Part shown: positions 1 through 64,000 of the stretch, one piece after another
How the letters are laid out: the number at the start of each line of letters is the position of its first letter
Position numbering within the stretch: the first letter of the stretch is position 1
From: Gammaproteobacteria bacterium
GTDB taxonomy: Bacteria; Pseudomonadota; Gammaproteobacteria; CAJXQU01
NCBI GenBank assembly: GCA_965238175.1
Contig: CBDEGZ010000003.1
Location: 2,112,001 to 2,176,000, forward strand
Direction of reading: 5' to 3'
Length of the DNA stretch: 64,000 nucleotides
Position numbers and translations under genes: made by a program
Notes under the pieces: model-generated
What the model was told of the DNA's origin: nothing
Databases searched by the model: none
The model's input: only the letters and a program-made list of their open reading frames with translations

Positions 1-2
1 AA

Positions 3-1520
3 GAAATCGCGACACGTTCAACCGATCCAAATTTCTATGCGGCGTTAGAGTTTTTACCGAACCCAGATCCCATCCTTAGACGCATGGGCAAATCGCAAGA
101 AGCCTATGACATGATCACATCGGATTCACACGTGATGGGCGACCTACGATCTGTTCGATCTGCCTTGCTCGGATTTGAATGGCGTGTCGTCGCTGGCGGT
201 GATGACACCGCCTCAATGCGCGCACATGAATTATGCGAAAAAACAATGGCCGGTCGACCTGCCGTAAATATGCAGTGGTCTGACATTATCTGGTCAATTG
301 CTGATGCGACTTTTCGGGGCTACTCAATTCATGAGCTGGTGTGGAAGAAATCTGGCAATGAATTAATGCCCGAAAAAGTCATCGACAGACCACAAAAAAG
401 GTTCGTTTTCAGCATCGAAAATGAGCTACGGTTATTGACCAAAAACAACATGACCAGTGGCGAAGAATTGGTTGATAAAAAATGGCTGATCACACGCCAC
501 ATGGCCAGCTATAACAACCCTTATGGAACTGCTGTTTTTTCATCCTGTATCTGGCCACATTTATTTAAGCGATCAGGCTTTAAATACTTTGCTAAATTCT
601 GCGAAAAATACGGTATTCCAAAGGCTATTGGTAAGGTGCCAAAAGGTACACCGAAAGATGAGCGCGACGAGTTCGCAGACGCCTTAGCGCAAATGGTCGA
701 AGATGGTGTCGCCGTCATTGATGATGACGGTTCTGTAGAGATGTTGGAACACGGTGTAACGGGTTCGCCAATACAGGAAAGATTGATTGATTTATGCAAT
801 CGTGAAATGTCAAAAGCGCTCACTAGCCAGACCTTAACATCGGAAATAAAAGATCAAGGATCACGCGCTGCAGCTGAGACTCATCGAGAGCGTGAAACCA
901 CCGTTAATCAGTCTGATCGGGACATGGTCGCCGACACCATAAATCAGCTTTTCAAATGGATTACAGAAATCAATGTTGCGGGTGCAATACCGCCAAAAAT
1001 TGAGTTCTACGAAGAAGCTCAGCCACGCAAAGAAATGGCGGAATATATCAACGAAGCATTGAAGTCGGTATCACTTAAAAAGTCCGAAGTTTATGAGCGT
1101 TTAGGAATGTCTCCACCGGAAGATGATGACGATATTATTCCGGCTACAAGCTCTAGTTATAACCCGTTTGAACCTGACGATAATCGACGTATAAAACCAT
1201 CACTTAAAGAACAGGAATTCATGCAAAACAATTGCCCAAGTTGTGGTGAAACTCACTTTAAAAAAGGCGACCAGGAATCAGATGACAACGACATGGTTTC
1301 TGACGTAATTGATCAAGCAATAGAGCTGGATGAAGGCATCGATCAGCTATCAGATGAAATTGATAAATTAGTCCAGAAAGCCGAGAAAGAAGGCTTGACC
1401 GTTGAAGAATTTCAGAAGCAATTAAAAAAGTTCAAACCGATACCAGATACGCTGACAAACAACTTGTTTGCCGCAACGCTGGTGACGTATTTACAGGGGA
1501 TTAGTGAGGTAGATCAATGA
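3..1520 (+). CDS. Mu gp29-like phage portal protein (DUF935), 5' end outside window
   Basis: Frame is open from position 3 (EIATRS..LPNPDPILRRMGK); motifs NPYG, F-x-EKYGIP, EMSKALTSQTLT, SRAAAETH. Confidence 0.9.
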   Translation, partial: EIATRSTDPNFYAALEFLPNPDPILRRMGKSQEAYDMITSDSHVMGDLRSVRSALLGFEWRVVAGGDDTASMRAHELCEKTMAGRPAVNMQWSDIIWSIADATFRGYSIHELVWKKSGNELMPEKVIDRPQKRFVFSIENELRLLTKNNMTSGEELVDKKWLITRHMASYNNPYGTAVFSSCIWPHLFKRSGFKYFAKFCEKYGIPKAIGKVPKGTPKDERDEFADALAQMVEDGVAVIDDDGSVEMLEHGVTGSPIQERLIDLCNREMSKALTSQTLTSEIKDQGSRAAAETHRERETTVNQSDRDMVADTINQLFKWITEINVAGAIPPKIEFYEEAQPRKEMAEYINEALKSVSLKKSEVYERLGMSPPEDDDDIIPATSSSYNPFEPDDNRRIKPSLKEQEFMQNNCPSCGETHFKKGDQESDDNDMVSDVIDQAIELDEGIDQLSDEIDKLVQKAEKEGLTVEEFQKQLKKFKPIPDTLTNNLFAATLVTYLQGISEVDQ

Positions 1521-1729
1521 ACTGGAAAAAGTGCACGTCAAACTCTTTAATTTCCGATACAGGATTGAAAATTTCCAGAGCTATGATCGGCGATAAATGG
1601 AAATATACATTGTGGGTTCCCATTAAGAAAAAAGAAGGTGTGACTAACCCTTATGACGATAATCCCATGAGGCCAGCTGGTCAATTTGGTGATTTAGAAA
1701 CAGCTAAGATGATGGCTGAGAATGAATAG
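1517..1729 (+). CDS. Small phage hypothetical protein (70 aa)
   Basis: ATGA overlap with the portal stop; GAGGT RBS. Confidence 0.7.
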   Translation: MNWKKCTSNSLISDTGLKISRAMIGDKWKYTLWVPIKKKEGVTNPYDDNPMRPAGQFGDLETAKMMAENE

Positions 1730-1755
1730 AGATGGGCGACTAGTGAGGTGGATCA

Positions 1756-1911
1756 ATGAATATTTTAGATATACGAATCATTTTATATGAAATCGGGCAG
1801 AGGCTTCTTAAAGCAGGAAATTCGCCAGATGATATACGGACTTTCCTTCAAGATGAAGCAGAGAGGGTAGCACAAGAAATTGAAGATCAAATGGCTTTTG
1901 AGAATGAATAG
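1756..1911 (+). CDS. Small phage hypothetical protein (51 aa, not in ORF track)
   Basis: Manual translation MNILDIRIILYEIGQRLLKAGNSPDDIRTFLQDEAERVAQEIEDQMAFENE; same GAGGT RBS context as the preceding ORF. Confidence 0.7.
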   Translation: MNILDIRIILYEIGQRLLKAGNSPDDIRTFLQDEAERVAQEIEDQMAFENE

Positions 1912-2047
1912 AGATGAGCGACTGACAGATGCTTGAACATCCGCCAGACGCCGGCAAAACGGTGTGTACACCGCAAGCCGGCCGAGGACTCATCTACTGC
2001 TACGCAGCGGTAGGGAGTCTACCAGAAATTTTAATAAGGAGGCTCAA

Positions 2048-2818
2048 GTGAACAAACCAATAATACCGTGGATGGGCGGGAAAAGACGTCTGGCCAAACA
2101 AATAATTGATCTGATTCCAGATGACCATACTTGCTATGTTGAGCCGTTTTCAGGTGGTGCAGCTGTGCTATTTATGAAGCAGCCTTCAAAAGTAGAAGTG
2201 CTTAATGATATCGATGGCGAATTGGTGAATTTATATCGCGTTGTAAAACATCATTTGGAAGAATTTATCAAAGAATTCAAACACTCTTTAGTTAGTCGCA
2301 GAATGTTTGATTGGGAGAAGCTGAAGACACCAGAAACGCTGACTGATATCCAACGCGCAGCACGTTTTTTTTATCTACAAAAACAGTGCTTCGGTGGTAA
2401 AAGAATAAATCAGAGCTTTGGTATATCTGCGACAAACAAACCAGGTTTAAATTTACTTCGCATTGAGGAAGATCTAAGCGATGCTCATTTACGATTATCA
2501 CAAGTTTTTATTGAAAATTTGGCATGGGATAAATGTATAGAAAGATATGATCGTCGGAAGACGGTTTTCTTTTGTGATCCACCCTATTTAGATACGACAG
2601 GGTATGGCGTTGAATTTTCAATTGAACAATATAATCTGCTTGCAACTATGGCTCGAAATATTAAAGGGCGGATGATAATTACATTGAACGATCACCCAAC
2701 GATTAGAGAGATATTTCACGATTTTGACATGATTGAAACCAGTCTGAGATACACGGTTGGTGGCGTTAAAAAGAATCAGGATAAACGACGTGAATTGATT
2801 TTGAGATATGGGATCTGA
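2048..2818 (+). CDS. D12-class N6-adenine DNA methyltransferase (phage Dam-like)
   Basis: PWMGGK, YVEPFSGGAAV, EVLNDID and DPPY motifs; GTG start at 2048 after TAAGGAGG. Confidence 0.93.
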   Translation: MNKPIIPWMGGKRRLAKQIIDLIPDDHTCYVEPFSGGAAVLFMKQPSKVEVLNDIDGELVNLYRVVKHHLEEFIKEFKHSLVSRRMFDWEKLKTPETLTDIQRAARFFYLQKQCFGGKRINQSFGISATNKPGLNLLRIEEDLSDAHLRLSQVFIENLAWDKCIERYDRRKTVFFCDPPYLDTTGYGVEFSIEQYNLLATMARNIKGRMIITLNDHPTIREIFHDFDMIETSLRYTVGGVKKNQDKRRELILRYGI

Positions 2819-3011
2819 CGATAAAAACACTCGATATGCTAGAGACTATCAGTGCAGTGATTGCCCTGAACAGGCGGAGGTTTTCTGGCCAATTGTCGAT
2901 CCTGATATTGAGTCATTTCCGTTTTGCCGCGAGTGTGTAGAAACACAAAAAGCAGTATATTTTATCTTCATCTCAGAAGTTGAACACTGTATGGGATCAG
3001 ACAATGAATGA
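2808..3011 (+). CDS. Small putative zinc-ribbon protein (CxxC..CxxC)
   Basis: CSDC and CREC; overlaps both neighbours; flanked by a direct repeat. Confidence 0.6.
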   Translation: MGSDDKNTRYARDYQCSDCPEQAEVFWPIVDPDIESFPFCRECVETQKAVYFIFISEVEHCMGSDNE

Positions 3012-3690
3012 AGTTGAAGTCACACTAAACGGCACACCTTTTGCGGAAGCGATCCAGTTTTTGAAGGACAAAATTAATCTACCTTCACGACGCTGGGATG
3101 AGCTGTTAGGCCAGATTCACGCTAAAGTGTTCACCGTTGCCGGTGCAATTTCTGATGACCTATTAAACGACCTTCGTAATGATGTGAATGAGTCGATAAA
3201 AAATGGTGAATCAATATCAAAATTCAGAAAACGCTTTGATGAGACCAAGCAAAAACACGGCTGGAATCATCGTGGTAAAAGAGGCTGGAGAACGCGTATT
3301 ATTTATGATGCTAATATGCGATCAGCACACATGGCTGGCCGTTGGCAACAGATCCAGAATACAAAGGACTCGAGACCTTATATAAAGTATGAAACTGTCG
3401 GTGATAATCGCGTCAGGCCCGAACACCAGGTATGGGATGACACTGTATTATCTATTGACGACAGCTGGTGGAATACACACTACCCACCGAATGGCTTTGG
3501 ATGCCGATGCACCGTGCGTACTCTTAATGATAGGCAACTGGAAAGGGAAGGGCTGCAGGTATCAACCGCACCAGCGATTAAGTTGGAAGAACGGATTAAC
3601 AGTGAAACAGGCGAAGTCTACGGCCAAGTGCCAGAAGGCATCGATACAGGTTGGGATTACAACGTCGGAAAAGAATGGTTGAATTTATAG
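3004..3690 (+). CDS. Phage head morphogenesis protein, Mu gpF / SPP1 gp7 family
   Basis: FTVAGA, GDNRVRPEH, WWNTHYPPNGFGCRC, GIDTGWDYNVG. Confidence 0.92.
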   Translation: MNEVEVTLNGTPFAEAIQFLKDKINLPSRRWDELLGQIHAKVFTVAGAISDDLLNDLRNDVNESIKNGESISKFRKRFDETKQKHGWNHRGKRGWRTRIIYDANMRSAHMAGRWQQIQNTKDSRPYIKYETVGDNRVRPEHQVWDDTVLSIDDSWWNTHYPPNGFGCRCTVRTLNDRQLEREGLQVSTAPAIKLEERINSETGEVYGQVPEGIDTGWDYNVGKEWLNL

Positions 3691-3783
3691 TGCCGTCAAA
3701 ACACTGATAAACAGCCATATAATGGCCGTTAAAACAGTGCTTGAGGGCTATTATACTCGCGTTAAATGACCACTTAACGGCAC

Positions 3784-3820
3784 TTATTCGCGTAATAAAC
3801 GCCATTTATTACGCGAATAA
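3784..3820. repeat. Perfect 16-bp inverted repeat in the prophage end region
   Basis: TTATTCGCGTAATAAA (3784-3799) and TTTATTACGCGAATAA (3805-3820); further TTATTCGCG at 3849. Confidence 0.85.
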
Positions 3821-4003
3821 TATATAATTAATTTCACTTTCTGCTTATTTATTCGCGATAAAGTAAACAATTTGTCTCAAAATGATTTTAATTAACGATT
3901 TTACGCAAATAGCCCACAAACCGCGCCGTTAAGCCATTTTTCGCTTTTTTTGGTTTCTTTCTCTACATCTCATTATGATCCTAACCCTACATATTCATTA
4001 ATA

Positions 4004-4031
4004 ATTTAACATAATATACATTATGCGAACT
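4004..4031 (-). other. dif: dif site (XerC/XerD recombination site), attL of the inovirus
   Basis: Minus strand AGTTCGCATAA-TGTATA-TTATGTTAAAT, against E. coli dif GGTGCGCATAA-TGTATA-TTATGTTAAAT. Confidence 0.95.
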
Positions 4032-4128
4032 TTGCGAAAAGAAAAAAGGTTAAAAAAAGATACATGGTATTAAGTATTTACAGATTAGCCACGATAAAAA
4101 GAATAATATTAAGGGAAATTTATTATTT

Positions 4129-4404
4129 ATGTGCAAATGCAAAACATGTAACGCCTTAAAAAATGAATCTTTACATGTTGAAAATGAATATCTTGTTTTT
4201 AACAATCAAATAAAAGTAGAAATAAGTGAATTAAGGTTGCTGAGGTGGAAATCTGCATTTTATGATAGAGGCTTAAAACCTAGTTCAGCATCTGCTTTTT
4301 ATCATAGTCAAAATATTCAAGGAATGATGAAATATCCTGAAATGCTTACACCTGCAAATAAAGATAATATTTTAGAAAACCTACTCCTTAAATTGAAGGA
4401 TTAG
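4129..4404 (+). CDS. Inovirus accessory hypothetical protein
   Basis: 91-aa ORF in very AT-rich DNA, opposite strand to the core phage genes. Confidence 0.55.
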   Translation: MCKCKTCNALKNESLHVENEYLVFNNQIKVEISELRLLRWKSAFYDRGLKPSSASAFYHSQNIQGMMKYPEMLTPANKDNILENLLLKLKD

Positions 4405-4516
4405 CTCTACAGAATTCCACTATCGTGGAATCCCATCGCCATAAAGTTATGTGTCCTCGATTGCACTGTTTAGGTTGACAGTGTATAAAAAATGTCTTTT
4501 CTAATTCGAAGGTATC

Positions 4517-5110
4517 ATGGAAATAATTCTAGAAATTCTATCATCAGGTATAGAAATATTCATAAAAACAATGGGAATGGCTGTGAAATTCTTCATTGCA
4601 TTTCTATTTATAGCTATAAGTATATTTTTATACAAATATTATTTAATACTTAACAAACCAATACCTAAAAAAATATTAAAATCAATATTTAAAGGAAAAA
4701 AAGTTATTGAAGAAAAAGTCGATAAAAGAATAATTAAGCATAATAAAAATGAGTATTTAACCACAGAAAATGAAAGAAAATTCTTTTATGCATTAAAAAA
4801 AGCAATTGGAGAAGATTATCTAATCCATTGTCAAACATCCTTAATCGCAATTGTAGAACCAATAGAATATAAAGATAAATCTAGAGCTTGGTCAAAAAGA
4901 GTCGATTTCGTAATAACTGACAATAAAACAAAAATAATAGCTGTCATTGAGTTGGATGATTCATCTCACAACAAAGCTAATAGAATTAAACGTGACAAAT
5001 ACGTAAATAATGCATTAGAACCTCATCATCCATTAATAAGATTTAATACTGAAAAATTCTACAAGCCAGAAAAAATTGCAGAAATTCTTGCATTCCATAT
5101 AACAAAATAA
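4517..5110 (+). CDS. DUF2726 family protein with N-terminal TM (inovirus accessory gene)
   Basis: LTTENERKFF, RVDFVITD, IAVIELDDSSH, KRDK motifs. Confidence 0.85.
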   Translation: MEIILEILSSGIEIFIKTMGMAVKFFIAFLFIAISIFLYKYYLILNKPIPKKILKSIFKGKKVIEEKVDKRIIKHNKNEYLTTENERKFFYALKKAIGEDYLIHCQTSLIAIVEPIEYKDKSRAWSKRVDFVITDNKTKIIAVIELDDSSHNKANRIKRDKYVNNALEPHHPLIRFNTEKFYKPEKIAEILAFHITK

Positions 5111-5206
5111 AGAACCCTTTCATCTCGATAGTGATTGATAAGTTATTAATATAAGAAAAACCGGATTTATTACTATTTGTGTATTATTTTTAATTGATAA
5201 GTTAAG

Positions 5207-5242
5207 GCAACCCACGCGACAGCCTGTCGCTGAGTGGGTTGC
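5207..5242. other. GC-rich hairpin in inovirus intergenic DNA (terminator, packaging signal or minus origin candidate)
   Basis: GCAACCCAC-GCGACAG-C-CTGTCGC-TGA-GTGGGTTGC. Confidence 0.55.
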
Positions 5243-5388
5243 TAGCTTTTGTTTTGTTTATGTAAAAAATAAAAAATAATAACGTAGGCTATTGATGTGG
5301 TTATTGAAATTGTAAGTTGGTAGTAAAGAAAGGCATCTGATATCTCTGACAATGAATTTATATACTCATTAAGTTGTTCTTTTCCCAT
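5242..5388 (-). CDS. Small membrane protein (48 aa, not in track)
   Basis: MGKEQLNEYINSLSEISDAFLYYQLTISITTSIAYVIIFYFLHKQNKS; TAATG coupling to the upstream ORF. Confidence 0.55.
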   Translation of the reverse strand: MGKEQLNEYINSLSEISDAFLYYQLTISITTSIAYVIIFYFLHKQNKS

Positions 5389-5537
5389 TATTTTTTACCT
5401 TCAGTTTTATTAAATAATGTTAATGCTAATACCAATAAAATTGTGTTCAGTGTAAAAAATAAACCTTGTATAAACATGAGCTGTTGGGCTAATGAGTTGT
5501 AGTGGTTACCTAATAATTCTATTAGTTGTTGTTCCAT
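5388..5537 (-). CDS. Small membrane protein (49 aa, not in track)
   Basis: MEQQLIELLGNHYNSLAQQLMFIQGLFFTLNTILLVLALTLFNKTEGKK; AGGA RBS. Confidence 0.6.
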   Translation of the reverse strand: MEQQLIELLGNHYNSLAQQLMFIQGLFFTLNTILLVLALTLFNKTEGKK

Positions 5538-5568
5538 GTTTTTATTCCTATTTTTATATAAATCTGAT

Positions 5569-5637
5569 TTAAGTGACCATGATTATTACGGCGACTATTA
5601 GGACTATTAATACTACTGAGAATGGGTCTATTGGCAT
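5569..5637 (-). CDS. Tiny hydrophobic peptide, possible pVII/pIX-type minor coat (22 aa)
   Basis: MPIDPFSVVLIVLIVAVIIMVT; AGGA RBS. Confidence 0.5.
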   Translation of the reverse strand: MPIDPFSVVLIVLIVAVIIMVT

Positions 5638-5707
5638 GATTGTTTCCTAACATTATTATTAGCTGTGATATTGATAGCGGATGCCCTCGAGTCCGCTAGG
5701 TTGTGAC

Positions 5708-5911
5708 TTATCCGAAGATAGCTGCTTTTGCCCATTTAAATACAATGGCGACGCTGGCAAGTCCAATCATTGCTGAACCGATGGCAGTTATTGAGGCGGT
5801 ACCATCTGTAGTGATTGCAGTTGTTGCGGCTGTTACATCAATTTCTGCAAATGCTGGTGATACTGAAAGTGTGCCCAATGCTGCCAGGCTATATTTTGTG
5901 AATTTATTCAT
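5708..5911 (-). CDS. Inovirus major coat protein pVIII
   Basis: Signal peptide ending AFA, ~45-aa mature helix, C-terminus VFKWAKAAIFG. Confidence 0.9.
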   Translation of the reverse strand: MNKFTKYSLAALGTLSVSPAFAEIDVTAATTAITTDGTASITAIGSAMIGLASVAIVFKWAKAAIFG

Positions 5912-5934
5912 GATGTTTTTCCTATTAATTTAAG

Positions 5935-6420
5935 TTAACGTTTATTTAATATTTGGTGAATTGTTAGCCTAATTATGAAGGCTAATGCTAGTACTAAGGC
6001 ACAAGCACCAAATAAACTTGATGCCTCAGATTCTGATAATTGGGGTGTGTTTAATGTATTGCCTGATTGAAGTTGTTCAAGAGAGTCCAAAGCTTCAGTT
6101 AATTGATTTTGTATATCTGTTTGATTAGTACTATAAAATTCTAAAAGAGATAAAAAAGATGACCGGTTTAAAGAAAGGTGAGTACAAAGAGAAAAACCTG
6201 CTAAAAAATCTGACTCATAATGAATAGCATCAACGAGTTGTTGAGGTGTATCTATAGATTGGCTAGTAAATGTTTGAGTTATAGATCCTGATATATCAAG
6301 TGTGCCAGAGCTGTTTGGTACTGTGCAAACACCATCAAGTTGAGGTGCTGAAAATGCTGATTTAGGAATAATAATCAGTATAAATAAAAATAGTGATAGG
6401 GAATGATATTTATAATTCAT
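5935..6420 (-). CDS. Exported protein with C-terminal minor-coat-like TM segment
   Basis: Signal peptide; C-terminus LSESEASSLFGACALVLALAFIIRL; directly upstream of pVIII. Confidence 0.65.
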   Translation of the reverse strand: MNYKYHSLSLFLFILIIIPKSAFSAPQLDGVCTVPNSSGTLDISGSITQTFTSQSIDTPQQLVDAIHYESDFLAGFSLCTHLSLNRSSFLSLLEFYSTNQTDIQNQLTEALDSLEQLQSGNTLNTPQLSESEASSLFGACALVLALAFIIRLTIHQILNKR

Positions 6421-7441
6421 CTGGTTTTATCCTGCTTAAAATTTGTTGCTGTTGATGAGATTGAATTCTTTGACGTTGTGGCTCTTTTTGAAAGTCAAAC
6501 ATGCCATCTCTAATGAAGCCCTTACAGAAGTTTAATGTAACGTGTGCACGTGTTCCCTGTTGAGTTATACATTTGCAATCCTGGCCTGTGTCATAACAGG
6601 CTGTAATTCTTGGAACAGTTCTAACTTTTAAATGGTCTGAGTAAATGGGAGCAGACCAAGGAAGATTAACTTCAGCTATATAATTTTCTGGTTGTGTAAA
6701 ATATTGCTGTTCTATCTTAATTTTTTTAGGTATTTGATAGTTTGGTTCAAAAGGATTCTCATCAGTTTGTAGCTGATTATTCGCTGTAGTACGACCGGCA
6801 AAGTCATCAGCGTCTTTAGTAAATAAGTCATAAATTGTTGATACTCCAAATGTGATTACTCCAATGATGACTACACCAGCTACCGCAGCTTTCACAAGTC
6901 CTTTCGGTATTCTTTTTTTTACTGTGTGTTGGTCTGATGAGTGATATAGCTCGTAGACTTCTTTTGGAAATTTGAATGTGCTTTTTTCTACACCAGGAGC
7001 GTGGAAGCTTCTTGTATCTGAAACGTCGAGTACTTTTTCACTTCTGTATAACGTACTGAATTCACCTTTTGTCGGTGAGCGTTCTAAGTGGAAATGTGTT
7101 TCTACTAGCCTTCTTACCCATACGTCTAATAGTGCTGGATGTTGTGTTACAAAAATAAAATCTAAGCCTTTATGCCGGTGTGTACTGAATGCTGTTATCC
7201 ATTCTTTTGCATCGCCCTTTTGTCTGGTTTTTGCGTAATCCTGCATTTCATCAACTACTACTAATGCACCTTGTGGGTAATTCTGCCAGTTTTCTAAGTC
7301 GTCACGTTCTTCTGTATTGATTTTCAATCCGTTGAAGTTAATAGAGATAACATGCCTGCCCTTCTCTATTTGTTGAAGCATATATTCAACTGTATAAAGT
7401 GATTTGCCGTGACCTGGACGACCTGTGATTAATGTGATCAT
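6410..7441 (-). CDS. zot: Inovirus assembly ATPase pI (Zot family)
   Basis: MITLITGRPGHGKS Walker A, VVVDEMQ Walker B, HRHKGLD, TQHP, TM segment, CxCxTQQGT. Confidence 0.95.
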   Translation of the reverse strand: MITLITGRPGHGKSLYTVEYMLQQIEKGRHVISINFNGLKINTEERDDLENWQNYPQGALVVVDEMQDYAKTRQKGDAKEWITAFSTHRHKGLDFIFVTQHPALLDVWVRRLVETHFHLERSPTKGEFSTLYRSEKVLDVSDTRSFHAPGVEKSTFKFPKEVYELYHSSDQHTVKKRIPKGLVKAAVAGVVIIGVITFGVSTIYDLFTKDADDFAGRTTANNQLQTDENPFEPNYQIPKKIKIEQQYFTQPENYIAEVNLPWSAPIYSDHLKVRTVPRITACYDTGQDCKCITQQGTRAHVTLNFCKGFIRDGMFDFQKEPQRQRIQSHQQQQILSRIKPDEL

Positions 7442-7794
7442 TAACTAGTTCCTAATGAGAGTTTTTTAATGGCGCCTGATGCGATTGCCAGTGTTGATAC
7501 CGATGTATAGGTAGTGATTATCAGTGTGATAGCATCTTGCAATCTGAGTATGTGCATGATTTGCAGGGCTTCACTAAAGCCAACTACTGAACCAAATGTA
7601 AGATAGCTATTAAGCTGTGATGTGACTGTATTGATAAATAAATCAAGCCCTTCATAGACAACATATCCAACACCAAATACTGCTATTAGTTTAAAAAGTA
7701 TGCCTATCGCTGCTATCTTAAATATTGAGAGAATTCCGGCTCCTGTAAAGAAACTGTACAGCGCAGGTGCTGCTGCTATTGCTGGTAATGGCAT
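7441..7794 (-). CDS. Minor coat protein pVI-like (DUF2523)
   Basis: 117-aa hydrophobic protein between pIII and pI; GVGYVVYEG motif. Confidence 0.8.
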   Translation of the reverse strand: MPLPAIAAAPALYSFFTGAGILSIFKIAAIGILFKLIAVFGVGYVVYEGLDLFINTVTSQLNSYLTFGSVVGFSEALQIMHILRLQDAITLIITTYTSVSTLAIASGAIKKLSLGTS

Positions 7795-9422
7795 TAGACT
7801 ATTACTCCTCTATATACGATTGAAAATGAGAATAACCAGGCACTAATCATGATGAAATTTGATATCAACGCAGCTAAATTGCAGAAGAGTTCAAAACTGA
7901 CTGTGAACTGATTGCCTAGTACGGTGGTTGATAATGGTGCTGGACAGTTTCCAGCGGTATTCTGTTCGGCTATTTCCCCGAGACTAACGGTGGTTGAGTT
8001 GTTATCTAATTGGGTACTTAGGTCTTCAAACTCAGTTGGAACGTCATTACCGAATACACTTTGTACTTCTGCTGTGGTTGGTGCGTGGTTTGGTTTTTCT
8101 TCTACCTGGTTATTACAACGGGTTTCCCATTGTTGATATATTTGATGACAGGTCAATACATCGCCGGAACAGGTTGGAGCTGTGGTACATGAGGTGCCAC
8201 CACTGATGGTGCCCTGCTCTTCTTCTCCTTCTCCAATGGCTGCTACTACTTCGTCTAGTTTGCCTGACAATGTTCCTGTTTGTGAATCTATGGCCCCTAC
8301 TACGTTTGCTGAGTTGGTATTAATTTGGTCTGTTTGTGCATCTAAGGATGACTGAAGATCATTAAGCCTGTTTTTATTTCTTTGGCTTTCAAAGAAGGTG
8401 TCATAGGTAACATTTGTATTTTCAACTAGATTGTTCTCTATTGTTTGGTTGCCGGTTTCTACCGTAGCCTGCAGGGTATCTGTTTTGTTGTTTATTGTTT
8501 GGTTGCCGGTTTCTACTGTTGTTTGTAGTGTTGCTATGTTTTGGTCTACTGTGTCGACTGAGGTTTGAACGGAATCGATTTTTGTTGACGTAGTTTGGTT
8601 ACCATTTTCTATTGTTGTTTGTGCAGTATCGATTTTATTTGATAGTTCTTGGTTACCGGTTTCTACTGTATTAGCTAAATCATTTAATTCTTGTGAGACA
8701 ATACCGCCACTTGGTGGGTTTTCTGGGTCTATTTCTTGGTCTGGGTCAAGTGCTGGAAGTGGATCACCAATTGCTGTAACAAGTGGTAAGCCTGATGGAC
8801 AGTCATCTCCTGTGTAATAGCGGTTTGCCCAGAATAATTTAGGTTCGTTTGCTGACCAAAAATAGCTTCCGTGTGGTGATGCTTTACATGACAGTCCTTC
8901 TTCCGGTGCAACGCAAACTGATTCAGTTGATTCAAAACTAGTTGTAGCCCATTCATATTCATGGTCTGAGCAGTAGTCAGGAGTAATACATTGTCCTGTT
9001 TGATAGTTGATTGTTGAGCCTTCTGGACATGTATGGGTAAGTATTATTTGAGCGTATGTTCCCGAATCGCTATACGGTGGAATATTGTATATTCTGTCAT
9101 ATGAGCACGTTAGTGTATTGCCGGTGATACTTTGACCTGTTGAAGACCAGTAAAATCCATATACTGATTCATTGCTTGGGTCATAGTTATCGAAAACTGT
9201 TGTGTGATATGAACAGAATTGCGAAAGACCTGATGAGTCTAAATATACTGTTGCTGAACCATATGTGCCGTTGATTCTAGTCGTATGATATATAGAATAG
9301 TAATCCTCTGCATATGTGTATGTGCTGTTGATTACTAATATAGCGAATAGTATTTTTTTGAAAGTTTTCATGCCCATACTACCTCGCCATCTGGTAGTAA
9401 AAATCGTTTTTTTCTTGCCCAT
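7794..9422 (-). CDS. Adsorption protein pIII-like (TspB-like C-terminus)
   Basis: Signal peptide, Cys-rich N domain, ETGNQ repeats, C..PTCSGD..C, CPAP, C-terminal TM; true start probably the internal MKTFKK. Confidence 0.85.
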   Translation of the reverse strand: MGKKKTIFTTRWRGSMGMKTFKKILFAILVINSTYTYAEDYYSIYHTTRINGTYGSATVYLDSSGLSQFCSYHTTVFDNYDPSNESVYGFYWSSTGQSITGNTLTCSYDRIYNIPPYSDSGTYAQIILTHTCPEGSTINYQTGQCITPDYCSDHEYEWATTSFESTESVCVAPEEGLSCKASPHGSYFWSANEPKLFWANRYYTGDDCPSGLPLVTAIGDPLPALDPDQEIDPENPPSGGIVSQELNDLANTVETGNQELSNKIDTAQTTIENGNQTTSTKIDSVQTSVDTVDQNIATLQTTVETGNQTINNKTDTLQATVETGNQTIENNLVENTNVTYDTFFESQRNKNRLNDLQSSLDAQTDQINTNSANVVGAIDSQTGTLSGKLDEVVAAIGEGEEEQGTISGGTSCTTAPTCSGDVLTCHQIYQQWETRCNNQVEEKPNHAPTTAEVQSVFGNDVPTEFEDLSTQLDNNSTTVSLGEIAEQNTAGNCPAPLSTTVLGNQFTVSFELFCNLAALISNFIMISAWLFSFSIVYRGVIV

Positions 9423-10186
9423 GTTGATAGCCAGAAGAAGCCATCCCGGTATTCATAATTGTTATTAAATTCGACACCGAGTAATGATTCTATTGAACGC
9501 TGAGTGTAGAAATCGCTTAATGATATATGGACATATTTGACTAATTTATTGACATTGATATTGAGTGATGTTCGATATCTTCTTCTTGATATTTCTACAC
9601 AGTCCATTGCTTTGGTAACGTATTTTGCTAAGTAAGATGCTAGGTTAATTGGTGCCCAGAGCTTTTTATTTCTGGGTGTTGTGATATCAACATTTCCGCC
9701 GGTTTTACCGTCTTCCCTTCTTGTGATGTGGTACCACTCTTCTCGAACTATTTGAATCATGATGAAGCCTTTAAGTGCAATGTGTAGGTGATATCCACCG
9801 TGTTTATGTCGTTCTGGAACAGCTACGTAGTCAAACTTAATATTTCGTTTTTTTAGATTTCTGAGCAGTAGTTTGAAATCTCTCCATAGCTTGTTGAAAT
9901 CTGTCATGCAGCCGCGGTATGTGATGGTGAGCATTCGGTCTGCTTGGATGGTTGCTATTTTTTGTCTAACGACTTTTTTTGCTCTACACGATGCCGCTAT
10001 TTTGGAATTCTCTGACATTTCATCTTTGTTTTCGGCTTCACGTTGTTTGCCACCTTTGTTTCTACCGAACTCCATCGATGCCCAAGTTGTGGCCTCAGCG
10101 TTACCGTCAGGGTAAGTAACGCAAGTGATACCTTTGGTATTGGGCGACTGATGGTCATTTAATAAGTTCGCTGATGAAGAATCCAT
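9368..10186 (-). CDS. Rolling-circle replication initiator (HUH endonuclease)
   Basis: MLTITY (motif I), ERHKHGGYHLHIAL (HUH), YLAKYVTK (motif III). Confidence 0.9.
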   Translation of the reverse strand: MDSSSANLLNDHQSPNTKGITCVTYPDGNAEATTWASMEFGRNKGGKQREAENKDEMSENSKIAASCRAKKVVRQKIATIQADRMLTITYRGCMTDFNKLWRDFKLLLRNLKKRNIKFDYVAVPERHKHGGYHLHIALKGFIMIQIVREEWYHITRREDGKTGGNVDITTPRNKKLWAPINLASYLAKYVTKAMDCVEISRRRYRTSLNINVNKLVKYVHISLSDFYTQRSIESLLGVEFNNNYEYRDGFFWLSTWARKKRFLLPDGEVVWA

Positions 10187-10262
10187 AATAAAACCCGTTT
10201 CGTTACTTTAACTGATTGATTTTTAAGGGGAGGTTCAGATACGTTAGTGTTACAAGTCTAGT

Positions 10263-10283
10263 AAAAGCAGCTGCGCTGCTTTT
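10263..10283. other. Hairpin upstream of rep, candidate origin element
   Basis: AAAAGCAGC-TGC-GCTGCTTTT. Confidence 0.4.
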
Positions 10284-10297
10284 TCTTTAAACCTTCT

Positions 10298-10555
10298 CTA
10301 CCCTACCCTGCTATATTCGTAACTGTGTTGCTCTGTGGGCTGTGTATTGATGACCCACTTTGCTAATAATGTTTCTGCGATTACGATGCAGCTCTCGTAA
10401 TCTGAGGCGCATCCAGCTAGCCGCATTGTTGCTGTTTCATTGTCGTAATATCTTGTTGATATCACTTCATATCCGCAGTCAAATGGTTTGATGGTAAATT
10501 TGACTGCTGTCCCATCTGGTAATGCAATTGGGTGTGTGAAGAGTTCGTTATTCAT
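10298..10555 (-). CDS. Inovirus hypothetical protein
   Basis: 85 aa, ATGA-coupled in the phage operon. Confidence 0.7.
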   Translation of the reverse strand: MNNELFTHPIALPDGTAVKFTIKPFDCGYEVISTRYYDNETATMRLAGCASDYESCIVIAETLLAKWVINTQPTEQHSYEYSRVG

Positions 10556-10806
10556 GATTTAAGTCCTTCGTTAATTGGTGTGTGAAGTACTTCTTGTCTG
10601 AGTTCTTTTTTATGGTGATTAATTATTTGCTGTCTGATCGGTTGTGTCTGTGGTGCTGTGAAGAAGACTGATTTTGATATTTTGTTTTTTTGGTCTTGAT
10701 ACTCCAGATAGCAAACTGATTTAAAGGATAAAACAGTCTCCATGACCTTAAGGATGATTTGGCCATTGTGATATGGGATGTTGGAGACTGTTTTAAAAAG
10801 CGCCAT
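10552..10806 (-). CDS. Inovirus hypothetical protein
   Basis: 84 aa, tightly packed in the operon. Confidence 0.65.
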   Translation of the reverse strand: MALFKTVSNIPYHNGQIILKVMETVLSFKSVCYLEYQDQKNKISKSVFFTAPQTQPIRQQIINHHKKELRQEVLHTPINEGLKS

Positions 10807-10812
10807 GTCTTT

Positions 10813-11103
10813 TTAACTTAATGGCGCTGGTTCTTTAAATTGTGATTGTTCTGTCATTATCAGAGTTCTCGACGCCTCGAGTGAACCGTATGAGTTTACT
10901 CGTGGTTCGTATGACAATAGGTAGTAGCCCGGTTTTGGTACTTGTTGATTTTCTGGTATTGAGAATCGTGTTAGTTCAGTTCCCGTGTGTTGGTTGTCCT
11001 GGTTATATTTAAAACCCAGTGTGTTGATTTCTTTTACCGTGAATGTGTCGTTTATTTTTCGTGGTGCGACGGTGGTTTTGTCTGAGATTTTGACTATTAG
11101 CAT
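10813..11103 (-). CDS. ssDNA-binding protein (pV-like)
   Basis: 96 aa from MLIVKIS; PKPGYYLL..RVNSYGSLE motif. Confidence 0.75.
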   Translation of the reverse strand: MLIVKISDKTTVAPRKINDTFTVKEINTLGFKYNQDNQHTGTELTRFSIPENQQVPKPGYYLLSYEPRVNSYGSLEASRTLIMTEQSQFKEPAPLS

Positions 11104-11312
11104 TTGTTTGCCCTCGTTAGTTGTTTGGGTGGTCAGGCCAGGTTTCAGATAACGAAGGCGCTCTCTTTCTCCCTTTCTGACCATTGGTCGGCCCTTTTGG
11201 ATTTGGGGTCGATGTGGGAAGGATAGTCCCGAACATAGACTATGTCAACATTTAGGGACGTAGTAAATTGGGACGTTTAATAATAAAGTATTTAAAAAGA
11301 GGAATTATTGAT

Positions 11313-11711
11313 ATGGGTACGTTGGATATTGTTAGTAGAATTAAAAATAAAATAGGTAAAGATTCAGACTATGCTGTAGCTAAAGCTTTAGGTGTAAATA
11401 GACAAAACATATCTAATTACAGAATAAGAAATACAGTAATGTCGCCTGATGATGCTTTAAAAGCTGCTGAAATTTTAGAGGTTAATCCAGAAGATATTGC
11501 ACTTGAATTATTTGCAGAGAAATCTAAAAAAGAAGAAACAAAAGAATTTTGGAAAAAGCGTTTAAAGGAAGCTGCTATCCCTATGATTTTAATGGGATTT
11601 TTATCTTATCCTCCTTCAGTATCAGAAAATAAAAATTTAACCCATGTTATACATTATGCGAACATATTAATATTGAAAAGTAGAGAATTACTTAGGCTTG
11701 TGCTGACTTAA
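11313..11711 (+). CDS. Inovirus HTH repressor (RstR/DUF3693-like) spanning attR
   Basis: SDYAVAKALGVNRQNISNYR HTH; divergent from the lytic operon; att core encoded at IHYAN. Confidence 0.85.
   Translation: MGTLDIVSRIKNKIGKDSDYAVAKALGVNRQNISNYRIRNTVMSPDDALKAAEILEVNPEDIALELFAEKSKKEETKEFWKKRLKEAAIPMILMGFLSYPPSVSENKNLTHVIHYANILILKSRELLRLVLT
11635..11664 (-). other. attR: dif-like site with intact XerC arm and degenerate XerD arm
   Basis: ATTTAACCCATGT-TATACA-TTATGCGAACA. Confidence 0.85.
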
Positions 11712-12489
11712 ACAGATTGAAAAAGTTCGTCGTTGAAGCCTGTATCACATCTTCAACCGCAATTCCTCTGAGATTGGCCACAAATTCTGCGACATGTCTT
11801 ACATAAGCTGGTTGATTAGATTTTCCTCTATGTGGTGCCGGTGCTAGATAAGGAGAATCTGTTTCGACTAATAAACGATCTAAAGGGATTCGTTTAGCAA
11901 CATCTTGAACTTGTTGTGCATTTTTGAATGTCACAATACCTGAGAATGAAATATAGAAGTTTAGATCCAACGCTTTTTTTGCAATATCATAATCATCAAC
12001 AAAACAGTGCATTACACCTGTAGCTTTATCTGCTTTATGTTCTTTCATGATCGCGATGGTATCATTGCCAGCTTCTCTGGTGTGAATAACCAGTGGTTTA
12101 TCGACAATATTTGCGGCTTCTATGTGAGTGATAAAGCGGTTGTGTTGCCATGTAAGATCACCTTCGCTGCGAAAATAATCCAGCCCTGTTTCACCTATAG
12201 CCACCACATTTGGATCATTTTTAGATAAATCCACCAGTATTTCGACTGACGGTTCTGTTTTAACGTCGGTATTCGGGTGTACACCAACAGAAGCAAAAAT
12301 ATGTGCGTGTTCGGATGATATTTGTTTGATTTCTGGATATGAGTCAAGATCAACTGAAATACAAAGCATATGCCCTATTCCAGCTTCTTTTGCATTTGCC
12401 AATATTTGTTCAAGACCTCCATCGTATTTGATCAAGGGTAGATGACAGTGGGAATCGACGAGTTTTAACTCAGGTTGTATCTCAGGCAT
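11692..12489 (-). CDS. tatD: TatD family hydrolase (YcfH)
   Basis: DSHCH, VGVHP, IGETGLDY, HCF, ETDSPYLAP. Confidence 0.95.
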   Translation of the reverse strand: MPEIQPELKLVDSHCHLPLIKYDGGLEQILANAKEAGIGHMLCISVDLDSYPEIKQISSEHAHIFASVGVHPNTDVKTEPSVEILVDLSKNDPNVVAIGETGLDYFRSEGDLTWQHNRFITHIEAANIVDKPLVIHTREAGNDTIAIMKEHKADKATGVMHCFVDDYDIAKKALDLNFYISFSGIVTFKNAQQVQDVAKRIPLDRLLVETDSPYLAPAPHRGKSNQPAYVRHVAEFVANLRGIAVEDVIQASTTNFFNLFKSAQA

Positions 12490-12519
12490 TATAAGGAACC
12501 CCAGAGGTTCCTGTAGAAC

Positions 12520-12876
12520 CTACATTGTATGTGTTTGTCGCTCAGATCCTACCGCACCTGATAACTCTGTTTCAATTTTATTTTGCGTGGCACCTTTATC
12601 AAGATCACTAAAACGCACACCTATTCCTGGTACTTTAGTGCCTTGAGCGCCTTTTGGCGTTATCCAAACAACAGTTCCAGCAACGGGAAGTTTATCTTTG
12701 CTTTCCATTATAGTCAGAAGCATAAAAACTTCGTCACCTAATTTGTAGATTTTTGACGTAGGAATAAACAAGCCACCATTTTTAATATAAGGCATATAGG
12801 ATGCGTACAATGAGCTCTTATCACGTATTGAAAGTGATAGGATGCCTTGGCCTCCTGCATCTGGTAATTTTGTCAT
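12520..12876 (-). CDS. pilZ: Type IV pilus assembly protein PilZ
   Basis: LYASYMPYIKNGGLFIPT..THTM; holB-pilZ-tatD synteny. Confidence 0.95.
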   Translation of the reverse strand: MTKLPDAGGQGILSLSIRDKSSLYASYMPYIKNGGLFIPTSKIYKLGDEVFMLLTIMESKDKLPVAGTVVWITPKGAQGTKVPGIGVRFSDLDKGATQNKIETELSGAVGSERQTHTM

Positions 12877-12881
12877 TTAAT

Positions 12882-13895
12882 TTATCTCAATTTGTCCCAT
12901 TCTAGGGTAAGGCTTTCCATTATTGTTACATCTTTCAAACTTGAGTTGTTTGAAAGCAGCTTTTGGTATTCAAGTAATTTATCGTAAAACAAGAATATTC
13001 CTTGAATATCAATATTTTCAACCAACTTTATTATCCTCTGCAATATGTCTTTACTAATCAAATTCAACGACTTATTTTCACTACTATTTACATTATCATC
13101 TAATCTTATTTTGATCATATCCTGGCTGATTTTGATCAGCCAAAACAAAGTGTCTCCAGGCGTATATTTTGACCATTTTTCTGCTGCTTCAATAGGATCA
13201 AATTGACCGTTGGCGATATTTTCCAAATCTAAGAGTAAGCTTAATCTATCAATAACTACTGTTTCATCATGTTCGACTTCATCTAAAAATAGTGGTCCAC
13301 AGCCTGATACAAGGACGGTGTCAATCAAATTATCATCAACTTTACCAACCAACCACTCTTTCACATGCATAGATGATGCCGATATTTTGATTTTCTGACA
13401 TCGGCTTCTAATCGTTATCGGTAATGTTGAAGGTTGGTGACTTACTAACAGGATTAAAGTATCGCCAGGCGGTTCTTCTAATGTCTTTAACAGGCCATTC
13501 GCGGCGCTAGTATTCATCGCTTCTGCAGGGTGAACAATAATGATTTTTCGCTTGCCTGTATGACTCTGTAGTTGAGTGAATTTAACCAGATTACGGATTT
13601 GATCAATCTTGATTGCCTTTCCCTCTTCTTCAGGGCAAACAATCAATAAATCAGGATGAGTTTCTGCTTTGATAAGCATGCATCCCTTACATTCAGAACA
13701 ACTCTGGCCAGAGTTGTTAGGGTTTTCACATAAGACAGATGTTGCAAATGAAGTTGAGAATTTTATGAGTCCAGTGCCTTTCAAACCTGTGATCAATAAT
13801 GCATGTGGCAACCTGTCATTACAGAGCATTGTTTGGAGTTGTGTCCATTCAGTTTCTTGCCAAGGATAGACCCAAGGATGTACGGATAATGACAT
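12882..13895 (-). CDS. holB: DNA polymerase III delta-prime subunit
   Basis: YPWQ, HALL, CSECKGC, HPD, AANGLLKTLEEP, TIRSRC. Confidence 0.95.
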   Translation of the reverse strand: MSLSVHPWVYPWQETEWTQLQTMLCNDRLPHALLITGLKGTGLIKFSTSFATSVLCENPNNSGQSCSECKGCMLIKAETHPDLLIVCPEEEGKAIKIDQIRNLVKFTQLQSHTGKRKIIIVHPAEAMNTSAANGLLKTLEEPPGDTLILLVSHQPSTLPITIRSRCQKIKISASSMHVKEWLVGKVDDNLIDTVLVSGCGPLFLDEVEHDETVVIDRLSLLLDLENIANGQFDPIEAAEKWSKYTPGDTLFWLIKISQDMIKIRLDDNVNSSENKSLNLISKDILQRIIKLVENIDIQGIFLFYDKLLEYQKLLSNNSSLKDVTIMESLTLEWDKLR

Positions 13896-13907
13896 AGGTT
13901 TACTTTT

Positions 13908-14528
13908 TCAGCCAAGCTCTTGTTTCAAAATAGATAAGACCTGTTGTTTTACGACGTCTAGTGGTTGTGCTGCATCGATAACCTTAACTCTTTGCGGATC
14001 ATTTTTAGCGATCTGCAAATAACAACGTCTAACTGCGTTAAAAAACTCAATAGCTTCAGATTCAAACCGGTCTTTTTCACTTCGCTTAGCGGCACGCTCC
14101 AGACCCATTTCAACTGGCGCGTCGAGTAATAATGTAAGATCAGGTTTAAGAGACTGCTGTACCCAGTTTTTTAAGAATGTGATCCGTTCTTCCGATATAT
14201 TTCGTCCTAGTCCCTGGTAGGCATAACTTGCATCAGTAAACCGATCACAAAGCACGACTTTTCCGGAATCAAGAGCGGGTTGAATTACTTTATTTATATG
14301 TTCGGCTCTAGCCGCAAACATTAGTAGTAATTCAGTATCTGCAGCCATACCGATATGTTTGTTATCTAATACCAGCTCACGTATAGCTTCACCAATAGGG
14401 GTACCGCCAGGCTCACGCGTTATAACAAGTTCTCTGCCCTGGTTTCGCAGATATTCGGCAATAAACTCAAGCTGTGTTGTTTTACCAACGCCTTCGACAC
14501 CTTCTAATGTGACAAACAGGCCTGACAT
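13908..14528 (-). CDS. tmk: Thymidylate kinase
   Basis: LEGVEGVGKTT, TREPGGT, CDRF. Confidence 0.97.
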   Translation of the reverse strand: MSGLFVTLEGVEGVGKTTQLEFIAEYLRNQGRELVITREPGGTPIGEAIRELVLDNKHIGMAADTELLLMFAARAEHINKVIQPALDSGKVVLCDRFTDASYAYQGLGRNISEERITFLKNWVQQSLKPDLTLLLDAPVEMGLERAAKRSEKDRFESEAIEFFNAVRRCYLQIAKNDPQRVKVIDAAQPLDVVKQQVLSILKQELG

Positions 14529-15541
14529 TATCGTTTTAATTGGTATTTTTTGACCGCAGCATCATGTTCCTTAAACGTCACTGAGAAATAATGACTACCA
14601 GTCCCATCTCCTTTTGCAACAAAAAATAAGGTATCTCCTTTTTCTGGATGCAAAGCTGCCTCTAGTGAAGCTGCACCAAACATAGCAATTGGCGTTGGCG
14701 GCAAACCTTTACGAGTATAGGTATTATAAGGCGTGTCAGTTGTGAGGTGTTTACGTGTAATATTACCGTCATATGTTGATCCAATACCGTAGATAACGGT
14801 TGGATCTGTTTGTAATTTAATATTTTTTTGTAATCGTCTGACAAATACTCCAGCAATAGTGGGTCGCTCATCTGCCCTCCCTGTTTCTTTCTCGATAATG
14901 GAAGCCATGATCATAGCTTCGTAAAGTGATTTGTAAGGTAGATCTTTTTCGCGTGCAGCCCATAACTTCTGTGAGTTTGTTTCCATTGCTTCATAAGCTC
15001 GTTTTAGAATATCAAAATCACTGGATCCAACTGTATAAAAGTAACTGTCTGGAAAAAAACGTCCTTCAGGGTGCTCTTCAGGCCTATTCAATTTGAACAT
15101 GATCTGATCTTGCGTCAACCCGGACAACTCTTTTTTCAAATCATCTTTAGCCGCTAAAGCATTAAGAACCTGATCAAATGTCCAACCTTCAACGAGAGTT
15201 ATGCTATGTTGAACAACACGACCTTCTGTCACCATCGTAAGAAAGTCATTAGGGGTCATACCTTGAGTAATCTCATATTCACCCGCTTGAATACGGTTAT
15301 CCAACTCACGGAGTCTGGTAGATAACCTAAGGAACTCCGGATGATCATAAACTTTTATTTGACTGAGTTTATGAGAAATTATCTTCATATTATCACCAGC
15401 ATTTACTACGAAGGTGGTTGGATTCTCTTGAAGTGTCACTGGAGAATCTAACGACTTTTGCATATCAGTATATAGCCAGGCAATAAAGAGAATGCCTGCA
15501 AACACAACGCTAAATAAAGTGGAGACTAAAAATTTGATCAT
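14528..15541 (-). CDS. mltG: Endolytic transglycosylase MltG
   Basis: ASIIEKET, LQTDPTVIYG, YNTY..GLPPTPI. Confidence 0.95.
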   Translation of the reverse strand: MIKFLVSTLFSVVFAGILFIAWLYTDMQKSLDSPVTLQENPTTFVVNAGDNMKIISHKLSQIKVYDHPEFLRLSTRLRELDNRIQAGEYEITQGMTPNDFLTMVTEGRVVQHSITLVEGWTFDQVLNALAAKDDLKKELSGLTQDQIMFKLNRPEEHPEGRFFPDSYFYTVGSSDFDILKRAYEAMETNSQKLWAAREKDLPYKSLYEAMIMASIIEKETGRADERPTIAGVFVRRLQKNIKLQTDPTVIYGIGSTYDGNITRKHLTTDTPYNTYTRKGLPPTPIAMFGAASLEAALHPEKGDTLFFVAKGDGTGSHYFSVTFKEHDAAVKKYQLKR

Positions 15542-15567
15542 GATCTATTCAAACACCCTTCCATCAT

Positions 15568-16416
15568 TTAGCTTGTTAACTGGAGCATTAATTTTTCAGT
15601 TATATTCCCTGGATCATTATAAGTAGTCGTCTCATCCGTAATAAGATTTTTTACCGGCCAAATTTTGATCAAACTATTACATAAAAATAATTCATCTGCA
15701 TACTTGATATCCGTAAGCGTAAAATCATCTATAGAAGTTTTAATATTTAGTTTCGAAGCCAACTCTAGAATAACTTCTCGCATTATTCCTTGTATGCCTG
15801 ATTGGGTGATCTGTGGCGTACACAAACTATTATTTTTGACAAAAAACAGATTACTCATTGTCCCTTCTATAACGTGATCAGCATCATTTAGCATAATGCC
15901 TTCCGCAATATTTGTACCGAGCCATTCAGATCGCGCCATCACTTGTTCAAGGCGGTTCAGATGCTTAATTCCTGCCAGCCTACAATTTAAACTTAAACGC
16001 GTTTCACAAAGGCGAATAACCACTGGATCTATATTTTCATCAAGATATGGCCAATCGGAAATACTCAATATTCTTGTTGAGTTTTGTGACGCAGGTGTTC
16101 TATAACCTCGCCCACCTTTACCGCAAGTAATAGTGATTTTCAGGACAGCCTTACCCTGCTTATCTAACGAGAATTGATCCGCGAGTTGTAATGCCTCTTT
16201 TTTAAGCAATATAAGATCCGGGGGGTCGATCAGTAGTTGCTGACATCCTCTGATCAAGCGAGCAGTATGTCTATCCCAATACTCCAGCTGCCTATTTGTT
16301 ATTGCGATAGTTTCAAATAAACCATGTCCATATTGCAAGCCGCGATCTTTAGCTGAAATGTTTGTCGAATACTTACCATTAACAAGGATAGTTTTATTTT
16401 TTTCAACAGTTTGCAT
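15568..16416 (-). CDS. pabC: Aminodeoxychorismate lyase
   Basis: DRGLQYGHGLFET, GIKHLNRLEQV, EGTMSNLF. Confidence 0.95.
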   Translation of the reverse strand: MQTVEKNKTILVNGKYSTNISAKDRGLQYGHGLFETIAITNRQLEYWDRHTARLIRGCQQLLIDPPDLILLKKEALQLADQFSLDKQGKAVLKITITCGKGGRGYRTPASQNSTRILSISDWPYLDENIDPVVIRLCETRLSLNCRLAGIKHLNRLEQVMARSEWLGTNIAEGIMLNDADHVIEGTMSNLFFVKNNSLCTPQITQSGIQGIMREVILELASKLNIKTSIDDFTLTDIKYADELFLCNSLIKIWPVKNLITDETTTYNDPGNITEKLMLQLTS

Positions 16417-16451
16417 AGTAAAGTTGAATCTAATTCTATTATTGGTTCTAG

Positions 16452-17690
16452 TTATATTTTGCGGAAAACCAAGCTGCCATTAGTACCACCAAAACCAAAA
16501 GAATTCGAAAGTGCGATATCGATTTTCATGTCTCTGGTAATATTCGGAACATAGTCAAGATCACAGTCAGGATCAGGCGTTGTATAGTTGATCGTTTGTG
16601 GGGCAACTTGTTCGTGTAATGCCAGTGCGACGAATACCGCTTCCATTCCACCCGCAGCCCCTAGTGCATGACCTATCATTGATTTAGTTGAGCTCATCGC
16701 AAGCTTATAGGCATGATCGCGACAAACAGACTTAACCGCCTGTGTTTCTGCAACATCACCTGCGGGTGTAGAGGTTCCATGGGCATTAATGTAATCAATT
16801 TGATCGGGGTTCACACCAGCATTTTTCAATGCCGTCACCATGCAGCGGGCTGCGCCTTCGCCACCTTCTGAAGGGGCTGTCATGTGATAAGCATCACCAC
16901 TCATACCCGAGCCGAGCAGTTCAGCATATATTTTTGCACCTCGTGCCTTCGCATGTTCATACTCTTCAAGCACCATTACTCCAGCGCCATCACCTAATAC
17001 GAAACCATCACGATCTTTATCCCAGGGCCGACTCGCGGCCTCAGGATCGTCATTGCGAGACGATAAAGCTCTCGCTGCCGCAAATCCGCCTAAACCTGTG
17101 GATGTTGTGGCCATCTCAGCACCACCAGCAACCATTACATCTGCATCACCGTATTCGATCATTCGAGCAGCATCACCAATACTGTGTGTGCCTGATGCGC
17201 AAGCTGTGACGATTGCATAGTTAGGCCCCTTAAGACCAAAATGTACTGAGAGATTGCCCGAGGTCATATTGATAATGCTACTTGGTATGTAGAAGGGGGA
17301 GATTCTCTTCGGACCGCGGTTCTGCACTGTATCACGTGCTTTTTCTATTCCATCTAAACCACCAATACCTGAACCAATGACAACCCCGATCCGGGTTGCA
17401 TTTTCTTCAGTGACTTCCAGGCCAGAATCTTGAAAAGCCTGTATGCCAGCAGCCATACCATAATGAATGAAAACATCCATTTTTCGGGCTTCTTTAGCAG
17501 AAATATATTCCGTTATATCGAAATCTTTTATTGATCCACTAAAGCGAGTTGCATATTCAGAAACATCGAGAGATGTTATTGGGCCAATCCCACTTTTACC
17601 TGCTTTAATGGCTTCCCAGGAGGATTCAACAGTATTACCAACCGGAGTGATTAAGCCTAATCCAGTAATGACGACACGTTTTTTACTCAT
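16452..17690 (-). CDS. fabF: Beta-ketoacyl-ACP synthase II
   Basis: [32 protein letters not shown]. Confidence 0.97.
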
Positions 17691-17813
17691 GATATTTTTC
17701 TTTTGATCGGGTTTGTTTTAGTGATAGAACGCCTTCTCATATCACTTCAATTCCACAATAGATCGCCAATCCATGACGACAATTAATTATTTATTAAATC
17801 ATATCAGAAAACG

Positions 17814-17852
17814 AAAAAGGCCGTGCCATAATTTATATGACACGGCCTTTTT
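17814..17852 (-). terminator. Rho-independent terminator after acpP
   Basis: AAAAAGGCCGTG..CACGGCCTTTTT hairpin with U tract. Confidence 0.8.
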
Positions 17853-17871
17853 CTAGCTTGCTTTTGTCGAA

Positions 17872-18108
17872 TTAACTGGCGTTTGCGTTTACATAGTCAA
17901 TAGCCAATTGAACTGTCGTAATATTTTCAGCTTCTTCATCAGGAATTTCAGTTTTAAATTCTTCTTCTAGTGCCATGACTAACTCAACCGTATCGAGTGA
18001 ATCTGCACCTAGATCATCAACAAAGGAGGCTTCATTAGTGACCTCTTCTTCTTTTACGCCAAGTTGCTCAACGACTATTTTCTTGACCTTTTCTTCTATA
18101 CTACTCAT
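17872..18108 (-). CDS. acpP: Acyl carrier protein
   Basis: [20 protein letters not shown]. Confidence 0.98.
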
Positions 18109-18250
18109 TGTGGAAATTCCTCCAAATTAACTCTATATCTCCATACAATCCATGATTGCATGGGCCCTCGTATTCTATGTGTTTTACATTAAGTTGCAAG
18201 CGATTATACAACTCATAAACTAATTATCTTTATATCTCAATAAGATAAGT

Positions 18251-18994
18251 TTATGGCATATACATGCCACCATTAACATTTAAAGTTTCCCCTGTTATAA
18301 ATCCTGCTTCTTCTGAAGCTAAAAATACTACAGCGTTAGCAATATCACTAACATCACCCATCCGACCTATAGGGATATTTTTTAACATAGAGTCTCTTTG
18401 ATTAGTGTCAAGCTCTCTAGTCATATCAGTTTCAATAAATCCGGGTGCTACTAAATTAACTGTAATTCCACGAGATGCGATTTCATGTGCCATCGATTTA
18501 GTAAAACCGCTCATGCCAGCTTTTGCTGCACAATAGTTAGCCTGGCCAGGGTTTCCCATTAGACCAACGACAGAACCAATATTAATCACACGACCATAAC
18601 GTGCCTTCATCATTCCTCTTAAGAAAGCCTTACTCATTCTAAATATAGAGGTTAGATTTGTTTCTATTACGGTATCCCATTCTTCATCTTTCATCCGCAT
18701 TAAAAGATTATCTCGCGTAACCCCGGCGTTATTTATAAGAATAGAGGGAGACTTATCATTCTCCTTCAGGTTCTCTACTAACGCAGCTACAGATTCTGGA
18801 TTAGAAACATCCAATAGATGTGCATCTCCTTCAAAGTTATTATCTTTAAGTGTATTACGTATGGTTTCTATTCCATTTTCTGAGGTTGCAGTGCCGATAA
18901 CATAAGCGCCCTGCTTTGCCAGTGCTAACAGAATAGCCTGGCCGATACCGCGGGTCGCTCCCGTAACTAGAGCCGTTTTATCTTTGAGTTTCAT
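18251..18994 (-). CDS. fabG: 3-oxoacyl-ACP reductase
   Basis: TGATRGIG, NNAG, NYCAAK. Confidence 0.97.
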   Translation of the reverse strand: MKLKDKTALVTGATRGIGQAILLALAKQGAYVIGTATSENGIETIRNTLKDNNFEGDAHLLDVSNPESVAALVENLKENDKSPSILINNAGVTRDNLLMRMKDEEWDTVIETNLTSIFRMSKAFLRGMMKARYGRVINIGSVVGLMGNPGQANYCAAKAGMSGFTKSMAHEIASRGITVNLVAPGFIETDMTRELDTNQRDSMLKNIPIGRMGDVSDIANAVVFLASEEAGFITGETLNVNGGMYMP

Positions 18995-19917
18995 GAAGTT
19001 GCTTTCTCCAAAGAAGCTGAGTCAAAAACAGGATGACAGATTAGCTGCCGATCAATTCTTTTACTCAAGCCTGAGAGTACTTTACCTGGGCCACATTCAA
19101 TAATTTGTTCAGAATCTTGTGACACAACTTGCATAACATCAACCCATCGAACCGGTTGATGGAGTTGATCAATTAATGCTTGTTTAATATCTCCAGACTC
19201 TGATCGCGTTTTAGCATCAACATTATGTACAACAGGAATTTTCGGAGATTTAATCGTGACTGAGTCTAACCGTTCTTTTAAAGCATCTGCTGCTGGGAGC
19301 ATAAGTGGACTATGTGATGGAACACTTACTGGAAGTAATACCGCACGCTTTGCACCCGCCTCTTTTAATATTTCAATAGCTTTATCAACCGTTGAGGCTG
19401 TTCCAGCAATAACAATTTGACCTGGTGAATTAAAGTTCGCACAGGAAACCAGGCCATCATCTTGAGTACTCGTTAATGTACAAATATCTGCCACCACATC
19501 ATCTTCCATGCCAAGGATAGCTGCCATAGCCCCTTCTCCTGCAGGCACCGCTTCTTGCATAAAACGGCCACGATCGGCTACCAAAGCAACTCCATCTTGA
19601 AAATCGAGTGCGCCAGCGCAAACGAGAGCTGTATATTCGCCCAAACTATGACCAGCTAACACAGAAGATTTTTGAGTTAATTTTGTATCGAGAACACGCC
19701 ATACTGAAACACCCGCTGCTAATAGTGCAGGTTGGGTACGATCAGTTCGGTTGAGATCAGTATCTGGCCCATTTTTGACAAGATCCCAAAGATCATAACC
19801 AAGAACTTCAGATGCTTCCGCGTAGGTTTTCTCAACAACGGAATTCGATTCTGCGAGTTCGGAAAGCATTCCGACTGCTTGAGAACCCTGACCGGGGAAA
19901 ATAAATCCTGTTTTCAT
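18991..19917 (-). CDS. fabD: Malonyl-CoA-ACP transacylase
   Basis: FPGQGSQ, GHSLGE, SVPSH. Confidence 0.97.
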   Translation of the reverse strand: MKTGFIFPGQGSQAVGMLSELAESNSVVEKTYAEASEVLGYDLWDLVKNGPDTDLNRTDRTQPALLAAGVSVWRVLDTKLTQKSSVLAGHSLGEYTALVCAGALDFQDGVALVADRGRFMQEAVPAGEGAMAAILGMEDDVVADICTLTSTQDDGLVSCANFNSPGQIVIAGTASTVDKAIEILKEAGAKRAVLLPVSVPSHSPLMLPAADALKERLDSVTIKSPKIPVVHNVDAKTRSESGDIKQALIDQLHQPVRWVDVMQVVSQDSEQIIECGPGKVLSGLSKRIDRQLICHPVFDSASLEKATS

Positions 19918-19936
19918 ATGTAATATCTCACCAACA

Positions 19937-20878
19937 CTAATATCTAACTAAGGCTGAACCCCAGGTGAAGCCTCCCCCAAAGGCTTCTAACAATAACAAT
20001 TCACCCCTTTTAATTTTTCCATTTCTTACTGCATGATCTAAAGCCAGGGGAACAGAGGCAGCAGAGGTATTACCATGCTCTCCAACAGTAACAACGACAT
20101 GATCCATGTTCATTCTAAGCTTTCTTGCTGTTGCTTGGATAATACGGATATTGGCTTGATGAGGAATAAGCCAATCTATGTCACTTTTTTGGAGGTTATT
20201 TGCCTCTAATGTTTCGTCTACGATTCGACCTAAAGTATTAACTGCAGTTTTAAATACTTCATTACCCTGCATAGTAATAAACGACTCTCCTGCAGGAACT
20301 TGGAGTAGTGCATCATAATCACCATCTGCATGTATGTGCGAACTAAGTATGCCAGGCTTATCGCTAGCTTCGATAATGACTGCACCAGCACCATCCCCAA
20401 AAAGAATACAAGTACCCCTATCAGTCCAATCCAAAATTCTCGACATGCTTTCCGCACCAATCACGAGTGCACGTTTTGCACCATTTGTTTTAATAAAACG
20501 ATTGGCCACATCTAAAGCGTAAATAAAACCTGTGCACACGGCTTGAATATCAAATGCTGGACATTCATGTATTCCTAGCTTTTTTTGTAGTAAACAAGCC
20601 GTACTTGGGAAAATTCGATCTGGAGTGGTAGTTGCAAAAACAATTAGATCTATATCATTCGCTTGAAGACCTGCAGCTTCTATAGCACGCAAGGAGGCTT
20701 GTTCGGCCAGATCACAAGTAGTTTGCCCTTCAGCAACAATATGTCGTTGTTTAATCCCGGTTCGTTCTTTGATCCATTCATCAGTAGTATCTACCGTTTC
20801 AGCCAATTCCGCATTTGTAAGTACTCGTTCGGGAAGGTAGCTACCGGTGCCGATTATTTTGGAGTAAACCTTGCTCAT
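19937..20878 (-). CDS. fabH: Beta-ketoacyl-ACP synthase III
   Basis: [19 protein letters not shown]. Confidence 0.97.
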
Positions 20879-20882
20879 ATAC

Positions 20883-21884
20883 TTAAACTAAGTGGGTTCC
20901 AAGTTGAGTTTTGATTTGTTCGGGAACATTCTTTTCAATTTCTGTAATTGCTTCTTCAATCGCATGTGCAAACGAAAGCATGTCTGCACTGCCATGACTT
21001 TTAATAACGATTCCTTTTAATCCTAATAAGCTTGCGCCATTATAACGACGGGGGTCAATACGTTTTTTTATCGCATTAAGAACAGGACGACTCATCAGTG
21101 CTCCGATCTTAGTAAAAACAGAACGCGAAAACTCTTCCTTTGCAAATGAGGTTAACATATGAGCAACACCTTCGCTGGCCTTTAATGCAACATTCCCCAT
21201 AAAACCATCGCAGACTATTACATCTGTTTTGCCAGTATATATATCATTTCCTTCAACAAATCCGACATAATTCAATTTACTATCAGATAGCAATTTTGCT
21301 GCACTTTTTACACGTTCATTGCCTTTTACCTCTTCTTCACCAACATTAAGTAATCCAACGGTTGGCTTTTCTAAATTCTTAACCGCACTGACTAAAACAG
21401 AGCCCATCACCGCAAATTGGAACAGCTGCTCTGCGCTAGAATCAACATTTGCCCCTAAATCTAATACGTGCGAGCTACCATCGATCCCAGGCATACCACT
21501 ACAAATTGCAGGTCTATCAATTCCAGGTAACATCCGTAAGACGAAACGTGCGGTTGCCATCAAGGCCCCCGTATTTCCAGCACTTACACAGGCGTCAGTT
21601 GTACCCTCTTTAACAAGGTTAATCGCCACACGCATTGAGGAATCTTTCTTTCTTTTTAGTGCAAGTGAAGGAGACTCATCCATTTCGACAATCTCAGTTG
21701 CGTTGTGGACGGTTATTTGAGGGTTTTCAGACTCACCCTCTGTTTTGAGAATATCTATCAACACACCTTCTTTCCCGCTCAGGATTAGATGTAAAGTTGG
21801 GTGTTTTTTGAGAATATGGAGACACGCTGGAACAGTAACAGAAGGACCAAAGTCACCACCCATAGCATCTATAGAAATTTTCAT
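20883..21884 (-). CDS. plsX: Phosphate acyltransferase PlsX
   Basis: [20 protein letters not shown]. Confidence 0.97.
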
Positions 21885-21954
21885 TAGAAAATTATCTGAT
21901 CAATGAAGAATTAAGAGACCTCCTCGATCAGATTTTGAAGTCAACTGAAAGAAA

Positions 21955-22131
21955 TTAATCTTCAGTATTAATGACTTTTCGACCTTTGTAGTATCCATCA
22001 GGACTTACATGGTGTCGTAGATGTACTTCACCTGTTGTTGGGTCAGTTGATAAAGTCTTCGTTGTTAACGCATCGTGTGAACGACGCATTCCTCTTCTCG
22101 AAGTACTTTTCTTGCTCTTTTGTACAGCCAT
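21955..22131 (-). CDS. rpmF: 50S ribosomal protein L32 (58 aa, not in track)
   Basis: Manual translation [47 protein letters not shown]. Confidence 0.96.
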
Positions 22132-22644
22132 TTATAACTCCTGATCGTTTTTCAATTTAGCCAAAATCGCAAATGGATTTGGTTTCTCTGTTTCCTGTAA
22201 TTTCTCAATTATAGCATTATTCGGACATTTTCCTTCATCGTGTAAAGGCGAAAATGGCAGAGCCAATATCACCTCGTCTTCGATTAATTCTGCGAGTGGC
22301 AGCGATTCTTCCACTACCGTCACAATTTCATATCCCTGATCTTCCAGATGACCTTCCGCAGACTCTCCAATGACAAACTCTAATTGGATATTATCCCGAA
22401 CCGGTACTTTAACCGGATTCAAACAACGCTGACAGATCATGCTAACTTCTGTTGCAAACTTACCGATGGCGACATTAGATCGATTATTTCGATCAAATTT
22501 GAGATCAAACTTCACAATACCGCTACCATCGTCCAAACTTAAGGTCAGACGTTGCAATTGATCCACATTAATTTGGCCTTCCAGGTTCTCACCTGTTTTG
22601 GCAAATTTTATTGGATCAATGTGCTCTGGGAATTGGTTTACCAT
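22132..22644 (-). CDS. yceD: YceD / DUF177 family protein
   Basis: CQRCL, LIEDEVILALP, NPFAILAKLK. Confidence 0.93.
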   Translation of the reverse strand: MVNQFPEHIDPIKFAKTGENLEGQINVDQLQRLTLSLDDGSGIVKFDLKFDRNNRSNVAIGKFATEVSMICQRCLNPVKVPVRDNIQLEFVIGESAEGHLEDQGYEIVTVVEESLPLAELIEDEVILALPFSPLHDEGKCPNNAIIEKLQETEKPNPFAILAKLKNDQEL

Positions 22645-22697
22645 AAGCGGCGCACATTATAGGGGATCATTTAACTAAATGGTAATAAAATAATGCG

Positions 22698-23321
22698 ATG
22701 AATAAAAACAACCTTCAAACCCTAGAAACACGACAAATGGATCAAACTTTGATACTCGGATCTTCATCCATTTATAGAAAAGAATTACTACAACGTATAG
22801 GCCTTGATTTTGCGATTGATTCACCTGACATTGATGAAACAAGAAGAACCGGTGAAAGACCTGATGAATTAGTTAAACGACTTTCCTATGAAAAAGCAAA
22901 AGTCATTGCTGAAAGACATCCACAATCATTAATTATTGGTTCGGATCAAGTTGCCGTAAATGGCGATCAGATCTTAGGTAAACCCGGCAATAAACATATC
23001 GCCACGGAACAGCTAGAACAGGCGAGTGGCCGGTGCGTAACGTTTTTGACAGGCTTATGTCTCTTAAACGCGGACACCACCCAATTTCAGATCGATGTTG
23101 TCCAGTATAATGTTCATTTTCGACAACTAACTACTGATCAAATTTGCGCCTATTTGGAGAAGGAGCAACCTTTCAACTGCGCCGGCAGTTTTAAATCCGA
23201 AGGTTTGGGTGTTGCGTTATTTGAGAAAATGGAAGGCGGAGATCCAACCGCTTTAATTGGTCTCCCCCTTATTAGGCTTATTAGTATGCTGCGAAAAGAA
23301 GGGATCGAGGTTTTATCTTAA
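22698..23321 (+). CDS. maf: Maf family nucleotide pyrophosphatase (YceF)
   Basis: LILGSSSIYR, IIGSDQV, CAGSFKSEGLG. Confidence 0.93.
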   Translation: MNKNNLQTLETRQMDQTLILGSSSIYRKELLQRIGLDFAIDSPDIDETRRTGERPDELVKRLSYEKAKVIAERHPQSLIIGSDQVAVNGDQILGKPGNKHIATEQLEQASGRCVTFLTGLCLLNADTTQFQIDVVQYNVHFRQLTTDQICAYLEKEQPFNCAGSFKSEGLGVALFEKMEGGDPTALIGLPLIRLISMLRKEGIEVLS

Positions 23322-24278
23322 CCAGAACGAACCCTGCTGACTAAAAATTTGAGCGCTAGCTGAAGCACCCATCTGCTTCGCTAATTTCTCAAAGTATGGC
23401 TCATGTGTAGTGAAATCGACAATTTCTTCGGCACCAATAACCTCTCGCGCTACGTAGCTGCTACTTCCCAATGCGTCAACAAGACCAAGTTCGACACTTC
23501 TTTCACCTGTCCAGATTAAACCACTAAACGTATCTCTATCAGATTTTAGACGATTACCACGACCTTCTTTGACCGTTGTAATAAATTGATTATGTATATC
23601 GCCAAGCATATTTTTAACATGTTTCATTTCATCATCATTAACAGGTGTGAATGGATCCAAGAATCCTTTATGTTCACCAGCAGTAATTAAACGGCGTTCC
23701 ACACCCAGTTTTTCCATTGTGTCTACAAATCCAAAACCGTTCATAATGACGCCGATAGAGCCAACCAGGCTCGCTTTATCTGCATATATTTTGTCTGCAG
23801 CAGCAGCAATATAATATCCACCAGAGGCGCAAATATCGGTGATCACAGCATAGAGTGGAATGTCGGGATGTGCTTTTCGTAGTCGTTTTATCTCATCGTT
23901 TATATAGCCCGATTGCACAGGACTACCGCCGGGACTATTGATACGAAGAATAATGCCTTTAGTACCTTTATCTTCAAACGCACTTCGTAAGGCCGGGATG
24001 ATACGATCTGCACTTGCTTCCGCTTCTGGTGCAATAACACCTGTTAATTCAACTAAAGCTGTGTGAGATCCTCCTCCCTGATTACCTGATTTCCAATCTT
24101 TAGGGGCATAAAGCCAAATTATAGCAAATAGGTAAGCGAACATTAGAAACTTAAAGAAAAGCCCCCAACGTCGTGTTTTTTTCTGTTCTTCCAATGCGGA
24201 ATTGGCGAGTTTGACAATTACTTCTCTTTCCCAATTGTTATTAGATACGGGGCTAGATGAATTTGGTTTCTCTGACAT
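23313..24278 (-). CDS. sppA: S49 family peptidase (SppA-like)
   Basis: RINSPGGSPVQS, CASGGYY, VGSIGV. Confidence 0.9.
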   Translation of the reverse strand: MSEKPNSSSPVSNNNWEREVIVKLANSALEEQKKTRRWGLFFKFLMFAYLFAIIWLYAPKDWKSGNQGGGSHTALVELTGVIAPEAEASADRIIPALRSAFEDKGTKGIILRINSPGGSPVQSGYINDEIKRLRKAHPDIPLYAVITDICASGGYYIAAAADKIYADKASLVGSIGVIMNGFGFVDTMEKLGVERRLITAGEHKGFLDPFTPVNDDEMKHVKNMLGDIHNQFITTVKEGRGNRLKSDRDTFSGLIWTGERSVELGLVDALGSSSYVAREVIGAEEIVDFTTHEPYFEKLAKQMGASASAQIFSQQGSFWLR

Positions 24279-24287
24279 ATTTTTTCT

Positions 24288-25325
24288 CTAAAAAGTGATT
24301 GGAATATTATACAGTTCTGACAAGCCATTTAATGCTTTTACAGTCGCTGGATCAAGCGGCACTCCGTTCTTCTGATTGTATTCATATTGTTCCCAACGTG
24401 TTTCTCCAGGGATCATCACATTCCCTTCAACAGTACTAGAATCCTTAACCAATTCAACCAGTTGTTCCATACGCTCATAGTATGTATCTATATCTAAAAA
24501 ACGGCTGATATCTATGGCCATGAAAAAATGACCGTTTTTACCAGGTTCCTTATAATTGGTGAACATTGAATTCACTTCAGATGAGAACATTGCTCCGGTT
24601 AAGACGCTGCTCAGGATCTCAATCATTAAAGAAAGACCATAACCCTTTGCCCCACCAAAAGGCAGCAAAGCACCTTCATCAACCTTGTTTGGATCGGAAA
24701 TAGAATTTCCTTGTCTGTCAATCGCAATTCCTTCGGGGAGTTCTTTCCCCTGTTCAGCATATTTCATAACTTGAGCACCCGCTATCGCGGTCGTTGCCAT
24801 ATCCAACATCATACTTTTACCATTACGTCGCGGGGCACCAAAGGCAAAAGGATTTGTTCCAAAAACTGCTTTTATTCCCCCGTATGGTGCAACTTTTGAA
24901 ATTGAGTTACTGAGTGCGATACCAATCATTCCTTGCTCTGCTGCAAGTTGAACATAATATGCGCTCGTACCAAAATGATTACTATTTTTTACACCAACAA
25001 CACCAACCCCAAATTCTTTGGCCATATCAATTGATCTCATCATAGCTTTATGACCAACATAATGACCAATTCCCTGATCACCATTCATAACGGTAACAGC
25101 ACTGTTTTCATTACTGTATTCCGGCTCACAAGGACATTTGATCAAACCAAGTCCAATTCTTTTAGTATAGGCAGGTAATCGCCAGACACCATGTGTCGGT
25201 CGACCAATCTGATCACTCCAAATCAGCGCTTTAGCAAAAATTCGAGATTGTTCATCAGAAGCATTTACTGATCGTAAAACATTGCTGACAAATTCTTGAA
25301 GGGTTTTTAGAGATACTCTTTTCAA
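24288..25325 (-). CDS. Ldh_2 family oxidoreductase (module B)
   Basis: THGVWRLP, SNHFG, GTNPFAFGAP, LDMAT, GGAKGYGL. Confidence 0.9.
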   Translation of the reverse strand: MKRVSLKTLQEFVSNVLRSVNASDEQSRIFAKALIWSDQIGRPTHGVWRLPAYTKRIGLGLIKCPCEPEYSNENSAVTVMNGDQGIGHYVGHKAMMRSIDMAKEFGVGVVGVKNSNHFGTSAYYVQLAAEQGMIGIALSNSISKVAPYGGIKAVFGTNPFAFGAPRRNGKSMMLDMATTAIAGAQVMKYAEQGKELPEGIAIDRQGNSISDPNKVDEGALLPFGGAKGYGLSLMIEILSSVLTGAMFSSEVNSMFTNYKEPGKNGHFFMAIDISRFLDIDTYYERMEQLVELVKDSSTVEGNVMIPGETRWEQYEYNQKNGVPLDPATVKALNGLSELYNIPITF

Positions 25326-26542
25326 GATAAGAACTTTAATCTTTTAGAGACAGCACTTGAGAAATCAGCCCATATTTTTGCTAAAAAAGGTCCAGGATCA
25401 TCCAAACTAAAATAGGGAAAAACCAGAGCAGGACCTTTGATGCTTTTCAGCCATTCTATTGTTGTGATCTCACCTAAACGACGCAGTTCTATAAGTGATA
25501 AACAATCCAATAAGACCATCCAACGTCGAACACCAATTTTATAGCTAGTCTTTTCTGGCAAAGGTTTGCCTGTGAGATGACAATAAATAATATAAGCCAT
25601 ATCCAACCCACTTTTCGCAACAATGGCCTGAGCAGCAGAGAAACGTGGATTACATTCTATTATCTTCAGTTGACCATCGCGTACATCATGTTTGAATTCG
25701 ATATGCCCCATTCCGCGGAAACCAATACCTTTAAAAAAGCGTTGTCCCATTTCTGCTGTTTCCGGCAACCATTCCGTAACATGTAGGCAGCCATTACCAG
25801 AATTTTTCGGGTAGCGTCTTATTATCTTATGTGTATATTGAAAAAGCTCGTTACCCTCTTCGTCCATATAAGTGTAGTAGGCGCTCTGCAAATCATCAGC
25901 CCCAGGAATCATTTCCGTCACCATCAATTCAAGATCTTTATCTAAAAGACTTTTCACATTATTTCTAAGCTCTTCTTTATCATTTGCGGTGAGGTATTTT
26001 TTATTTTTGAAATGTTGCTGAAACAAATGTGAATGAAGTGGTTTGATCATTACAGGGAATAATATTGTGTTCTTGACTGTATCGACATCTTCAAGAACAT
26101 CTATATTGTAAAATGCCGGTGCCGGGCACCCAGCAGATTTGCCTAAGATTAATGTTTTCTGTTTGTTCAGCATTGCAAGATCAATTTCTGGAATATTATT
26201 ATCCATAATGAAATATTCTGTAAGTGCCTTTTTGTTGTGGGCAATATATTCGACAGCATGATCACTACATACCATAATCACACAACCTTTTAATTCAGGA
26301 TGTTTGTTTGATAATAATAACTCTTCCCAAAAGACATCAGGTTTGGTCTTTGCCGGGTATGGATAACTTTTTAGACAATAACGTGATTTGAAGGTGGGAG
26401 AATCAAACTGCGCTGAGATATAAACAGGGATTCCTCTACGGCCAAAGCTGCGCGCCAGAGAAATCGTATTTTCTTGTCCTCCAAGAATTAAGACGGGGAT
26501 GTTTTTATTTGTGTTCATAAAGTTAAGTTTTCTTACTTTCAC
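25322..26542 (-). CDS. ATP-grasp carboxylate-amine ligase, D-aspartate-ligase-like (module B)
   Basis: ARSFGRRGI, FPVMIKP, EMIPG, IEFKHDVRDG..IECNPR. Confidence 0.85.
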   Translation of the reverse strand: MKVRKLNFMNTNKNIPVLILGGQENTISLARSFGRRGIPVYISAQFDSPTFKSRYCLKSYPYPAKTKPDVFWEELLLSNKHPELKGCVIMVCSDHAVEYIAHNKKALTEYFIMDNNIPEIDLAMLNKQKTLILGKSAGCPAPAFYNIDVLEDVDTVKNTILFPVMIKPLHSHLFQQHFKNKKYLTANDKEELRNNVKSLLDKDLELMVTEMIPGADDLQSAYYTYMDEEGNELFQYTHKIIRRYPKNSGNGCLHVTEWLPETAEMGQRFFKGIGFRGMGHIEFKHDVRDGQLKIIECNPRFSAAQAIVAKSGLDMAYIIYCHLTGKPLPEKTSYKIGVRRWMVLLDCLSLIELRRLGEITTIEWLKSIKGPALVFPYFSLDDPGPFLAKIWADFSSAVSKRLKFLS

Positions 26543-27654
26543 TTTCTATTTGGACTATGAATTTGAGCTTCCTTATACTTAATTTGCTCGAAAACATATT
26601 CAATAATTATTGGTGCTATAGATATTCCTTGAGTGCTATTTGAGACTAACGCATGGTGATGAAGACCTGGTGTTGTATTAATTTCATTTACAACACAGCC
26701 GCTTTCATTTAGCGGGAGAGTACAATCAGTCATCATCAAATCTACACCAGAGAGCGTCACGTTTATTACTTTACTTATCTCTCTCCCGTAATCCACAATC
26801 GATGAGTGAATTTCATTCATAACGGAATGGTTTTCAAACCGAGAGCACTGATTCGTTGCTGTTTTAACTTCAACGCGCTCACCTTCGGCAGGTATATCAT
26901 TTAAACTAGATCCTCGATCTGATAACGTATATTTGCAATCAAGATCGACTGTCAGAGGTGATAATGCATATGGTACCGTACTATCCAACCTTGTACGATT
27001 TTCTTTATCAATTAAGCTTTCTATGGTGCTTGTGCCATCACCTGTTACACCAGGAGAATCCCTCTTTATCGCATCAATGAGCTCACCATTCAGATAAAGC
27101 AAACGATAATTTTCACCAGGCAATTCCTTTTCAATAATCAGCTTATTTGAAAAGGCAGATGCTTTATTAGAAGATTTATTTAACCTTGAAAAAGTATTCA
27201 CCTTTGTTGTGATCCCCCAACCTCCAGCACCTTCATTAGCTGGTTTTACAACGAAGTTTCCAGAATGCTTTGACATAAAACTTTTTGCTAATGATGTTGT
27301 TGACAAATCATACTCAAGATAATCAGAAACAAGGTGCCCTTGTTCGTTCAAAAGTTTATTAACCAAAGGCTTGTTACCTGCAATTCCTAAAGTGATATGA
27401 TCATCAAGCATTACCTCACCACGTCGCACAAAGGTCGTTTTACCATCACGATTAAGTCGGTAATAGCCATATCCTATAGAATCAATTTCAGCACCAATCT
27501 GATCTGCTAACGTCACCCAATAATTATCGAAGAATTTTTCTCTAGTTACTTCGAATTGATTTCTTAATTTCCATTCCTTGCTAAAAAGAACTGCATGCCC
27601 TCTTTCTAGACCTCTTCGACCGAGAAAGAATCCTTTCTTTATTTTTTCGATCAT
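26539..27654 (-). CDS. Single-domain ATP-grasp, CphA/GshAB-like (module B)
   Basis: VVKPA..GWGITT, GENYRLL, VTGDG, GVDLM, NEINTTPGL; no Mur-ligase domain. Confidence 0.8.
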   Translation of the reverse strand: MIEKIKKGFFLGRRGLERGHAVLFSKEWKLRNQFEVTREKFFDNYWVTLADQIGAEIDSIGYGYYRLNRDGKTTFVRRGEVMLDDHITLGIAGNKPLVNKLLNEQGHLVSDYLEYDLSTTSLAKSFMSKHSGNFVVKPANEGAGGWGITTKVNTFSRLNKSSNKASAFSNKLIIEKELPGENYRLLYLNGELIDAIKRDSPGVTGDGTSTIESLIDKENRTRLDSTVPYALSPLTVDLDCKYTLSDRGSSLNDIPAEGERVEVKTATNQCSRFENHSVMNEIHSSIVDYGREISKVINVTLSGVDLMMTDCTLPLNESGCVVNEINTTPGLHHHALVSNSTQGISIAPIIIEYVFEQIKYKEAQIHSPNRK

Positions 27655-27686
27655 TTATTAACTCCAAAACCCAACTATTGAATATA

Positions 27687-28406
27687 TTATTTTTTGTTGA
27701 TTACACAGCCCGTAGAATCAAGGTATTTATCCACCCATTGATTTGAAAACTTGCCTTTTTTCACATCAGCAACATAAGACTCAAGTGATTTTTTCTGCAA
27801 GTATAGTTTTGCAAGTGTGTCTTTAGCAAATTCCTGTCGTACAACAACAAGACCACTTTGATCACCAACAATAATATCGCCTGGGTTGACGACTATCCCA
27901 CCACAAGAGATAGGGTAATTAATCTCACCTGGCCCGCGGTGTAATGGGCCTATAGGTGTTTCACCTCGAGCAAAAACTGGCATGCCTACCTCGCGTACAT
28001 CAGGAACATCTCGGATCAAACCATCAATCACGAATCCAGCAATTCCTCGATGTTTTGCTTTACTGGAAATCAGATCACCAAGTACGGCATTGCTTTTTGA
28101 GCCTCCCGCATCTATGACGACGATATCACCAGGTTTAGCAATATCTAGTACCTTATGTACCATCAAGTTATCACCTGGAAACACTTTTACTGTGCAAACA
28201 GGACCACAAATACTTTCAGTATTCACCATATTACGAATGCCCGTATTAATTGCATACATCCGGTTTAATATGTCGGAAATATCGGGCGATTCAAACTGGC
28301 TATACTCTTCAATGATTTTTTTTGAAGGGCGTTTAAAATTCTCTCGAACTCGGAAGCCTGGCCCAGGATTCATTTCTGCGGATTTTGGTGTTGATTTAGC
28401 TGACAT
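27687..28406 (-). CDS. RraA-like / HMG-CHA aldolase family protein (module B)
   Basis: PGDNLMVH, GDLIS, DGLIRD, VNPGDIIVGD. Confidence 0.88.
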   Translation of the reverse strand: MSAKSTPKSAEMNPGPGFRVRENFKRPSKKIIEEYSQFESPDISDILNRMYAINTGIRNMVNTESICGPVCTVKVFPGDNLMVHKVLDIAKPGDIVVIDAGGSKSNAVLGDLISSKAKHRGIAGFVIDGLIRDVPDVREVGMPVFARGETPIGPLHRGPGEINYPISCGGIVVNPGDIIVGDQSGLVVVRQEFAKDTLAKLYLQKKSLESYVADVKKGKFSNQWVDKYLDSTGCVINKK

Positions 28407-28499
28407 AGTTAACCTCTTAATAAATCACTTATTGTTTTTTAGATAAAAGCGAGACCACCTTTTTAAGATAACGCTCGTTTTCCCCACTCATTTTTTGAA

Positions 28500-29561
28500 T
28501 TACTGGTTTCTTTCACCTTCTATTTTAGAATGAATGGCAGGTCCTCTACGTGGGCCAGTGTTGTAATGATCGGCAAATTCTTCAGTGAGCTCACGCGCTC
28601 CATCAAGATTTACCCATTGACGGAGTAACAGCCTTCTTTTCTTGGGATCTTCATGATCGATAAATGAATCACGATTATGAAAAACAGTATTGTTATTTAG
28701 GAAAGCAATATCACCGACCTCTAAATAAACATCAAAACGAATATCATCTCGCATAGCTAATTCAGCTATATAGTTAATGGCTTCTTTCTCAAGTGTAGTA
28801 AGAGGTTCAACTCCAGGTAATTCTTCTGCAGTTAGAATCGCTTTTTGGTTATAGCGGCAACTGAGTTGATCTTTGTAATAGCTAAATACAGGCACTCTGT
28901 GTTGAGTAATATCCTGATATGGACCAATGGGTCCGTTGCCACGGATATTGTAGTGAAAGCCAGTATATAGAGGTTCTAAATATTCTGGGTGTGTCTCGAC
29001 CAGTTCATTATAAATCGCCATCGTGCATGAAATATTATTCACCCCACCTTCTTTGGCCGGACGAACGCAGAGTAATACAACTAAATCTCCAGAGTCGCAA
29101 TGAGGAGTTAACTGTGCATTAGTTGTATAACCGCGCACCGCTATGTTGGTAGCATAATCACCACCACGATCGCATACATGATCGATTAACGTTCCCTTTG
29201 TATCTTGATTAAATTTCTCACCAAAATGTTTTGTAATACCGGCATAAAGTAACTCGATATCGTCAAGATCCAGGCCTTCGATAGGTGCACCACGCAATAC
29301 AGAAAAACCATAACCTTGATCGAGTTCAGTTTGCATTTGTGATAAAAGCAATCCAAATTGTGGAAGGGGGAAGTTTTCTTTTTTGATATTTTCGACGGTA
29401 CATTCATTCGCTTTTGCAATTTGCAGTGCAGCCAGAATTTCTTGTTGTTGAACAGTAGAAATTATATGTAACCATGACGTGCTTTCCTTCATGTCCTCGG
29501 CATACCAGATGGTGCCGCCGGTTACTTTTCCCTTTAATATTTCAGTTGGCATTATTTGCAA
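28500..29561 (-). CDS. TauD/TfdA family Fe(II)/2OG dioxygenase
   Basis: PHCD, LLCVRPAKEGG, NNNTVFHNR, RLLLRQW. Confidence 0.88.
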   Translation of the reverse strand: MQIMPTEILKGKVTGGTIWYAEDMKESTSWLHIISTVQQQEILAALQIAKANECTVENIKKENFPLPQFGLLLSQMQTELDQGYGFSVLRGAPIEGLDLDDIELLYAGITKHFGEKFNQDTKGTLIDHVCDRGGDYATNIAVRGYTTNAQLTPHCDSGDLVVLLCVRPAKEGGVNNISCTMAIYNELVETHPEYLEPLYTGFHYNIRGNGPIGPYQDITQHRVPVFSYYKDQLSCRYNQKAILTAEELPGVEPLTTLEKEAINYIAELAMRDDIRFDVYLEVGDIAFLNNNTVFHNRDSFIDHEDPKKRRLLLRQWVNLDGARELTEEFADHYNTGPRRGPAIHSKIEGERNQ

Positions 29562-29744
29562 TTCTCCTTATAACTAAAGTTTAGAACGATTTCCTCCAGA
29601 TATACTTTTTATAGGGGAAATTTACAGATGATTCAGGGTAAGGTCGAGAACTTAACTGGAGGATCTAGTTAAATATCGTGGCTAACAACATGAAAACTAA
29701 TGAAAACCAATCTCGAGAAAGTCAACATCTACTTAAAACTCACA

Positions 29745-30800
29745 TTAGTCCAAAGTTGTAGGAGCACAAACATCAAGCCCCTTAAGCTGAGTCAAGCGTC
29801 TTATCATAGGTACATATTGAAGACACTCAGAGCGTGACACACCTAAACTGACAATAAGTTCTTTGACTGATTTATTTACATCAGCTTTTTTAATAGCCTC
29901 TAGCTCTAATTCAGAAATGGTGAATTCTTTTTCACCACCAACATAAACCTGGATCACTTCTTTCCAATAAAGTCGCGTGTAATGACGACTGATTCTCTCC
30001 AATTTTGGAGAAACTTTAACGATGTGTTCTAAAAATTGATCATCGTTTGAAGCTAACAATGATTGGGATGTCTCCTGTTGTGTAACAGTCGAAGGATCTT
30101 CACCAATAGGGTCAAGATCCATTGCATTAAATTTAAGATATAGGACACTTGTATTCGCAGGTAACTCACGTTCGTGATAGATAGAGTTTCCACGAAACAG
30201 CAGAACATCGCCTGGCTCCGCATAAATTCTGACCGGCTCAATACCTTGCAATATATTTTCAGGAAGATCTTCTTCATCAAGGCTAGCCCGGTATAAAGCG
30301 GTAGAATTTAAAGGGTTAACATCCAACAAATTTTCAGGCCATAAAACGACATGAGAACCCTCTGGGATCACAAGTGGCAAGCCAACCGTTAACTCAGCTG
30401 CGACGCGATCTTTATGTGGTGGAACATGATTTTTTGCTTCTGATTCGTAAACTTTAATATGCCGTTCACAAAGCTTGAATTTTTCCATCGGCAGCCTCGC
30501 GGTTTTAGCCATTGTTTCAAAACCACTGCCGTAAAAGTCCCATTCTTCAAAATCGTATAAATATTGACGCTTTTTGCCCTTAAAGTGCCAGTTTTCCAAA
30601 TCTTTACTGTTTTCTTCTTGCTTCGCCGCCTGGGCTTTTGCAACCTCTAAAAAGTCAAGATCAATACCATTTTTTACTAATACATAGCCATTTTTGACAT
30701 ACTTATCGACATAATCTTGAGGATTGTAAGTAAAAATATTTTTCTTACTTTTGAAATATGGGGATCTTACTTCTAATGCTCCTGATACGATACTTTCCAA
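29745..30800 (-). CDS. Putative Fe(II)/2OG oxygenase-fold protein with C-terminal extension
   Basis: PHKD..ELTV and GDVLLFRG..IYHER give an HxD..H triad. Confidence 0.65.
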   Translation of the reverse strand: MESIVSGALEVRSPYFKSKKNIFTYNPQDYVDKYVKNGYVLVKNGIDLDFLEVAKAQAAKQEENSKDLENWHFKGKKRQYLYDFEEWDFYGSGFETMAKTARLPMEKFKLCERHIKVYESEAKNHVPPHKDRVAAELTVGLPLVIPEGSHVVLWPENLLDVNPLNSTALYRASLDEEDLPENILQGIEPVRIYAEPGDVLLFRGNSIYHERELPANTSVLYLKFNAMDLDPIGEDPSTVTQQETSQSLLASNDDQFLEHIVKVSPKLERISRHYTRLYWKEVIQVYVGGEKEFTISELELEAIKKADVNKSVKELIVSLGVSRSECLQYVPMIRRLTQLKGLDVCAPTTLD

Positions 30801-31017
30801 TTGTCTTCACCTCATTCCATTGATATTTCAGCAATAATAATACTTGAACTCTATTTGCACTTTATAGCGGCACTAATAATAGATAATTGAGTCGTCGACA
30901 CACAAACACTCAAGTGATTATTATCTTAGATCAATTTTGTGAACAAGTTGACATTCTTTTTCGACACGAGGGTAACTGTAATCTAAACGTAACAATAGAA
31001 GCTCTTAAGTAATTAAT

Positions 31018-32067
31018 CTACCAATCTATTTCCACGTCCAACTGAGTAGAGAGTTCTTTCAGTGCCGATATGGTTTCGTGATCAATATTAATACCTTTTT
31101 TACAGCTGGTTTTGTACTGATCCCAGCGTGCTTCACCAGGAAATAGTACTTTTTTATGATCAAAACCTTCGGCAGAATCTTTTACTAACGTCAATAATTC
31201 TTCTATTCGCAGATGATAGTCTTCGATAGAAATGAGTTTTCCTATATCGATAGTGATAAAGAAGTGTCCATTATCACCACTCTCTTCAAAGTTTTTATAC
31301 ATGGATTTAACGCCGTGAGAAAAGCCCGCCCCCATCAATACTCCTGACAAGATCTCAACCATAAGAGAAATACCAAATCCTTTTGCCCCACCAAAAGGTA
31401 ACAAGGATCCACTAGCCACCTTATTTGGATCTGTAATTGGATTACCGTTTTTATCAATTGCAATGCCCTCTTCTAACTGAATACCCTGCTCACCACTTTT
31501 CGTGATCGAAGAACCCGCACTGGAGGCTGTGGCCATATCCAATAGAATATGTTCACCATTTTTTCTGGGTGCGCCAAATGCAAAAGGATTCGTTCCTAAT
31601 ACCGATTTTACCCCACCATAGGCTGCAACTTTAGGAAAGGAATTGCTCATGACTAACCCAATCATTCCTGACTGACATGCCTGATTGATATAATAAGAAC
31701 CTGCTCCAAAAAAATTGCTGTTGTTAACTCCCACAACCCCAACCCCCATTTGTTGTGCGATTTTTATTGCTTTTTCCATTGCAAGATAGGCAATGTAATG
31801 GCCTGAGCCTTCGTCTGCATTCATAACAGAAACTGAGGCTGTGGATTGAATAGTCTTAGGAGAGCAAGGAGATTTTATCAATCCTTTTTTGAAACGTTTA
31901 GTCAATAAAGGCAGTCGCCAGACACCTTGGTTATGTCGCCCAATTTGATCACACCAAACTAAAACCTGACTTAATATCTTTGCTTCTTTCACATCACAAT
32001 CACTTGCTGTAAGTAGTTGGGTTGATATGTCTAAGAGTTCATTAGCAGTCAAAACTTGAACACTCAT
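31018..32067 (-). CDS. Ldh_2 family oxidoreductase (module A)
   Basis: GVWRLP, GTNPFAFGAP, LDMAT, GGAKGFG; paralog of 24288-25325. Confidence 0.88.
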   Translation of the reverse strand: MSVQVLTANELLDISTQLLTASDCDVKEAKILSQVLVWCDQIGRHNQGVWRLPLLTKRFKKGLIKSPCSPKTIQSTASVSVMNADEGSGHYIAYLAMEKAIKIAQQMGVGVVGVNNSNFFGAGSYYINQACQSGMIGLVMSNSFPKVAAYGGVKSVLGTNPFAFGAPRKNGEHILLDMATASSAGSSITKSGEQGIQLEEGIAIDKNGNPITDPNKVASGSLLPFGGAKGFGISLMVEILSGVLMGAGFSHGVKSMYKNFEESGDNGHFFITIDIGKLISIEDYHLRIEELLTLVKDSAEGFDHKKVLFPGEARWDQYKTSCKKGINIDHETISALKELSTQLDVEIDW

Positions 32068-32072
32068 TTTTG

Positions 32073-33317
32073 TTAAATACCTACGCCTCTTTGTTGATTT
32101 GCTGATTTTCTACGATGTATTTTTTCACAGATAGCTTTTTTCCATTCGTATAGTGAAGGCGCTGGATCATCCCATTTAAAGAACGGAAAAGTTTGTCTTT
32201 TAAGAAGGCTTCTGAACCAGCCAAATAGTGATATCAAATCTTTCCCTTTCAGCTCACGATAAGCGGCTAAATCTGGCAATAGGTACCAGTAGGCAAGATC
32301 TTTCCGATTTCCGATATCTGGCAAAGGCAATTCTACTAAATGATTATAAATTGCATGTGCAACATCTGCCCCACTACTCACCAATAAGGGATGTCCACCA
32401 GTAAATCGCGTATTACATTCTATGATTTTGTACTTGTTATCTCGAGTATCATATTTAAATTCGATGTTGCCGTTGCCTCGGAAATCTATCCCTTGAAAAA
32501 ACTTTTTGCCCTGTTCTGCTGTTTCAGGCAACCATTCAGAATGATGGTAGCAAGCAGCGCCAGAATTCATTGGGAAACGTCTGATAACTTTTTTCGTGTA
32601 GTGGTATAACGACTTACCTTCACTGTCATGATAAGTATAGTAGCTTGACAATAATGAATCAGGACCGGGGATAAGTTCCGAGATCATAAATTTCAATTGT
32701 TTCTCAAAAACACGTGTTGCATGTGTAACCAGCTCGTTAAAACCTTCTGCTCGCAGATATTTCTTTCCGTCAAACTGACGTTGAAACAAGTGTGAATGAA
32801 TCGGTTTTATGATCACAGGAAAAATAATTTCATTTTCTATTTTCATTACATCTTCGAGTGAATCCACATTCCAAAAGTTAGGAGCCGCAACACCGACTGA
32901 ATTTGCGAGTTTCAAAGTCGCTTGTTTGTCGAGTAGTAATGCATGTATTTTTGGATCGTAATCATCAAGAATGTAGTCTTGTTCTAGTAGTGTTCTATTC
33001 TCCGCAAGGAATTCAATAGCATCATCATTACAGGCAAAAACAACACTGCCTTTAAGATTTACATCTTGTCTATTCAATAATAATTCAGTCCAAAAATCCC
33101 TTTGAGTCATGGACACAGGAACGGGATATCGATCATTACAAAAACGTGATCTAAAAGCGTGCGCATCTTCACTGGCTGAGACGTTCACTACAATTCCTTT
33201 TTTGCTCAAACTTCGGACAATTGCCAGCGTATTTTCTCGCCCACCTAACAGGAGAAGTGGTGGTTTATTATTTCTATCTTTTTGTTGGTTATTCCCATCG
33301 TTACTCATTTGGATCAA
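32073..33317 (-). CDS. ATP-grasp carboxylate-amine ligase, D-aspartate-ligase-like (module A)
   Basis: FPVIIKP, ELIPG, IEFKYDTRD..IECNTR. Confidence 0.85.
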   Translation of the reverse strand: MIQMSNDGNNQQKDRNNKPPLLLLGGRENTLAIVRSLSKKGIVVNVSASEDAHAFRSRFCNDRYPVPVSMTQRDFWTELLLNRQDVNLKGSVVFACNDDAIEFLAENRTLLEQDYILDDYDPKIHALLLDKQATLKLANSVGVAAPNFWNVDSLEDVMKIENEIIFPVIIKPIHSHLFQRQFDGKKYLRAEGFNELVTHATRVFEKQLKFMISELIPGPDSLLSSYYTYHDSEGKSLYHYTKKVIRRFPMNSGAACYHHSEWLPETAEQGKKFFQGIDFRGNGNIEFKYDTRDNKYKIIECNTRFTGGHPLLVSSGADVAHAIYNHLVELPLPDIGNRKDLAYWYLLPDLAAYRELKGKDLISLFGWFRSLLKRQTFPFFKWDDPAPSLYEWKKAICEKIHRRKSANQQRGVGI

Positions 33318-34398
33318 TTCGCCTTTTTTGTTGGAAAATATAATTGATTATTAGTTTGCCAACAGGAGTTATTTTATCCTTTTCAAAAACAAGATCATGA
33401 TGATGTAAACCTGGAGTGGTATTCAGTTCATTAATGACACCACCACATTGAACAAGCGGCATAGTAATATCAGGAGTAATCAAGTCTACTCCCACCAGTT
33501 TTAGATCCAAAACCTGAATTAATTCCGCACCCAAATTAACTATCGAAGAATGTACTTGATCTTTAACAATATGATTCTCATTCGACGAATTTTCATTACA
33601 CACCAATTTAAGTGTTGCGGTTCTACCGCTTTCAAGAACACTGGACAACGAAAGATCTTGCTTTGCAAGGTGTGTATGCATCTCATCTGAGATAGTGATA
33701 GGACTTAGTGCAGTAACTAGAGCAGAACTGATTCTATTATCATTTTCCGACTTAATAAGCTGGCTGATCGTACTTGTTCCATTTCCAGTAACAACAGGTT
33801 TATCACGTCTGATGGCATCAATAAATTTGCCATCAAGATACAGTAGACGATACGAATCACCTTTTACCTGCTCTTCGATCAAAAGGTCATTCTTATAAGT
33901 GGAGGCAAAAACGGACGCAGCAAGTAATTCTTTTTTTGATCTGATTTCAGTGGTGATTCCATTACCAGCACCAGATCCGCTAGCCGGTTTTACAACTGCA
34001 GGCACATCAAGTCCATCAAGAAAAGTCTCTGCCTCATCAATACTTTCTAGTGAATATCTAAGATATCGAGGACCTTGATAACCTACTTCAGACAATAGCT
34101 TGTGAATTAATGGTTTGTTACCTGCAATATTTAAGCTGAGGTGATCATCGAGCATAACTCTTGACTGCCTTACATATGTGGTTAGATCACCTTTCCTAAT
34201 CCGATAATACCCTTGCCCAATATCTTCGAGCGTAGCATCAAGCGAACCTGCTACGCTTTCCCAGTAAAGCTGGTAGTAGTCCTTTCGAAGTTTGGTAAAG
34301 AATGCATACTCTTTACGCTTACCAGACGACAGGATCTTTTTTACCTTGGCAAAAACACATCTAACCCGCATTCTTTTTGCAGAAAGGCTGTTGATCAT
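33301..34398 (-). CDS. Single-domain ATP-grasp, CphA/GshAB-like (module A)
   Basis: VVKPA..GNGITT, GDSYRLL, GVDLI, NELNTTPGLHHH. Confidence 0.8.
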   Translation of the reverse strand: MINSLSAKRMRVRCVFAKVKKILSSGKRKEYAFFTKLRKDYYQLYWESVAGSLDATLEDIGQGYYRIRKGDLTTYVRQSRVMLDDHLSLNIAGNKPLIHKLLSEVGYQGPRYLRYSLESIDEAETFLDGLDVPAVVKPASGSGAGNGITTEIRSKKELLAASVFASTYKNDLLIEEQVKGDSYRLLYLDGKFIDAIRRDKPVVTGNGTSTISQLIKSENDNRISSALVTALSPITISDEMHTHLAKQDLSLSSVLESGRTATLKLVCNENSSNENHIVKDQVHSSIVNLGAELIQVLDLKLVGVDLITPDITMPLVQCGGVINELNTTPGLHHHDLVFEKDKITPVGKLIINYIFQQKRRIDPNE

Positions 34399-34410
34399 CT
34401 TTGACTAACC

Positions 34411-35121
34411 TTAACCGTCAATAACACATTCAGATTCACTGAGAGATCGATCTACCCATTCGTTTGAAAATTCTCCACGCTTCACATCAGCAACATACTT
34501 AGCCAAAGAGTCTCTTTGAGTATAGGCTCTTTCTAGCACATCTTCTGCAAATTCTTTTTGGACAACAACAACACCGTCTTTGTCTCCCATGATTATGTCG
34601 CCAGGGTTGACAACAATACCTCCGCAACAAACAGGATAATTAATTTCACCAGGACCGCGATGAAGAGGACCGATTGGGGTAATTCCTCTTGCATACACTG
34701 GCATAGCAATTTCTTGTATTCCTGGAACATCACGAATCAAACCATCAACAATAAATGCCGCAACACCTTTATGCTTCGCTTTTTGTGATACAAGATCACC
34801 AAGCACGGCATTCATCGGTGAAGCTCCTGCATCGACAACAATAATATCGCCAGGCTGCGCTATATCCAAGGCTTTATGAACCATCAGATTATCACCCGGG
34901 AAAACTTTAACTGTTAAAGCCGGTCCAACGATTGAGTCTGTATTAATCCGGTTTTTAATTTCCCAATGCATTGTATACAGTCGATTCATCAAATCAGAAA
35001 TGTCGGGTGTCTCAAATTGTCCGAATTGTTTCACCAAATCAGGATCGGGGCGAGTTATTGTTTTAAGCACTCGGTAACCTGGTCCTGGATTGAGTTCTGA
35101 AGACTTGGGTTTATTAGCCAT
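34411..35121 (-). CDS. RraA-like / HMG-CHA aldolase family protein (module A)
   Basis: PGDNLMVHK, DGLIRD, VNPGDIIMGD. Confidence 0.88.
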   Translation of the reverse strand: MANKPKSSELNPGPGYRVLKTITRPDPDLVKQFGQFETPDISDLMNRLYTMHWEIKNRINTDSIVGPALTVKVFPGDNLMVHKALDIAQPGDIIVVDAGASPMNAVLGDLVSQKAKHKGVAAFIVDGLIRDVPGIQEIAMPVYARGITPIGPLHRGPGEINYPVCCGGIVVNPGDIIMGDKDGVVVVQKEFAEDVLERAYTQRDSLAKYVADVKRGEFSNEWVDRSLSESECVIDG

Positions 35122-35289
35122 AATATTTGTTCCTTAATTGAGGTTACTATATAGATTAATAATTTTTCTCACATCCAACCTGTGTGTCTTAAATATGGAA
35201 TGAGTAGTATATTGAACTCAAATCGAGATAAAACAGTTTGAATGTTAATAATGAACACAGCATCATTATTTGGTTATAAACTATGCAAG

Positions 35290-35304
35290 GCATAATGTAT
35301 GCCA
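35290..35304 (-). promoter_or_regulatory. Candidate sigma-54 promoter facing module A
   Basis: Minus strand TGGCAT-ACATT-ATGC (GG-N10-GC). Confidence 0.5.
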
Positions 35305-35444
35305 ATGGTTTTAAAATTAATGGTGTTTGTGTCGTTCAGAGGTGACGCAAATTAGGTGCTTGTGATTTTCAGAGAAATAGCTCTTTGCTTAAAATATCTA
35401 TTAACATACTGATATTATTGAATATATTATGATATTTTCGATAA

Positions 35445-35460
35445 TGGCATAGTGATTGCT
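35445..35460 (+). promoter_or_regulatory. Sigma-54 (-24/-12) promoter for the VPLPA-CTERM gene
   Basis: TGGCAT-AGTGA-TTGCT, near-consensus. Confidence 0.75.
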
Positions 35461-35576
35461 GTGTTACAGTGGAAATTGTGATGTTTCTCAGCGGACTGAG
35501 AACATGGCAGGTAATGGATAACCTGCCAGCAAAAGGATTTGTTAGTTACATTTAGTTAATTATTAAGGAATTTAAA

Positions 35577-36473
35577 ATGATCAAAGAATATCTCAAAGGG
35601 TTTATTGGAATAACTCTTCTGCTGGCTTCAGTTAACGCAAGTGCATTGTTGTTTTGGAGTGATCGACAAACACACATGGAAGGAACTGCTAAAATCCTTT
35701 TTGACTATGTTTCGTTAGATCCTACCACTTACACAAATGGTAATGGGCGAGCATTTAAAGGTGAATATGGCAGTGCAGGAGCAGGTACCTTTTACGCAAA
35801 TGGGATAACGTTTGTTAACAGCGGCATCACCATGAATATAAGCACTAACGCACAAACACAAGCACCGATTGACTCCAGATACCAATCAGATAGTTCAGGT
35901 GTTAAAACAGCCAATGCTAATTTAGCTGCATCCGTTCATGGATTAATTGCTGGGCATGGGACCTCTTCAGACAATTTGATTAACCAAACAAACGTGCAAG
36001 CACTTATTGATACAGGAGATATTCCAAACACAGTAAATGCAGCTGATTTTGCTGGGACCGAGGATCCTTTCGATATTTCTACTACTTTCGATATTTCATT
36101 TGATCATAATGTTGTTTTGAATACAGTTTTTTTCGATGTGATCAGTCACGGTGGATCTGACAATACAGATCCTCTATTTAATCAGGCACCGACATTTGAT
36201 ATTACTGGAGGTTCTAATAGCCTTAATTTAACCGGCTTGAATACAGTCACTGCAACAGAAAACGGAAGTACTAATATTTCAGGTGGTGCTCTTTTCCTTG
36301 CAGGCGAGTTGTATACCATCACTGTAAATTCTACTGGCTCATTGAATAGCCTTGTTGAATTTCAAGCCTGGGACGTTACAGCCGTTCCACTTCCTGCTAC
36401 TGCTTGGTTTTTGTTAGGTGGTCTAGCGAGCTTGTTTGGGTTTGGTCGTAAAAAAACGCAAGTACAAGCTTAA
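35577..36473 (+). CDS. VPLPA-CTERM (PEP-CTERM-like) exosortase-targeted surface protein
   Basis: Signal peptide, T/S/N/G-rich body, C-terminus AVPLPATAWFLLGGLASLFGFGRKK. Confidence 0.92.
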   Translation: MIKEYLKGFIGITLLLASVNASALLFWSDRQTHMEGTAKILFDYVSLDPTTYTNGNGRAFKGEYGSAGAGTFYANGITFVNSGITMNISTNAQTQAPIDSRYQSDSSGVKTANANLAASVHGLIAGHGTSSDNLINQTNVQALIDTGDIPNTVNAADFAGTEDPFDISTTFDISFDHNVVLNTVFFDVISHGGSDNTDPLFNQAPTFDITGGSNSLNLTGLNTVTATENGSTNISGGALFLAGELYTITVNSTGSLNSLVEFQAWDVTAVPLPATAWFLLGGLASLFGFGRKKTQVQA

Positions 36474-36493
36474 ATCTGTAACCCCTATTTTTC

Positions 36494-36530
36494 AGTCCAA
36501 CTTAAGCCAGAAGTGACTTAGGTTGGGATT
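36494..36530. terminator. Hairpin between convergent genes
   Basis: AGTCCAACTTAAG..CTTAGGTTGGGATT. Confidence 0.45.
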
Positions 36531-36573
36531 TAATGTTGGTTGTGTTCCTACAGCATTCTAAACAGTTGTTAGC

Positions 36574-37671
36574 TTAGTTGGCTAATTTAGCTGGGATCAA
36601 ATTCTTCAAGATCCCCTTCACCAGATGTTTTTTATTCTCAGTAACACTCCCTAATAAAATAATCACGATGGAGACAGAGCAAAATAGTAGTAAATGTCTG
36701 ACAGGATCATCTCTTTCAAACCCGTAGACAGCATTAAAAAATTGTAACAAAGGATAATGAAATAGATATATTGAAAAAGTCAGACCTGCCCAGTACCTTA
36801 TTGGACGCTCAAAGTTTTTTAACAATTTATCAAACCTATGCGAAATAGCTTTTAATCCAACAAAATTCATTGAGATCAATAAACCGTATAGATAGCTGAT
36901 CAAAAACTCATCTGAATGCCATAGTTTCTGATCGACAAATTCTGCTCCTAATAGATCTTTAGTCATCGTTAGCAACTGATGATCAAGCCCAATTACTTTA
37001 GTTATTAAATAAATAACAGTCGGGAATAAAAAAAGAATCCAGCCTGTTCCTTCGGATAAAGTCTGTGATTGGTTGTACTTATAAACCCAAACACCCATTA
37101 ACCATATGGGTAATAAGATCATGATCTTCGGACCGGCAACCAATAATGTTAGCAAGATCAAAATCAGGCGAACATATCCTTTAAAGTAAAATGAGGCCGC
37201 AAACAATACATAATACCAAAACTCATAACTCAAAGACCAAAAAGGACTGTTTGTAAATGGCCTGATACCATAGAACCAAAGCTCGTTGACAAAAAACAAA
37301 TTAGCTAATATTCGTAATACAGGCTGTTTATCAGCATACCACCAACCATCATATGAGACGGGATCAATCGAGCTTCCCCACTTGTCTACAATAACGGTTA
37401 AGATCAAGGCCGGTATAACGACAGAGTAGAGTCTGGAAAGACGGTTCAGTGCAAAGTTGGTAAAATCCTTATCTCGAGTGTTTGCTACATAGGCAATAAC
37501 ATAGCCAGACAAAACAAAAAATACGATGACAGCATCGCTGCCTATATGTAATTCACGAAAGCCAGAATAAGTGCCTCCTGTAAGACGTGTAAAGGCAAAG
37601 TGAGAAATAAAAACTGTTAAAGCAGCACTAAATCGAATGAGATCCAAATATAAAGAGAACGTTTTGTTCAT
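36574..37671 (-). CDS. Acyltransferase family 3 (OafA-like) membrane protein
   Basis: LDLIRF..H, VFFVLSGYVI, WSLSYEFWYY, SIYLFHYP. Confidence 0.92.
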   Translation of the reverse strand: MNKTFSLYLDLIRFSAALTVFISHFAFTRLTGGTYSGFRELHIGSDAVIVFFVLSGYVIAYVANTRDKDFTNFALNRLSRLYSVVIPALILTVIVDKWGSSIDPVSYDGWWYADKQPVLRILANLFFVNELWFYGIRPFTNSPFWSLSYEFWYYVLFAASFYFKGYVRLILILLTLLVAGPKIMILLPIWLMGVWVYKYNQSQTLSEGTGWILFLFPTVIYLITKVIGLDHQLLTMTKDLLGAEFVDQKLWHSDEFLISYLYGLLISMNFVGLKAISHRFDKLLKNFERPIRYWAGLTFSIYLFHYPLLQFFNAVYGFERDDPVRHLLLFCSVSIVIILLGSVTENKKHLVKGILKNLIPAKLAN

Positions 37672-37674
37672 AGT

Positions 37675-39144
37675 TCAGACACCACTACTTTGCAATCTCT
37701 CCTGGAGAACCTTTCTTGCTCTCTCATCAGTTATTAGTAGTAGGCCACCATATAGTACGATTCCAACGATTATCTTGACTACTATTTCAATAAGGAACCC
37801 TTCTATTTCAATACTATCGAGAACAAAATACATAAGAATAGATAAACCAATAAATTTCGTAGCGGCGAGAAATGGAAAATCAATAATCAGAAGTTTTCGA
37901 CTATAAAAAGTTTCTAAAATGATCATCAATAAATAGGATAACAAAGTTGCTATAGCTGCACCTTCAATTCCATAAAGTGGAATAAATACAATATTCAACA
38001 CGACATTTACAAGCGCCGCTGAAAAAGTTATCCACATCAAAGCCGAAGATTTTTTAATAAAAATACCCGCGCCTAACATCGAATGTGTACCGTAAATCAT
38101 TTGGCCGGCAATAACATATGGGATAACAACACCACTTTCTATATATTTCCCACCAGTTATCAAAATAATCAAATCTGGGCCAACAACGGCCACACCAGCA
38201 ATCACAGGAAAACACATGATCAAATAAAAATATAAAGATTTTTCAATAAAGTTTTTAGTTGCAGCGACACCTTTATCAGCCCAAATTTGGAAATACATAG
38301 GTCGAATTGCTTGGAATAGAGAATCCACCATCATTATTTTTATGTATCCACAAAGTGCGTAACCGGCTGCATAAACCCCCAGCGATTCTGACCCCATTTT
38401 CCAATTAATAATATAGCGATCACCCAAGCTAAAGATAACAAACACCAATTCATTGCCAAGCAATGGCAACCCATAGGCCAGCATTTCTTTCGTCATTTTA
38501 GGCGAGAAACTATGCGGCGATAATTGTATATTTCGCATAGCATAAAACGCGAGAATTGAAACCAATGTTACGTGGACAAGTACTCGGGCAATAAAAACTC
38601 CTTCAAGGGAGCGGGTAATAAAATAAAGGGTTATTACAACCGCGAGTAGAATTCCGTAGCACTCAGAAACTGTAAAAAGACTAAGCCACCCACTTTGTTG
38701 TTTAGCCTGCAAAAACCCAGTTAACATACTAAGAATTACATGGAAAAAAATAACAACTCCGGTAAGCAAAAATAGATTTCTTAGTTTTGGCTCACCCCAA
38801 GTTGTATCTGGTAAGAAATAGACGATCAACATCCAAAGGATCGTAATGATCAGACCTGTCCCAACCATGCTAGTAACAATGGTTGAATAGTAGGTTTTAA
38901 GATCCCAACGACCTGTGCCTTCCTTGTCTTTTATATCGGAGTAATATCTGACGATTGAAAATTGCAGGCCACACTTCCCAAACGCAGCGATAAAGGTGAT
39001 CGTTGTCATAACGAGAGTGAGAAGTCCGTAATCACTCACGGATAGCATTCTTGTCAAGATTGGGAAAGATATTAACCCAGCAAGCGTCCCTGCCAATCCG
39101 GCCAGAGAGTACCGGGACGCATGTACCAAAAGATTTCTAAGCAT
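37675..39144 (-). CDS. Polysaccharide / oligosaccharide flippase (Wzx, MOP family)
   Basis: Polytopic; PILTRMLSVSDYG, DRYII, LNIVFIPLYGIEGAAIATL. Confidence 0.9.
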   Translation of the reverse strand: MLRNLLVHASRYSLAGLAGTLAGLISFPILTRMLSVSDYGLLTLVMTTITFIAAFGKCGLQFSIVRYYSDIKDKEGTGRWDLKTYYSTIVTSMVGTGLIITILWMLIVYFLPDTTWGEPKLRNLFLLTGVVIFFHVILSMLTGFLQAKQQSGWLSLFTVSECYGILLAVVITLYFITRSLEGVFIARVLVHVTLVSILAFYAMRNIQLSPHSFSPKMTKEMLAYGLPLLGNELVFVIFSLGDRYIINWKMGSESLGVYAAGYALCGYIKIMMVDSLFQAIRPMYFQIWADKGVAATKNFIEKSLYFYLIMCFPVIAGVAVVGPDLIILITGGKYIESGVVIPYVIAGQMIYGTHSMLGAGIFIKKSSALMWITFSAALVNVVLNIVFIPLYGIEGAAIATLLSYLLMIILETFYSRKLLIIDFPFLAATKFIGLSILMYFVLDSIEIEGFLIEIVVKIIVGIVLYGGLLLITDERARKVLQERLQSSGV

Positions 39145-39167
39145 ATGTTCAGTATATCAGGCGAGAG

Positions 39168-40181
39168 TTATTTTATGATCTGCTGTAATTCTTTTGGTAA
39201 TGGTGCATCAATAGAAATTCGATCCATATCAGCAAGCTGAAAGCTTAAATGACTTGCATGCAGAAACAAACGTCTTAGTCCTTTTTTTTTCAATTTTTTA
39301 TTAAATTCATCATCCCCATACTTCTCATCCAAAGCAATTGGCATGCCCATGTGGGCACAATGGGCACGAATTTGATGTGTTCGGCCAGTATGTAACGTTA
39401 CTTTTAATAATGATGTGTCAGGAAATCGTTTTACCAATTCAAACTCTGTCAACGCTGACTTGCCATTCTCATCAACACGAACAACTCTTTCTCCGCCAGA
39501 AAGACTATTTTTAACTAAGGGTGCATCGACAATTTGTTTTCCACCTTTCCACTTGCCCTTGACCAACGCAAGGTACTGTTTATCCATCTTGTTCGTTTTT
39601 ATTAATTTATTCATTTGCCGTAAAACGGCAGGTTTTTTTACTAGAATCAAACAACCCGAGGTGGCTCGATCAAGCCTATGGGCAAGTTCGATATAATTAC
39701 TCTTGAATTCAGGCATGCTTCGAAACGCTTCGATTATCCCAAAATCACATCCAGTACCGGCATGAACAGGAATACCTGAAGGTTTGTTGAGGATCAAAAA
39801 AGCATCATCTTCAAAAAGGATACTTGCTTTGAGTTGATCAATGACTCGATGAGGAATTTTTAATTCGAAATTTTCCTCAAGATAAACTGGAGGAAGACGC
39901 AAATTATCATCTGGTTGCAAACGATAATTAGGTTTTATCCTTTTTTTATTAATTCGAACCTCACCCTTACGTAACATTTTATAAATGCGACCTTTGGGTA
40001 TAGTCTTAAAAAAATGACTTAGAAAATTGTCTATGCGACGACCAGCATGATCATTATCAATCGTAATATATTGTACTGTCTGGTAACTTACTGAGTCTAA
40101 ATTTGCAGAATCTACTGACGAAGTTATTATAGTCTTTTGCGAAGGCTTGTTGCTGATAGGATCCAAGCTTGCTATTATCAC
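39168..40181 (-). CDS. rluC: 23S rRNA pseudouridine synthase RluC
   Basis: RIDNFL S4 domain, HRLDRATSG, TGRTHQIR; divergent from rne; start uncertain. Confidence 0.93.
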   Translation of the reverse strand: MIIASLDPISNKPSQKTIITSSVDSANLDSVSYQTVQYITIDNDHAGRRIDNFLSHFFKTIPKGRIYKMLRKGEVRINKKRIKPNYRLQPDDNLRLPPVYLEENFELKIPHRVIDQLKASILFEDDAFLILNKPSGIPVHAGTGCDFGIIEAFRSMPEFKSNYIELAHRLDRATSGCLILVKKPAVLRQMNKLIKTNKMDKQYLALVKGKWKGGKQIVDAPLVKNSLSGGERVVRVDENGKSALTEFELVKRFPDTSLLKVTLHTGRTHQIRAHCAHMGMPIALDEKYGDDEFNKKLKKKGLRRLFLHASHLSFQLADMDRISIDAPLPKELQQIIK

Positions 40182-40485
40182 ACGACAGGTTTCGTTCGTC
40201 CATGGAATGTGGCGTCAGAGGGAAGGTGTTAATCATCACGAAACCTTGACTAAATCAAATAAAAGAATAAAACAGACTAATTATAAGTCTGAGATAAAGA
40301 ATTTTATCAATCAGTCTTTGACAAATAGTTGAATGACTGATTGCAACAGCGCTCCCAATATAGATCAGAACTATTTATGAACTTCTAACGTAAGACATAG
40401 CTAATATTTTAGTTAGGTTTATACGTATTTTTAAGAAGCTAGAATATGATCCATAAGAAGGTTGAGCGCCTACCAGGAACATACA

Positions 40486-42861
40486 ATGAAACGCATGATA
40501 ATTAACGCAACTCAGCCAGAAGAGTTGCGCGTTGCCCTTGTTGATGGGCAAAAACTTTATGACCTAGATATTGAAACGGTCGGAAAAGAACAAAAGAAAT
40601 CAAACATTTACAAAGCTAAAATCATCCGAATAGAGCCCAGTCTAGAAGCGGCTTTTGTGGATTACGGTGCTGAACGCCACGGCTTCTTACCACTGAAAGA
40701 AATCTCACGATCTGTTTTTATCAAACCACAATCAGGTAGTGGGCGCGTCAATATCAAAGACGCTATTAAAGAAGGACAGGAAATAATCGTCCAGGTCGAA
40801 AAAGAAGAACGTGGTAATAAAGGAGCAGCTTTAACGACATTTGTCAGCCTGGCTGGACGATATTTGGTTGCAATGCCGGATAACCCAAGAGCTGGTGGTG
40901 TCTCTCGTCAGATTGAAGGATCTGATCGAGAAGAATCCAAACAAGCAATGAGTGAGCTTAACATCCCAGAGGGAATGGGCTTAATTCTAAGAACAGCGGG
41001 TGTAGGGAAAGCATCTGAAGAACTACAATGGGATCTCGATTATCTCATGCAATTGTGGAGTGCGATTGAAGAAGCTGCTGAAACAAAGGCCGGCCCTTTT
41101 CTCATTTATCAAGAACATGATGTCATTATTCGTGCAATCAGAGACTATCTGAGAAATGATATCTCAGAAATTTTGGTTGATGACGAGACGCTTTACAAGA
41201 AAGCCGTGGAATTTATGCAACAGGTTATGCCACATAATCTTCATAAATTAAAACATTATCAAGATTCTACCCCACTTTTCACACGCTATCAGATCGAAAG
41301 TCAGATCGAAACTGCGTTTGGACGTGAAGTCCGACTACCTTCTGGGGGTTCGCTTGTCATTGAACCTACTGAAGCTCTAACTACAATTGATATCAATTCA
41401 GCGAGAGCGACTAAAGGCAGCGATATTGAAGAAACTGCATTAAACACAAACCTTGAAGCTGCAGATGAGGTTGCTCGACAATTAAGGCTACGCGATCTTG
41501 GCGGCTTAGTCGTGATCGATTTTATCGATATGTTAGCAGCACGAAACCAGCGTAAAGTAGAAACTCGTATTAAAGATGCTCTAAAGGTTGATCGTGCTCG
41601 GGTTCAGATTGGTCGTATATCCCGATTTGGCCTTCTTGAAATGTCACGTCAACGCTTAAGTGCCTCTTTGATTGAAGGCACGCATGAAACTTGTCCACGT
41701 TGTAGTGGCTTAGGAACCATACGCGGCACAGCTTCATTAGGTCTATCCTTATTAAGGATTATTCAAGAAGAAGCGATGAAAGACAATGTTGGCCGTGTAG
41801 TTGTACAGTTACCTGTAGATACGGCTACATTTTTACTAAATGAAAAGCGTTCTGAAATTACAGATCTGGAAAGTAGATTGGGAGTTGATGTTCTTATGAT
41901 CCCCAATCCGCAGCTTCAAACACCTCACTACGAAGTTGAACGTTTTCGCAAACAAGTCATGGAATCTTCTGACTGGAAAGAAGAACCTAGCTACGAATTG
42001 ATAAAAATCTCTGAAGAAGAGAATTCAGTTTCAACGCATTCTGAAAAGCCGGTAGCTGAGCAAGCAGCCGTTCAAGAGATTAGTCGTTCTACGCCAAAAC
42101 CGACTAAAGCTGAACCGGCTATTGCCTCGCAAGGTGGAATTATTAAACGTATGTTCTCAGGTTTATTTGGTTCTGGAACAGCAAATAAAACAACAGAGAA
42201 AGAAGAACAAACAGAGACGGCAACAAAAGAAAAACCCAGACAACAAAATCGTTCCCGTAATAATACAAATAGTGAGCGTAAGCCTGGACAAAAGAACCAG
42301 CCTACGCGCCGAAAAGCTACATCTAAAAAAACTGCTTCCAAGAAGAAAACTGCTTCCAAGAAGAAAACAACTTCCAGAAAGACAACAGCTAAGAAAGTAG
42401 ATAATACGAAATCGAGTGAATCTGAGTCTAGTAAAGAACCTGCAGTTGAAACCACAAAAGAAGTGACTAAAGCTGAAACACAGTCACAAGATAAAAAACC
42501 AAGAAATGATCGTCCTAGACGAGGGCCAAGAACTCGACGAAGTAATCGAAGTAGAAAACGCTCTGAGGATCAGAATAAACAACAAGTCGAAAACGATAGT
42601 TCTAAATCTGATCAAAAAACTGTACCTGATCAAAAACCCGAACCAAATAAGAAACCGGCTGAGATCTCTGAAGTGGAGACTCCTGTAAAAGCAGTTGAGA
42701 AAAAAGCACTAACATCCAATATGGTTGAGAAAGCCGTAGAGTCTGTAGCAGTGGCTTCAACATCAAAAGTAACAGCTACTGCATCTGATGCCTCTTCGAC
42801 AATCGAAAATGTTGTTTCTGAAGATAAAAAAACACTAAAAGAACTGAAAGCTGAAGATTGA
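40486..42861 (+). CDS. rne: Ribonuclease E
   Basis: [38 protein letters not shown]; disordered C-terminal half. Confidence 0.97.
42328..42363 (+). repeat. 18-bp tandem repeat encoding KTASKK in the RNase E C-terminal domain
   Basis: AAAACTGCTTCCAAGAAG x2. Confidence 0.85.
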
Positions 42862-42903
42862 TTTGTAGAAATTCAGATTTGATCTGACAGTTACCCAATT
42901 ATC

Positions 42904-44129
42904 TGTAGAAATTCAGACTTGATCTGACAGTTACCCCTTTTTCTGTAACTGACTGTCAGGTTAAGTTTAGTTCACAAACTTTTCCTTCCAGATAGCTTGT
43001 CCGTCGATGAGTGTTTCCATCGGCGTCCTCCCGCAGCACATTTTGCCTTGGTGAGTTCGTTGAGTATTGTATTTGAGCAACCATTCGTCAAGGTCGAGTT
43101 GCAGTTCATCAATCGATTGGTAAATTTTCTTACGCAAAGCGACTTGATAAAACTCATTGAGGATCGTCTTATGGAATCGCTCACAAATACCATTCGTCTG
43201 AGGTGATTTGACCTTGGTTTTGGTGTGTTCGATATTGTTCAACGCCATATAAAGCTGATAATCATGCTGGTCAGCTCGCCCACAATACTCCGTCCCTCTA
43301 TCTGTCAAAATGCGCAACATAGGCAAACGTTGTTCTTCGTAGAATGGGAGGACGCGGTCATTGAGCATGTCAGCTGCCGTAATCGGTGTTTTAGTCGGGT
43401 ACAGTTTCGCGTGAGCGACCTTGCTGTAAGTATCAACAAACGTTTGTTGATAAACCCGACCAATGCCTTTGAAAGTACCGACATAGTAAGTATCTTGCGA
43501 GCCAAGATAACCAGGGTGTGCCGTCTCTATCTCGCCACAAGCCTCATCGTCGTCTTTCTTGCGTTCCATCGCCGCGACTTGAGACTCAGTGAGGATCAAG
43601 CCTTCACCAGCTACCTTATCAGACAATGCCTTCAGGCGATCTTTAAAGCAAGCAAGACCATGACGAAGCCAGATACAACGAACGCCACTGGGTGAGACAA
43701 ATGTTCCCCGTTTGCGCAGCTCGTTACTGGTGCGCGTTTGACCATGTGCGGGCTCTTCCAGTGCATACTCGAGCACAACGGTTTCAATAGCCGGGTCGAT
43801 TCTGTTTTTAAGATTTGGGGTACGCCGATTACGATCAAACAAGGCTTCTACACCGCCTTCATCAGCCGCTTCTTTGTAGCGATAAAATGTATCTCTGGAC
43901 AAACCCATCATCTTGCAGGCTTTTGAGACATTGCCGAGTTCTTCAGCGAGATTGAGTAGACCAACTTTATGTTTTATAACTTTGTCATTAGTATGAATCA
44001 TGAGAGTTACCTCTTTGTGTTTTGATGTTTACGTTGCAGTTACATCAAAGCGGGTAACTCTCACTAAATCAAGCGTCGCTACGCTCCGCTTGATTTAGTG
44101 ATGTGTCAGATTGGGTCTAAACTTCTACA
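42904..44129 (-). mobile_element. IS481-family element (inner copy, 1226 bp) with 7-bp TSD
   Basis: TGT..ACA imperfect IRs; AATTATC at 42897-42903 and 44130-44136. Confidence 0.9.
42967..44001 (-). CDS. IS481-family transposase
   Basis: GNVSKACK HTH; SQDT, LTDRGTEYCG, PQTNGICERFH (DDE). Confidence 0.93.
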   Translation of the reverse strand: MIHTNDKVIKHKVGLLNLAEELGNVSKACKMMGLSRDTFYRYKEAADEGGVEALFDRNRRTPNLKNRIDPAIETVVLEYALEEPAHGQTRTSNELRKRGTFVSPSGVRCIWLRHGLACFKDRLKALSDKVAGEGLILTESQVAAMERKKDDDEACGEIETAHPGYLGSQDTYYVGTFKGIGRVYQQTFVDTYSKVAHAKLYPTKTPITAADMLNDRVLPFYEEQRLPMLRILTDRGTEYCGRADQHDYQLYMALNNIEHTKTKVKSPQTNGICERFHKTILNEFYQVALRKKIYQSIDELQLDLDEWLLKYNTQRTHQGKMCCGRTPMETLIDGQAIWKEKFVN

Positions 44130-44159
44130 AATTATCAGTAACCGACTGTCAGGTTAAGT

Positions 44160-45194
44160 TTAATTCACAAACTTTTCCTTCCAGATAGCTTGTCCGTCGA
44201 TGAGTGTTTCCATCGGCGTCCTCCCGCAGCACATTTTGCCTTGGTGAGTTCGTTGAGTATTGTATTTGAGCAACCATTCGTCAAGGTCGAGTTGCAGTTC
44301 ATCAATCGATTGGTAAATTTTCTTACGCAAAGCGACTTGATAAAACTCATTGAGGATCGTCTTATGGAATCGCTCACAAATACCATTCGTCTGAGGTGAT
44401 TTGACCTTGGTTTTGGTGTGTTCGATATTGTTCAACGCCATATAAAGCTGATAATCATGCTGGTCAGCTCGCCCACAATACTCCGTCCCTCTATCTGTCA
44501 AAATGCGCAACATAGGCAAACGTTGTTCTTCGTAGAATGGGAGGACGCGGTCATTGAGCATGTCAGCTGCCGTAATCGGTGTTTTAGTCGGGTACAGTTT
44601 CGCGTGAGCGACCTTGCTGTAAGTATCAACAAACGTTTGTTGATAAACCCGACCAATGCCTTTGAAAGTACCGACATAGTAAGTATCTTGCGAGCCAAGA
44701 TAACCAGGGTGTGCCGTCTCTATCTCGCCACAAGCCTCATCGTCGTCTTTCTTGCGTTCCATCGCCGCGACTTGAGACTCAGTGAGGATCAAGCCTTCAC
44801 CAGCTACCTTATCAGACAATGCCTTCAGGCGATCTTTAAAGCAAGCAAGACCATGACGAAGCCAGATACAACGAACGCCACTGGGTGAGACAAATGTTCC
44901 CCGTTTGCGCAGCTCGTTACTGGTGCGCGTTTGACCATGTGCGGGCTCTTCCAGTGCATACTCGAGCACAACGGTTTCAATAGCCGGGTCGATTCTGTTT
45001 TTAAGATTTGGGGTACGCCGATTACGATCAAACAAGGCTTCTACACCGCCTTCATCAGCCGCTTCTTTGTAGCGATAAAATGTATCTCTGGACAAACCCA
45101 TCATCTTGCAGGCTTTTGAGACATTGCCGAGTTCTTCAGCGAGATTGAGTAGACCAACTTTATGTTTTATAACTTTGTCATTAGTATGAATCAT
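44160..45194 (-). CDS. IS481-family transposase (protein identical to the other copy)
   Basis: Same 344-aa translation. Confidence 0.93.
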   Translation of the reverse strand: MIHTNDKVIKHKVGLLNLAEELGNVSKACKMMGLSRDTFYRYKEAADEGGVEALFDRNRRTPNLKNRIDPAIETVVLEYALEEPAHGQTRTSNELRKRGTFVSPSGVRCIWLRHGLACFKDRLKALSDKVAGEGLILTESQVAAMERKKDDDEACGEIETAHPGYLGSQDTYYVGTFKGIGRVYQQTFVDTYSKVAHAKLYPTKTPITAADMLNDRVLPFYEEQRLPMLRILTDRGTEYCGRADQHDYQLYMALNNIEHTKTKVKSPQTNGICERFHKTILNEFYQVALRKKIYQSIDELQLDLDEWLLKYNTQRTHQGKMCCGRTPMETLIDGQAIWKEKFVN

Positions 45195-45445
45195 GAGAGT
45201 TACCTCTTTGTGTTTTGATGTTTACGTTGCAGTTACATCAAAGCGGGTAACTCTCACTAAATCAAGCGTCGCTACGCTCCGCTTGATTTAGTGATGTGTC
45301 AGATTGGGTCTAAACTTCTACACATAATTGCCTTTGCGCCGCAGACTACATAACGCTTACAGCAGCGGAAAAGTGGTGTGGCGGCCTTTTTGTGCTTTTT
45401 TTGCAAAAAGGGTGACGCACCAATTTTTCCGACTGCCTGTACTTG

Positions 45446-45757
45446 TTAAGTTTTAATTTCATTCAGGTTCTCCATAAAATCCTGCAATTCCTTTGGCCAG
45501 GCTTTTGATGTGTGCTTTCCCATGTAAGCACTAATTTCTGGGTGCTCAACAAGCTCGAACCCATACGACTTATCCATAGGGTAGGTTTCCATATCATTCA
45601 GGCCATTAAAAGCAATGGTCAGCTGTGAGCTGTTGTCTGGACGTGCAATAACCCAAAATCCCGAAAACCTGTAGTCATCGCCGGGGAGCTCATCTAGAAC
45701 TCGCCAATGATTGCGCTCTAGAGTATTCCTTAATTGCTTGAGAGTGATCTCGCTCAT
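45446..45757 (-). CDS. Cassette hypothetical protein
   Basis: Starts MSEITLK after the core site; stop inside attC. Confidence 0.8.
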   Translation of the reverse strand: MSEITLKQLRNTLERNHWRVLDELPGDDYRFSGFWVIARPDNSSQLTIAFNGLNDMETYPMDKSYGFELVEHPEISAYMGKHTSKAWPKELQDFMENLNEIKT

Positions 45758-45874
45758 ATTTGGAAACTTAACGCCTTTGTAACAGGCTAATTTTTGTGAA
45801 GCAGTTTGTGTGATACTGACGCGCAGCGGCAACACAAAATGCGTAGCTAAAATTTGTCCTTGTTGACAAACTTG

Positions 45875-46124
45875 ATACTCATTGAGCCTTCTCCTTTAGT
45901 TTAGCGAAACTCGCTAAACTGAAGGTGATAAAACCAAAACAGGAGAAAGCCCAATGAATTTTTATAATAACCTACACCCTTATTATTGTGGTATCGATTT
46001 ACACGCACGGATCCTTTATGTTTGTATTATAGATCAGGAAGGTCAAATCTGCGTTCATAAAGAAATCTCGGCCAGTCCTGATAAGTTAAAAAAACTGCTC
46101 GAACCCTACCTGGGCAATATTATC
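45875..46124 (+). pseudogene. Truncated IS110-family element inserted in an attC site
   Basis: MNFYNNLHPYYCGIDLHARILYVC (DEDD RuvC-like N-terminus) from 45954; the attC at 45767 breaks off at ACAAACTTG; cut by IS3. Confidence 0.8.
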
Positions 46125-46153
46125 TGTAATGGTCAAGTAATCTTGAAGTAAAT

Positions 46154-47039
46154 TTAAGCCACTTTTTTCAATGCTGCTGTTTTCTGTGCGGGTGTGATAT
46201 AACCAAGCGAAGAATGTAATCGTCTGTAGTTATAAAAATAAAGGTAACTCTCTATAGCAGTAACGGCCGCAATATGATTAATAAAACTTAACAGATTCAA
46301 TCGTTCTGTTTTTAAACTCCTGAAGAATCGTTCCATCACACTATTATGCCCAAAGCACTTCGTGGGGCAGGCTCTCCCAACAATTTCCGCGACGACTCAT
46401 GCTCTGAGTGATATTTAGCTTGTTTAGATAATTAACAAACACATTAGCAGAATACTGTACGCCCTGATCGGAATGAAAAAGTAATTGACGCGTGTCAGGC
46501 TGTTGCCTTCGAATAGCATGACGCAGTGCTTCCTTTGCTAATGCCGCATTGGGGTGTTTAGACATCGCCCAACCAACAATCTCTTTTGACCCTAAATCGA
46601 GCACGCATGCCAGATAACTCCAACCTTGATGTGTGCGAACATAAGTAATATCACCCACCCAATGCGTGTTGATTGTTTTCGGATAAAATTGACGTTCAAG
46701 AATATTTTCTGCTTTGATATGGGATCTGCCTGTGTTTGGATAGTAATGCCTTTTCCGAGGCGTAATGGCAAACACATTCGCTTTTCTCATCAATGTGGCG
46801 GTCCGATAGACGCCAAGAGAAAAACCTTTGTTTAATAACGTTACATGCATGCGGCGTTTGCTGTATGAGTAGTTTGTCTCAACCGCGATGGTTTTGATTG
46901 ATTCCATCATGATACGCTCTTCATGATCAATCGGCTTATGTCGACATTGGTAATAATAGGTACTGATACTGGTTTGGAAGACGCGACAAAGTTCGTGAAC
47001 CGTATAATCAGGGTTGGCCTTTTTCATCTGAATGATCAA
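46154..47039 (-). pseudogene. IS3 transposase OrfB, frameshifted by a 28-bp insertion
   Basis: WVGDITY, HSDQGVQY, SRRGNCW then MERFFRSLKTE in another frame. Confidence 0.88.
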
Positions 47040-47347
47040 CTTAGTTTGTCGTTGTCTTGAATGAAAAAAGCTGCGGCCTTTTTTAATATTTCATTGTCCC
47101 GTTTCGCACGCCAAAGCTGTTTTTCTAATTCTTGGATCTTCTGTTGTTCTGCCGTCAGTGCTTTTTTACCTTGGGGTGTTTGTCCCTTTATTTCAGCTAA
47201 ATATTGTCGCTTCCAGCGAGAGACAGCCGTGGCGCCTGCACCCGATATTTCTCTGATCTGCAGATTAGTATAACCTTCGTTGACCATTAGTTTGGCATAT
47301 TCCAATTTCTGCTCAACTGAAAAAGTAACACCTTGTTTTCGGTCCAT
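47036..47347 (-). CDS. IS3 transposase OrfA
   Basis: HTH plus ELEKQL..DNEILKKAAAFF. Confidence 0.9.
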   Translation of the reverse strand: MDRKQGVTFSVEQKLEYAKLMVNEGYTNLQIREISGAGATAVSRWKRQYLAEIKGQTPQGKKALTAEQQKIQELEKQLWRAKRDNEILKKAAAFFIQDNDKLS

Positions 47348-47557
47348 TTATAGCTCCTATTAATATTTCAAAATGTTAGGCTATAAATCCATTCAAGATG
47401 ATTAGACCATTACACTTGAGCGTGACTCTATTAATTGTATGAATTCTTGCACGCAACCTCCCTTGTCTTATAACGCCTTACTCACAGGAAAAATAAAGCA
47501 TAGTGATTGAGACGAACGACGCTTTAGTTTTTCCTGTGGAGTTACTTGTTATGTGTA

Positions 47558-47842
47558 TTATTGCTGCTTACCAAAACCATTTCCCCAGATAACACCTTTC
47601 GAAGAAATTTCTAGAACTGATGTTGAATTCAATTCTGTCCAATGTGGTTTGGTTAAACAATCATATTCCAAAATTTGATAATTTCTGCCACAGTTTTTCC
47701 AGTTCATACAAGGGCATAGATTTGGATTTTTATCCCAAGGTATTTTTGAACGTAATACTAACTCAGCGACAGCATCCTCAAATGTGTCGTACTCACCTTG
47801 CGGTTCTGCGTGTATTTCATCTTCTATTACGAATTTGATCAT
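47558..47842 (-). CDS. Cassette hypothetical protein
   Basis: ORF bounded by attC sites; CPCxxWxxCGR. Confidence 0.8.
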   Translation of the reverse strand: MIKFVIEDEIHAEPQGEYDTFEDAVAELVLRSKIPWDKNPNLCPCMNWKNCGRNYQILEYDCLTKPHWTELNSTSVLEISSKGVIWGNGFGKQQ

Positions 47843-47945
47843 AGTATTTACACATAACGCTTTTGTAACGGGCCGCGTTGCCGCGAAGCGGCACTTTTAG
47901 CAGTCCAGCCCGAAGGGCGATCGTTGACAAACTTGTTATTGGGCA

Positions 47946-48179
47946 TTAAACCTCGCTCTCGGACAGTTCTACAAAATTAGATACATCAAAGCCACTAAAA
48001 ACTTTTCCGCTCTTATGGCCTGAGACCACGCAATGCTCTGGCATATTTGGAATTTCGCCATGAAACACAAAAATATTTTCTGAGAGTAATGGTGATTGAA
48101 TATGCCCATTTTCTTTCAGCCACGCTTTCATTTCTTCTGTGACCTTAACTAGAGCATATTGTCTAATCGATTCGCTCAT
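47946..48179 (-). CDS. Cassette hypothetical protein
   Basis: ORF bounded by attC sites; GEIPNMPEHCVV. Confidence 0.8.
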   Translation of the reverse strand: MSESIRQYALVKVTEEMKAWLKENGHIQSPLLSENIFVFHGEIPNMPEHCVVSGHKSGKVFSGFDVSNFVELSESEV

Positions 48180-48245
48180 ACTTATTTATGCCCTATAACG
48201 CCGGCATCACCAGCCGGAGGTCGGGTGCATGCCTTTGTTAGGTGC

Positions 48246-48701
48246 TCAGTCTTCATACACTATCTTGTATTTACTTCTGGGATCAAAATGTTTACTTATT
48301 TTACGCTCAAAGTCATTCCATTGAGAATTAATATACGATACAGGGTTTCTTGAAATATCTTTCCAGCTTACATTATCAAAAATAAATAAATTTGAATGAT
48401 CTGTGTCGTATGTCCCATATTTCTTTTCTTTGGGAAGCCATAACAAAATAAAGTCAGGGGAATAACCTTCACATGATTTCACAAGATTGACTGCTTCAAT
48501 TTCATAATGCCCAAATGGTCCAGTTTCTACTTGCTCTGTAGATGGGTAGTATTCTTCTTCAAGCTCAACTTCAATTATCTCTATAGATAATTCATCAATA
48601 TCTTTAAGAGAGACTTTTCCACACTCACATAAACTCTCATCATATTTTAGGGTTTGTTTATTCGTTAAAAAATTTTCTAGTTCAATGCATAATTCCATCA
48701 T
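48246..48701 (-). CDS. Cassette hypothetical protein (acidic, immunity-like)
   Basis: ORF bounded by attC sites; LLWLP..YGTYDTDH. Confidence 0.75.
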   Translation of the reverse strand: MMELCIELENFLTNKQTLKYDESLCECGKVSLKDIDELSIEIIEVELEEEYYPSTEQVETGPFGHYEIEAVNLVKSCEGYSPDFILLWLPKEKKYGTYDTDHSNLFIFDNVSWKDISRNPVSYINSQWNDFERKISKHFDPRSKYKIVYED

Positions 48702-48767
48702 GGCACCTAACGCCGCCAACACCGGAGAAGCGCGCAGCGCTGAATCCGAGTGATTGGCCTTGTTAAA

Positions 48768-49103
48768 TTATTCCACAGCAAACTTAACGGTATAAAGTAG
48801 ATGCGATGGAACAAGTATTCTTTTAAACTCAAGTATTTCATAACCTGTATATTCGTCACGTTCCGCTAAGAATCGTCACGTTCCGCTAAGAATTTTTCTG
48901 CTTCTTTTACCACAGCTTTTCTAGCTTTCTTATCTATACCGTTTGTTCTAAGTTCATTCCCACCGTACATAACTTTAAGTGTATAAACATCATTCCCAAC
49001 TGCTTCAAATTTGTTCCCATACAAAGCAGTGGTCGTAATACATCCAACTAACGTCACCAAAAAAAACCATTAATGTAACTTTTGACCATGTCACTACCTT
49101 CAT
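48768..49103 (-). pseudogene. Lipoprotein cassette with homopolymer frameshift and 20-bp tandem duplication
   Basis: LVGC lipobox is out of frame with the ATG at 49103 (A8 run 49059-49066); TCGTCACGTTCCGCTAAGAA x2 at 48853-48892. Confidence 0.75.
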
Positions 49104-49197
49104 ATTTCATTTCTCTTAGTTGATTAAATTTAACGCCTTGCTCAGCGGGGAAATGCGAGCGCTTTGCAGCGAGTAGTTTTTCCAATGAAGCAACTTG

Positions 49198-49577
49198 TTA
49201 TGTAAATTTATAGTTAGCTAAAACACCACCTCTCCAATCTTCATAACTGTACTTAATTTTTTGAGTTAAAAGATTATCAATGTTTTTACGCCAAGCCCTA
49301 ATGTCTCCATGATTTATACCAATCCCTTTTCGGCAAAAGATTTTATACGATCGAGCTTATCTATTGAATTTGGCTCAGTGTATGTTGTACCAACTACGTA
49401 ATAAAGCAAATGAAGAAAGAAATTTTGTTTAGGGCACTTATGGTCTGTTGCAAACTCAATGAAGAGATTTACTTCTCTTGTCCAAGACAAGAATAAGTCC
49501 CATTCGTTATCTGGCCAATCCTCATTTGAATATGCCCATTGTTTTACCTCTTCAACTGAAGGATTACTTACATCCAT
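49198..49577 (-). pseudogene. Frameshifted cassette gene
   Basis: 87-aa ORF stops at 49314; another frame continues GINHGDIRAW..NYKFT to a stop in attC. Confidence 0.7.
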
Positions 49578-49677
49578 ATTCTACTCATTATTGTTTTTGC
49601 GTCGCAGACTACATAACTTAATATAACGGGGAAATGCGAGCGCTTTACAGCGAGTAGTTTTCCCGTTGATGTTTTTG

Positions 49678-50092
49678 TTAGTTGCCCAAGTTGAACAACT
49701 TTTTCAAACTAATACCAACACCACTAATATTGGGTTCTAAGATTAGTGCATCAGCAAATCTTCTACCTTTCCCTTTATTAAGGGTTTTAGCAACGTCAAA
49801 GCCCGTTAATTCTTTTTTGTCTTTAATGTCATTGTAGATAGAATTTATTAACTTGATGACATCGTCAGTTGTTTCGCAAACCGACTTTATTGGCAAAATG
49901 GACAGGCTCTATTTCTGCTATCACCATAGATCTTGATTCTGATGCTTTTCTTGCCATATTGGTGAAGTTTGCAATTAATGTATTTGTCAGAGGTTCTTTC
50001 CATCCGTAATCTAATACATAAATAAAATAGTCTCTACCATCAACAGTGTTTGGTAAATTTCCAAGATTATGTACATGAAGTCCCATTTTCAA
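49678..50092 (-). pseudogene. Frameshifted cassette gene (two overlapping part-ORFs)
   Basis: 49865-50092 and 49678-49896 lie in one cassette; C-terminus LEPNISGVGISLKK. Confidence 0.7.
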
Positions 50093-50194
50093 ATATTCTC
50101 CATAGGATGAAAGGCAACTAACGCCGCCAGCAGGGGTGACAAAACCAGAGCGAAGCGGCTATTTTGGCATCCCTCTGGCTGGCTTTGTTATACC

Positions 50195-50707
50195 TTATGC
50201 AGCAAACCACGGAAGCTCACCTTGTGTATTCTTGTTTTCAGGTACTTGACGAATAAAGACTAAATAATGTGCCTCAGATAAATCCCATAATTCTTCCATA
50301 TCAATCAGCTCAGTAGGAAAGTTTTGAACAACTGTAACCGCATAGATCCCTTTGTCTATTTTAATAATCTGGTCCTTTTCATGTGTTTCAGGAAGAACGG
50401 TGTCAGAAAATTGAGCAGCCATAGTAATAGAGTCGTAAGTTGTGAGAAGTAATTCACCGTCAGTATCAATAAAAGAACTGTAAGAACGATTGCCTTCAAT
50501 AGTAGGCTCTGAAAAGTGTACTTCTATATTCCAATTACAAGCCGTACAACCCCAAGCGACAATTCGGCCTTTTAAATTCTCGTTGCGAATATGCCCCTTT
50601 AGCTGCTCTAGCTCCCAATCTTTGCTGACATACCCTGAATAGTTTGAAGTATCCAATATGGCCAAGCAACCGTAGTCAGATGACAGTTCGAATTTCACGG
50701 GATTCAA
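50195..50707 (-). CDS. Cassette hypothetical protein
   Basis: 170-aa ORF bounded by attC sites. Confidence 0.8.
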   Translation of the reverse strand: MNPVKFELSSDYGCLAILDTSNYSGYVSKDWELEQLKGHIRNENLKGRIVAWGCTACNWNIEVHFSEPTIEGNRSYSSFIDTDGELLLTTYDSITMAAQFSDTVLPETHEKDQIIKIDKGIYAVTVVQNFPTELIDMEELWDLSEAHYLVFIRQVPENKNTQGELPWFAA

Positions 50708-50817
50708 TATTTATCTCCTTGGGTATAACGCCCTGTTAAGGGGCTGATAATGTTTGGCTAAAATGTGTAGCGAAGCGAAACCGAGCAAACTGTATAAAGT
50801 CCCACTTTAATTGCTTG

Positions 50818-51246
50818 TTATGTTTTACTTTCTCTACACTGCATTACCATTGTCCCTGATATACTATTCTGGCTTTCAAAGAAAGATGAATATTGCTCTT
50901 TTAAGTTTGCTGCAATGGCTGCACCTTCCAAAGCTTTAAGTGTAGCTTTAGCTTTTCGGAACTCCTTCATATACTCACTATCACACGTATAACGAGTGCT
51001 TAGATCCATATGGCTATGGTTATTTAGGTATTCTGATAGTTTTAACTTGAAGAATTTTATTTTTTGAGTATTGTCCTTGAATTCTAATTCTTTTTTAGAA
51101 AGATCTAGTTCTTTAGTTTTTATAGACTGTACTTCTTTATAAGCATTAATAAGATCGTCTTTTAAATAAGTTAAAACACTAACTGAGATCAAAACAATTA
51201 TAGATATTTGAGCACCTATAGATTTACTAATAGTTAATATTGACAC
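50818..51246 (-). CDS. Cassette membrane-anchored hypothetical protein
   Basis: N-terminal TM plus coiled coil. Confidence 0.75.
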   Translation of the reverse strand: MSILTISKSIGAQISIIVLISVSVLTYLKDDLINAYKEVQSIKTKELDLSKKELEFKDNTQKIKFFKLKLSEYLNNHSHMDLSTRYTCDSEYMKEFRKAKATLKALEGAAIAANLKEQYSSFFESQNSISGTMVMQCRESKT

Positions 51247-51367
51247 TAAACCTTCCTTAAAACATAACGCCTGCCGCAGCCGCTGCTAAAAATGGCGGTT
51301 GTTTTGCGGCTCTTTGCAAAACAAGTGACAGTTTTTGCAATCGGTTGCCGGCACTTGTTAGCTGTAT

Positions 51368-51883
51368 TTAGCATATTGCTAGCGACTTTTCTCTAGAAGA
51401 GCCTACACTAAGCTTAACCAACTCATCATAGAGTTCTTCACCTTCTCGTTCTTCGAACACTCCAATTACAAAATTATCTGTAGTATTCCATTTTTTAAAA
51501 GGTGAGCTCTCTGTGCTGCTCATATCATTTAGTTGAAGGCAGAGTTTACAATAAAAATCATATTGATATTTCACTAACTCTTCCCATGCCTCATCACTCT
51601 TACCAGCCATAAATTCTGATATTTTTTCATAGTGAGGTTCAAGAGATTCATTCATGGAGTCTTCTACATCTACAATCCATTCAGGTGGGCACCATTTAGT
51701 ATCATCTTCATATTCCCCTTCGATGTTGTAAGCGAAACATGGAGTTCCTAACATTGAATAGTCACAATAAAATAGCCAAAACCCACAGGAATATAAATTG
51801 TCTTGTTTAGGGGGATTATTTTCGATTGTTTCAATAATCGATTCTTTGATTTCTTTAAATGCTGATTCTAGTTCTATTTCCAT
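51368..51883 (-). CDS. Cassette hypothetical protein (DUF4303-like, immunity-like)
   Basis: Acidic; KWCPPEW motif. Confidence 0.7.
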   Translation of the reverse strand: MEIELESAFKEIKESIIETIENNPPKQDNLYSCGFWLFYCDYSMLGTPCFAYNIEGEYEDDTKWCPPEWIVDVEDSMNESLEPHYEKISEFMAGKSDEAWEELVKYQYDFYCKLCLQLNDMSSTESSPFKKWNTTDNFVIGVFEEREGEELYDELVKLSVGSSREKSLAIC

Positions 51884-51986
51884 ATCTACTTCCTACAGCT
51901 AACGCCGCAATAAAAGGCGAGCGTTAGCGAGTCCAGCCCACGCTTTTTGTGGGCGATTTTTAATTGCCTTGTTATATGTTTGCTTA

Positions 51987-52316
51987 TTAATAAGCCCCAC
52001 CTTTTGGTACACACCCGTCTTTGTCGTGAAGTTTACCTTCTGCAACAACTTTGTCGTTGGTGCAAACTTCGTTAAAGCTCCAAATATCAAATGCGTCACC
52101 TGGAACTGCATTTTCTTTAAGATGCTCTTCAAATTCTTCGAAGTCATCAAAGCCATAAATTCTAGGACAACTTGCTCCACGATATAGCCAGTGTTGGACT
52201 ACGATTGGACCCTTTGCCAAAACCTCCTGAATTTTAGATACACTTTCTTCAGAAAGAATTTTTACACCTTCTTCAGTCCACTCGTCTGGTTCGTATCTAT
52301 CAAATACTCGTTTCAT
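51987..52316 (-). CDS. Cassette hypothetical protein
   Basis: HWLYRGASCP..GKLHDKDGCVPKGGAY; bounded by attC sites. Confidence 0.8.
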   Translation of the reverse strand: MKRVFDRYEPDEWTEEGVKILSEESVSKIQEVLAKGPIVVQHWLYRGASCPRIYGFDDFEEFEEHLKENAVPGDAFDIWSFNEVCTNDKVVAEGKLHDKDGCVPKGGAY

Positions 52317-52392
52317 AGTGATTTACATATAACGACCCAGCTCACGGGATTTTGTGAAGCGCAGCGTAACAAAATTCCGGTGCAGCGCCTTG

Positions 52393-52767
52393 TTATGCGT
52401 TTTTGAATATAACTGCTGCTCGTTCACCTGACTCACCATAATATATTGCAAGATTTGGACTAATGCCGATTATTGTACCCCAACCGTAAAATTCAGTTTC
52501 TTCTACGGCCTTGTTGAAGGCCATCGACTTGCCATCAATCTCTATTGCTGATGATATTAATATGACCTTTTCATTTGTTTTTATCTTTATGCTCTTTACT
52601 GCATCATCTAGTGACTTAAACCATTTTGTACGCTTTTCGTTTAAAGGTGGATTATGATTGAGCTTATCTAGCAACTCTTTGCGTTTATTTGGTTTATTTA
52701 AGAATTGCTCATATCTGGCAATTCTTGTTTTATCAATTGCTAGATGAACCAGTGCTATTTCATTCAT
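52393..52767 (-). CDS. Cassette hypothetical protein
   Basis: Starts MNEIAL; stop in attC. Confidence 0.8.
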   Translation of the reverse strand: MNEIALVHLAIDKTRIARYEQFLNKPNKRKELLDKLNHNPPLNEKRTKWFKSLDDAVKSIKIKTNEKVILISSAIEIDGKSMAFNKAVEETEFYGWGTIIGISPNLAIYYGESGERAAVIFKNA

Positions 52768-52824
52768 TTTTAATACGCATAACGTCGCAAGCATGGGCGC
52801 TTTAGCGTCCAATGCCTTGCTTTG

Positions 52825-53151
52825 TTATGTTTTTGTATTTTTATATTCTTGAACATGATCTTGTACTAATTTGTATAATAGAAAATGATTGTAGAGCGCC
52901 ATATATAGACAACCAGTAAATATCATAGGTATTAGCAATAAAATAAACTTTTTAATTGGCTCGACATTTGCTGGCTCAATTTCTATGAATAATTCGGAAA
53001 TTTTTAAAGTAATTAAAAACACCAAAAACATACCTGGAAAAAACATGTTTGCAATCAGTTTAGATTTACCTATGCAAAAACCAAACGCTTTTTGTTTTTC
53101 TTTTTTATCAAATTCCTGTAATTCAGGAAATTTCTTATATGTATAATTCAT
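52825..53151 (-). CDS. Cassette 2-TM membrane protein
   Basis: Two hydrophobic segments; bounded by attC sites. Confidence 0.75.
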   Translation of the reverse strand: MNYTYKKFPELQEFDKKEKQKAFGFCIGKSKLIANMFFPGMFLVFLITLKISELFIEIEPANVEPIKKFILLLIPMIFTGCLYMALYNHFLLYKLVQDHVQEYKNTKT

Positions 53152-53240
53152 AATTTAAGGAACATAACGCCCAATTAAGGGGCTTTTTATAGTTTGCCAA
53201 AATGTGTAGCGCAGCGAAACAAGGCAAACTTTAAAAAGTC

Positions 53241-53490
53241 CCGCTTGAATTGCCTTGTTATATGCAGCATAAGTAAAACCAAACACAGCTAGCACTTAAA
53301 GGCACTTGTTATAAAACAACCAGCCGTAAACTTTTGAGCATTAAGCACAACTGGCCGAACTAAATTAATAACTTTGCTGCCTTTGAAAAAGGTGTAAATA
53401 ACAAAGTTTATTAGTGCATACACTAAACATTTTTAGCGAAAAACACTAAGTAAAAATATCTTGCTCTAATACGTTATCTTTTAAAGCATA
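53241..53490 (-). other. Gene-less (empty) integron cassette
   Basis: ~250 bp between two intact attC sites with no ORF of 60 aa or more. Confidence 0.8.
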
Positions 53491-53596
53491 TAACGCCGCA
53501 AACACGGGCAGGATAAAGATGGCGGATTTTTTGCGCCCTTTGCAAAAAAAGTGACAGCTTTATATTGTCCCATTGTGGTTTGCCTTGTTAGGTGCA

Positions 53597-53971
53597 TTAA
53601 TCTTCTAGGTCATTTTCTCTAGCAATTACAATCATTTTTTCGATTGCGGCTTGACTGCTGATCATTTCCTTTGCTAATTTTGCGGTTTCAATTGCTGAAT
53701 CATAGTCTTGGAATATTAAGAAACATGTATCACCTTCAGAGTCTGGTTCTAGATCATCAGGGTAGGCATCTAAACCTACTGCGATTCTAGACGCTAAAAC
53801 CAAACCCTGAATACCATAGCCATTCATATAATAATCGTTAATAGTATCCGTTTTGTATGTTTCTTTAAACCAACTCCAGTCATCAAATGACAGACGGACA
53901 TCATTCCATTCTGAATCCCTGCAATCAATAATTTCAAATGGATAGTAAGTAGTTTTATCAATATTGGACAT
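53597..53971 (-). CDS. Cassette protein, Imm51-like immunity protein
   Basis: MNGYG..LEPDSEGDTCF resembles the Imm51 pattern NGYxW..FDxExxxF. Confidence 0.6.
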   Translation of the reverse strand: MSNIDKTTYYPFEIIDCRDSEWNDVRLSFDDWSWFKETYKTDTINDYYMNGYGIQGLVLASRIAVGLDAYPDDLEPDSEGDTCFLIFQDYDSAIETAKLAKEMISSQAAIEKMIVIARENDLED

Positions 53972-54097
53972 TTCACTTCCTAATTATTTGTACAATTCAA
54001 AGCAACCTAACGCCCCAATAAGCGGCAAAAAATTGTTGGTTAAAATGTTGAACGGAGTGAAAACAACCAACTGTTTTTTGTCCGTTTGAATGCCTTG

Positions 54098-54508
54098 TTA
54101 GCAGTACGATAACTCAAACTCTGGATTACTTAAAATAGCCTCAATTAATTTTTGGTAACTATTTGAATTACAGATATAGCCAGAATATTTTTGATTATTG
54201 AAACTAAATTGATGCAGAGAGGAAAGTATTATTGATTGGTCATCAAGAAACTCTTCGAATGCAACAACACAAAAGCCAGAACTAGAAAAATCAAATAAAC
54301 CATTTATTGAAAGTTTGGTAATTACACCATCAGATACTTGAGTGTAAAACCATTGTAACTTTGAAATTTGGATACTAAGGTCTCGTAAGCACAGAGATAT
54401 TGCTTTCTCTGCTGTTTTCGATGAGTTTTTGACCAATGTATTAGATGGAAGGTGAATTACACTCCCAACAAAATTTCCTGATTTTTCCACTACGCCTATA
54501 TCTAACAC
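54098..54508 (-). CDS. Cassette hypothetical protein
   Basis: ORF bounded by attC sites. Confidence 0.7.
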   Translation of the reverse strand: MLDIGVVEKSGNFVGSVIHLPSNTLVKNSSKTAEKAISLCLRDLSIQISKLQWFYTQVSDGVITKLSINGLFDFSSSGFCVVAFEEFLDDQSIILSSLHQFSFNNQKYSGYICNSNSYQKLIEAILSNPEFELSYC

Positions 54509-54583
54509 TAAACTTTCCTTTACTGCTAACGGTTGAGCTCACGGGCGCGCGGGCTTTTTCGCGCGTCCGTGTGGAGAGATTTG

Positions 54584-55003
54584 TTAGGCATCATCATACC
54601 CATCATATATATCTAGATCGAGCAATATTCCTCTATCTCCAAGTGCTTTTAATGATGCTGGTGAAATACTCATGCCTTCATTACCTTCTTCCATAAAAAC
54701 ACCACAAAATAAATCGACTTTATATTGAGAGGTGATTTTCACCCATATTTTTAAATCAGAGCTCAGTTTGTTTAGTATTTCAGAAATCTGCGCATCTAAA
54801 TTTTCTGGCTTGTGTTCACTTGCTTTCAAGCTCCACATTCCAAATTTGTAAATATATTTTTTACCTGTTTTTTTTCCTGTTCTAACGTCACCTTTAGAAT
54901 ATTTATCAGAAGCATCACAACCGAGTAATTCTGTAATCTCAACTGGATTAAGTTCTTCTCCTATAATTCTTAAAGAAGCAAGTGATCGATATACTTGTGC
55001 CAT
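54584..55003 (-). CDS. DUF4279 family protein
   Basis: SLRIIGEELNPVEITELLG..GMWSL..LDLDIY. Confidence 0.8.
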   Translation of the reverse strand: MAQVYRSLASLRIIGEELNPVEITELLGCDASDKYSKGDVRTGKKTGKKYIYKFGMWSLKASEHKPENLDAQISEILNKLSSDLKIWVKITSQYKVDLFCGVFMEEGNEGMSISPASLKALGDRGILLDLDIYDGYDDA

Positions 55004-55108
55004 GATTTCAGATGCCTAACGCCCAATTAACAGGCAAAAGATGGTTGGCTAAAATAGTGAACGAAGTGAACAAAAGCCAACTGTTTTTTGTCCTTGTTGA
55101 ATTGCTTG

Positions 55109-55438
55109 TTATCCACTTTTAACTACCACTACTTGGATGTTAGTTACACCTGAAACACTCGATTCATTTGACCATAAATCAAGCTCATCTTGAATACTTC
55201 CAGTTATAATGTAAAAACGTCCAATATTTTGGGCTAATTCCATTGCCTGAAGTACCACAAGCGACCAATCACCTTTGGACTTTGGGGTTTCAAATGAGCA
55301 AGTAAAACCACCTTTATCGTATGGCTCAATTACTAACTTTGAGTGTGAAATACCTATAGATTTGAATACAGACTTCACAACTTTCATTGCCTTATCTTTA
55401 CTACCTGCATCCGTAAAAATTTTCCAAGAAATGCTCAA
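55109..55438 (-). CDS. Cassette hypothetical protein
   Basis: ORF with stop in attC; IEPYDKGG. Confidence 0.75.
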   Translation of the reverse strand: MSISWKIFTDAGSKDKAMKVVKSVFKSIGISHSKLVIEPYDKGGFTCSFETPKSKGDWSLVVLQAMELAQNIGRFYIITGSIQDELDLWSNESSVSGVTNIQVVVVKSG

Positions 55439-55457
55439 GCTAACTCCTGTGCATAAC

Positions 55458-56010
55458 GTATTCGCCAGAGTTTATGACTTGATACATATGCCCTTGTTTC
55501 TGGAACTCCTCTTTCTCCATTTCTGAGGTTATCTTAGGGTACCAAGGGTCACAGATCATTTAGACTCGCACTATCGACACATACCGATCCGATATGCCTT
55601 TGCTCCAAGTCACTATCAGAAACCTCTATATAATCTTTCTCTTCACGATCCCACACAGTGATACTCTTTCGATATTCAGTCGCTTTTTCAATGGAATCTC
55701 GAAGTGACACTACCTCCCTGTTTTTAAGATCTATCTGCTCTACATGAGCCACAGTGTCTTCAGCCAATCTGGAAAGCTCTTCTTCTCTTATTTTTATTCT
55801 CTCGCTGAGCTGCTTCTCAATGAACTCTGGCGCTCTTCGCTCGAGATCTAGGGCTTTGTCTTTCCAAAGCTTCAAGTTCTGCTCCGAGATTTTTAGCTGT
55901 GAATCTTTTAGCTGATTCACAGACCGTAGGTTTTTTATATATGCAGCATAAATAAAGCCAATTACTACTAAAGCAGTCAGGTTTGTAGCCGCAGCAATTA
56001 TTTCATACAC
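55458..56010 (-). pseudogene. Frameshifted, 3'-truncated cassette gene lacking its attC
   Basis: +1 shift near 55560 restores VDSASLMICDPWY..SGEY, which runs straight into the next cassette core GTTATGC. Confidence 0.7.
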
Positions 56011-56122
56011 AATAAATTCTCAGTTTTAAATGTGTGGCAGGATCTCGACAGGCTTATAACGCCTCAAACAGCGGCGCGCGTCAGCGCGTCCAGCCACGAA
56101 GTGGCGTTGCTGCTTTGACTTG

Positions 56123-56434
56123 TTATGAGTTTTCGTCAAGGTGCCATCCTACAATTTCACCAACGTCATCGTAGACGTTGTAGATAACCTCGCAATCACA
56201 GAACCCGCCATGCTCACCCAGCCATGGAACAACGACCTCTGGATTTAATTTTTGTAACTCGATGAATTCAATTGACTCCTTTAGTGTGTGATCACACTCT
56301 GGAGCTGATTCACGGTTTAAGAAAGAGAGAAGATCTTTAAGCTCATCGATACTCATTGGTATAGATGCGCGAATTTCATCTTGCTCATTTTTCTTGTACT
56401 GAGTCTTCAACTTTTTCTTCTGATCTTTATCCAT
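56123..56434 (-). CDS. DUF2695 family protein
   Basis: CDHTL..WLGEHGGFCDCEVIYNV. Confidence 0.88.
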   Translation of the reverse strand: MDKDQKKKLKTQYKKNEQDEIRASIPMSIDELKDLLSFLNRESAPECDHTLKESIEFIELQKLNPEVVVPWLGEHGGFCDCEVIYNVYDDVGEIVGWHLDENS

Positions 56435-56503
56435 ACTCAAGACTCATAACGCCGCGCTTTGCGAAGAGCGAGCGCAGCGAGTGATTCCGACAACAGCGCT
56501 TTG

Positions 56504-56845
56504 TTATGTGCTTTTTCTAACATGGTTATGGATGTACCTCATTACCTTGCTTTCCATAATTTGAATTAGTACTGGATCCATTCTTTCAAAATCGTCGGGG
56601 ATATCAAGGCAAATCATACGTTTTGTTTTCATAAGAGGCTTGAACTGTTTTGAAATCTTATTCCTATGGCTTTTTTCCATTACAAAAATTATATCGGACC
56701 ATTCAATTAAATCAACGCTGACTGGTGTTGCAGCATGCTTATTGGTGCCGCAGCCAATTGCATTGATGCCTTCATACTTAGAAAATACTTCCTCACCCGT
56801 CGGACTGCGCAATCTATTTTCACTACAAACGAATAGAAGATTCAT
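56504..56845 (-). CDS. Low-molecular-weight protein tyrosine phosphatase family protein
   Basis: LLFVCSENRLRSPT (CX5R), WSDIIFVME, CLDIPD. Confidence 0.9.
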   Translation of the reverse strand: MNLLFVCSENRLRSPTGEEVFSKYEGINAIGCGTNKHAATPVSVDLIEWSDIIFVMEKSHRNKISKQFKPLMKTKRMICLDIPDDFERMDPVLIQIMESKVMRYIHNHVRKST

Positions 56846-56983
56846 GATATTCCTAAGTACACATAACGCCTCATTATAGAGGCAAAAAATTGTTGGCTAA
56901 AATGTTGAACGGAGTGAAAACAGCCAACTGTTTTTTGTCCTTTTGAATGACTTGTTAGCAGTACATTGCCACCAAACCATACG

Positions 56984-57244
56984 TTACTTTAGATCTTTAT
57001 CATCTGCTACAGAGCCACGACTAAATAACATGAAAAGAGCTTTTGGCATGTAACCCGCGATAGCAACATAAGAAAATGAAACAGCACCAATTAACATACC
57101 GATAACCAGCTCCCAGTTTTGATATTTTCCTGAACCATTTTCGAGTACCGAAACTAAACTAAAACAGCAAACAATCCACATTAGCAAAGCAATGATAAAA
57201 GAAAGCACTCTAAATAGTGGACGAGCCTCGTTAGTTTTCATCAA
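56984..57244 (-). CDS. Cassette 2-TM membrane protein
   Basis: Hydrophobic segments; bounded by attC sites. Confidence 0.75.
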   Translation of the reverse strand: MMKTNEARPLFRVLSFIIALLMWIVCCFSLVSVLENGSGKYQNWELVIGMLIGAVSFSYVAIAGYMPKALFMLFSRGSVADDKDLK

Positions 57245-57315
57245 ACTCCCTGTACTGCTAACGCCAAGCTAAACCGCGCGTCTTTTCGCGTCGGTTTGAG
57301 CGTTTTGTTAGCAAT

Positions 57316-57747
57316 TTACTGAGAGACACTAAACAAAATATTTAGGTCATCTCTAAATCTAATAGAGTTAACAAGCCAATTATCTTCTGGCTTATAAAAA
57401 GTTAACTCCCAGTAAATAGCATGATTATTGAATTTATGGAGGTAATAATAACGAATTAGTGAGTCGCCTGCCTCCTCAGACCTAACGAAGTCACTACCAA
57501 TAGCCTTACCAAAACGCTGCTCGACTATTGGCCATTGAGTGTTGATGGTATTGGCTAAGCCATCAATTTCAACTTCCGATAAGGGCCAGTATGGTTTTGC
57601 TAGAGAAAGGCCTTCCTCAAAATGTTTTTTAATGAATTGGTTAATCACCTTATCGGACAACTCCCTTATTTCTTCTTTAGAGCTGAGAGTATCGGCTAGT
57701 GTACAAGCTGAGCTTAATAAAATTACCAATGAGAAAATGTACTTCAT
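57316..57747 (-). CDS. Cassette exported protein
   Basis: Signal peptide; RFGKAIG..FYKP..W. Confidence 0.8.
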   Translation of the reverse strand: MKYIFSLVILLSSACTLADTLSSKEEIRELSDKVINQFIKKHFEEGLSLAKPYWPLSEVEIDGLANTINTQWPIVEQRFGKAIGSDFVRSEEAGDSLIRYYYLHKFNNHAIYWELTFYKPEDNWLVNSIRFRDDLNILFSVSQ

Positions 57748-57860
57748 AGATAGACCCTTAATATTATGGTTGATTGCTAACGATTGAGTTAACGGGCTCG
57801 AAAAAGCAAGCGAGAGCGCCGCTTTTGAGAGTCCAACAGGTTTGAAAAACCTGCGTCTTG

Positions 57861-58232
57861 TTATGCGTGTTTTTCAAGCATTTTCTTTGCTTCATTGGGA
57901 ACATGTTCATAACTTGGATACTCCGGTTCCATTTTCTCTACAATTTTCCATTGCTCTATGGCTTTCTTTTTTTTATTAGCTTTTAGATATGATTCAGCTA
58001 AGAAGAGTCTAGCATCTCCTTCGCAGTAATGTGGTTTCAAGGATATGCCTTTTTCTAATTCATTTATTGATTGTTCTAAGTGCCCGAGTTTTTGTAAGCA
58101 GATTCCATAAGCTATAAAAAACCGAGCGTCTTCTTTTGCCTTTATAAGTTCTGGATATATAGTAAGGGCTTCAGGATGGCTTCCCTTTCCCTCGAGTTCG
58201 ATAGCTTGTTGATATAATGTTTCGGTATCCAT
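57861..58232 (-). CDS. TPR-repeat protein
   Basis: AYGICLQKLG, ARLFLAESY..KAIEQW. Confidence 0.8.
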   Translation of the reverse strand: MDTETLYQQAIELEGKGSHPEALTIYPELIKAKEDARFFIAYGICLQKLGHLEQSINELEKGISLKPHYCEGDARLFLAESYLKANKKKKAIEQWKIVEKMEPEYPSYEHVPNEAKKMLEKHA

Positions 58233-58312
58233 AGATGTTTTTTCACGCATAACGCCTTGCTCAGCGGAAAAATGCAAGCGCGAGCGAGTAGTTTTTCCGC
58301 TGCAGCAATTTG

Positions 58313-58543
58313 TTAGGCACTTTTATTATTGTTCCAAGAAATATCTACTTTTCTGTGATGAAGCACGCAGTCTCTTAAATACAAATTAATAAGACTTTGA
58401 TATGGAACTCCAGACTCAACAGACATATCTTTAAAATAGCTAATAATATCCTCACTAAGTCGCATAGTTACAGACTTTTTTAATTTTGAGGCGTAAGGGT
58501 TTTTCCTAGATTTTAATTTTGAAAGATCGTATTCTTTTTTCAT
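58313..58543 (-). CDS. brnA: BrnA-family antitoxin
   Basis: MKKEYDLS..NPY..VTMRL..YFK..GVPYQSLINLYL. Confidence 0.88.
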   Translation of the reverse strand: MKKEYDLSKLKSRKNPYASKLKKSVTMRLSEDIISYFKDMSVESGVPYQSLINLYLRDCVLHHRKVDISWNNNKSA

Positions 58544-58831
58544 GAGATATCACCTTGATAGAACTTACGTTCATTTTTAGTAGCTTTTCTAGCTGAGATA
58601 ATTCGAAGTACGTCACCTGATTGTTTTTCACAATGGCAAACCATGAGCATTCGTGATTTGTTACTGACACCTAAAATTAGAAACCTGTCTTCCTCTAATA
58701 TAGAATGTTCAGAATCATAAAATTGAACAGCAAAATCATCATAGAAAACGGATGATGCTTCTTCTAAAAGAAACACCATGTTTTTCAATGTTTTTTGAAG
58801 CTTTGACATCACTCCATTCAAACTTAATCAT
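58540..58831 (-). pseudogene. brnT: BrnT-family toxin with +1 frameshift
   Basis: MIKFEWSDVKASKNIEKHGVSF then EEASSVF..EDRF..RIISARKAT in another frame; 292 nt. Confidence 0.85.
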
Positions 58832-58955
58832 ACATACATTGTATGGAATAATTTGAAAATGTCAATTTGGGTTGCCTACGCCTTGCTCAGCGGAAAAATG
58901 CGAGCGCGAGCGAGTAATTTTTCCGATGAAGCAACTTGTTAGACTTTTAATAATT

Positions 58956-59534
58956 TTAGGTGGAAATCTTTTCTGCATTATAATGATTATTACCAATATC
59001 AGAGACTTTGGAAACAATACGAAACCCATATTTAGCCAAAAGCTCTTTGTATTTTTCTAAACCAAGTGAGTCACACTCAATGCCAGTGTTCAAATCGCTC
59101 CATTTTCCTTTTTCTGTTGGTGCTGTAAAGAAGAAAAATCCATTCTTTAACAGGATATTAGAAACCTTTTTGATAAGCTCTTCTTGTTCTGATTCAGGTA
59201 GAAGAAACAATAGACCGATAGCAATAACAGCATTAAAATTTTTACTGAAGAAATCCGATGTTTGAACACGTTCACACTTAGCAGGAATATTAGGAAACCT
59301 TAAACGAAACTCAGCAAGTAAGGTTTCTGAGCTATCAAGTGCCCAAAGATTCAATTCCGCTTTTTCAAGCTCAGAGGTAACGGGATAACCTCCTCCACAG
59401 GCGATCTCAAGAACTTCGGATCCTTTGGGTAAATTTTTAGCCCAGTTTTGTACTACTTTATAACCTGTATTAGATTTATCCCTACCACTTAAAAAAGTAT
59501 GAGCGTTTTGTTCATATGCTATTGCAGAGTTCAT
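58956..59534 (-). CDS. Class I SAM-dependent methyltransferase
   Basis: VLEIACGGG motif I. Confidence 0.88.
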   Translation of the reverse strand: MNSAIAYEQNAHTFLSGRDKSNTGYKVVQNWAKNLPKGSEVLEIACGGGYPVTSELEKAELNLWALDSSETLLAEFRLRFPNIPAKCERVQTSDFFSKNFNAVIAIGLLFLLPESEQEELIKKVSNILLKNGFFFFTAPTEKGKWSDLNTGIECDSLGLEKYKELLAKYGFRIVSKVSDIGNNHYNAEKIST

Positions 59535-59599
59535 AATGTTTTTTTAGCCTAACGCCTCAAGCATAGGCGCTTGCGTCCTATGCCTTGACTTGTTATCAC

Positions 59600-60184
59600 C
59601 TATTTTAAAGCTGAAATTATAACTTGGTTGTTTCTAAGCATTTCGCTAATCATATTATCGTACAAACCAGGAATATCTCGTTCTAAACCACCTTTTGCAC
59701 CAGTCATTACAGTTCCTTTTATGGAAACTTTGTTTTTAATAACATCTGTTGCGCTAATATCTCCATTACGATTCATAACATTAACTTTAATTTCATACCA
59801 AAGCTCTGCATTTTGATATCCATTAAAATGCCATTGCAGTATATCTATTGATAATGCTTTCCCAGATTTAGAATTTTTATACCCTAGGTTTACTAACTCT
59901 TCAGAAATATCTTTCTGAATCTGTTCTTTAAGAGGAACCTTATTAAGTGTAGTTACCTCGAATGCTTTTCCAAAACCGCCCCTGTAAAATCCTATTAGAT
60001 AATCAGGTCGCCCTTCCTTTAACACATAATCTCTTTTATCCTCAACTTGAACTGATACAAGGTTTTTACTTTCATCTTGTTGTTGTTCAGTTGGAATATG
60101 ATCAATATTGATATGTTGACCAACAGCGCACCCAGTTAAGATTGGAGGCGCTAACAATATAGCTGCCATAATAGCTTTTTTCAT
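59600..60184 (-). CDS. Cassette lipoprotein
   Basis: LTGC lipobox; VEDKR..RGGFG (YajG-like). Confidence 0.8.
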   Translation of the reverse strand: MKKAIMAAILLAPPILTGCAVGQHINIDHIPTEQQQDESKNLVSVQVEDKRDYVLKEGRPDYLIGFYRGGFGKAFEVTTLNKVPLKEQIQKDISEELVNLGYKNSKSGKALSIDILQWHFNGYQNAELWYEIKVNVMNRNGDISATDVIKNKVSIKGTVMTGAKGGLERDIPGLYDNMISEMLRNNQVIISALK

Positions 60185-60312
60185 TTTCAAATTCCTATAG
60201 TTAGTTGTGAATTGTGTGATAACGTTGAGCTAAGGGGCGTGGAGCGCAGCGGAACGTCCCAGCCGTAGGCGTCTTGAGCGATTTGTTATGTTGTCCGTTA
60301 TATATATTGGCA

Positions 60313-60606
60313 CTAATTTTCATTTAGGATAGACGGCTTAATCGTTATTCCAGTTGAATCCATGCCATGCTTTTTAATATAAGATACTTGAGCTGCATGA
60401 CAGTCTAAAGCTAATTTATCTCTCCTTTCCCTCTCTTCAGACGAGTATCTTACTTTTTCGTCAAACTCTATAGCTAAAGCTTTACATGAGGGGAGGGACA
60501 TTAACAGTTCCTCACTCAGGTGTACGGTACTAATAGTTGAAGGTTTCGATTTAAGAACAAGAATTGTTACCATTACGAATAAAAAAAGAACTATAACTTT
60601 TTTCAT
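60313..60606 (-). CDS. Cassette exported hypothetical protein
   Basis: N-terminal hydrophobic segment, Cys pair. Confidence 0.7.
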   Translation of the reverse strand: MKKVIVLFLFVMVTILVLKSKPSTISTVHLSEELLMSLPSCKALAIEFDEKVRYSSEERERRDKLALDCHAAQVSYIKKHGMDSTGITIKPSILNEN

Positions 60607-60679
60607 GGATCAACATAACGCCCCGCATCACCGGCAAATCGCGAGCGTAGCGAGTGATTTGTCCGTGTGCATGCGCTTG

Positions 60680-61501
60680 TTATGCGGGCCTTTTGCATAT
60701 TAGTTGTATCGGACAAGTTCTATTCTCTTTGATGTTGCGGGCGGCATTTTTTGTTATATCTGGCGAACTCTTGCCCAAAAGAATATGAACTCCAAGAGTA
60801 GGAAGCTTATCCTGGTCTGCAAGCTCAATTGCCCGCTGATATGCGATTAAATACTTGCTACCTGTATTTTCAATTTGAATGTCTGTAAAACCGGTTTCTG
60901 TGAGAAGCCTGTTGGTTTCTTCAGGAGTAATGAGATATTCGTTACCACCATCTGCAGACCAGGGCAATGGATGGTGGGGATTTTTCATTGGACCAAGCCC
61001 ATGCTCGCTGAGGGCAAAAAAGCCGCTAGGTTTAAGTACCCTGAAAGCCTCGGAAAAGAACCGTGTTCTATCAGCGACGTTCATTGTTACATGTTGGGCG
61101 TAAGCACCGTTGAATGTCTGATCCTGGTAAGGCAAGTGGTTTCCATCACCCAGTTCTATTTTTACCTTATGCTCTAGTCCCAGTAATACTGTCAGTTTGT
61201 TTGCTACGTCGATAAAGGACTCAGTAATATCGATACCTGAAACATAACAGTCAAATCTGTTTGCAAGATAACGAGCAGGGCCACCTATCCCGCATCCAAT
61301 ATCGACTAGCTGATCACCACTATTAATAGGAAGTTGGTCGGCTAACTCGACAGTTGCAGGGTAACCACGAGCGTGAAAATGATCGACAGGAGAAAGATCA
61401 TCAATCGATAGCGTTTCTAAAGACTTTCCACTTTCGACCAAAGCAGAAATGATCTTTTCGTAAAGATCATCTTTCCCCCAATGGTCTGATAATGATTTCA
61501 T
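60680..61501 (-). CDS. Class I SAM-dependent methyltransferase
   Basis: DHFHARG, VDIGCGIGGPAR, HVTMNV, RVLKPSG. Confidence 0.9.
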   Translation of the reverse strand: MKSLSDHWGKDDLYEKIISALVESGKSLETLSIDDLSPVDHFHARGYPATVELADQLPINSGDQLVDIGCGIGGPARYLANRFDCYVSGIDITESFIDVANKLTVLLGLEHKVKIELGDGNHLPYQDQTFNGAYAQHVTMNVADRTRFFSEAFRVLKPSGFFALSEHGLGPMKNPHHPLPWSADGGNEYLITPEETNRLLTETGFTDIQIENTGSKYLIAYQRAIELADQDKLPTLGVHILLGKSSPDITKNAARNIKENRTCPIQLICKRPA

Positions 61502-61617
61502 TTTTCCTTTATGTCTACTCGGAGATTAGATGGACCGCATAACGTTAAAGCCCAGTTGGCGCCAAAAGCATAGCGACGATAGGAGCGACGCTTTTGTGCG
61601 TCAACTGGGGCGCCTTG

Positions 61618-62106
61618 TTAGGGCTGTACATGTTCGATGCTATCTACAAGTGATTTTGCAATTTCAAAATCACTTTCTGAATCAAAATATATTGAAAGTT
61701 GCACATGCGCGTTCTCAGATAGAACATAACTATTATATGAATATGAGGTTTCCCCGTTATTTTTTTCATTGAGTCTATAAGCATGAACATATGATGTACC
61801 TTTCTCATATGAAGTGACTTCAAATGCTTCTGGTGAAGATTCTGAAATAATCCACTTCAATCGTTCTTTGATTGTTTCATTATTATCATTGTTCCAGATA
61901 TTCACCCATATAGTTAAACCTGGCCGCCAAATAACCAAAGAACCTTCTTCTATTCTTCGATTATAAGGCTGTTCAAGATTAATGCTCCATTCAGATGTCA
62001 TCTGATATTTATTTTCGATTACAGGAAAATCTGGATGCAACATTTTTTCTCCTCCTATGGCATTAATGCTTATGAACACTAGTATTAGTATTATGATATT
62101 TTTCAT
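61618..62106 (-). CDS. Cassette exported protein
   Basis: Signal peptide; RRIEEGSLVIWRPG..SIYFD. Confidence 0.75.
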   Translation of the reverse strand: MKNIIILILVFISINAIGGEKMLHPDFPVIENKYQMTSEWSINLEQPYNRRIEEGSLVIWRPGLTIWVNIWNNDNNETIKERLKWIISESSPEAFEVTSYEKGTSYVHAYRLNEKNNGETSYSYNSYVLSENAHVQLSIYFDSESDFEIAKSLVDSIEHVQP

Positions 62107-62198
62107 TTTGGTAGCCCTAACGCCTTGCTCAGCGGAAAAATGCGAGCTCGAGCGAGTAGTTTTTCCGATGCAGCAACTTGTTACACGTTTTAACCACT

Positions 62199-62723
62199 TC
62201 AATACTTATTGAGCAATTCAACTGTGTCGGCTTTTTCTCCAGTGACCGCATAATCTTTTGCTGTTTTATTAAATTTATTTCGATGCTTAGGATTGGCACC
62301 ATTTTTTAGGAGAATTTCCATGACCTCATAACCTTCAGCTTCGGTTGAATGAATTAATAATGGAGTATTGCCATTATTGTCTTCTAGTTCAATATTTGCT
62401 CCAAGCTGGATAAACAACTCAGCAATTTCTGGATAACTTGCGATATGTAGAGGTGCAATGCCTTCATCGTTTTGTACATTTATATCTAAACCAGAGCTTA
62501 CTAAGAAATTTATTATTTCAGCATTTTCTTCGGTTGCGGCTAAATGAAGAGCACTAAAACCGTATTTGTCTTTGGATGTGATAATACTTGAGTCTTTTGA
62601 TACTAGTTCTTTTAGTGTTTTGATATCGCCATATTGGGCGGCTTTAAAAAAAATGTCCATTTGAGATCCCGCTAAGCTTATGGAGCTGAATAGTATAATT
62701 GTTAATGTAAGTATTAATTTCAT
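62199..62723 (-). CDS. Ankyrin-repeat protein (first cassette)
   Basis: GFSALHLAA, GIAPLHIA, GNTPL repeats; signal peptide. Confidence 0.9.
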   Translation of the reverse strand: MKLILTLTIILFSSISLAGSQMDIFFKAAQYGDIKTLKELVSKDSSIITSKDKYGFSALHLAATEENAEIINFLVSSGLDINVQNDEGIAPLHIASYPEIAELFIQLGANIELEDNNGNTPLLIHSTEAEGYEVMEILLKNGANPKHRNKFNKTAKDYAVTGEKADTVELLNKY

Positions 62724-62739
62724 TTTCGTGTAAAGTCTG

Positions 62740-62790
62740 TTATACGGGAATATTTCCCGCATAACATTATTATAAGGAATATTTCCCTAT
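62740..62790 (-). other. attI: Putative attI region
   Basis: Last GTTRRRY (GTTATGC, 62765-62759) before intI, with no attC upstream; GGGAAATATTCC repeated. Confidence 0.65.
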
Positions 62791-62952
62791 TAATAGGGTT
62801 TATAAATTTCACAAAATCATAACCTTTTGATTTATAATATCTTTTAAATTTTCCTTTATTTTCTTTCCGAAAACAAGGGAACGATTCCTGGATAATGGAA
62901 TTTATTTTATCTAGTATCTTAAAGAGATTTTATAACAGAAAAGGACTTTGCT

Positions 62953-63925
62953 ATGTATCAATCACCATTTTTAATGAATATCCATAATTTTATGTTGGCT
63001 CGTCGTTACAGCAAACGAACGATCAAAACGTACATCGTATGGATAAAACGCTATATTAATTTTTCTAATACAACAGCACCCTAGAGATTTAAGTGCTTTG
63101 GATGTTGAACGGTTTTTAACGCATCTTGCTGTAGATAGAAACGTCGCAGCAGCTACCCAATCCATCGCTTTAAATTCGATTGCTTTTTTGTATAACACTT
63201 ATCTGGATATGCCAATTGATAACTTTGCTGAATTTAGACGAGCGAAACGCCAAGCTAAATTACCAACTGTATTAACACAAGAAGAAGTTGCGTTGTTATT
63301 GTCTAATCTTGATGCTAAATACAAATTAATTGTTGGATTATTATATGGTTCTGGTTTGCGGCGTATAGAATTAGTTCGACTTCGGGTGGATGATTTCGAT
63401 ATCGAATTTAAACAGTTAAGAATTTGGAATGGAAAGGGATTTAAACACAGATTAACAACCCTGGCGCCTGAGTTAATACCTGCGATTAAGCGACAAATTC
63501 AAAAGGTAGAACACTATCTGGCTGAAGATATAGAAAACCAGGAATTTGCAGGGGTGTGGTTACCTGATGCACTTGAGCGAAAGTATAAAAATGCGAACAA
63601 ATCTTTAGGATGGCAGTACCTATTTCCTTCTCATAAATTAAGTATTGACCCTCAAAACAACCAAGTTCGGCGACATCATATTGATGAAAGTGGTATTAAC
63701 AAGGCGATTAAACAGGCTGCCTTAAGGGCCGGCATTAGAAAGCCTGTCAGCTCTCACACGATGAGGCATTCTTTTGCTACGCATCTTTTACAAAATGGTG
63801 CAGATATACGAACTGTTCAACAACAGCTTGGACATAGTGACGTGAAAACTACAGAAATTTATACGCACGTTTTGAAACAAGGGGCTAACGGCGTGAAAAG
63901 CCCATTAAGTCAGTTGTTTAGTTAA
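62953..63925 (+). pseudogene. intI: Integron integrase with +1 frameshift near 63070
   Basis: MYQSPFL..YSKRTIKTY..WIKRYI stops at 63082-63084; +1 frame has QHP..VERFLTHLA, LLYGSGLR, GKG, the IntI patch LPDALERKY..WQYLFP, HTMRHSFATHLL and TTEIYTHV. Confidence 0.92.
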
Positions 63926-64000
63926 GGTAAGCGAGCATTGTTGACAGAATTCCTGAAAAAACTATCTGCTCGAACTCTTTTACTTTTCACGAGATGCATG

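What the first reader, a model, noticed from the sequence alone, without database searches (positions are those of the whole stretch)
4015..11711. Integration swaps the C-terminus of the inovirus repressor
Seen: the att core TATACATTATGCGAAC lies within the repressor ORF (..IHYAN). In the prophage the protein ends with a host-derived 15-aa tail, ILILKSRELLRLVLT. Joining 11663 to 4031 (excised circle) keeps the frame open for 42 codons, FAKRKKVKKRYMVLSIYRLATIKRIILREIYYLCANAKHVTP, stopping at 4157-4159. Known: attP inside the repressor gene gives integration-dependent immunity in some mycobacteriophages, and attP within a regulator gene is reported for Xanthomonas dif-integrating inoviruses. Inference: host XerCD recombination acts as the genetic switch that changes repressor stability or localisation.
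Basis: partly seen in the sequence, partly recalled or inferred. Interest (0 to 1): 0.7.

Follow-up and report, generated by a model that had tools for sequence, protein, structure and literature searches.

The report
Phage regulator gene split by integration
A filamentous-phage prophage sits at the chromosome's dimer-resolution site with its attachment site inside its own regulator gene, so the integrated and free phage make regulators with different tails; this was already described for a few plant-pathogen phages and looks typical of the gene family.

Summary
A 7.6-kb inovirus prophage (4031-11663) is integrated at the chromosomal dif site. It is bounded by a 16-bp direct repeat that occurs only twice in the genome. 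Its helix-turn-helix regulator gene (11313-11711) reads through the right junction, so 117 residues are phage-coded and 15 are host-coded. Joining 11663 to 4031 gives a 42-codon phage-coded tail instead.

The arrangement and the idea of a functional difference are already in print for phiRSS0 ORF13 (156 to 130 aa) and XacF1 ORF12. Both are homologous to this protein by profile comparison.

New here is how general it is:
- The family has 1195 representatives, mostly Pfam DUF3693.
- It carries the dif core in the gene's 3' part in all three reading frames.
- In 19 prophages rebuilt as circles, every one changes its C-terminus on integration (median tail 31 aa in the circle, 8 aa in the prophage).
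- In free phages Cf1c, Xf109 and phiLF, compensating indels keep the frame open across the core.

Open questions remain. A change in stability or localisation is untested. No degradation tag is seen. Frame maintenance could instead serve coupling to the downstream gene.

Verdict: a real feature, a new member of a known kind, of moderate interest.

The parts
4004..4031 (+). attL, a complete dif site: XerD arm 4004-4014, central 4015-4020, XerC arm 4021-4031
   Evidence: The same 27-nt site occurs once in each of 5 of the 6 other genomes of the genus, with 0-2 mismatches. Sequence read.
4031..4159 (+). Phage DNA that would encode the 42-aa basic tail of the regulator in the circular form (stop 4157-4159)
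   Evidence: 8 of its first 20 residues are K or R. No Pfam hit.
4129..4404 (+). ORF91, of unknown function. It overlaps the end of the circle-form tail by 31 nt and sits where relatives carry a DUF3653 gene.
   Evidence: No Pfam hit at E<=10. No homologue besides itself. hhalign against a DUF3653 profile gives probability 0.2%.
4517..5110 (+). DUF2726 cargo gene on the same strand as the regulator; a terminator-like hairpin follows at 5220-5241
   Evidence: PF10881 5.1e-23, phrog_14167 3.2e-52, terminator scan.
5708..11184 (-). Inovirus core genes: coat B 5708-5911, Zot/pI 6410-7441, pVI-like 7441-7794, pIII-like 7794-9422, rolling-circle Rep 9368-10186, small ORFs up to 11184
   Evidence: Pfam: Phage_Coat_B 2.7e-9, Zot 7.3e-24, DUF2523 3.9e-5, REP_ORF2-G2P 3.1e-12. 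PHROGs: phrog_197 6.4e-69, phrog_3419 9.8e-51.
11185..11312 (.). Divergent intergenic region between the phage gene block and the regulator
   Evidence: A promoter-like site on the minus strand at 11248-11220 matches 10 of 12 positions, but site counts are no higher than in shuffles. GGGACGT at 11255 and 11270 was seen by eye only; the repeat finder reported nothing.
11313..11711 (+). HTH regulator gene in its prophage form (132 aa): residues 1-117 phage-coded, 118-132 host-coded
   Evidence: phrog_4441 1.5e-21 and phrog_638 7.8e-15. 1195 representative homologues. AlphaFold2 mean pLDDT 85.9.
11637..11664 (+). attR: degenerate phage XerD-side arm 11637-11647, central 11648-11653, XerC arm 11654-11664
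11692..12489 (-). Host tatD, convergent with the regulator; its 3' end overlaps the host-coded tail by 20 nt
   Evidence: PF01026 5.8e-79. Same dif-tatD neighbourhood in relatives.

Best explanation
**Shown**
- An intact-looking inovirus is integrated at the chromosomal dif site of an uncultured gammaproteobacterium. Host XerC/XerD are the likely recombinases, because the phage has no integrase.
- Its attP has the dif central region and XerC arm but a degenerate XerD arm. It lies inside the 3' part of the phage's Xre-type regulator gene.
- The circular phage therefore encodes a 159-aa protein with a 42-aa basic tail. The prophage encodes a 132-aa protein whose last 15 residues come from the host dif-tatD spacer.
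- Integration also cuts the regulator off from the two same-strand genes that follow it in the circle (ORF91 and DUF2726).
- This layout is a trait of the whole regulator family (DUF3693 type: phiRSS0 ORF13, Cf1c Cp8, XacF1 ORF12).

**Inferred**
- The full-length circle form is the product that selection maintains.
- The gene therefore works as a built-in reporter of integration state, with replicative and integrated phage making functionally different regulator modules.
- I put about 50% on the tail itself changing the protein's behaviour. The direction (stability, membrane association, oligomerisation) is unknown.
For: **Anatomy**
- Repeat, flanks and ORFs.
- Inovirus genes.
- No integrase domain among the prophage ORFs, and none of the genome's 6 tyrosine recombinases lies in the prophage.
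- Host XerD scores 394.9 bits and XerC 354.5 bits, both over the curated cut-offs.

**Family**
- 1195 representatives at E<=1e-3.
- 68 of 87 aligned members hit Pfam DUF3693.
- The family profile matches phiRSS0 ORF13 (probability 99.3%, E 1e-20) and Cf1c Cp8 (98.8%).

**dif core inside the gene**
- Peptides that the 9-nt inner core can encode occur in the C-terminal half of 76 of 149 representatives. Shuffles give 4.5 +/- 2.1 (maximum 12), and the N-terminal halves give 4. The three frames are split 31/24/21.
- At DNA level the core is inside the ORF's 3' part in 7 of 13 class-level loci.
- It is also there in 17 of 28 order-level loci by exact match, with no other exact core anywhere in those loci.

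**Rebuilt circles, 19 elements**
- All 19 change their C-terminus on integration.
- The circle tail is the longer one in 17 of 19. Medians are 31 aa (circle) and 8 aa (prophage).
- At least 4 K/R in the first 20 residues: 11 of 19 circle tails against 4 of 19 prophage tails.

**Free phage genomes**
- The same core lies in frame 1 in Cf1c, frame 0 in Xf109 and frame 2 in phiLF. The downstream tail is nevertheless conserved as protein.
- Indels of +0/+2/+1 upstream and +0/+1/+2 downstream restore the frame.
- phiSHP2 and SMA6 show the same pattern.

**Amphipathicity**
- Circle tails exceed shuffles (z 1.91; 10 of 300 shuffles reach the observed value). Prophage tails (z 0.71) and off-frame translations (z 0.84) do not.

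**Literature**
- phiRSS0 lysogens make a truncated ORF13 and are immune (passages read).
Against: - **No direct evidence of a second state.** No circle junction, RNA or protein data exist for this phage. Contigs of three runs from one sample show only the integrated form.
- **No close relatives.** Conservation of this particular 42-aa tail cannot be tested.
- **No recognisable degron.**
- **Weak membrane case for this protein.** Its hydrophobic segment is weak: Kyte-Doolittle 19-residue maximum 0.98, against a family median of 1.65. AlphaFold2 confidence is low over residues 91-112.
- **The host-coded tail may substitute.** It is predicted helical with pLDDT about 82.
- **Family statistics are modest.**
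  - K+R per residue is 0.219 in circle tails and 0.174 in prophage tails.
  - The in-frame tail is longer than both off-frames in only 6 of 19 elements.
  - Tails of the representatives show no amphipathic excess (z 0.64).
  - Synonymous to amino-acid-changing codon differences in tails are 14:21. That is only mildly above my rough neutral expectation of about one in four, which comes from no call.
- **Another reading fits frame maintenance.** It could serve translational coupling to the next gene rather than the tail itself.
Confidence: 0.5

Rival explanations
1. Operon splitting is the main effect. The frame is kept open across attP only so that ribosomes reach the start of the next gene (a DUF3653 gene in relatives, ORF91 here). 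Integration then matters because it detaches that gene, and DUF2726 here, from the regulator's promoter and from translational coupling. The tail's amino acids are irrelevant.
For: - By a naive first-start ORF call, the circle-tail stop overlaps or abuts the next same-strand ORF in 14 of 18 elements. ATGA-type overlaps occur in G386, G545 and G446, and here the overlap is 31 nt.
- That next ORF hits DUF3653 in 10 of 18 cases, 8 of them over the Pfam cut-off.
- GenBank annotation shows the same order in Xf109, phiXv2, Cf2, phiSHP2 and SMA6.
- In phiLf2 and Xf409 the two genes are fused in frame.
- The most conserved end of the Cf1c-type tail coincides with the ribosome-binding region of the next gene.
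- No terminator-like site lies between 4031 and 5220 on the + strand.
- The DUF3653 protein PSB15 of phiLf-UK is needed for virion assembly (passages read).
Against: - In G272, G015 E2, G505 and G537 the next ORF starts 30-101 nt after the tail stop.
- Circle tails show some composition and amphipathic signal that off-frame translations lack.
- ORF91 is not a recognisable DUF3653.
- No transcript data are available.
Confidence: 0.25
2. Neutral by-product. attP simply abuts the end of a compact regulator gene. The functional protein ends before the core, and whatever follows, phage- or host-coded, is tolerated junk.
For: - Prophage tails range from 0 to 39 aa, and 8 of 19 are 0 aa. These prophages are apparently maintained.
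- Tails after the core are very diverse across representatives.
- The core lies in any frame, as expected for a permissive region.
- AlphaFold2 confidence drops after residue 90.
- Open frames are easily long in the GC-rich hosts: the in-frame tail beats both off-frames in only 6 of 19.
Against: - Compensating indels restore the frame on both sides of the core in two phage lineages.
- Tail protein sequence is conserved between phages whose regulators are only 51-61% identical overall.
- In this AT-rich phage, 42 open codons are unlikely by chance: 1.1% or 7.1% depending on the null.
- In G272 the phage XerD arm differs from the host arm at the base that would create a stop codon.
Confidence: 0.2
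3. The protein is mainly a recombination or architecture factor acting at the attP inside its own gene, by analogy with the HTH-bearing XafT of TLCphi. It would not be the immunity repressor, and the overlap would reflect cis-action at attP.
For: - The gene is tightly linked to attP across the family.
- A lysogeny module of regulator plus dif-like attP is described for Vibrio elements (passages read).
- XafT has an Xre HTH domain (passages read).
Against: - The family is DUF3693, not DUF3653.
- XerD activation by XafT was assigned to DUF3653, not to the HTH domain.
- The gene is divergent from the replication and structural genes, like rstR-type repressors.
- phiRSS0 lacking ORF13 escapes immunity.
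Confidence: 0.1

Closest known systems
Ralstonia phage phiRSS0 ORF13 (Yamada 2013, PMC3816273; PMC4471427)
   Same: - It is a homologous HTH regulator: the family profile that includes the window protein matches it with probability 99.3%.
- A dif-type attP lies in the 3' part of the gene.
- XerCD integration shortens the protein from 156 to 130 aa.
- The authors proposed that the two forms differ in function.
   Different: - The host class and the dif sequence differ.
- Its 26-aa circle tail shows no detectable similarity to the 42-aa tail here.
- Immunity data exist for phiRSS0 and none exist here.
Xanthomonas phages XacF1 ORF12 / Cf1c Cp8 (18.2-kDa protein), Xf109, phiXv2, Cf2, phiLf
   Same: - The attP core TATACATTATGCGAA is identical.
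- The regulator is homologous, with probability 98.8%.
- attP is annotated inside the HTH CDS in the GenBank records.
- XacF1's authors noted that ORF12 may be split on integration.
   Different: - Those phages carry a DUF3653 gene (PSB15-type) directly downstream. ORF91 here is not recognisably DUF3653.
- Their tail is a second hydrophobic stretch followed by a short basic end. Here the tail is strongly basic.
Integration-dependent immunity of mycobacteriophage BPs (gp33; abstract of PMC4557955)
   Same: - attP lies inside the repressor gene.
- The prophage product is shorter than the viral product (103 against 136 aa there, 132 against 159 aa here).
   Different: - BPs is a tailed phage with its own integrase, and there is no homology.
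- BPs' viral form carries an ssrA-like degradation tag. No such tag is seen here.
- The recombinase here is the host's XerCD.
CTXphi/TLCphi-type IMEX lysogeny modules (RstR, XafT, dif-like attP; PMC6744903, PMC12715192)
   Same: - The element integrates at dif by XerCD and has no integrase.
- The regulator gene lies next to attP and is divergent from the replication genes.
- attP has a degenerate XerD arm, as described for TLCphi.
   Different: - In the passages I read, attP is described as lying beside or between genes, not inside the regulator ORF.
- The regulator families differ.

Membership tests
IMEX (integrative mobile element exploiting Xer) | Flanked by dif-like repeats, with one junction regenerating a complete dif | tested here: met
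   16-bp repeat at 4015 and 11648. A full 28-bp dif lies at 4004-4031, identical or near-identical to the single site in 5 of 6 congeners.
IMEX (integrative mobile element exploiting Xer) | Inserted at the chromosome's dif, with an empty site in relatives | tested here: met
   Only two core copies in the genome. An uninterrupted dif lies next to tatD in relatives. The phage's Zot gene was found in 1 of 7 genomes of the genus.
IMEX (integrative mobile element exploiting Xer) | No recombinase of its own; host XerC and XerD present | tested here: met
   No integrase domain in the prophage ORFs. All 6 tyrosine recombinases of the genome lie outside 4031-11663. XerD 394.9 bits and XerC 354.5 bits, both over cut-off.
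IMEX (integrative mobile element exploiting Xer) | Recombination actually catalysed by XerCD; excision or a circular form exists | tested here: inconclusive
   Contigs of 3 runs from one sample show only the integrated form. Depth is about 5, and contigs drop rare variants.
Inovirus (filamentous phage) | pI/Zot ATPase, major coat protein B, rolling-circle Rep and minor coat genes in about 7 kb | tested here: met
   Pfam and PHROGs hits. The element is 7633 bp.
DUF3693-type HTH regulators (phiRSS0 ORF13 / Cf1c Cp8) | Match to Pfam PF12472 (DUF3693) | tested here: inconclusive
   The window protein has no DUF3693 hit at E<=1; its best hit is DUF739 at 2e-4, below cut-off. However, 68 of 87 of its phmmer homologues hit DUF3693.
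DUF3693-type HTH regulators (phiRSS0 ORF13 / Cf1c Cp8) | Homology to the named members | tested here: met
   hhalign of profile A1 (first row is the window protein) against ORF13 gives 99.3%, E 1e-20. Against Cp8 it gives 98.8%, E 1e-16.
DUF3693-type HTH regulators (phiRSS0 ORF13 / Cf1c Cp8) | dif-type attP inside the 3' part of the ORF | tested here: met
   The core covers codons 112-117 of 132.
DUF3693-type HTH regulators (phiRSS0 ORF13 / Cf1c Cp8) | Hydrophobic, membrane-helix-like segment after the conserved W linker | tested here: inconclusive
   The 19-residue hydropathy maximum is 0.98 here. The family median is 1.65, and 83 of 149 members reach 1.6 or more. pLDDT is 56-65 over residues 91-112.
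Integration-dependent immunity (BPs type) | attP within the repressor gene; prophage product shorter | tested here: met
   132 aa against 159 aa.
Integration-dependent immunity (BPs type) | Viral form ends in an ssrA-like degradation tag | tested here: not met
   The circle tail printed does not end in an Ala-Ala type tag. The feature is defined from the abstract read.
Integration-dependent immunity (BPs type) | Phage-encoded integrase acts on the attP | tested here: not met
   No integrase in the prophage.
Integration-dependent immunity (BPs type) | The two forms differ in stability and repression | not testable with these tools
   Needs expression of both forms.
XafT / DUF3653 (tested for ORF91, the gene after attP) | Match to PF12375 or to a profile of phage DUF3653 proteins | tested here: not met
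   No Pfam hit at E<=10. hhalign probability 0.2%.

The most novel reading that the evidence does not exclude
Splitting of the regulator module by integration may be an ancestral, family-wide design rather than an oddity of a few phages. DUF3693-type regulators place attP in a sequence-tolerant stretch near their 3' end. Only the circular genome can then make the full-length protein, with its basic or hydrophobic C-terminal tail, and co-express the tightly packed downstream gene (the PSB15/XafT-like DUF3653 gene in many relatives). The prophage makes a tail-less regulator and orphans the downstream gene. This would give integrase-less phages a hard-wired readout of their own integration state that uses only the host's XerCD. 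Two relatives whose ORF ends in tRNA-like sequence hint that the design may extend beyond dif.
Probability: 0.3. Interest if true: 0.65.

Novelty: new member of a known kind. Interest (0 to 1): 0.4.

Why it matters
How filamentous phages that lack an integrase, and often an obvious induction circuit, tell 'free' from 'integrated' is poorly understood. These phages shape the virulence of cholera, wilt and canker bacteria.

If the attP-in-regulator layout is a functional switch, one host recombination event would rewire phage regulation. That would parallel the integration-dependent immunity of mycobacteriophages but use host XerCD.

The family-wide survey here turns scattered remarks about phiRSS0 and XacF1 into a general, testable rule. 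It also shows that annotated C-termini of this family in genome databases are often chimeric, part phage and part host.

Tried and rejected
- **Sequencing runs.** No RNA holder is listed. Contigs of 3 runs from one sample show the integrated form across both junctions and no circle joint.
- **Close relatives of this phage.** None were found:
  - tblastn of the regulator found only 37%-identical HTH genes in 21 Burkholderia phage records.
  - blastn of the prophage covered 2% of the query in 2 Vibrio phage records.
  - The word-index protein search returned only the query itself.
  - Two viral-contig scans found nothing.
  - No Zot match in the 6 other genomes of the genus.
- **ORF91 as DUF3653/XafT.** Rejected. 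The G272 and G015 downstream ORFs also gave no match.
- **Promoter and terminator scans.** Site counts were no higher than in shuffles.
- **Operator repeats.** The repeat finder found none.
- **ORF length as evidence in GC-rich hosts.** This fails: the in-frame tail beats both off-frames in only 6 of 19.
- **Amphipathic signal in tails of database representatives.** Not significant (z 0.64).
- **A membrane-spanning segment in the window protein itself.** Weak.
- **One spurious att pair.** The G699 pair (a 12-mer without a dif core) was replaced by requiring TTATG in the shared core. G464 gave no second copy and was dropped.
- **A typed-sequence script.** The statistics were recomputed from stored loci instead.

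Full report
**1.

- The 16-bp sequence TATACATTATGCGAAC occurs at 4015-4030 and 11648-11663. Shuffles expect 0.06 matches, and 0 of 100 shuffles gave two. It occurs nowhere else in the 3.35-Mb genome.
- The left copy is part of a complete 28-bp dif site (4004-4031). The same site, with 0-2 mismatches, occurs once in each of 5 of the 6 other genomes of the genus.
- To the right of the right copy lies the dif-tatD spacer. Relatives have an uninterrupted dif about 55 nt from the tatD end.
- The ORF 11313-11711 reads through the right copy. It has 117 phage-coded residues and 15 host-coded residues.
- Joining 11663 to 4031 opens 42 further codons, ending at 4157-4159. The other two frames close after 13 and 6 codons.
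- A run of 42 or more open codons occurs in 1.1% of composition shuffles. It occurs at 7.1% of antisense positions within the phage.

**2. What the element is**

- Positions 4031-11663 (7633 bp, 36% G+C) carry a full inovirus gene set on the minus strand:
  - coat protein B;
  - a Zot/pI ATPase;
  - pVI-like and pIII-like proteins;
  - a rolling-circle Rep.
- On the plus strand lie ORF91, a DUF2726 gene and the regulator.
- There is no integrase in the element. The host encodes XerD and XerC, both over the curated cut-offs.
- The phage side of attR has the dif central region and XerC arm but a degenerate XerD arm. The XafT paper describes the TLCphi attachment site in the same way.
- The host is an uncultured gammaproteobacterial lineage known from metagenome-assembled genomes.
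- The element was not found in the six other species of the genus. It has no close relative in the phage, viral-contig or protein collections searched.

**3. The regulator belongs to a large family that carries attP in its 3' end**

- The protein has an Xre-type HTH domain. Evidence:
  - phrog_4441, E 1.5e-21;
  - PDB hits to the HTH domain only;
  - AlphaFold2 pLDDT above 90 over residues 1-80.
- A full HMMER scan found 1195 representatives at E<=1e-3.
- Of 87 aligned members, 68 hit Pfam DUF3693 and 75 hit HTH_3. The window protein itself does not reach DUF3693.
- No paper in the library mentions DUF3693.
- The members share one build:
  - an HTH domain;
  - a linker with a near-invariant Trp;
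  - a hydrophobic stretch;
  - a variable Pro/Ala/Ser-rich spacer;
  - a short peptide that is the translation of the dif inner core in one of three frames (YIM.., .HYA/.YYV, .TLC/.ILC).
- Such peptides occur in the C-terminal half of 76 of 149 representatives. Shuffles give 4.5 +/- 2.1 (maximum 12), and N-terminal halves give 4. The three frames are about equally used.
- DNA confirms this.
  - In the class-level sample (14 of 401 genomes with a match) the core lies inside the ORF's 3' part in 7 of 13 loci. Among the other six, two are long fusions, three are short forms without the hydrophobic stretch, and one has a dif-like site about 50 nt downstream, read by eye.
  - In an order-level sample around G386 (23 of 301 genomes) the exact 9-nt core is inside the ORF in 17 of 28 loci. 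No other exact core occurs anywhere in those loci.
  - Four more of those loci proved to have one-mismatch cores paired with a full dif.
- Both orientations occur, with either the XerC arm or the XerD arm distal to the gene.

**4. The two forms in relatives**

- For 19 prophages, including this one, a second dif-type copy lies 6-11 kb upstream, so the circle could be rebuilt. One further locus had no second copy.
- All 19 change their C-terminus on integration.
- Circle tails are 9-65 aa, with a median of 31; 15 of 19 fall between 22 and 46 aa.
- Prophage tails are 0-39 aa, with a median of 8; 8 of 19 are 0 aa.
- The circle tail is the longer one in 17 of 19.
- Circle tails are somewhat richer in Lys/Arg: 11 of 19 have at least 4 in the first 20 residues, against 4 of 19 prophage tails.
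- Circle tails are modestly more amphipathic than shuffles (z 1.91; 10 of 300 shuffles reach the observed value). Prophage tails, off-frame translations and the mixed tails of database representatives are not.
- ORF length alone is not evidence in the GC-rich hosts. The in-frame tail beats both off-frames in only 6 of 19.

**5. The strongest evidence comes from free phage genomes**

- Cf1c Cp8 (the 18.2-kDa protein), Xf109 ORF10 and the phiLF homologue all carry the same core, TATACATTATGCGAA.
- The core is in frame 1, frame 0 and frame 2 respectively. The protein before it and the tail after it are nevertheless conserved.
- The DNA alignment shows indels of +0/+2/+1 upstream of the core and +0/+1/+2 downstream. 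Each phage therefore returns to frame.
- phiSHP2 and SMA6 do the same with another tail type.
- Translation through attP is therefore maintained by selection.
- GenBank records of Xf109, phiXv2, Cf2 and phiLf2 annotate attP or a Xer recombination site inside this CDS.

**6. A second consequence of integration**

- In the circle, the regulator's stop overlaps or abuts the next same-strand ORF in 14 of 18 elements, by a naive first-start ORF call.
- That ORF is DUF3653 in 10 of 18 cases, 8 of them over the Pfam cut-off.
- In phiLf2 and Xf409 the two genes are fused in frame.
- DUF3653 is the family of the Xer activation factor XafT. It is also the family of PSB15 of phiLf-UK, a packaging-signal-binding protein needed for assembly but not for integration.
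- Integration therefore also cuts this gene off from the regulator.
- In the window the corresponding position holds ORF91, which overlaps the tail by 31 nt, followed by DUF2726.
- ORF91 is not a recognisable DUF3653.
- This raises a rival reading: the frame may be kept open for translational coupling rather than for the tail itself. The most conserved end of the Cf1c-type tail coincides with the next gene's ribosome-binding region.

**7. What is known**

- Yamada (2013) reported that attP lies within phiRSS0 ORF13 and that integration shortens it from 156 to 130 aa. He proposed that the full-length and truncated forms have different functions. Lysogens are immune to phiRSS0 but susceptible to phiRSS1, the variant lacking ORF13 (passages read).
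- Ahmad et al. (2014) noted that the XacF1 attP lies within ORF12, a putative regulator that may be split on integration (passages read).
- Both proteins are homologous to the window protein's family.
- The mycobacteriophage BPs system is analogous but unrelated. Its viral form carries an ssrA-like tag and it has its own integrase (abstract read). Neither feature is present here.
- Searches for later experimental tests of the filamentous-phage hypothesis found none in the library.

**8. Verdict**

- It is a new member of a published kind.
  - the generality across a DUF3693-type family;
  - the use of all three frames, with frame-restoring indels;
  - the linkage to a downstream gene.
- Whether the swap changes stability or localisation is open. 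For this phage the evidence is thin:
  - no relatives to compare with;
  - no degron;
  - a weak hydrophobic segment;
  - a host-coded tail that is itself predicted helical.
- My odds:
  - about 0.5 that the tail matters;
  - 0.25 that operon splitting is the main effect;
  - 0.2 that it is neutral.

Noticed in passing
window 1964-3690: Directly left of dif lie a D12-class DNA adenine methylase (1964-2818) and a Mu F-like head morphogenesis gene (2980-3690). This looks like a remnant or the end of a tailed prophage abutting dif.
   Followed up: no
window 4517-5110: The DUF2726 cargo gene has a hydrophobic N-terminus. A 150-190-nt stretch of it (about 4823-5014) is the only part of the prophage with nucleotide similarity (69-74%) to known phages, namely Vibrio phages Vaf1 and 10N.286.49.E3_PE001.
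   Followed up: no
window 11255-11276: GGGACGT occurs twice, 15 nt apart, in the divergent intergenic region, and GTCCC (its partial inverse) occurs near 11227. This may be an operator. It was seen by eye only; the repeat finder reported nothing.
   Followed up: partly
L074 and L076 (G464:C1:1469962-1470252 and 1461808-1462104): In two family members the ORF's 3' end translates a tRNA-like sequence instead of a dif core. This suggests integrase/tRNA-integrating relatives with the att site again inside the regulator gene.
   Followed up: no
L018 (G322) and L020 (G156): The same HTH domain is fused to the N-terminus of an ORF of about 600 aa whose remainder looks like an NAD synthetase by eye.
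   Followed up: no
L042 (phiLf2) and L043 (Xf409): The regulator and the DUF3653 gene are fused into one ORF (277 and 256 aa). In phiLf2 the Xer site is annotated on the opposite strand.
   Followed up: partly
L037 (G272:C12), att sites at 8252 and 18080: The phage XerD arm differs from the host arm by one base, exactly where the host arm creates an in-frame TAA. The prophage protein therefore stops inside dif, but the circle form reads on.
   Followed up: partly
L033 (G015:C3), att sites about 10.9 kb apart; L088 (G446): These look like tandem IMEX arrays. The 'host-coded' tail of one regulator is in fact the far end of the neighbouring element. In G446 the prophage tail resembles the circle tail.
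   Followed up: partly
run X3, record 14: A 7150-nt contig at depth 204 in the same sample shares only two 18-nt words with the prophage. It is inovirus-sized and may be another filamentous phage in the community.
   Followed up: no
window 63074-63880: A third tyrosine recombinase gene (292-aa frame, PF00589 at 131 bits) lies near the right end of the window, outside the prophage.
   Followed up: no

Follow-up and report, generated by a model that had tools for sequence, protein, structure and literature searches.

ATP-grasp ligases of the cyanophycin synthetase (CphA) type work on peptide C-termini, and D-aspartate ligase joins an acid to the amine of a nucleotide-sugar peptide. The Ldh_2 family, which includes sulfolactate dehydrogenase ComC, AllD, type-2 malate/lactate dehydrogenases and DpkA, has two histidines reported as family-invariant, with roles assigned to the residues (PMC3527362). 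ATP-grasp ligases are also found within polysaccharide gene clusters: an extract of PMC13419641, citing Iyer et al. 2009, places TupA-like proteins such as WemR in surface-polysaccharide loci as predicted amino-acid decorators. Here we describe which genes make up a gammaproteobacterial cassette that combines relatives of several of these enzymes, which catalytic motifs they retain, how far the cassette is conserved, and its genomic context and variable-site architecture. The initial annotation had recognised no characterised pathway with this gene set, and our literature searches likewise found neither a description of the cassette nor a matching characterised pathway. We propose, with middling confidence, that this conserved cassette builds a hydroxy-acyl/aminoacyl decoration on exopolysaccharide.

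Within the window (the whole 64,000-nucleotide stretch of DNA analysed), the four-gene order RraA-like protein (R), CphA-like ligase (C), second ATP-grasp ligase (A) and Ldh_2 protein (L) occurs at 35121-31018 and again at 28406-24288 (Table 1). All ten cassette ORFs are open, full length, on the minus strand and at the coordinates of the initial annotation, and both runs are intact. Compared between modules A and B, 149/231 residues are identical in the RraA-like pair (65%, E 5e-123), 144/336 in the CphA-like ligases (43%, E 6e-96), 176/382 in the second ATP-grasp ligases (46%, E 1e-127) and 175/341 in the Ldh_2 proteins (51%, E 3e-134). As judged from these alignments, the gene-by-gene, same-order paralogy of the two runs is far above chance, in keeping with the original description of two diverged, intact quartets. 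The two oxygenases, however, are mutually unrelated in sequence (the best local alignment spans 21 residues, E 0.003), and they do not form a separate pair bracketed by the quartets, as had been supposed: synteny in congeners makes each the terminal gene of one module. The units are thus five-gene modules, module A comprising R, C, A, an L without the two histidines and an oxygenase (Oxy), with an acyltransferase and a VPLPA-CTERM protein upstream, and module B comprising a TauD/FrbJ-like oxygenase, R, C, A and a canonical L.

Table 1. Genes of the variable site and its flanks, in window coordinates.
Feature	Coordinates	Strand	Evidence and remarks
rluC-like pseudouridine synthase	39168..40181	-	Pfam and synteny; conserved left flank of variable site
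MOP-family (Polysacc_synt) flippase	37675..39144	-	Pfam PF01943/PF13440 E 2.4e-26; top NCBIfam match HfsF, under cut-off; 11 hydrophobic segments
Acyl_transf_3 membrane acyltransferase	36574..37671	-	PF01757 E 1.2e-25
Secreted VPLPA-CTERM (exosortase-type) protein	35577..36473	+	TIGR03370 24.8 bits vs cut-off 25.35; signal peptide, C-terminal VPLPA, TM and RKK tail; divergent from module A
Module A RraA-like class II aldolase/decarboxylase	34411..35121	-	PF03737 E 1.4e-47; NF004850 244.9 bits vs cut-off 231
Module A single-domain ATP-grasp ligase, cyanophycin synthetase G-domain relative	33301..34398	-	Pfam, NCBIfam, PDB matches
Module A second ATP-grasp ligase, PRK06849/PRK12767-like	32073..33317	-	Pfam, NCBIfam; invariant ATP-grasp residues (alignment A1)
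Module A Ldh_2-fold protein, without both reported family-invariant histidines	31018..32067	-	PF02615 E 6.5e-97
Module A Fe(II)/2-oxoglutarate dioxygenase (Oxy)	29745..30800	-	Conserved motif and AlphaFold model; no Pfam model
Module B TauD-family Fe(II)/2OG dioxygenase, FrbJ-like	28500..29561	-	PF02668 E 3.2e-25
Module B RraA-like aldolase/decarboxylase	27687..28406	-	PF03737 E 2.8e-49; NF004850 236.9 bits vs cut-off 231
Module B CphA-G-domain-like ATP-grasp ligase	26539..27654	-	Pfam, NCBIfam, paralogy with module A copy
Module B second ATP-grasp ligase	25322..26542	-	Pfam, NCBIfam, paralogy with module A copy
Module B Ldh_2 dehydrogenase, both catalytic histidines kept	24288..25325	-	PF02615 E 5.3e-113
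SppA/SohB-type S49 peptidase	23313..24278	-	Pfam, NCBIfam, synteny; conserved right flank of variable site

Comparison of the seven genomes of the genus revealed that the site, with a resident MOP flippase on one side and sppA on the other, is a swap locus whose content varies between species. The order is rluC-flippase-TauD-R-C-A-L-sppA in G001 and G005, rluC-flippase-AcT3-VPLPA-R-C-A-A-L-Oxy-sppA in G002, where Oxy lies directly 3′ of the Ldh_2 gene, and rluC-flippase-sppA, with the cassette absent, in G004 and G006. The flippase is a backbone gene of the locus in 7/7 genomes; the Acyl_transf_3 gene travels with module A, being present in G002 and G003 and absent from the module-B-only G001 and G005, and the VPLPA-CTERM gene adjoins module A in G000, G002 and G003. 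In the tree, the module B second ligase forms a fully supported clade with those of G001, G005 and Pseudohongiellaceae MAGs. Congener synteny and the tree together indicate that the module pair represents two old lineages set at one variable site. A recent local duplication of the quartet is rejected by the tree and by congeners carrying module A, module B or neither at this site. The genes of the self-contained cassette move together.

Searches of a species-representative genome collection with the anchor ligase family yielded 318 stretches confirmed by tblastn, of which 80 were kept. The quartet proved to be conserved elsewhere, a point on which the initial annotation had made its proposal depend: R-C-A-L is colinear in 40/80 kept loci and 45/80 contain all four families. 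Going by the order or class given in record titles, carriers include unclassified Gammaproteobacteria (8), Thiotrichales (4), the alphaproteobacterial Rhodobacterales (8), Sphingomonadales (6) and Hyphomicrobiales (4), and Acidobacteriota (1). The two ligases vary least in their presence, with a CphA-like ligase found alongside the anchor ligase in 69/81 sources. To survey the neighbours, all ORFs of the 80 loci and the window were clustered and the cluster representatives searched with Pfam. Recurrent families included two of GT4 type (18 loci each), Wzc-like proteins (11), UDP-GlcNAc 2-epimerase (10), Poly_export (8 and 5), Bac_transf (8), UDP-sugar dehydrogenase, GlmS-like and FemAB-type GNAT proteins (7 each), MOP flippases (6 and 5), and polysaccharide deacetylase, MBOAT, Wzy_C and GT2 proteins (6 each).

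The most frequent accessory gene, found in 21/80 loci by clustering and 22/80 by tblastn and usually directly after the Ldh_2 gene, encodes a GINT1_N protein of ∼540 aa. Its model (pLDDT 80.9) includes a beta-propeller of five blades, with matches to the carbohydrate enzymes GH117, GH43, GH62 and GH130 (E 5e-10 to 1e-7, TMt 0.44-0.55). The window genome has one GINT1_N copy, within an XrtA/PEP-CTERM polysaccharide locus that also contains GT4s, Wzy_C, a deacetylase, a chain-length determinant and an XrtA-associated ATPase. GINT1_N is present in 7/7 genus genomes, with or without the cassette, and the flippase likewise occurs in the cassette-free G004 and G006; neither gene is thus cassette-dependent, which weighs against a shared polysaccharide role. 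In the window, the MOP flippase, Acyl_transf_3 and VPLPA-CTERM genes adjoin the cassettes, and the cassette island contains no glycosyltransferase.

At least one recurrent polysaccharide-type gene (glycosyltransferase, Wzc/Wza, priming transferase, flippase or propeller protein) lies nearby in 42/55 loci of at least 15 kb and none in 13/55, both counts being approximate because annotation covered recurrent gene clusters only, and not independent across loci because the loci are mutually related. As the cassette turns up repeatedly within polysaccharide gene clusters, across phyla, it most likely builds an acidic side chain on a sugar polymer of the cell surface. Of the two products first envisaged, a surface glycan or a short non-ribosomal peptide, gene context thus favours the former; however, a Pfam scan of six of the 13 long loci without polysaccharide genes found housekeeping or unrelated neighbours only, and we therefore retain a non-glycan reading.

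The ligases themselves bear on this choice. In each module the first ligase shares homology with the ATP-grasp domain of CphA1/CphA2, N-acetylglutaminylglutamine synthetase and GshF, but is just 365-371 aa long and lacks an N domain, a Mur-ligase-like M domain, a GNAT domain and a GshA domain. It matches only positions ∼202-476 of the NCBIfam cyanophycin-synthetase models (139-167 bits, cut-offs 850-877), and over the CphA, N-acetylglutaminylglutamine synthetase and GshF models it scores 100-167 bits vs cut-offs of 425-877. The module A copy matches PDB 7ta5 (E 2.1e-30) and CphA1 entries (E 1e-21 to 1e-24), and both copies also match N-acetylglutaminylglutamine synthetase (E 3e-32 and 2e-34) and GshF, in the ATP-grasp portion of each. 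By analogy, this ligase would convert a carboxylate to its acyl phosphate before adding an amino acid to it. The second ligase matches PRK06849/PRK12767 'carbamoyl-phosphate-synthase-like' ATP-grasps, D-aspartate ligase and L-amino-acid ligase BL00235 weakly and far under cut-off (46 bits or less vs 218-406), and constitutes a family marked by strong motif conservation of its own (alignment A1 has 58 invariant columns). Some sources label homologues 'D-aspartate ligase' or 'carboxylate--amine ligase'. Pfam gave weak ATP-grasp matches for all four ligases.

Although the TupA-like/WemR-type amidoligases (PF14305), as presented in the extract of PMC13419641, are likewise ATP-grasp ligases within polysaccharide gene clusters, the cassette differs in having two ligases of other ATP-grasp lineages together with an aldolase, Ldh_2 and an oxygenase. 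PF14305 had no match in the cassette ligases at E <= 0.001, and PF14397 gave a below-threshold match in one relative only. That the ligases fall outside the known polysaccharide-associated ATP-grasp families speaks against a glycan product.

The main rival, which we consider possible but rather doubtful, is a free small pseudo-peptide, in which a hydroxy acid would be coupled to one or two amino acids and the oxygenase would add a hydroxyl group. The product would serve as osmolyte, metal chelator or signal and be exported by the neighbouring polytopic membrane protein, the adjacency of polysaccharide genes reflecting shared regulation or chance. N-acetylglutaminylglutamine synthetase and GshF are both makers of free peptides, and such a product would suit the self-contained, mobile nature of the cassette, the six bare loci, the R-A-L trio that neighbours a Mem_trans transporter and a LysR regulator in Marinobacter suaedae, and six loci in which the gene after Ldh_2 encodes a possible exporter, a protein with 11 hydrophobic segments and no family assignment. 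It fits poorly with the polysaccharide genes near most long loci and with the Acyl_transf_3 and exosortase-sorted proteins that accompany module A; moreover, typical small-molecule exporters and regulators are not among the recurrent neighbours, and the membrane partners that can be named are MOP/Polysacc_synt flippases.

The RraA-like proteins share with HMG/CHA aldolase-oxaloacetate decarboxylases (LigK/ProA) the RraA-like fold and aligned GD and RD catalytic/metal motifs; the module A copy matches the CHA aldolase 3noj with E 1.2e-32, RD motif included, and the RraA motifs are kept in 56-59 of 59 homologues. They nevertheless fall under the LigK and PcmE equivalog cut-offs (132.5 vs 304.5 and 153.5 vs 179) and belong instead to the uncharacterised NF004850 subfamily, outside any aromatic-degradation context. 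The Ldh_2 proteins have the full-length fold of their family, with ComC and type-2 malate dehydrogenases nearest, but lie under every equivalog cut-off. Alignment with AllD, ComC and others places Gln47 and Phe119 of the module A protein at the two histidines, a Q/F state also seen in G002, G003, Thiotrichaceae and related gammaproteobacterial loci, whereas module B has the H/H state. One or both histidines are replaced in 48/57 cassette-linked homologues. Three components have catabolic enzymes as their characterised relatives (CHA/HMG aldolase, ureidoglycolate dehydrogenase and TauD), as would be expected if the cassette used hydroxylation, oxidation and aldol cleavage to break down a hydroxylated amino or organic acid. 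We regard this as very unlikely: the most constant members are ATP-consuming, every NCBIfam equivalog score for catabolic enzymes is under cut-off, the neighbour census contains no recurrent uptake system or catabolic regulator, and the gene context is biosynthetic.

Oxy has no match in Pfam or NCBIfam, but the HxD..H motif first noted in it is confirmed by H129, D131 and H209, which are invariant, as is K223, in 19/19 aligned homologues, and by an AlphaFold model (pLDDT 86.9) whose Foldseek matches in PDB are all Fe/2OG oxygenases. The module B enzyme matches the FR-900098 hydroxylase FrbJ (PDB 5eqn) over its whole length (E 8.6e-50) and has invariant H154-x-D156...H295 and R310, although Pfam revealed no phosphonate genes in the cassette cluster. 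The idea that the modules handle different substrates is partly upheld, since oxygenase family and Ldh_2 histidines both differ, fitting different chemistry. The ribosomal-protein hydroxylases YcfD, MINA53 and NO66 are among the top-ranked matches of Oxy, which has a C-terminal extension of ∼110 residues, an extra domain in the gammaproteobacteria. Together with the VPLPA-CTERM gene beside module A and the action of CphA-type ligases on peptide C-termini, this could suggest modification of a protein or peptide, for instance of the VPLPA-CTERM protein, by residue hydroxylation and addition of an amino acid or acyl group, as by RimK, tubulin-tyrosine-ligase-type and graspetide ATP-grasps. Such a role is improbable: full-length TM scores to ribosomal oxygenases are only 0.23-0.34, the catalytic domain fits small-molecule hydroxylases better (SnoK/N, proline hydroxylase, GriE, KanJ), no VPLPA-CTERM protein lies by the cassette in module-B genomes and most other loci, and the aldolase and Ldh_2 would have no obvious part in it.

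For the favoured polysaccharide decoration the chemistry is inferred throughout, as are substrates and acceptor, and the same holds for the initial proposal that each module produces an unusual hydroxy/amino acid. Each cassette would make an acidic hydroxy-acyl/aminoacyl side chain and attach it to a repeat-unit sugar of the exopolysaccharide at the cytoplasmic face. The RraA-like metal-dependent aldolase/decarboxylase would provide a 2-oxo acid, which might be a 4-hydroxy-2-oxo acid made from pyruvate plus a carbonyl partner. Ldh_2 would reduce this 2-oxo acid with NAD(P)H, canonically in module B and with altered chemistry, or binding only, in module A. The two ATP-grasp ligases could then form two successive amide bonds via acyl phosphates, one coupling a carboxylate to the amine of a sugar or amino acid and the CphA-like ligase extending a free carboxylate by an amino acid, and the Fe/2OG oxygenase may hydroxylate either the building block or the side chain once completed. 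The adjacent flippase would carry the decorated unit outward, and the XrtA/PEP-CTERM machinery encoded elsewhere in the genome would polymerise and export the polysaccharide. Both modules together would give this genome two different decorations.

Pfam and NCBIfam assignments place the same four-gene order (RraA-like protein, CphA-like ATP-grasp ligase, second ATP-grasp ligase and Ldh_2 protein) twice among ten intact ORFs (see table). The paralogues of modules A and B share 65% identity for the RraA-like proteins, 43% for the CphA-like ligases, 46% for the second ATP-grasps and 51% for the Ldh_2 proteins, with E-values of 6e-96 to 3e-134 across the four pairs. The duplicated quartet proposed in the initial annotation is therefore real, diverged and unbroken. 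That annotation also placed two dioxygenases between the quartets; both are present and their families were confirmed, one gene encoding a TauD-family protein and the other a 351-aa ORF, here called Oxy, but comparison with congeners shows that each is part of its own five-gene module. The two window oxygenases show no relationship in a direct sequence comparison. Between 23000 and 40500, promoter-like sites occur at chance level (48 against 52.6 expected), and terminator-like sites are above shuffled sequence (26 against 12.2), none of them a convincing marker of a module boundary.

We retrieved the same locus from six congeners, all uncultured Gammaproteobacteria, and together with the window, which is G000:C3:2112001-2176000, they show four states of this locus: rluC-flippase-sppA, with no cassette, in G004 and G006; rluC-flippase-TauD-RraA-Cph-AG-Ldh-sppA in G001 and G005; rluC-flippase-acyltransferase-VPLPA protein-RraA-Cph-AG-AG-Ldh-Oxy-sppA in G002 and, partially, in G003; and both modules in tandem in the window. 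It follows from these states that the functional units are five-gene modules with one oxygenase apiece and that the flippase belongs to the resident backbone of the site, which is variable. The module B proteins are 64/74/59/56/61% identical to those of a Pseudohongiellaceae MAG (locus L093), closer than to their module A paralogues. A tree of 87 second ligases separates the two copies: that of module B (AG2) groups with G001, G005 and Pseudohongiellaceae MAGs in a seven-member clade, that of module A (AG1) groups with G002 and G003 in a four-member clade, and both clades have full support. This pattern points to a juxtaposition of two old lineages as the origin of the tandem pair. A recent tandem duplication was rejected, since the two supported clades are distinct and the modules occur singly in congeners. 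G003 also carries (at L015) a third, more divergent CphA-like and ATP-grasp pair, ~42% identical to both window copies, with one in-frame TAA in its second ligase.

Positions of the features discussed (window coordinates unless a locus is named)
Feature	Position	Strand	Description
Both modules	24288-35121	-	ten ORFs
Module A quartet	31018-35121	-	RraA-like, CphA-like ligase, AG1, Ldh_2
Oxy gene	29745-30800	-	module A
Oxy C-terminal extension	29745-30080	-	~110 residues
TauD gene	28500-29561	-	module B
Module B quartet	24288-28406	-	RraA-like, CphA-like ligase, AG2, Ldh_2
Antisense ORF	27982-28446	+	154 aa, opposite module B RraA gene
Phage remnants	1-3690; 5935-10186
Zot-family assembly ATPase	6410-7441
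Rep protein	9368-10186
Low-GC interval	4001-6000		GC 0.30
Transposase ORFs	42967-44001; 44160-45194		adjacent, 344 aa each
ORF like the transposases	L019:14882-15916		G000, distant from the window
Run of small ORFs	46000-62800		same strand
Tyrosine recombinase	63098-63925		closes the run
Third ligase pair	L015 (G003:C122:1-4041)
Second polysaccharide-type locus	L019:3155-10878 (G000:C3, ~255-263 kb)
MbnB/TglH/ChrH-family locus	L101:491-2099 (G000:C3, ~2.905 Mb)

Several other features of the window are recorded here. The two transposase ORFs (HTH_29 and rve_3) score identically in Pfam and have a counterpart, equal in size and layout, elsewhere in the genome; they look like a multi-copy IS element adjoining rne. 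The phage remnants hold one set with a Mu-type portal, a Mu F-like protein and a D12 adenine methyltransferase and another, filamentous-phage-like pair of Zot-family ATPase and Rep protein, and GC drops in a nearby interval. The roughly fifteen small ORFs of the run (124-273 aa), most of which match no Pfam family and which are interspersed with DUF4279, TPR, ankyrin and two methyltransferase genes, are possibly an integrated island.

The CphA-like ligases, of 365 (module A) and 371 aa (module B), lack the three-domain architecture of CphA1 (N, ATP-grasp G and Mur-ligase-like M, about 870 aa). They match only the G-domain part, positions ~202-476, of the NCBIfam cyanophycin-synthetase models, at 139-167 bits against cut-offs of 850-877, and are homologous to the CphA1 G domain (PDB CphA1 entries, E 1e-21 to 1e-24; 7ta5, E 2.1e-30). 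The second ligases, of 414 (A) and 406 aa (B), match PRK06849, PRK12767 and ATPgrasp_Ter weakly and belong to the ATP-grasp superfamily: K127, K167, E282, E296, N298 and R300 are invariant in the second-ligase alignment, and we take these to be the ATP/Mg-binding lysines and the E-x-N-x-R motif. Looking for fusions of the second ligase, we found only one 809-aa protein, with a doubled score, which suggests a tandem ligase-ligase fusion and says nothing of the acceptor.

Of the cassette proteins, the RraA-like ones are the best conserved. Both match PF03737 (E 1.4e-47 in A, 2.8e-49 in B) and pass the cut-off of 231 for the uncharacterised subfamily NF004850 (244.9 and 236.9), and their motifs PGDN(L/M)M, GD and DGxxRD, kept in 56-59 of 59 homologues, align with the CHA aldolase 3noj. 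By this domain and the metal/catalytic GD...DGxxRD motifs they belong to the class II aldolase/decarboxylases of the HMG/CHA aldolase type. Neither scores as a LigK/PcmE orthologue, with 132.5 (A) and 126.1 (B) against 304.5 for TIGR02798 and 153.5 and 137.4 against 179 for NF006731; that the cassette serves catabolism is very improbable.

Both Ldh_2 proteins match PF02615 over their full length (E 6.5e-97 in A, 5.3e-113 in B), and the nearest relatives of the cassette Ldh_2 proteins are ComC, type-2 malate/lactate dehydrogenases and AllD. His44 and His116 of AllD are described as family-invariant and catalytic (PMC3527362). In our alignment the module B protein has both histidines and the module A protein has neither, these being replaced by Gln47 and Phe119, a state found also in the module A orthologues of G002 (74% identical) and G003 and in Thiotrichaceae and related gammaproteobacterial loci. 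The T, P, D and K that contact NAD(P) are conserved in the aligned module A protein. Across 57 cassette-linked Ldh_2 proteins, the two histidine positions read H/H in 9, H/F in 22, Q/F in 7, Q/H in 8, F/F in 5, and Y/F, F/W and Q/Y in 2 each, so that most cassette Ldh_2 proteins are not conventional for the family, and this step sets the two window modules apart.

The module B TauD protein matches PF02668 (E 3.2e-25, 90 bits against a cut-off of 27) and FrbJ (E 8.6e-50), and its H154-x-D156...H295 and R310, the 2OG-binding arginine, are invariant in 7 of 7 proteins. Its likeness to FrbJ, together with that of the Ldh_2 proteins to ComC, raised the thought of a possible phosphonate or sulfonate link. 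Oxy matches no sequence family; its H129-x-D131...H209 is invariant in 19 of 19 homologues, and Foldseek matches to its structural model (pLDDT 86.9) are Fe/2OG dioxygenases alone. With a modelled double-stranded beta-helix and the HxD...H feature, Oxy is a predicted member of the Fe(II)/2OG dioxygenase superfamily. Its C-terminal residues form a folded extension in gammaproteobacterial proteins that alphaproteobacterial homologues lack, and because the atlas leads for Oxy, weak and of the 2OG-oxygenase/PqqD type, include oxygenase-PqqD fusions (score 0.88), this extension may be a domain that binds a peptide or a ligand.

Relatives of the second ligase at E <= 0.001 number 270 in the protein collection, and none bears a name more specific than 'carboxylate--amine ligase' or 'D-aspartate ligase'. 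A profile from twelve of them, searched against species-representative genomes, gave 318 confirmed stretches, of which the best 80 were retained and scored for gene content by tblastn with the window proteins. The quartet is conserved elsewhere: among the best 80 of the 318 loci, which are mutually related so that the figures are counts and not independent events, the order RraA-like (R), CphA-like ligase (C), second ATP-grasp (A), Ldh_2 (L) is colinear in 40, and all four families are present in 45. Oxy (O) lies close by in 22 of these 80 loci and TauD (T) in 6. Their layouts include RCAL (14), ORCAL (8), TRCAL (6), OARCAL (5) and RCAL followed by an opposite-strand Oxy (5), and reduced forms also occur, with CA alone in 10 loci (mostly from Calditrichia and KSB1) and A beside L and C in inverted orientation in 7 (Vicinamibacterales); several of the other loci are short contigs. 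Carriers of all four genes within this set are mostly Alpha- and Gammaproteobacteria, with one Acidobacteriota genome. Cultured carriers recovered by the profile search include Roseovarius confluentis SAG6, Henriciella mobilis M65, Croceibacterium soli, Maritimibacter harenae DP07, Rhodovulum iodosum and Profundibacterium mesophilum. The ORF that runs antisense to the RraA gene of module B is present in nine loci and is most likely a by-product of the conserved opposite-strand gene, not a gene.

ORFs of at least 110 aa from the best 80 of 318 loci and the window region (n=2974) were clustered, clusters merely overlapping core genes on the opposite strand were discarded, and representatives of recurrent clusters were assigned with Pfam. 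Polysaccharide-assembly genes make up the overwhelming majority of the recurrent neighbours in these 80 loci: two GT4 families (18 loci each), Wzc-like kinase/co-polymerase (11), UDP-GlcNAc 2-epimerase (10), Poly_export (8+5), Bac_transf (8), UDP-sugar dehydrogenase, GlmS-like and FemAB-type GNAT (7 each), polysaccharide deacetylase, MBOAT, Wzy_C and GT2 (6 each), and MOP flippases (6+5). At least one such gene is found in 42 of the 55 loci of at least 15 kb within this set, a context that favours the surface-glycan alternative of the initial annotation. The commonest accessory gene, usually directly downstream of the Ldh_2 gene, encodes a ~540-aa GINT1_N protein (21 of the best 80 loci by clustering, 22 by tblastn). 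Its model (pLDDT 80.9) has an alpha/beta N-terminal half and a five-bladed propeller that matches GH117, GH43, GH62 and GH130 enzymes in a fold search; a sequence-profile search against PDB gave at best an insignificant GH32 match (E 0.13), and an atlas look-up returned its own family alone.

In many other taxa the cassette lies inside Wzx/Wzy-type polysaccharide clusters. The window does not hold such a cluster, with flippase, GTs, polymerase and export at one locus, but a flippase and acyltransferase alone: beside its cassettes lie the flippase, an Acyl_transf_3 gene and the gene of a VPLPA-CTERM protein, and the GT, Wzy_C, chain-length and XrtA-system genes of the genome are ~740 kb away. 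The sole GINT1_N copy of this genome is likewise ~740 kb from the window, inside an XrtA/PEP-CTERM polysaccharide locus with GT4s, Wzy_C, a deacetylase, a chain-length determinant and an XrtA-associated ATPase. The same genome has a second polysaccharide-type locus, containing a Wzc-like protein fused to a transposase HTH, a GT4, a deacetylase, a 380-aa family-less protein and a further PRK06849-like ATP-grasp that shares 25-27% identity with the ligases of the cassettes. Beside the XrtA locus, an MbnB/TglH/ChrH-family gene adjoins a DUF2063/NGO1945 gene, a pairing typical of peptide-modification systems.

The best supported reading, which we hold with middling confidence, is that this is a portable cassette that makes an acidic hydroxy-acyl or aminoacyl substituent and attaches it to an exopolysaccharide repeat unit before flipping; the reaction order, substrates and acceptor would be those suggested by the known functions of the enzyme families. 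Several observations speak against a glycan link. The flippase and GINT1_N are both present in cassette-free congeners, and recurrent polysaccharide genes are absent from 13 of the 55 loci of at least 15 kb, six of which, scanned with Pfam, have housekeeping or unrelated neighbours alone. An R-A-L trio in Marinobacter suaedae adjoins a Mem_trans transporter, and the CphA-like ligase also shows similarity to the ligase domains in N-acetylglutaminylglutamine synthetase and GshF, makers of free peptides. The main rival, in which the product is a free, exported pseudo-peptide, is rather improbable. A family-less protein with 11 hydrophobic segments, encoded directly after the Ldh_2 gene in six loci, fits either flipping or small-molecule export. 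A role of the cassette in protein modification is unlikely.

A more specific version of exopolysaccharide decoration is tentative, possible more than probable. It envisages a widespread, undescribed route in which an aldol-built branched hydroxy-diacid would be joined to exopolysaccharide repeat units through two amide bonds that the ATP-grasps form in succession, cassettes exchanged at one chromosomal site would create serotype-like diversity, and the Ldh_2 of most lineages would have traded its catalytic histidines for a new role, e.g. acid-independent imine (opine-type) reduction or substrate presentation. The nearest concept is that of TupA-like ATP-grasps such as WemR, predicted to decorate surface polysaccharides with amino acids (PMC13419641); the cassette ligases lie outside this family, as none of the four matches PF14305 (TupA-like polysaccharide amidoligases) at E <= 0.001. 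A search of the full-text literature, apart from supplements and the ATP-grasp neighbourhood catalogue of Iyer et al. 2009, found no description of ligases, aldolase, Ldh_2 and Fe/2OG oxygenase as a set, in agreement with the initial annotation, which recognised no characterised pathway with the quartet.

The cassette is well defined, widespread and enzymologically odd. Side-chain decorations of exopolysaccharides set charge, metal and water binding, phage and predator recognition, and material properties, and to our knowledge few of the enzymes that add amino acids and non-sugar acids to them are known. Because the cassette is compact and portable and has carriers in several phyla, cultured marine Alphaproteobacteria among them, its function is directly testable. 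It is a source of new amide-forming and C-C-forming enzymes, and it flags a large group of Ldh_2 proteins without the residues thought essential for the family.
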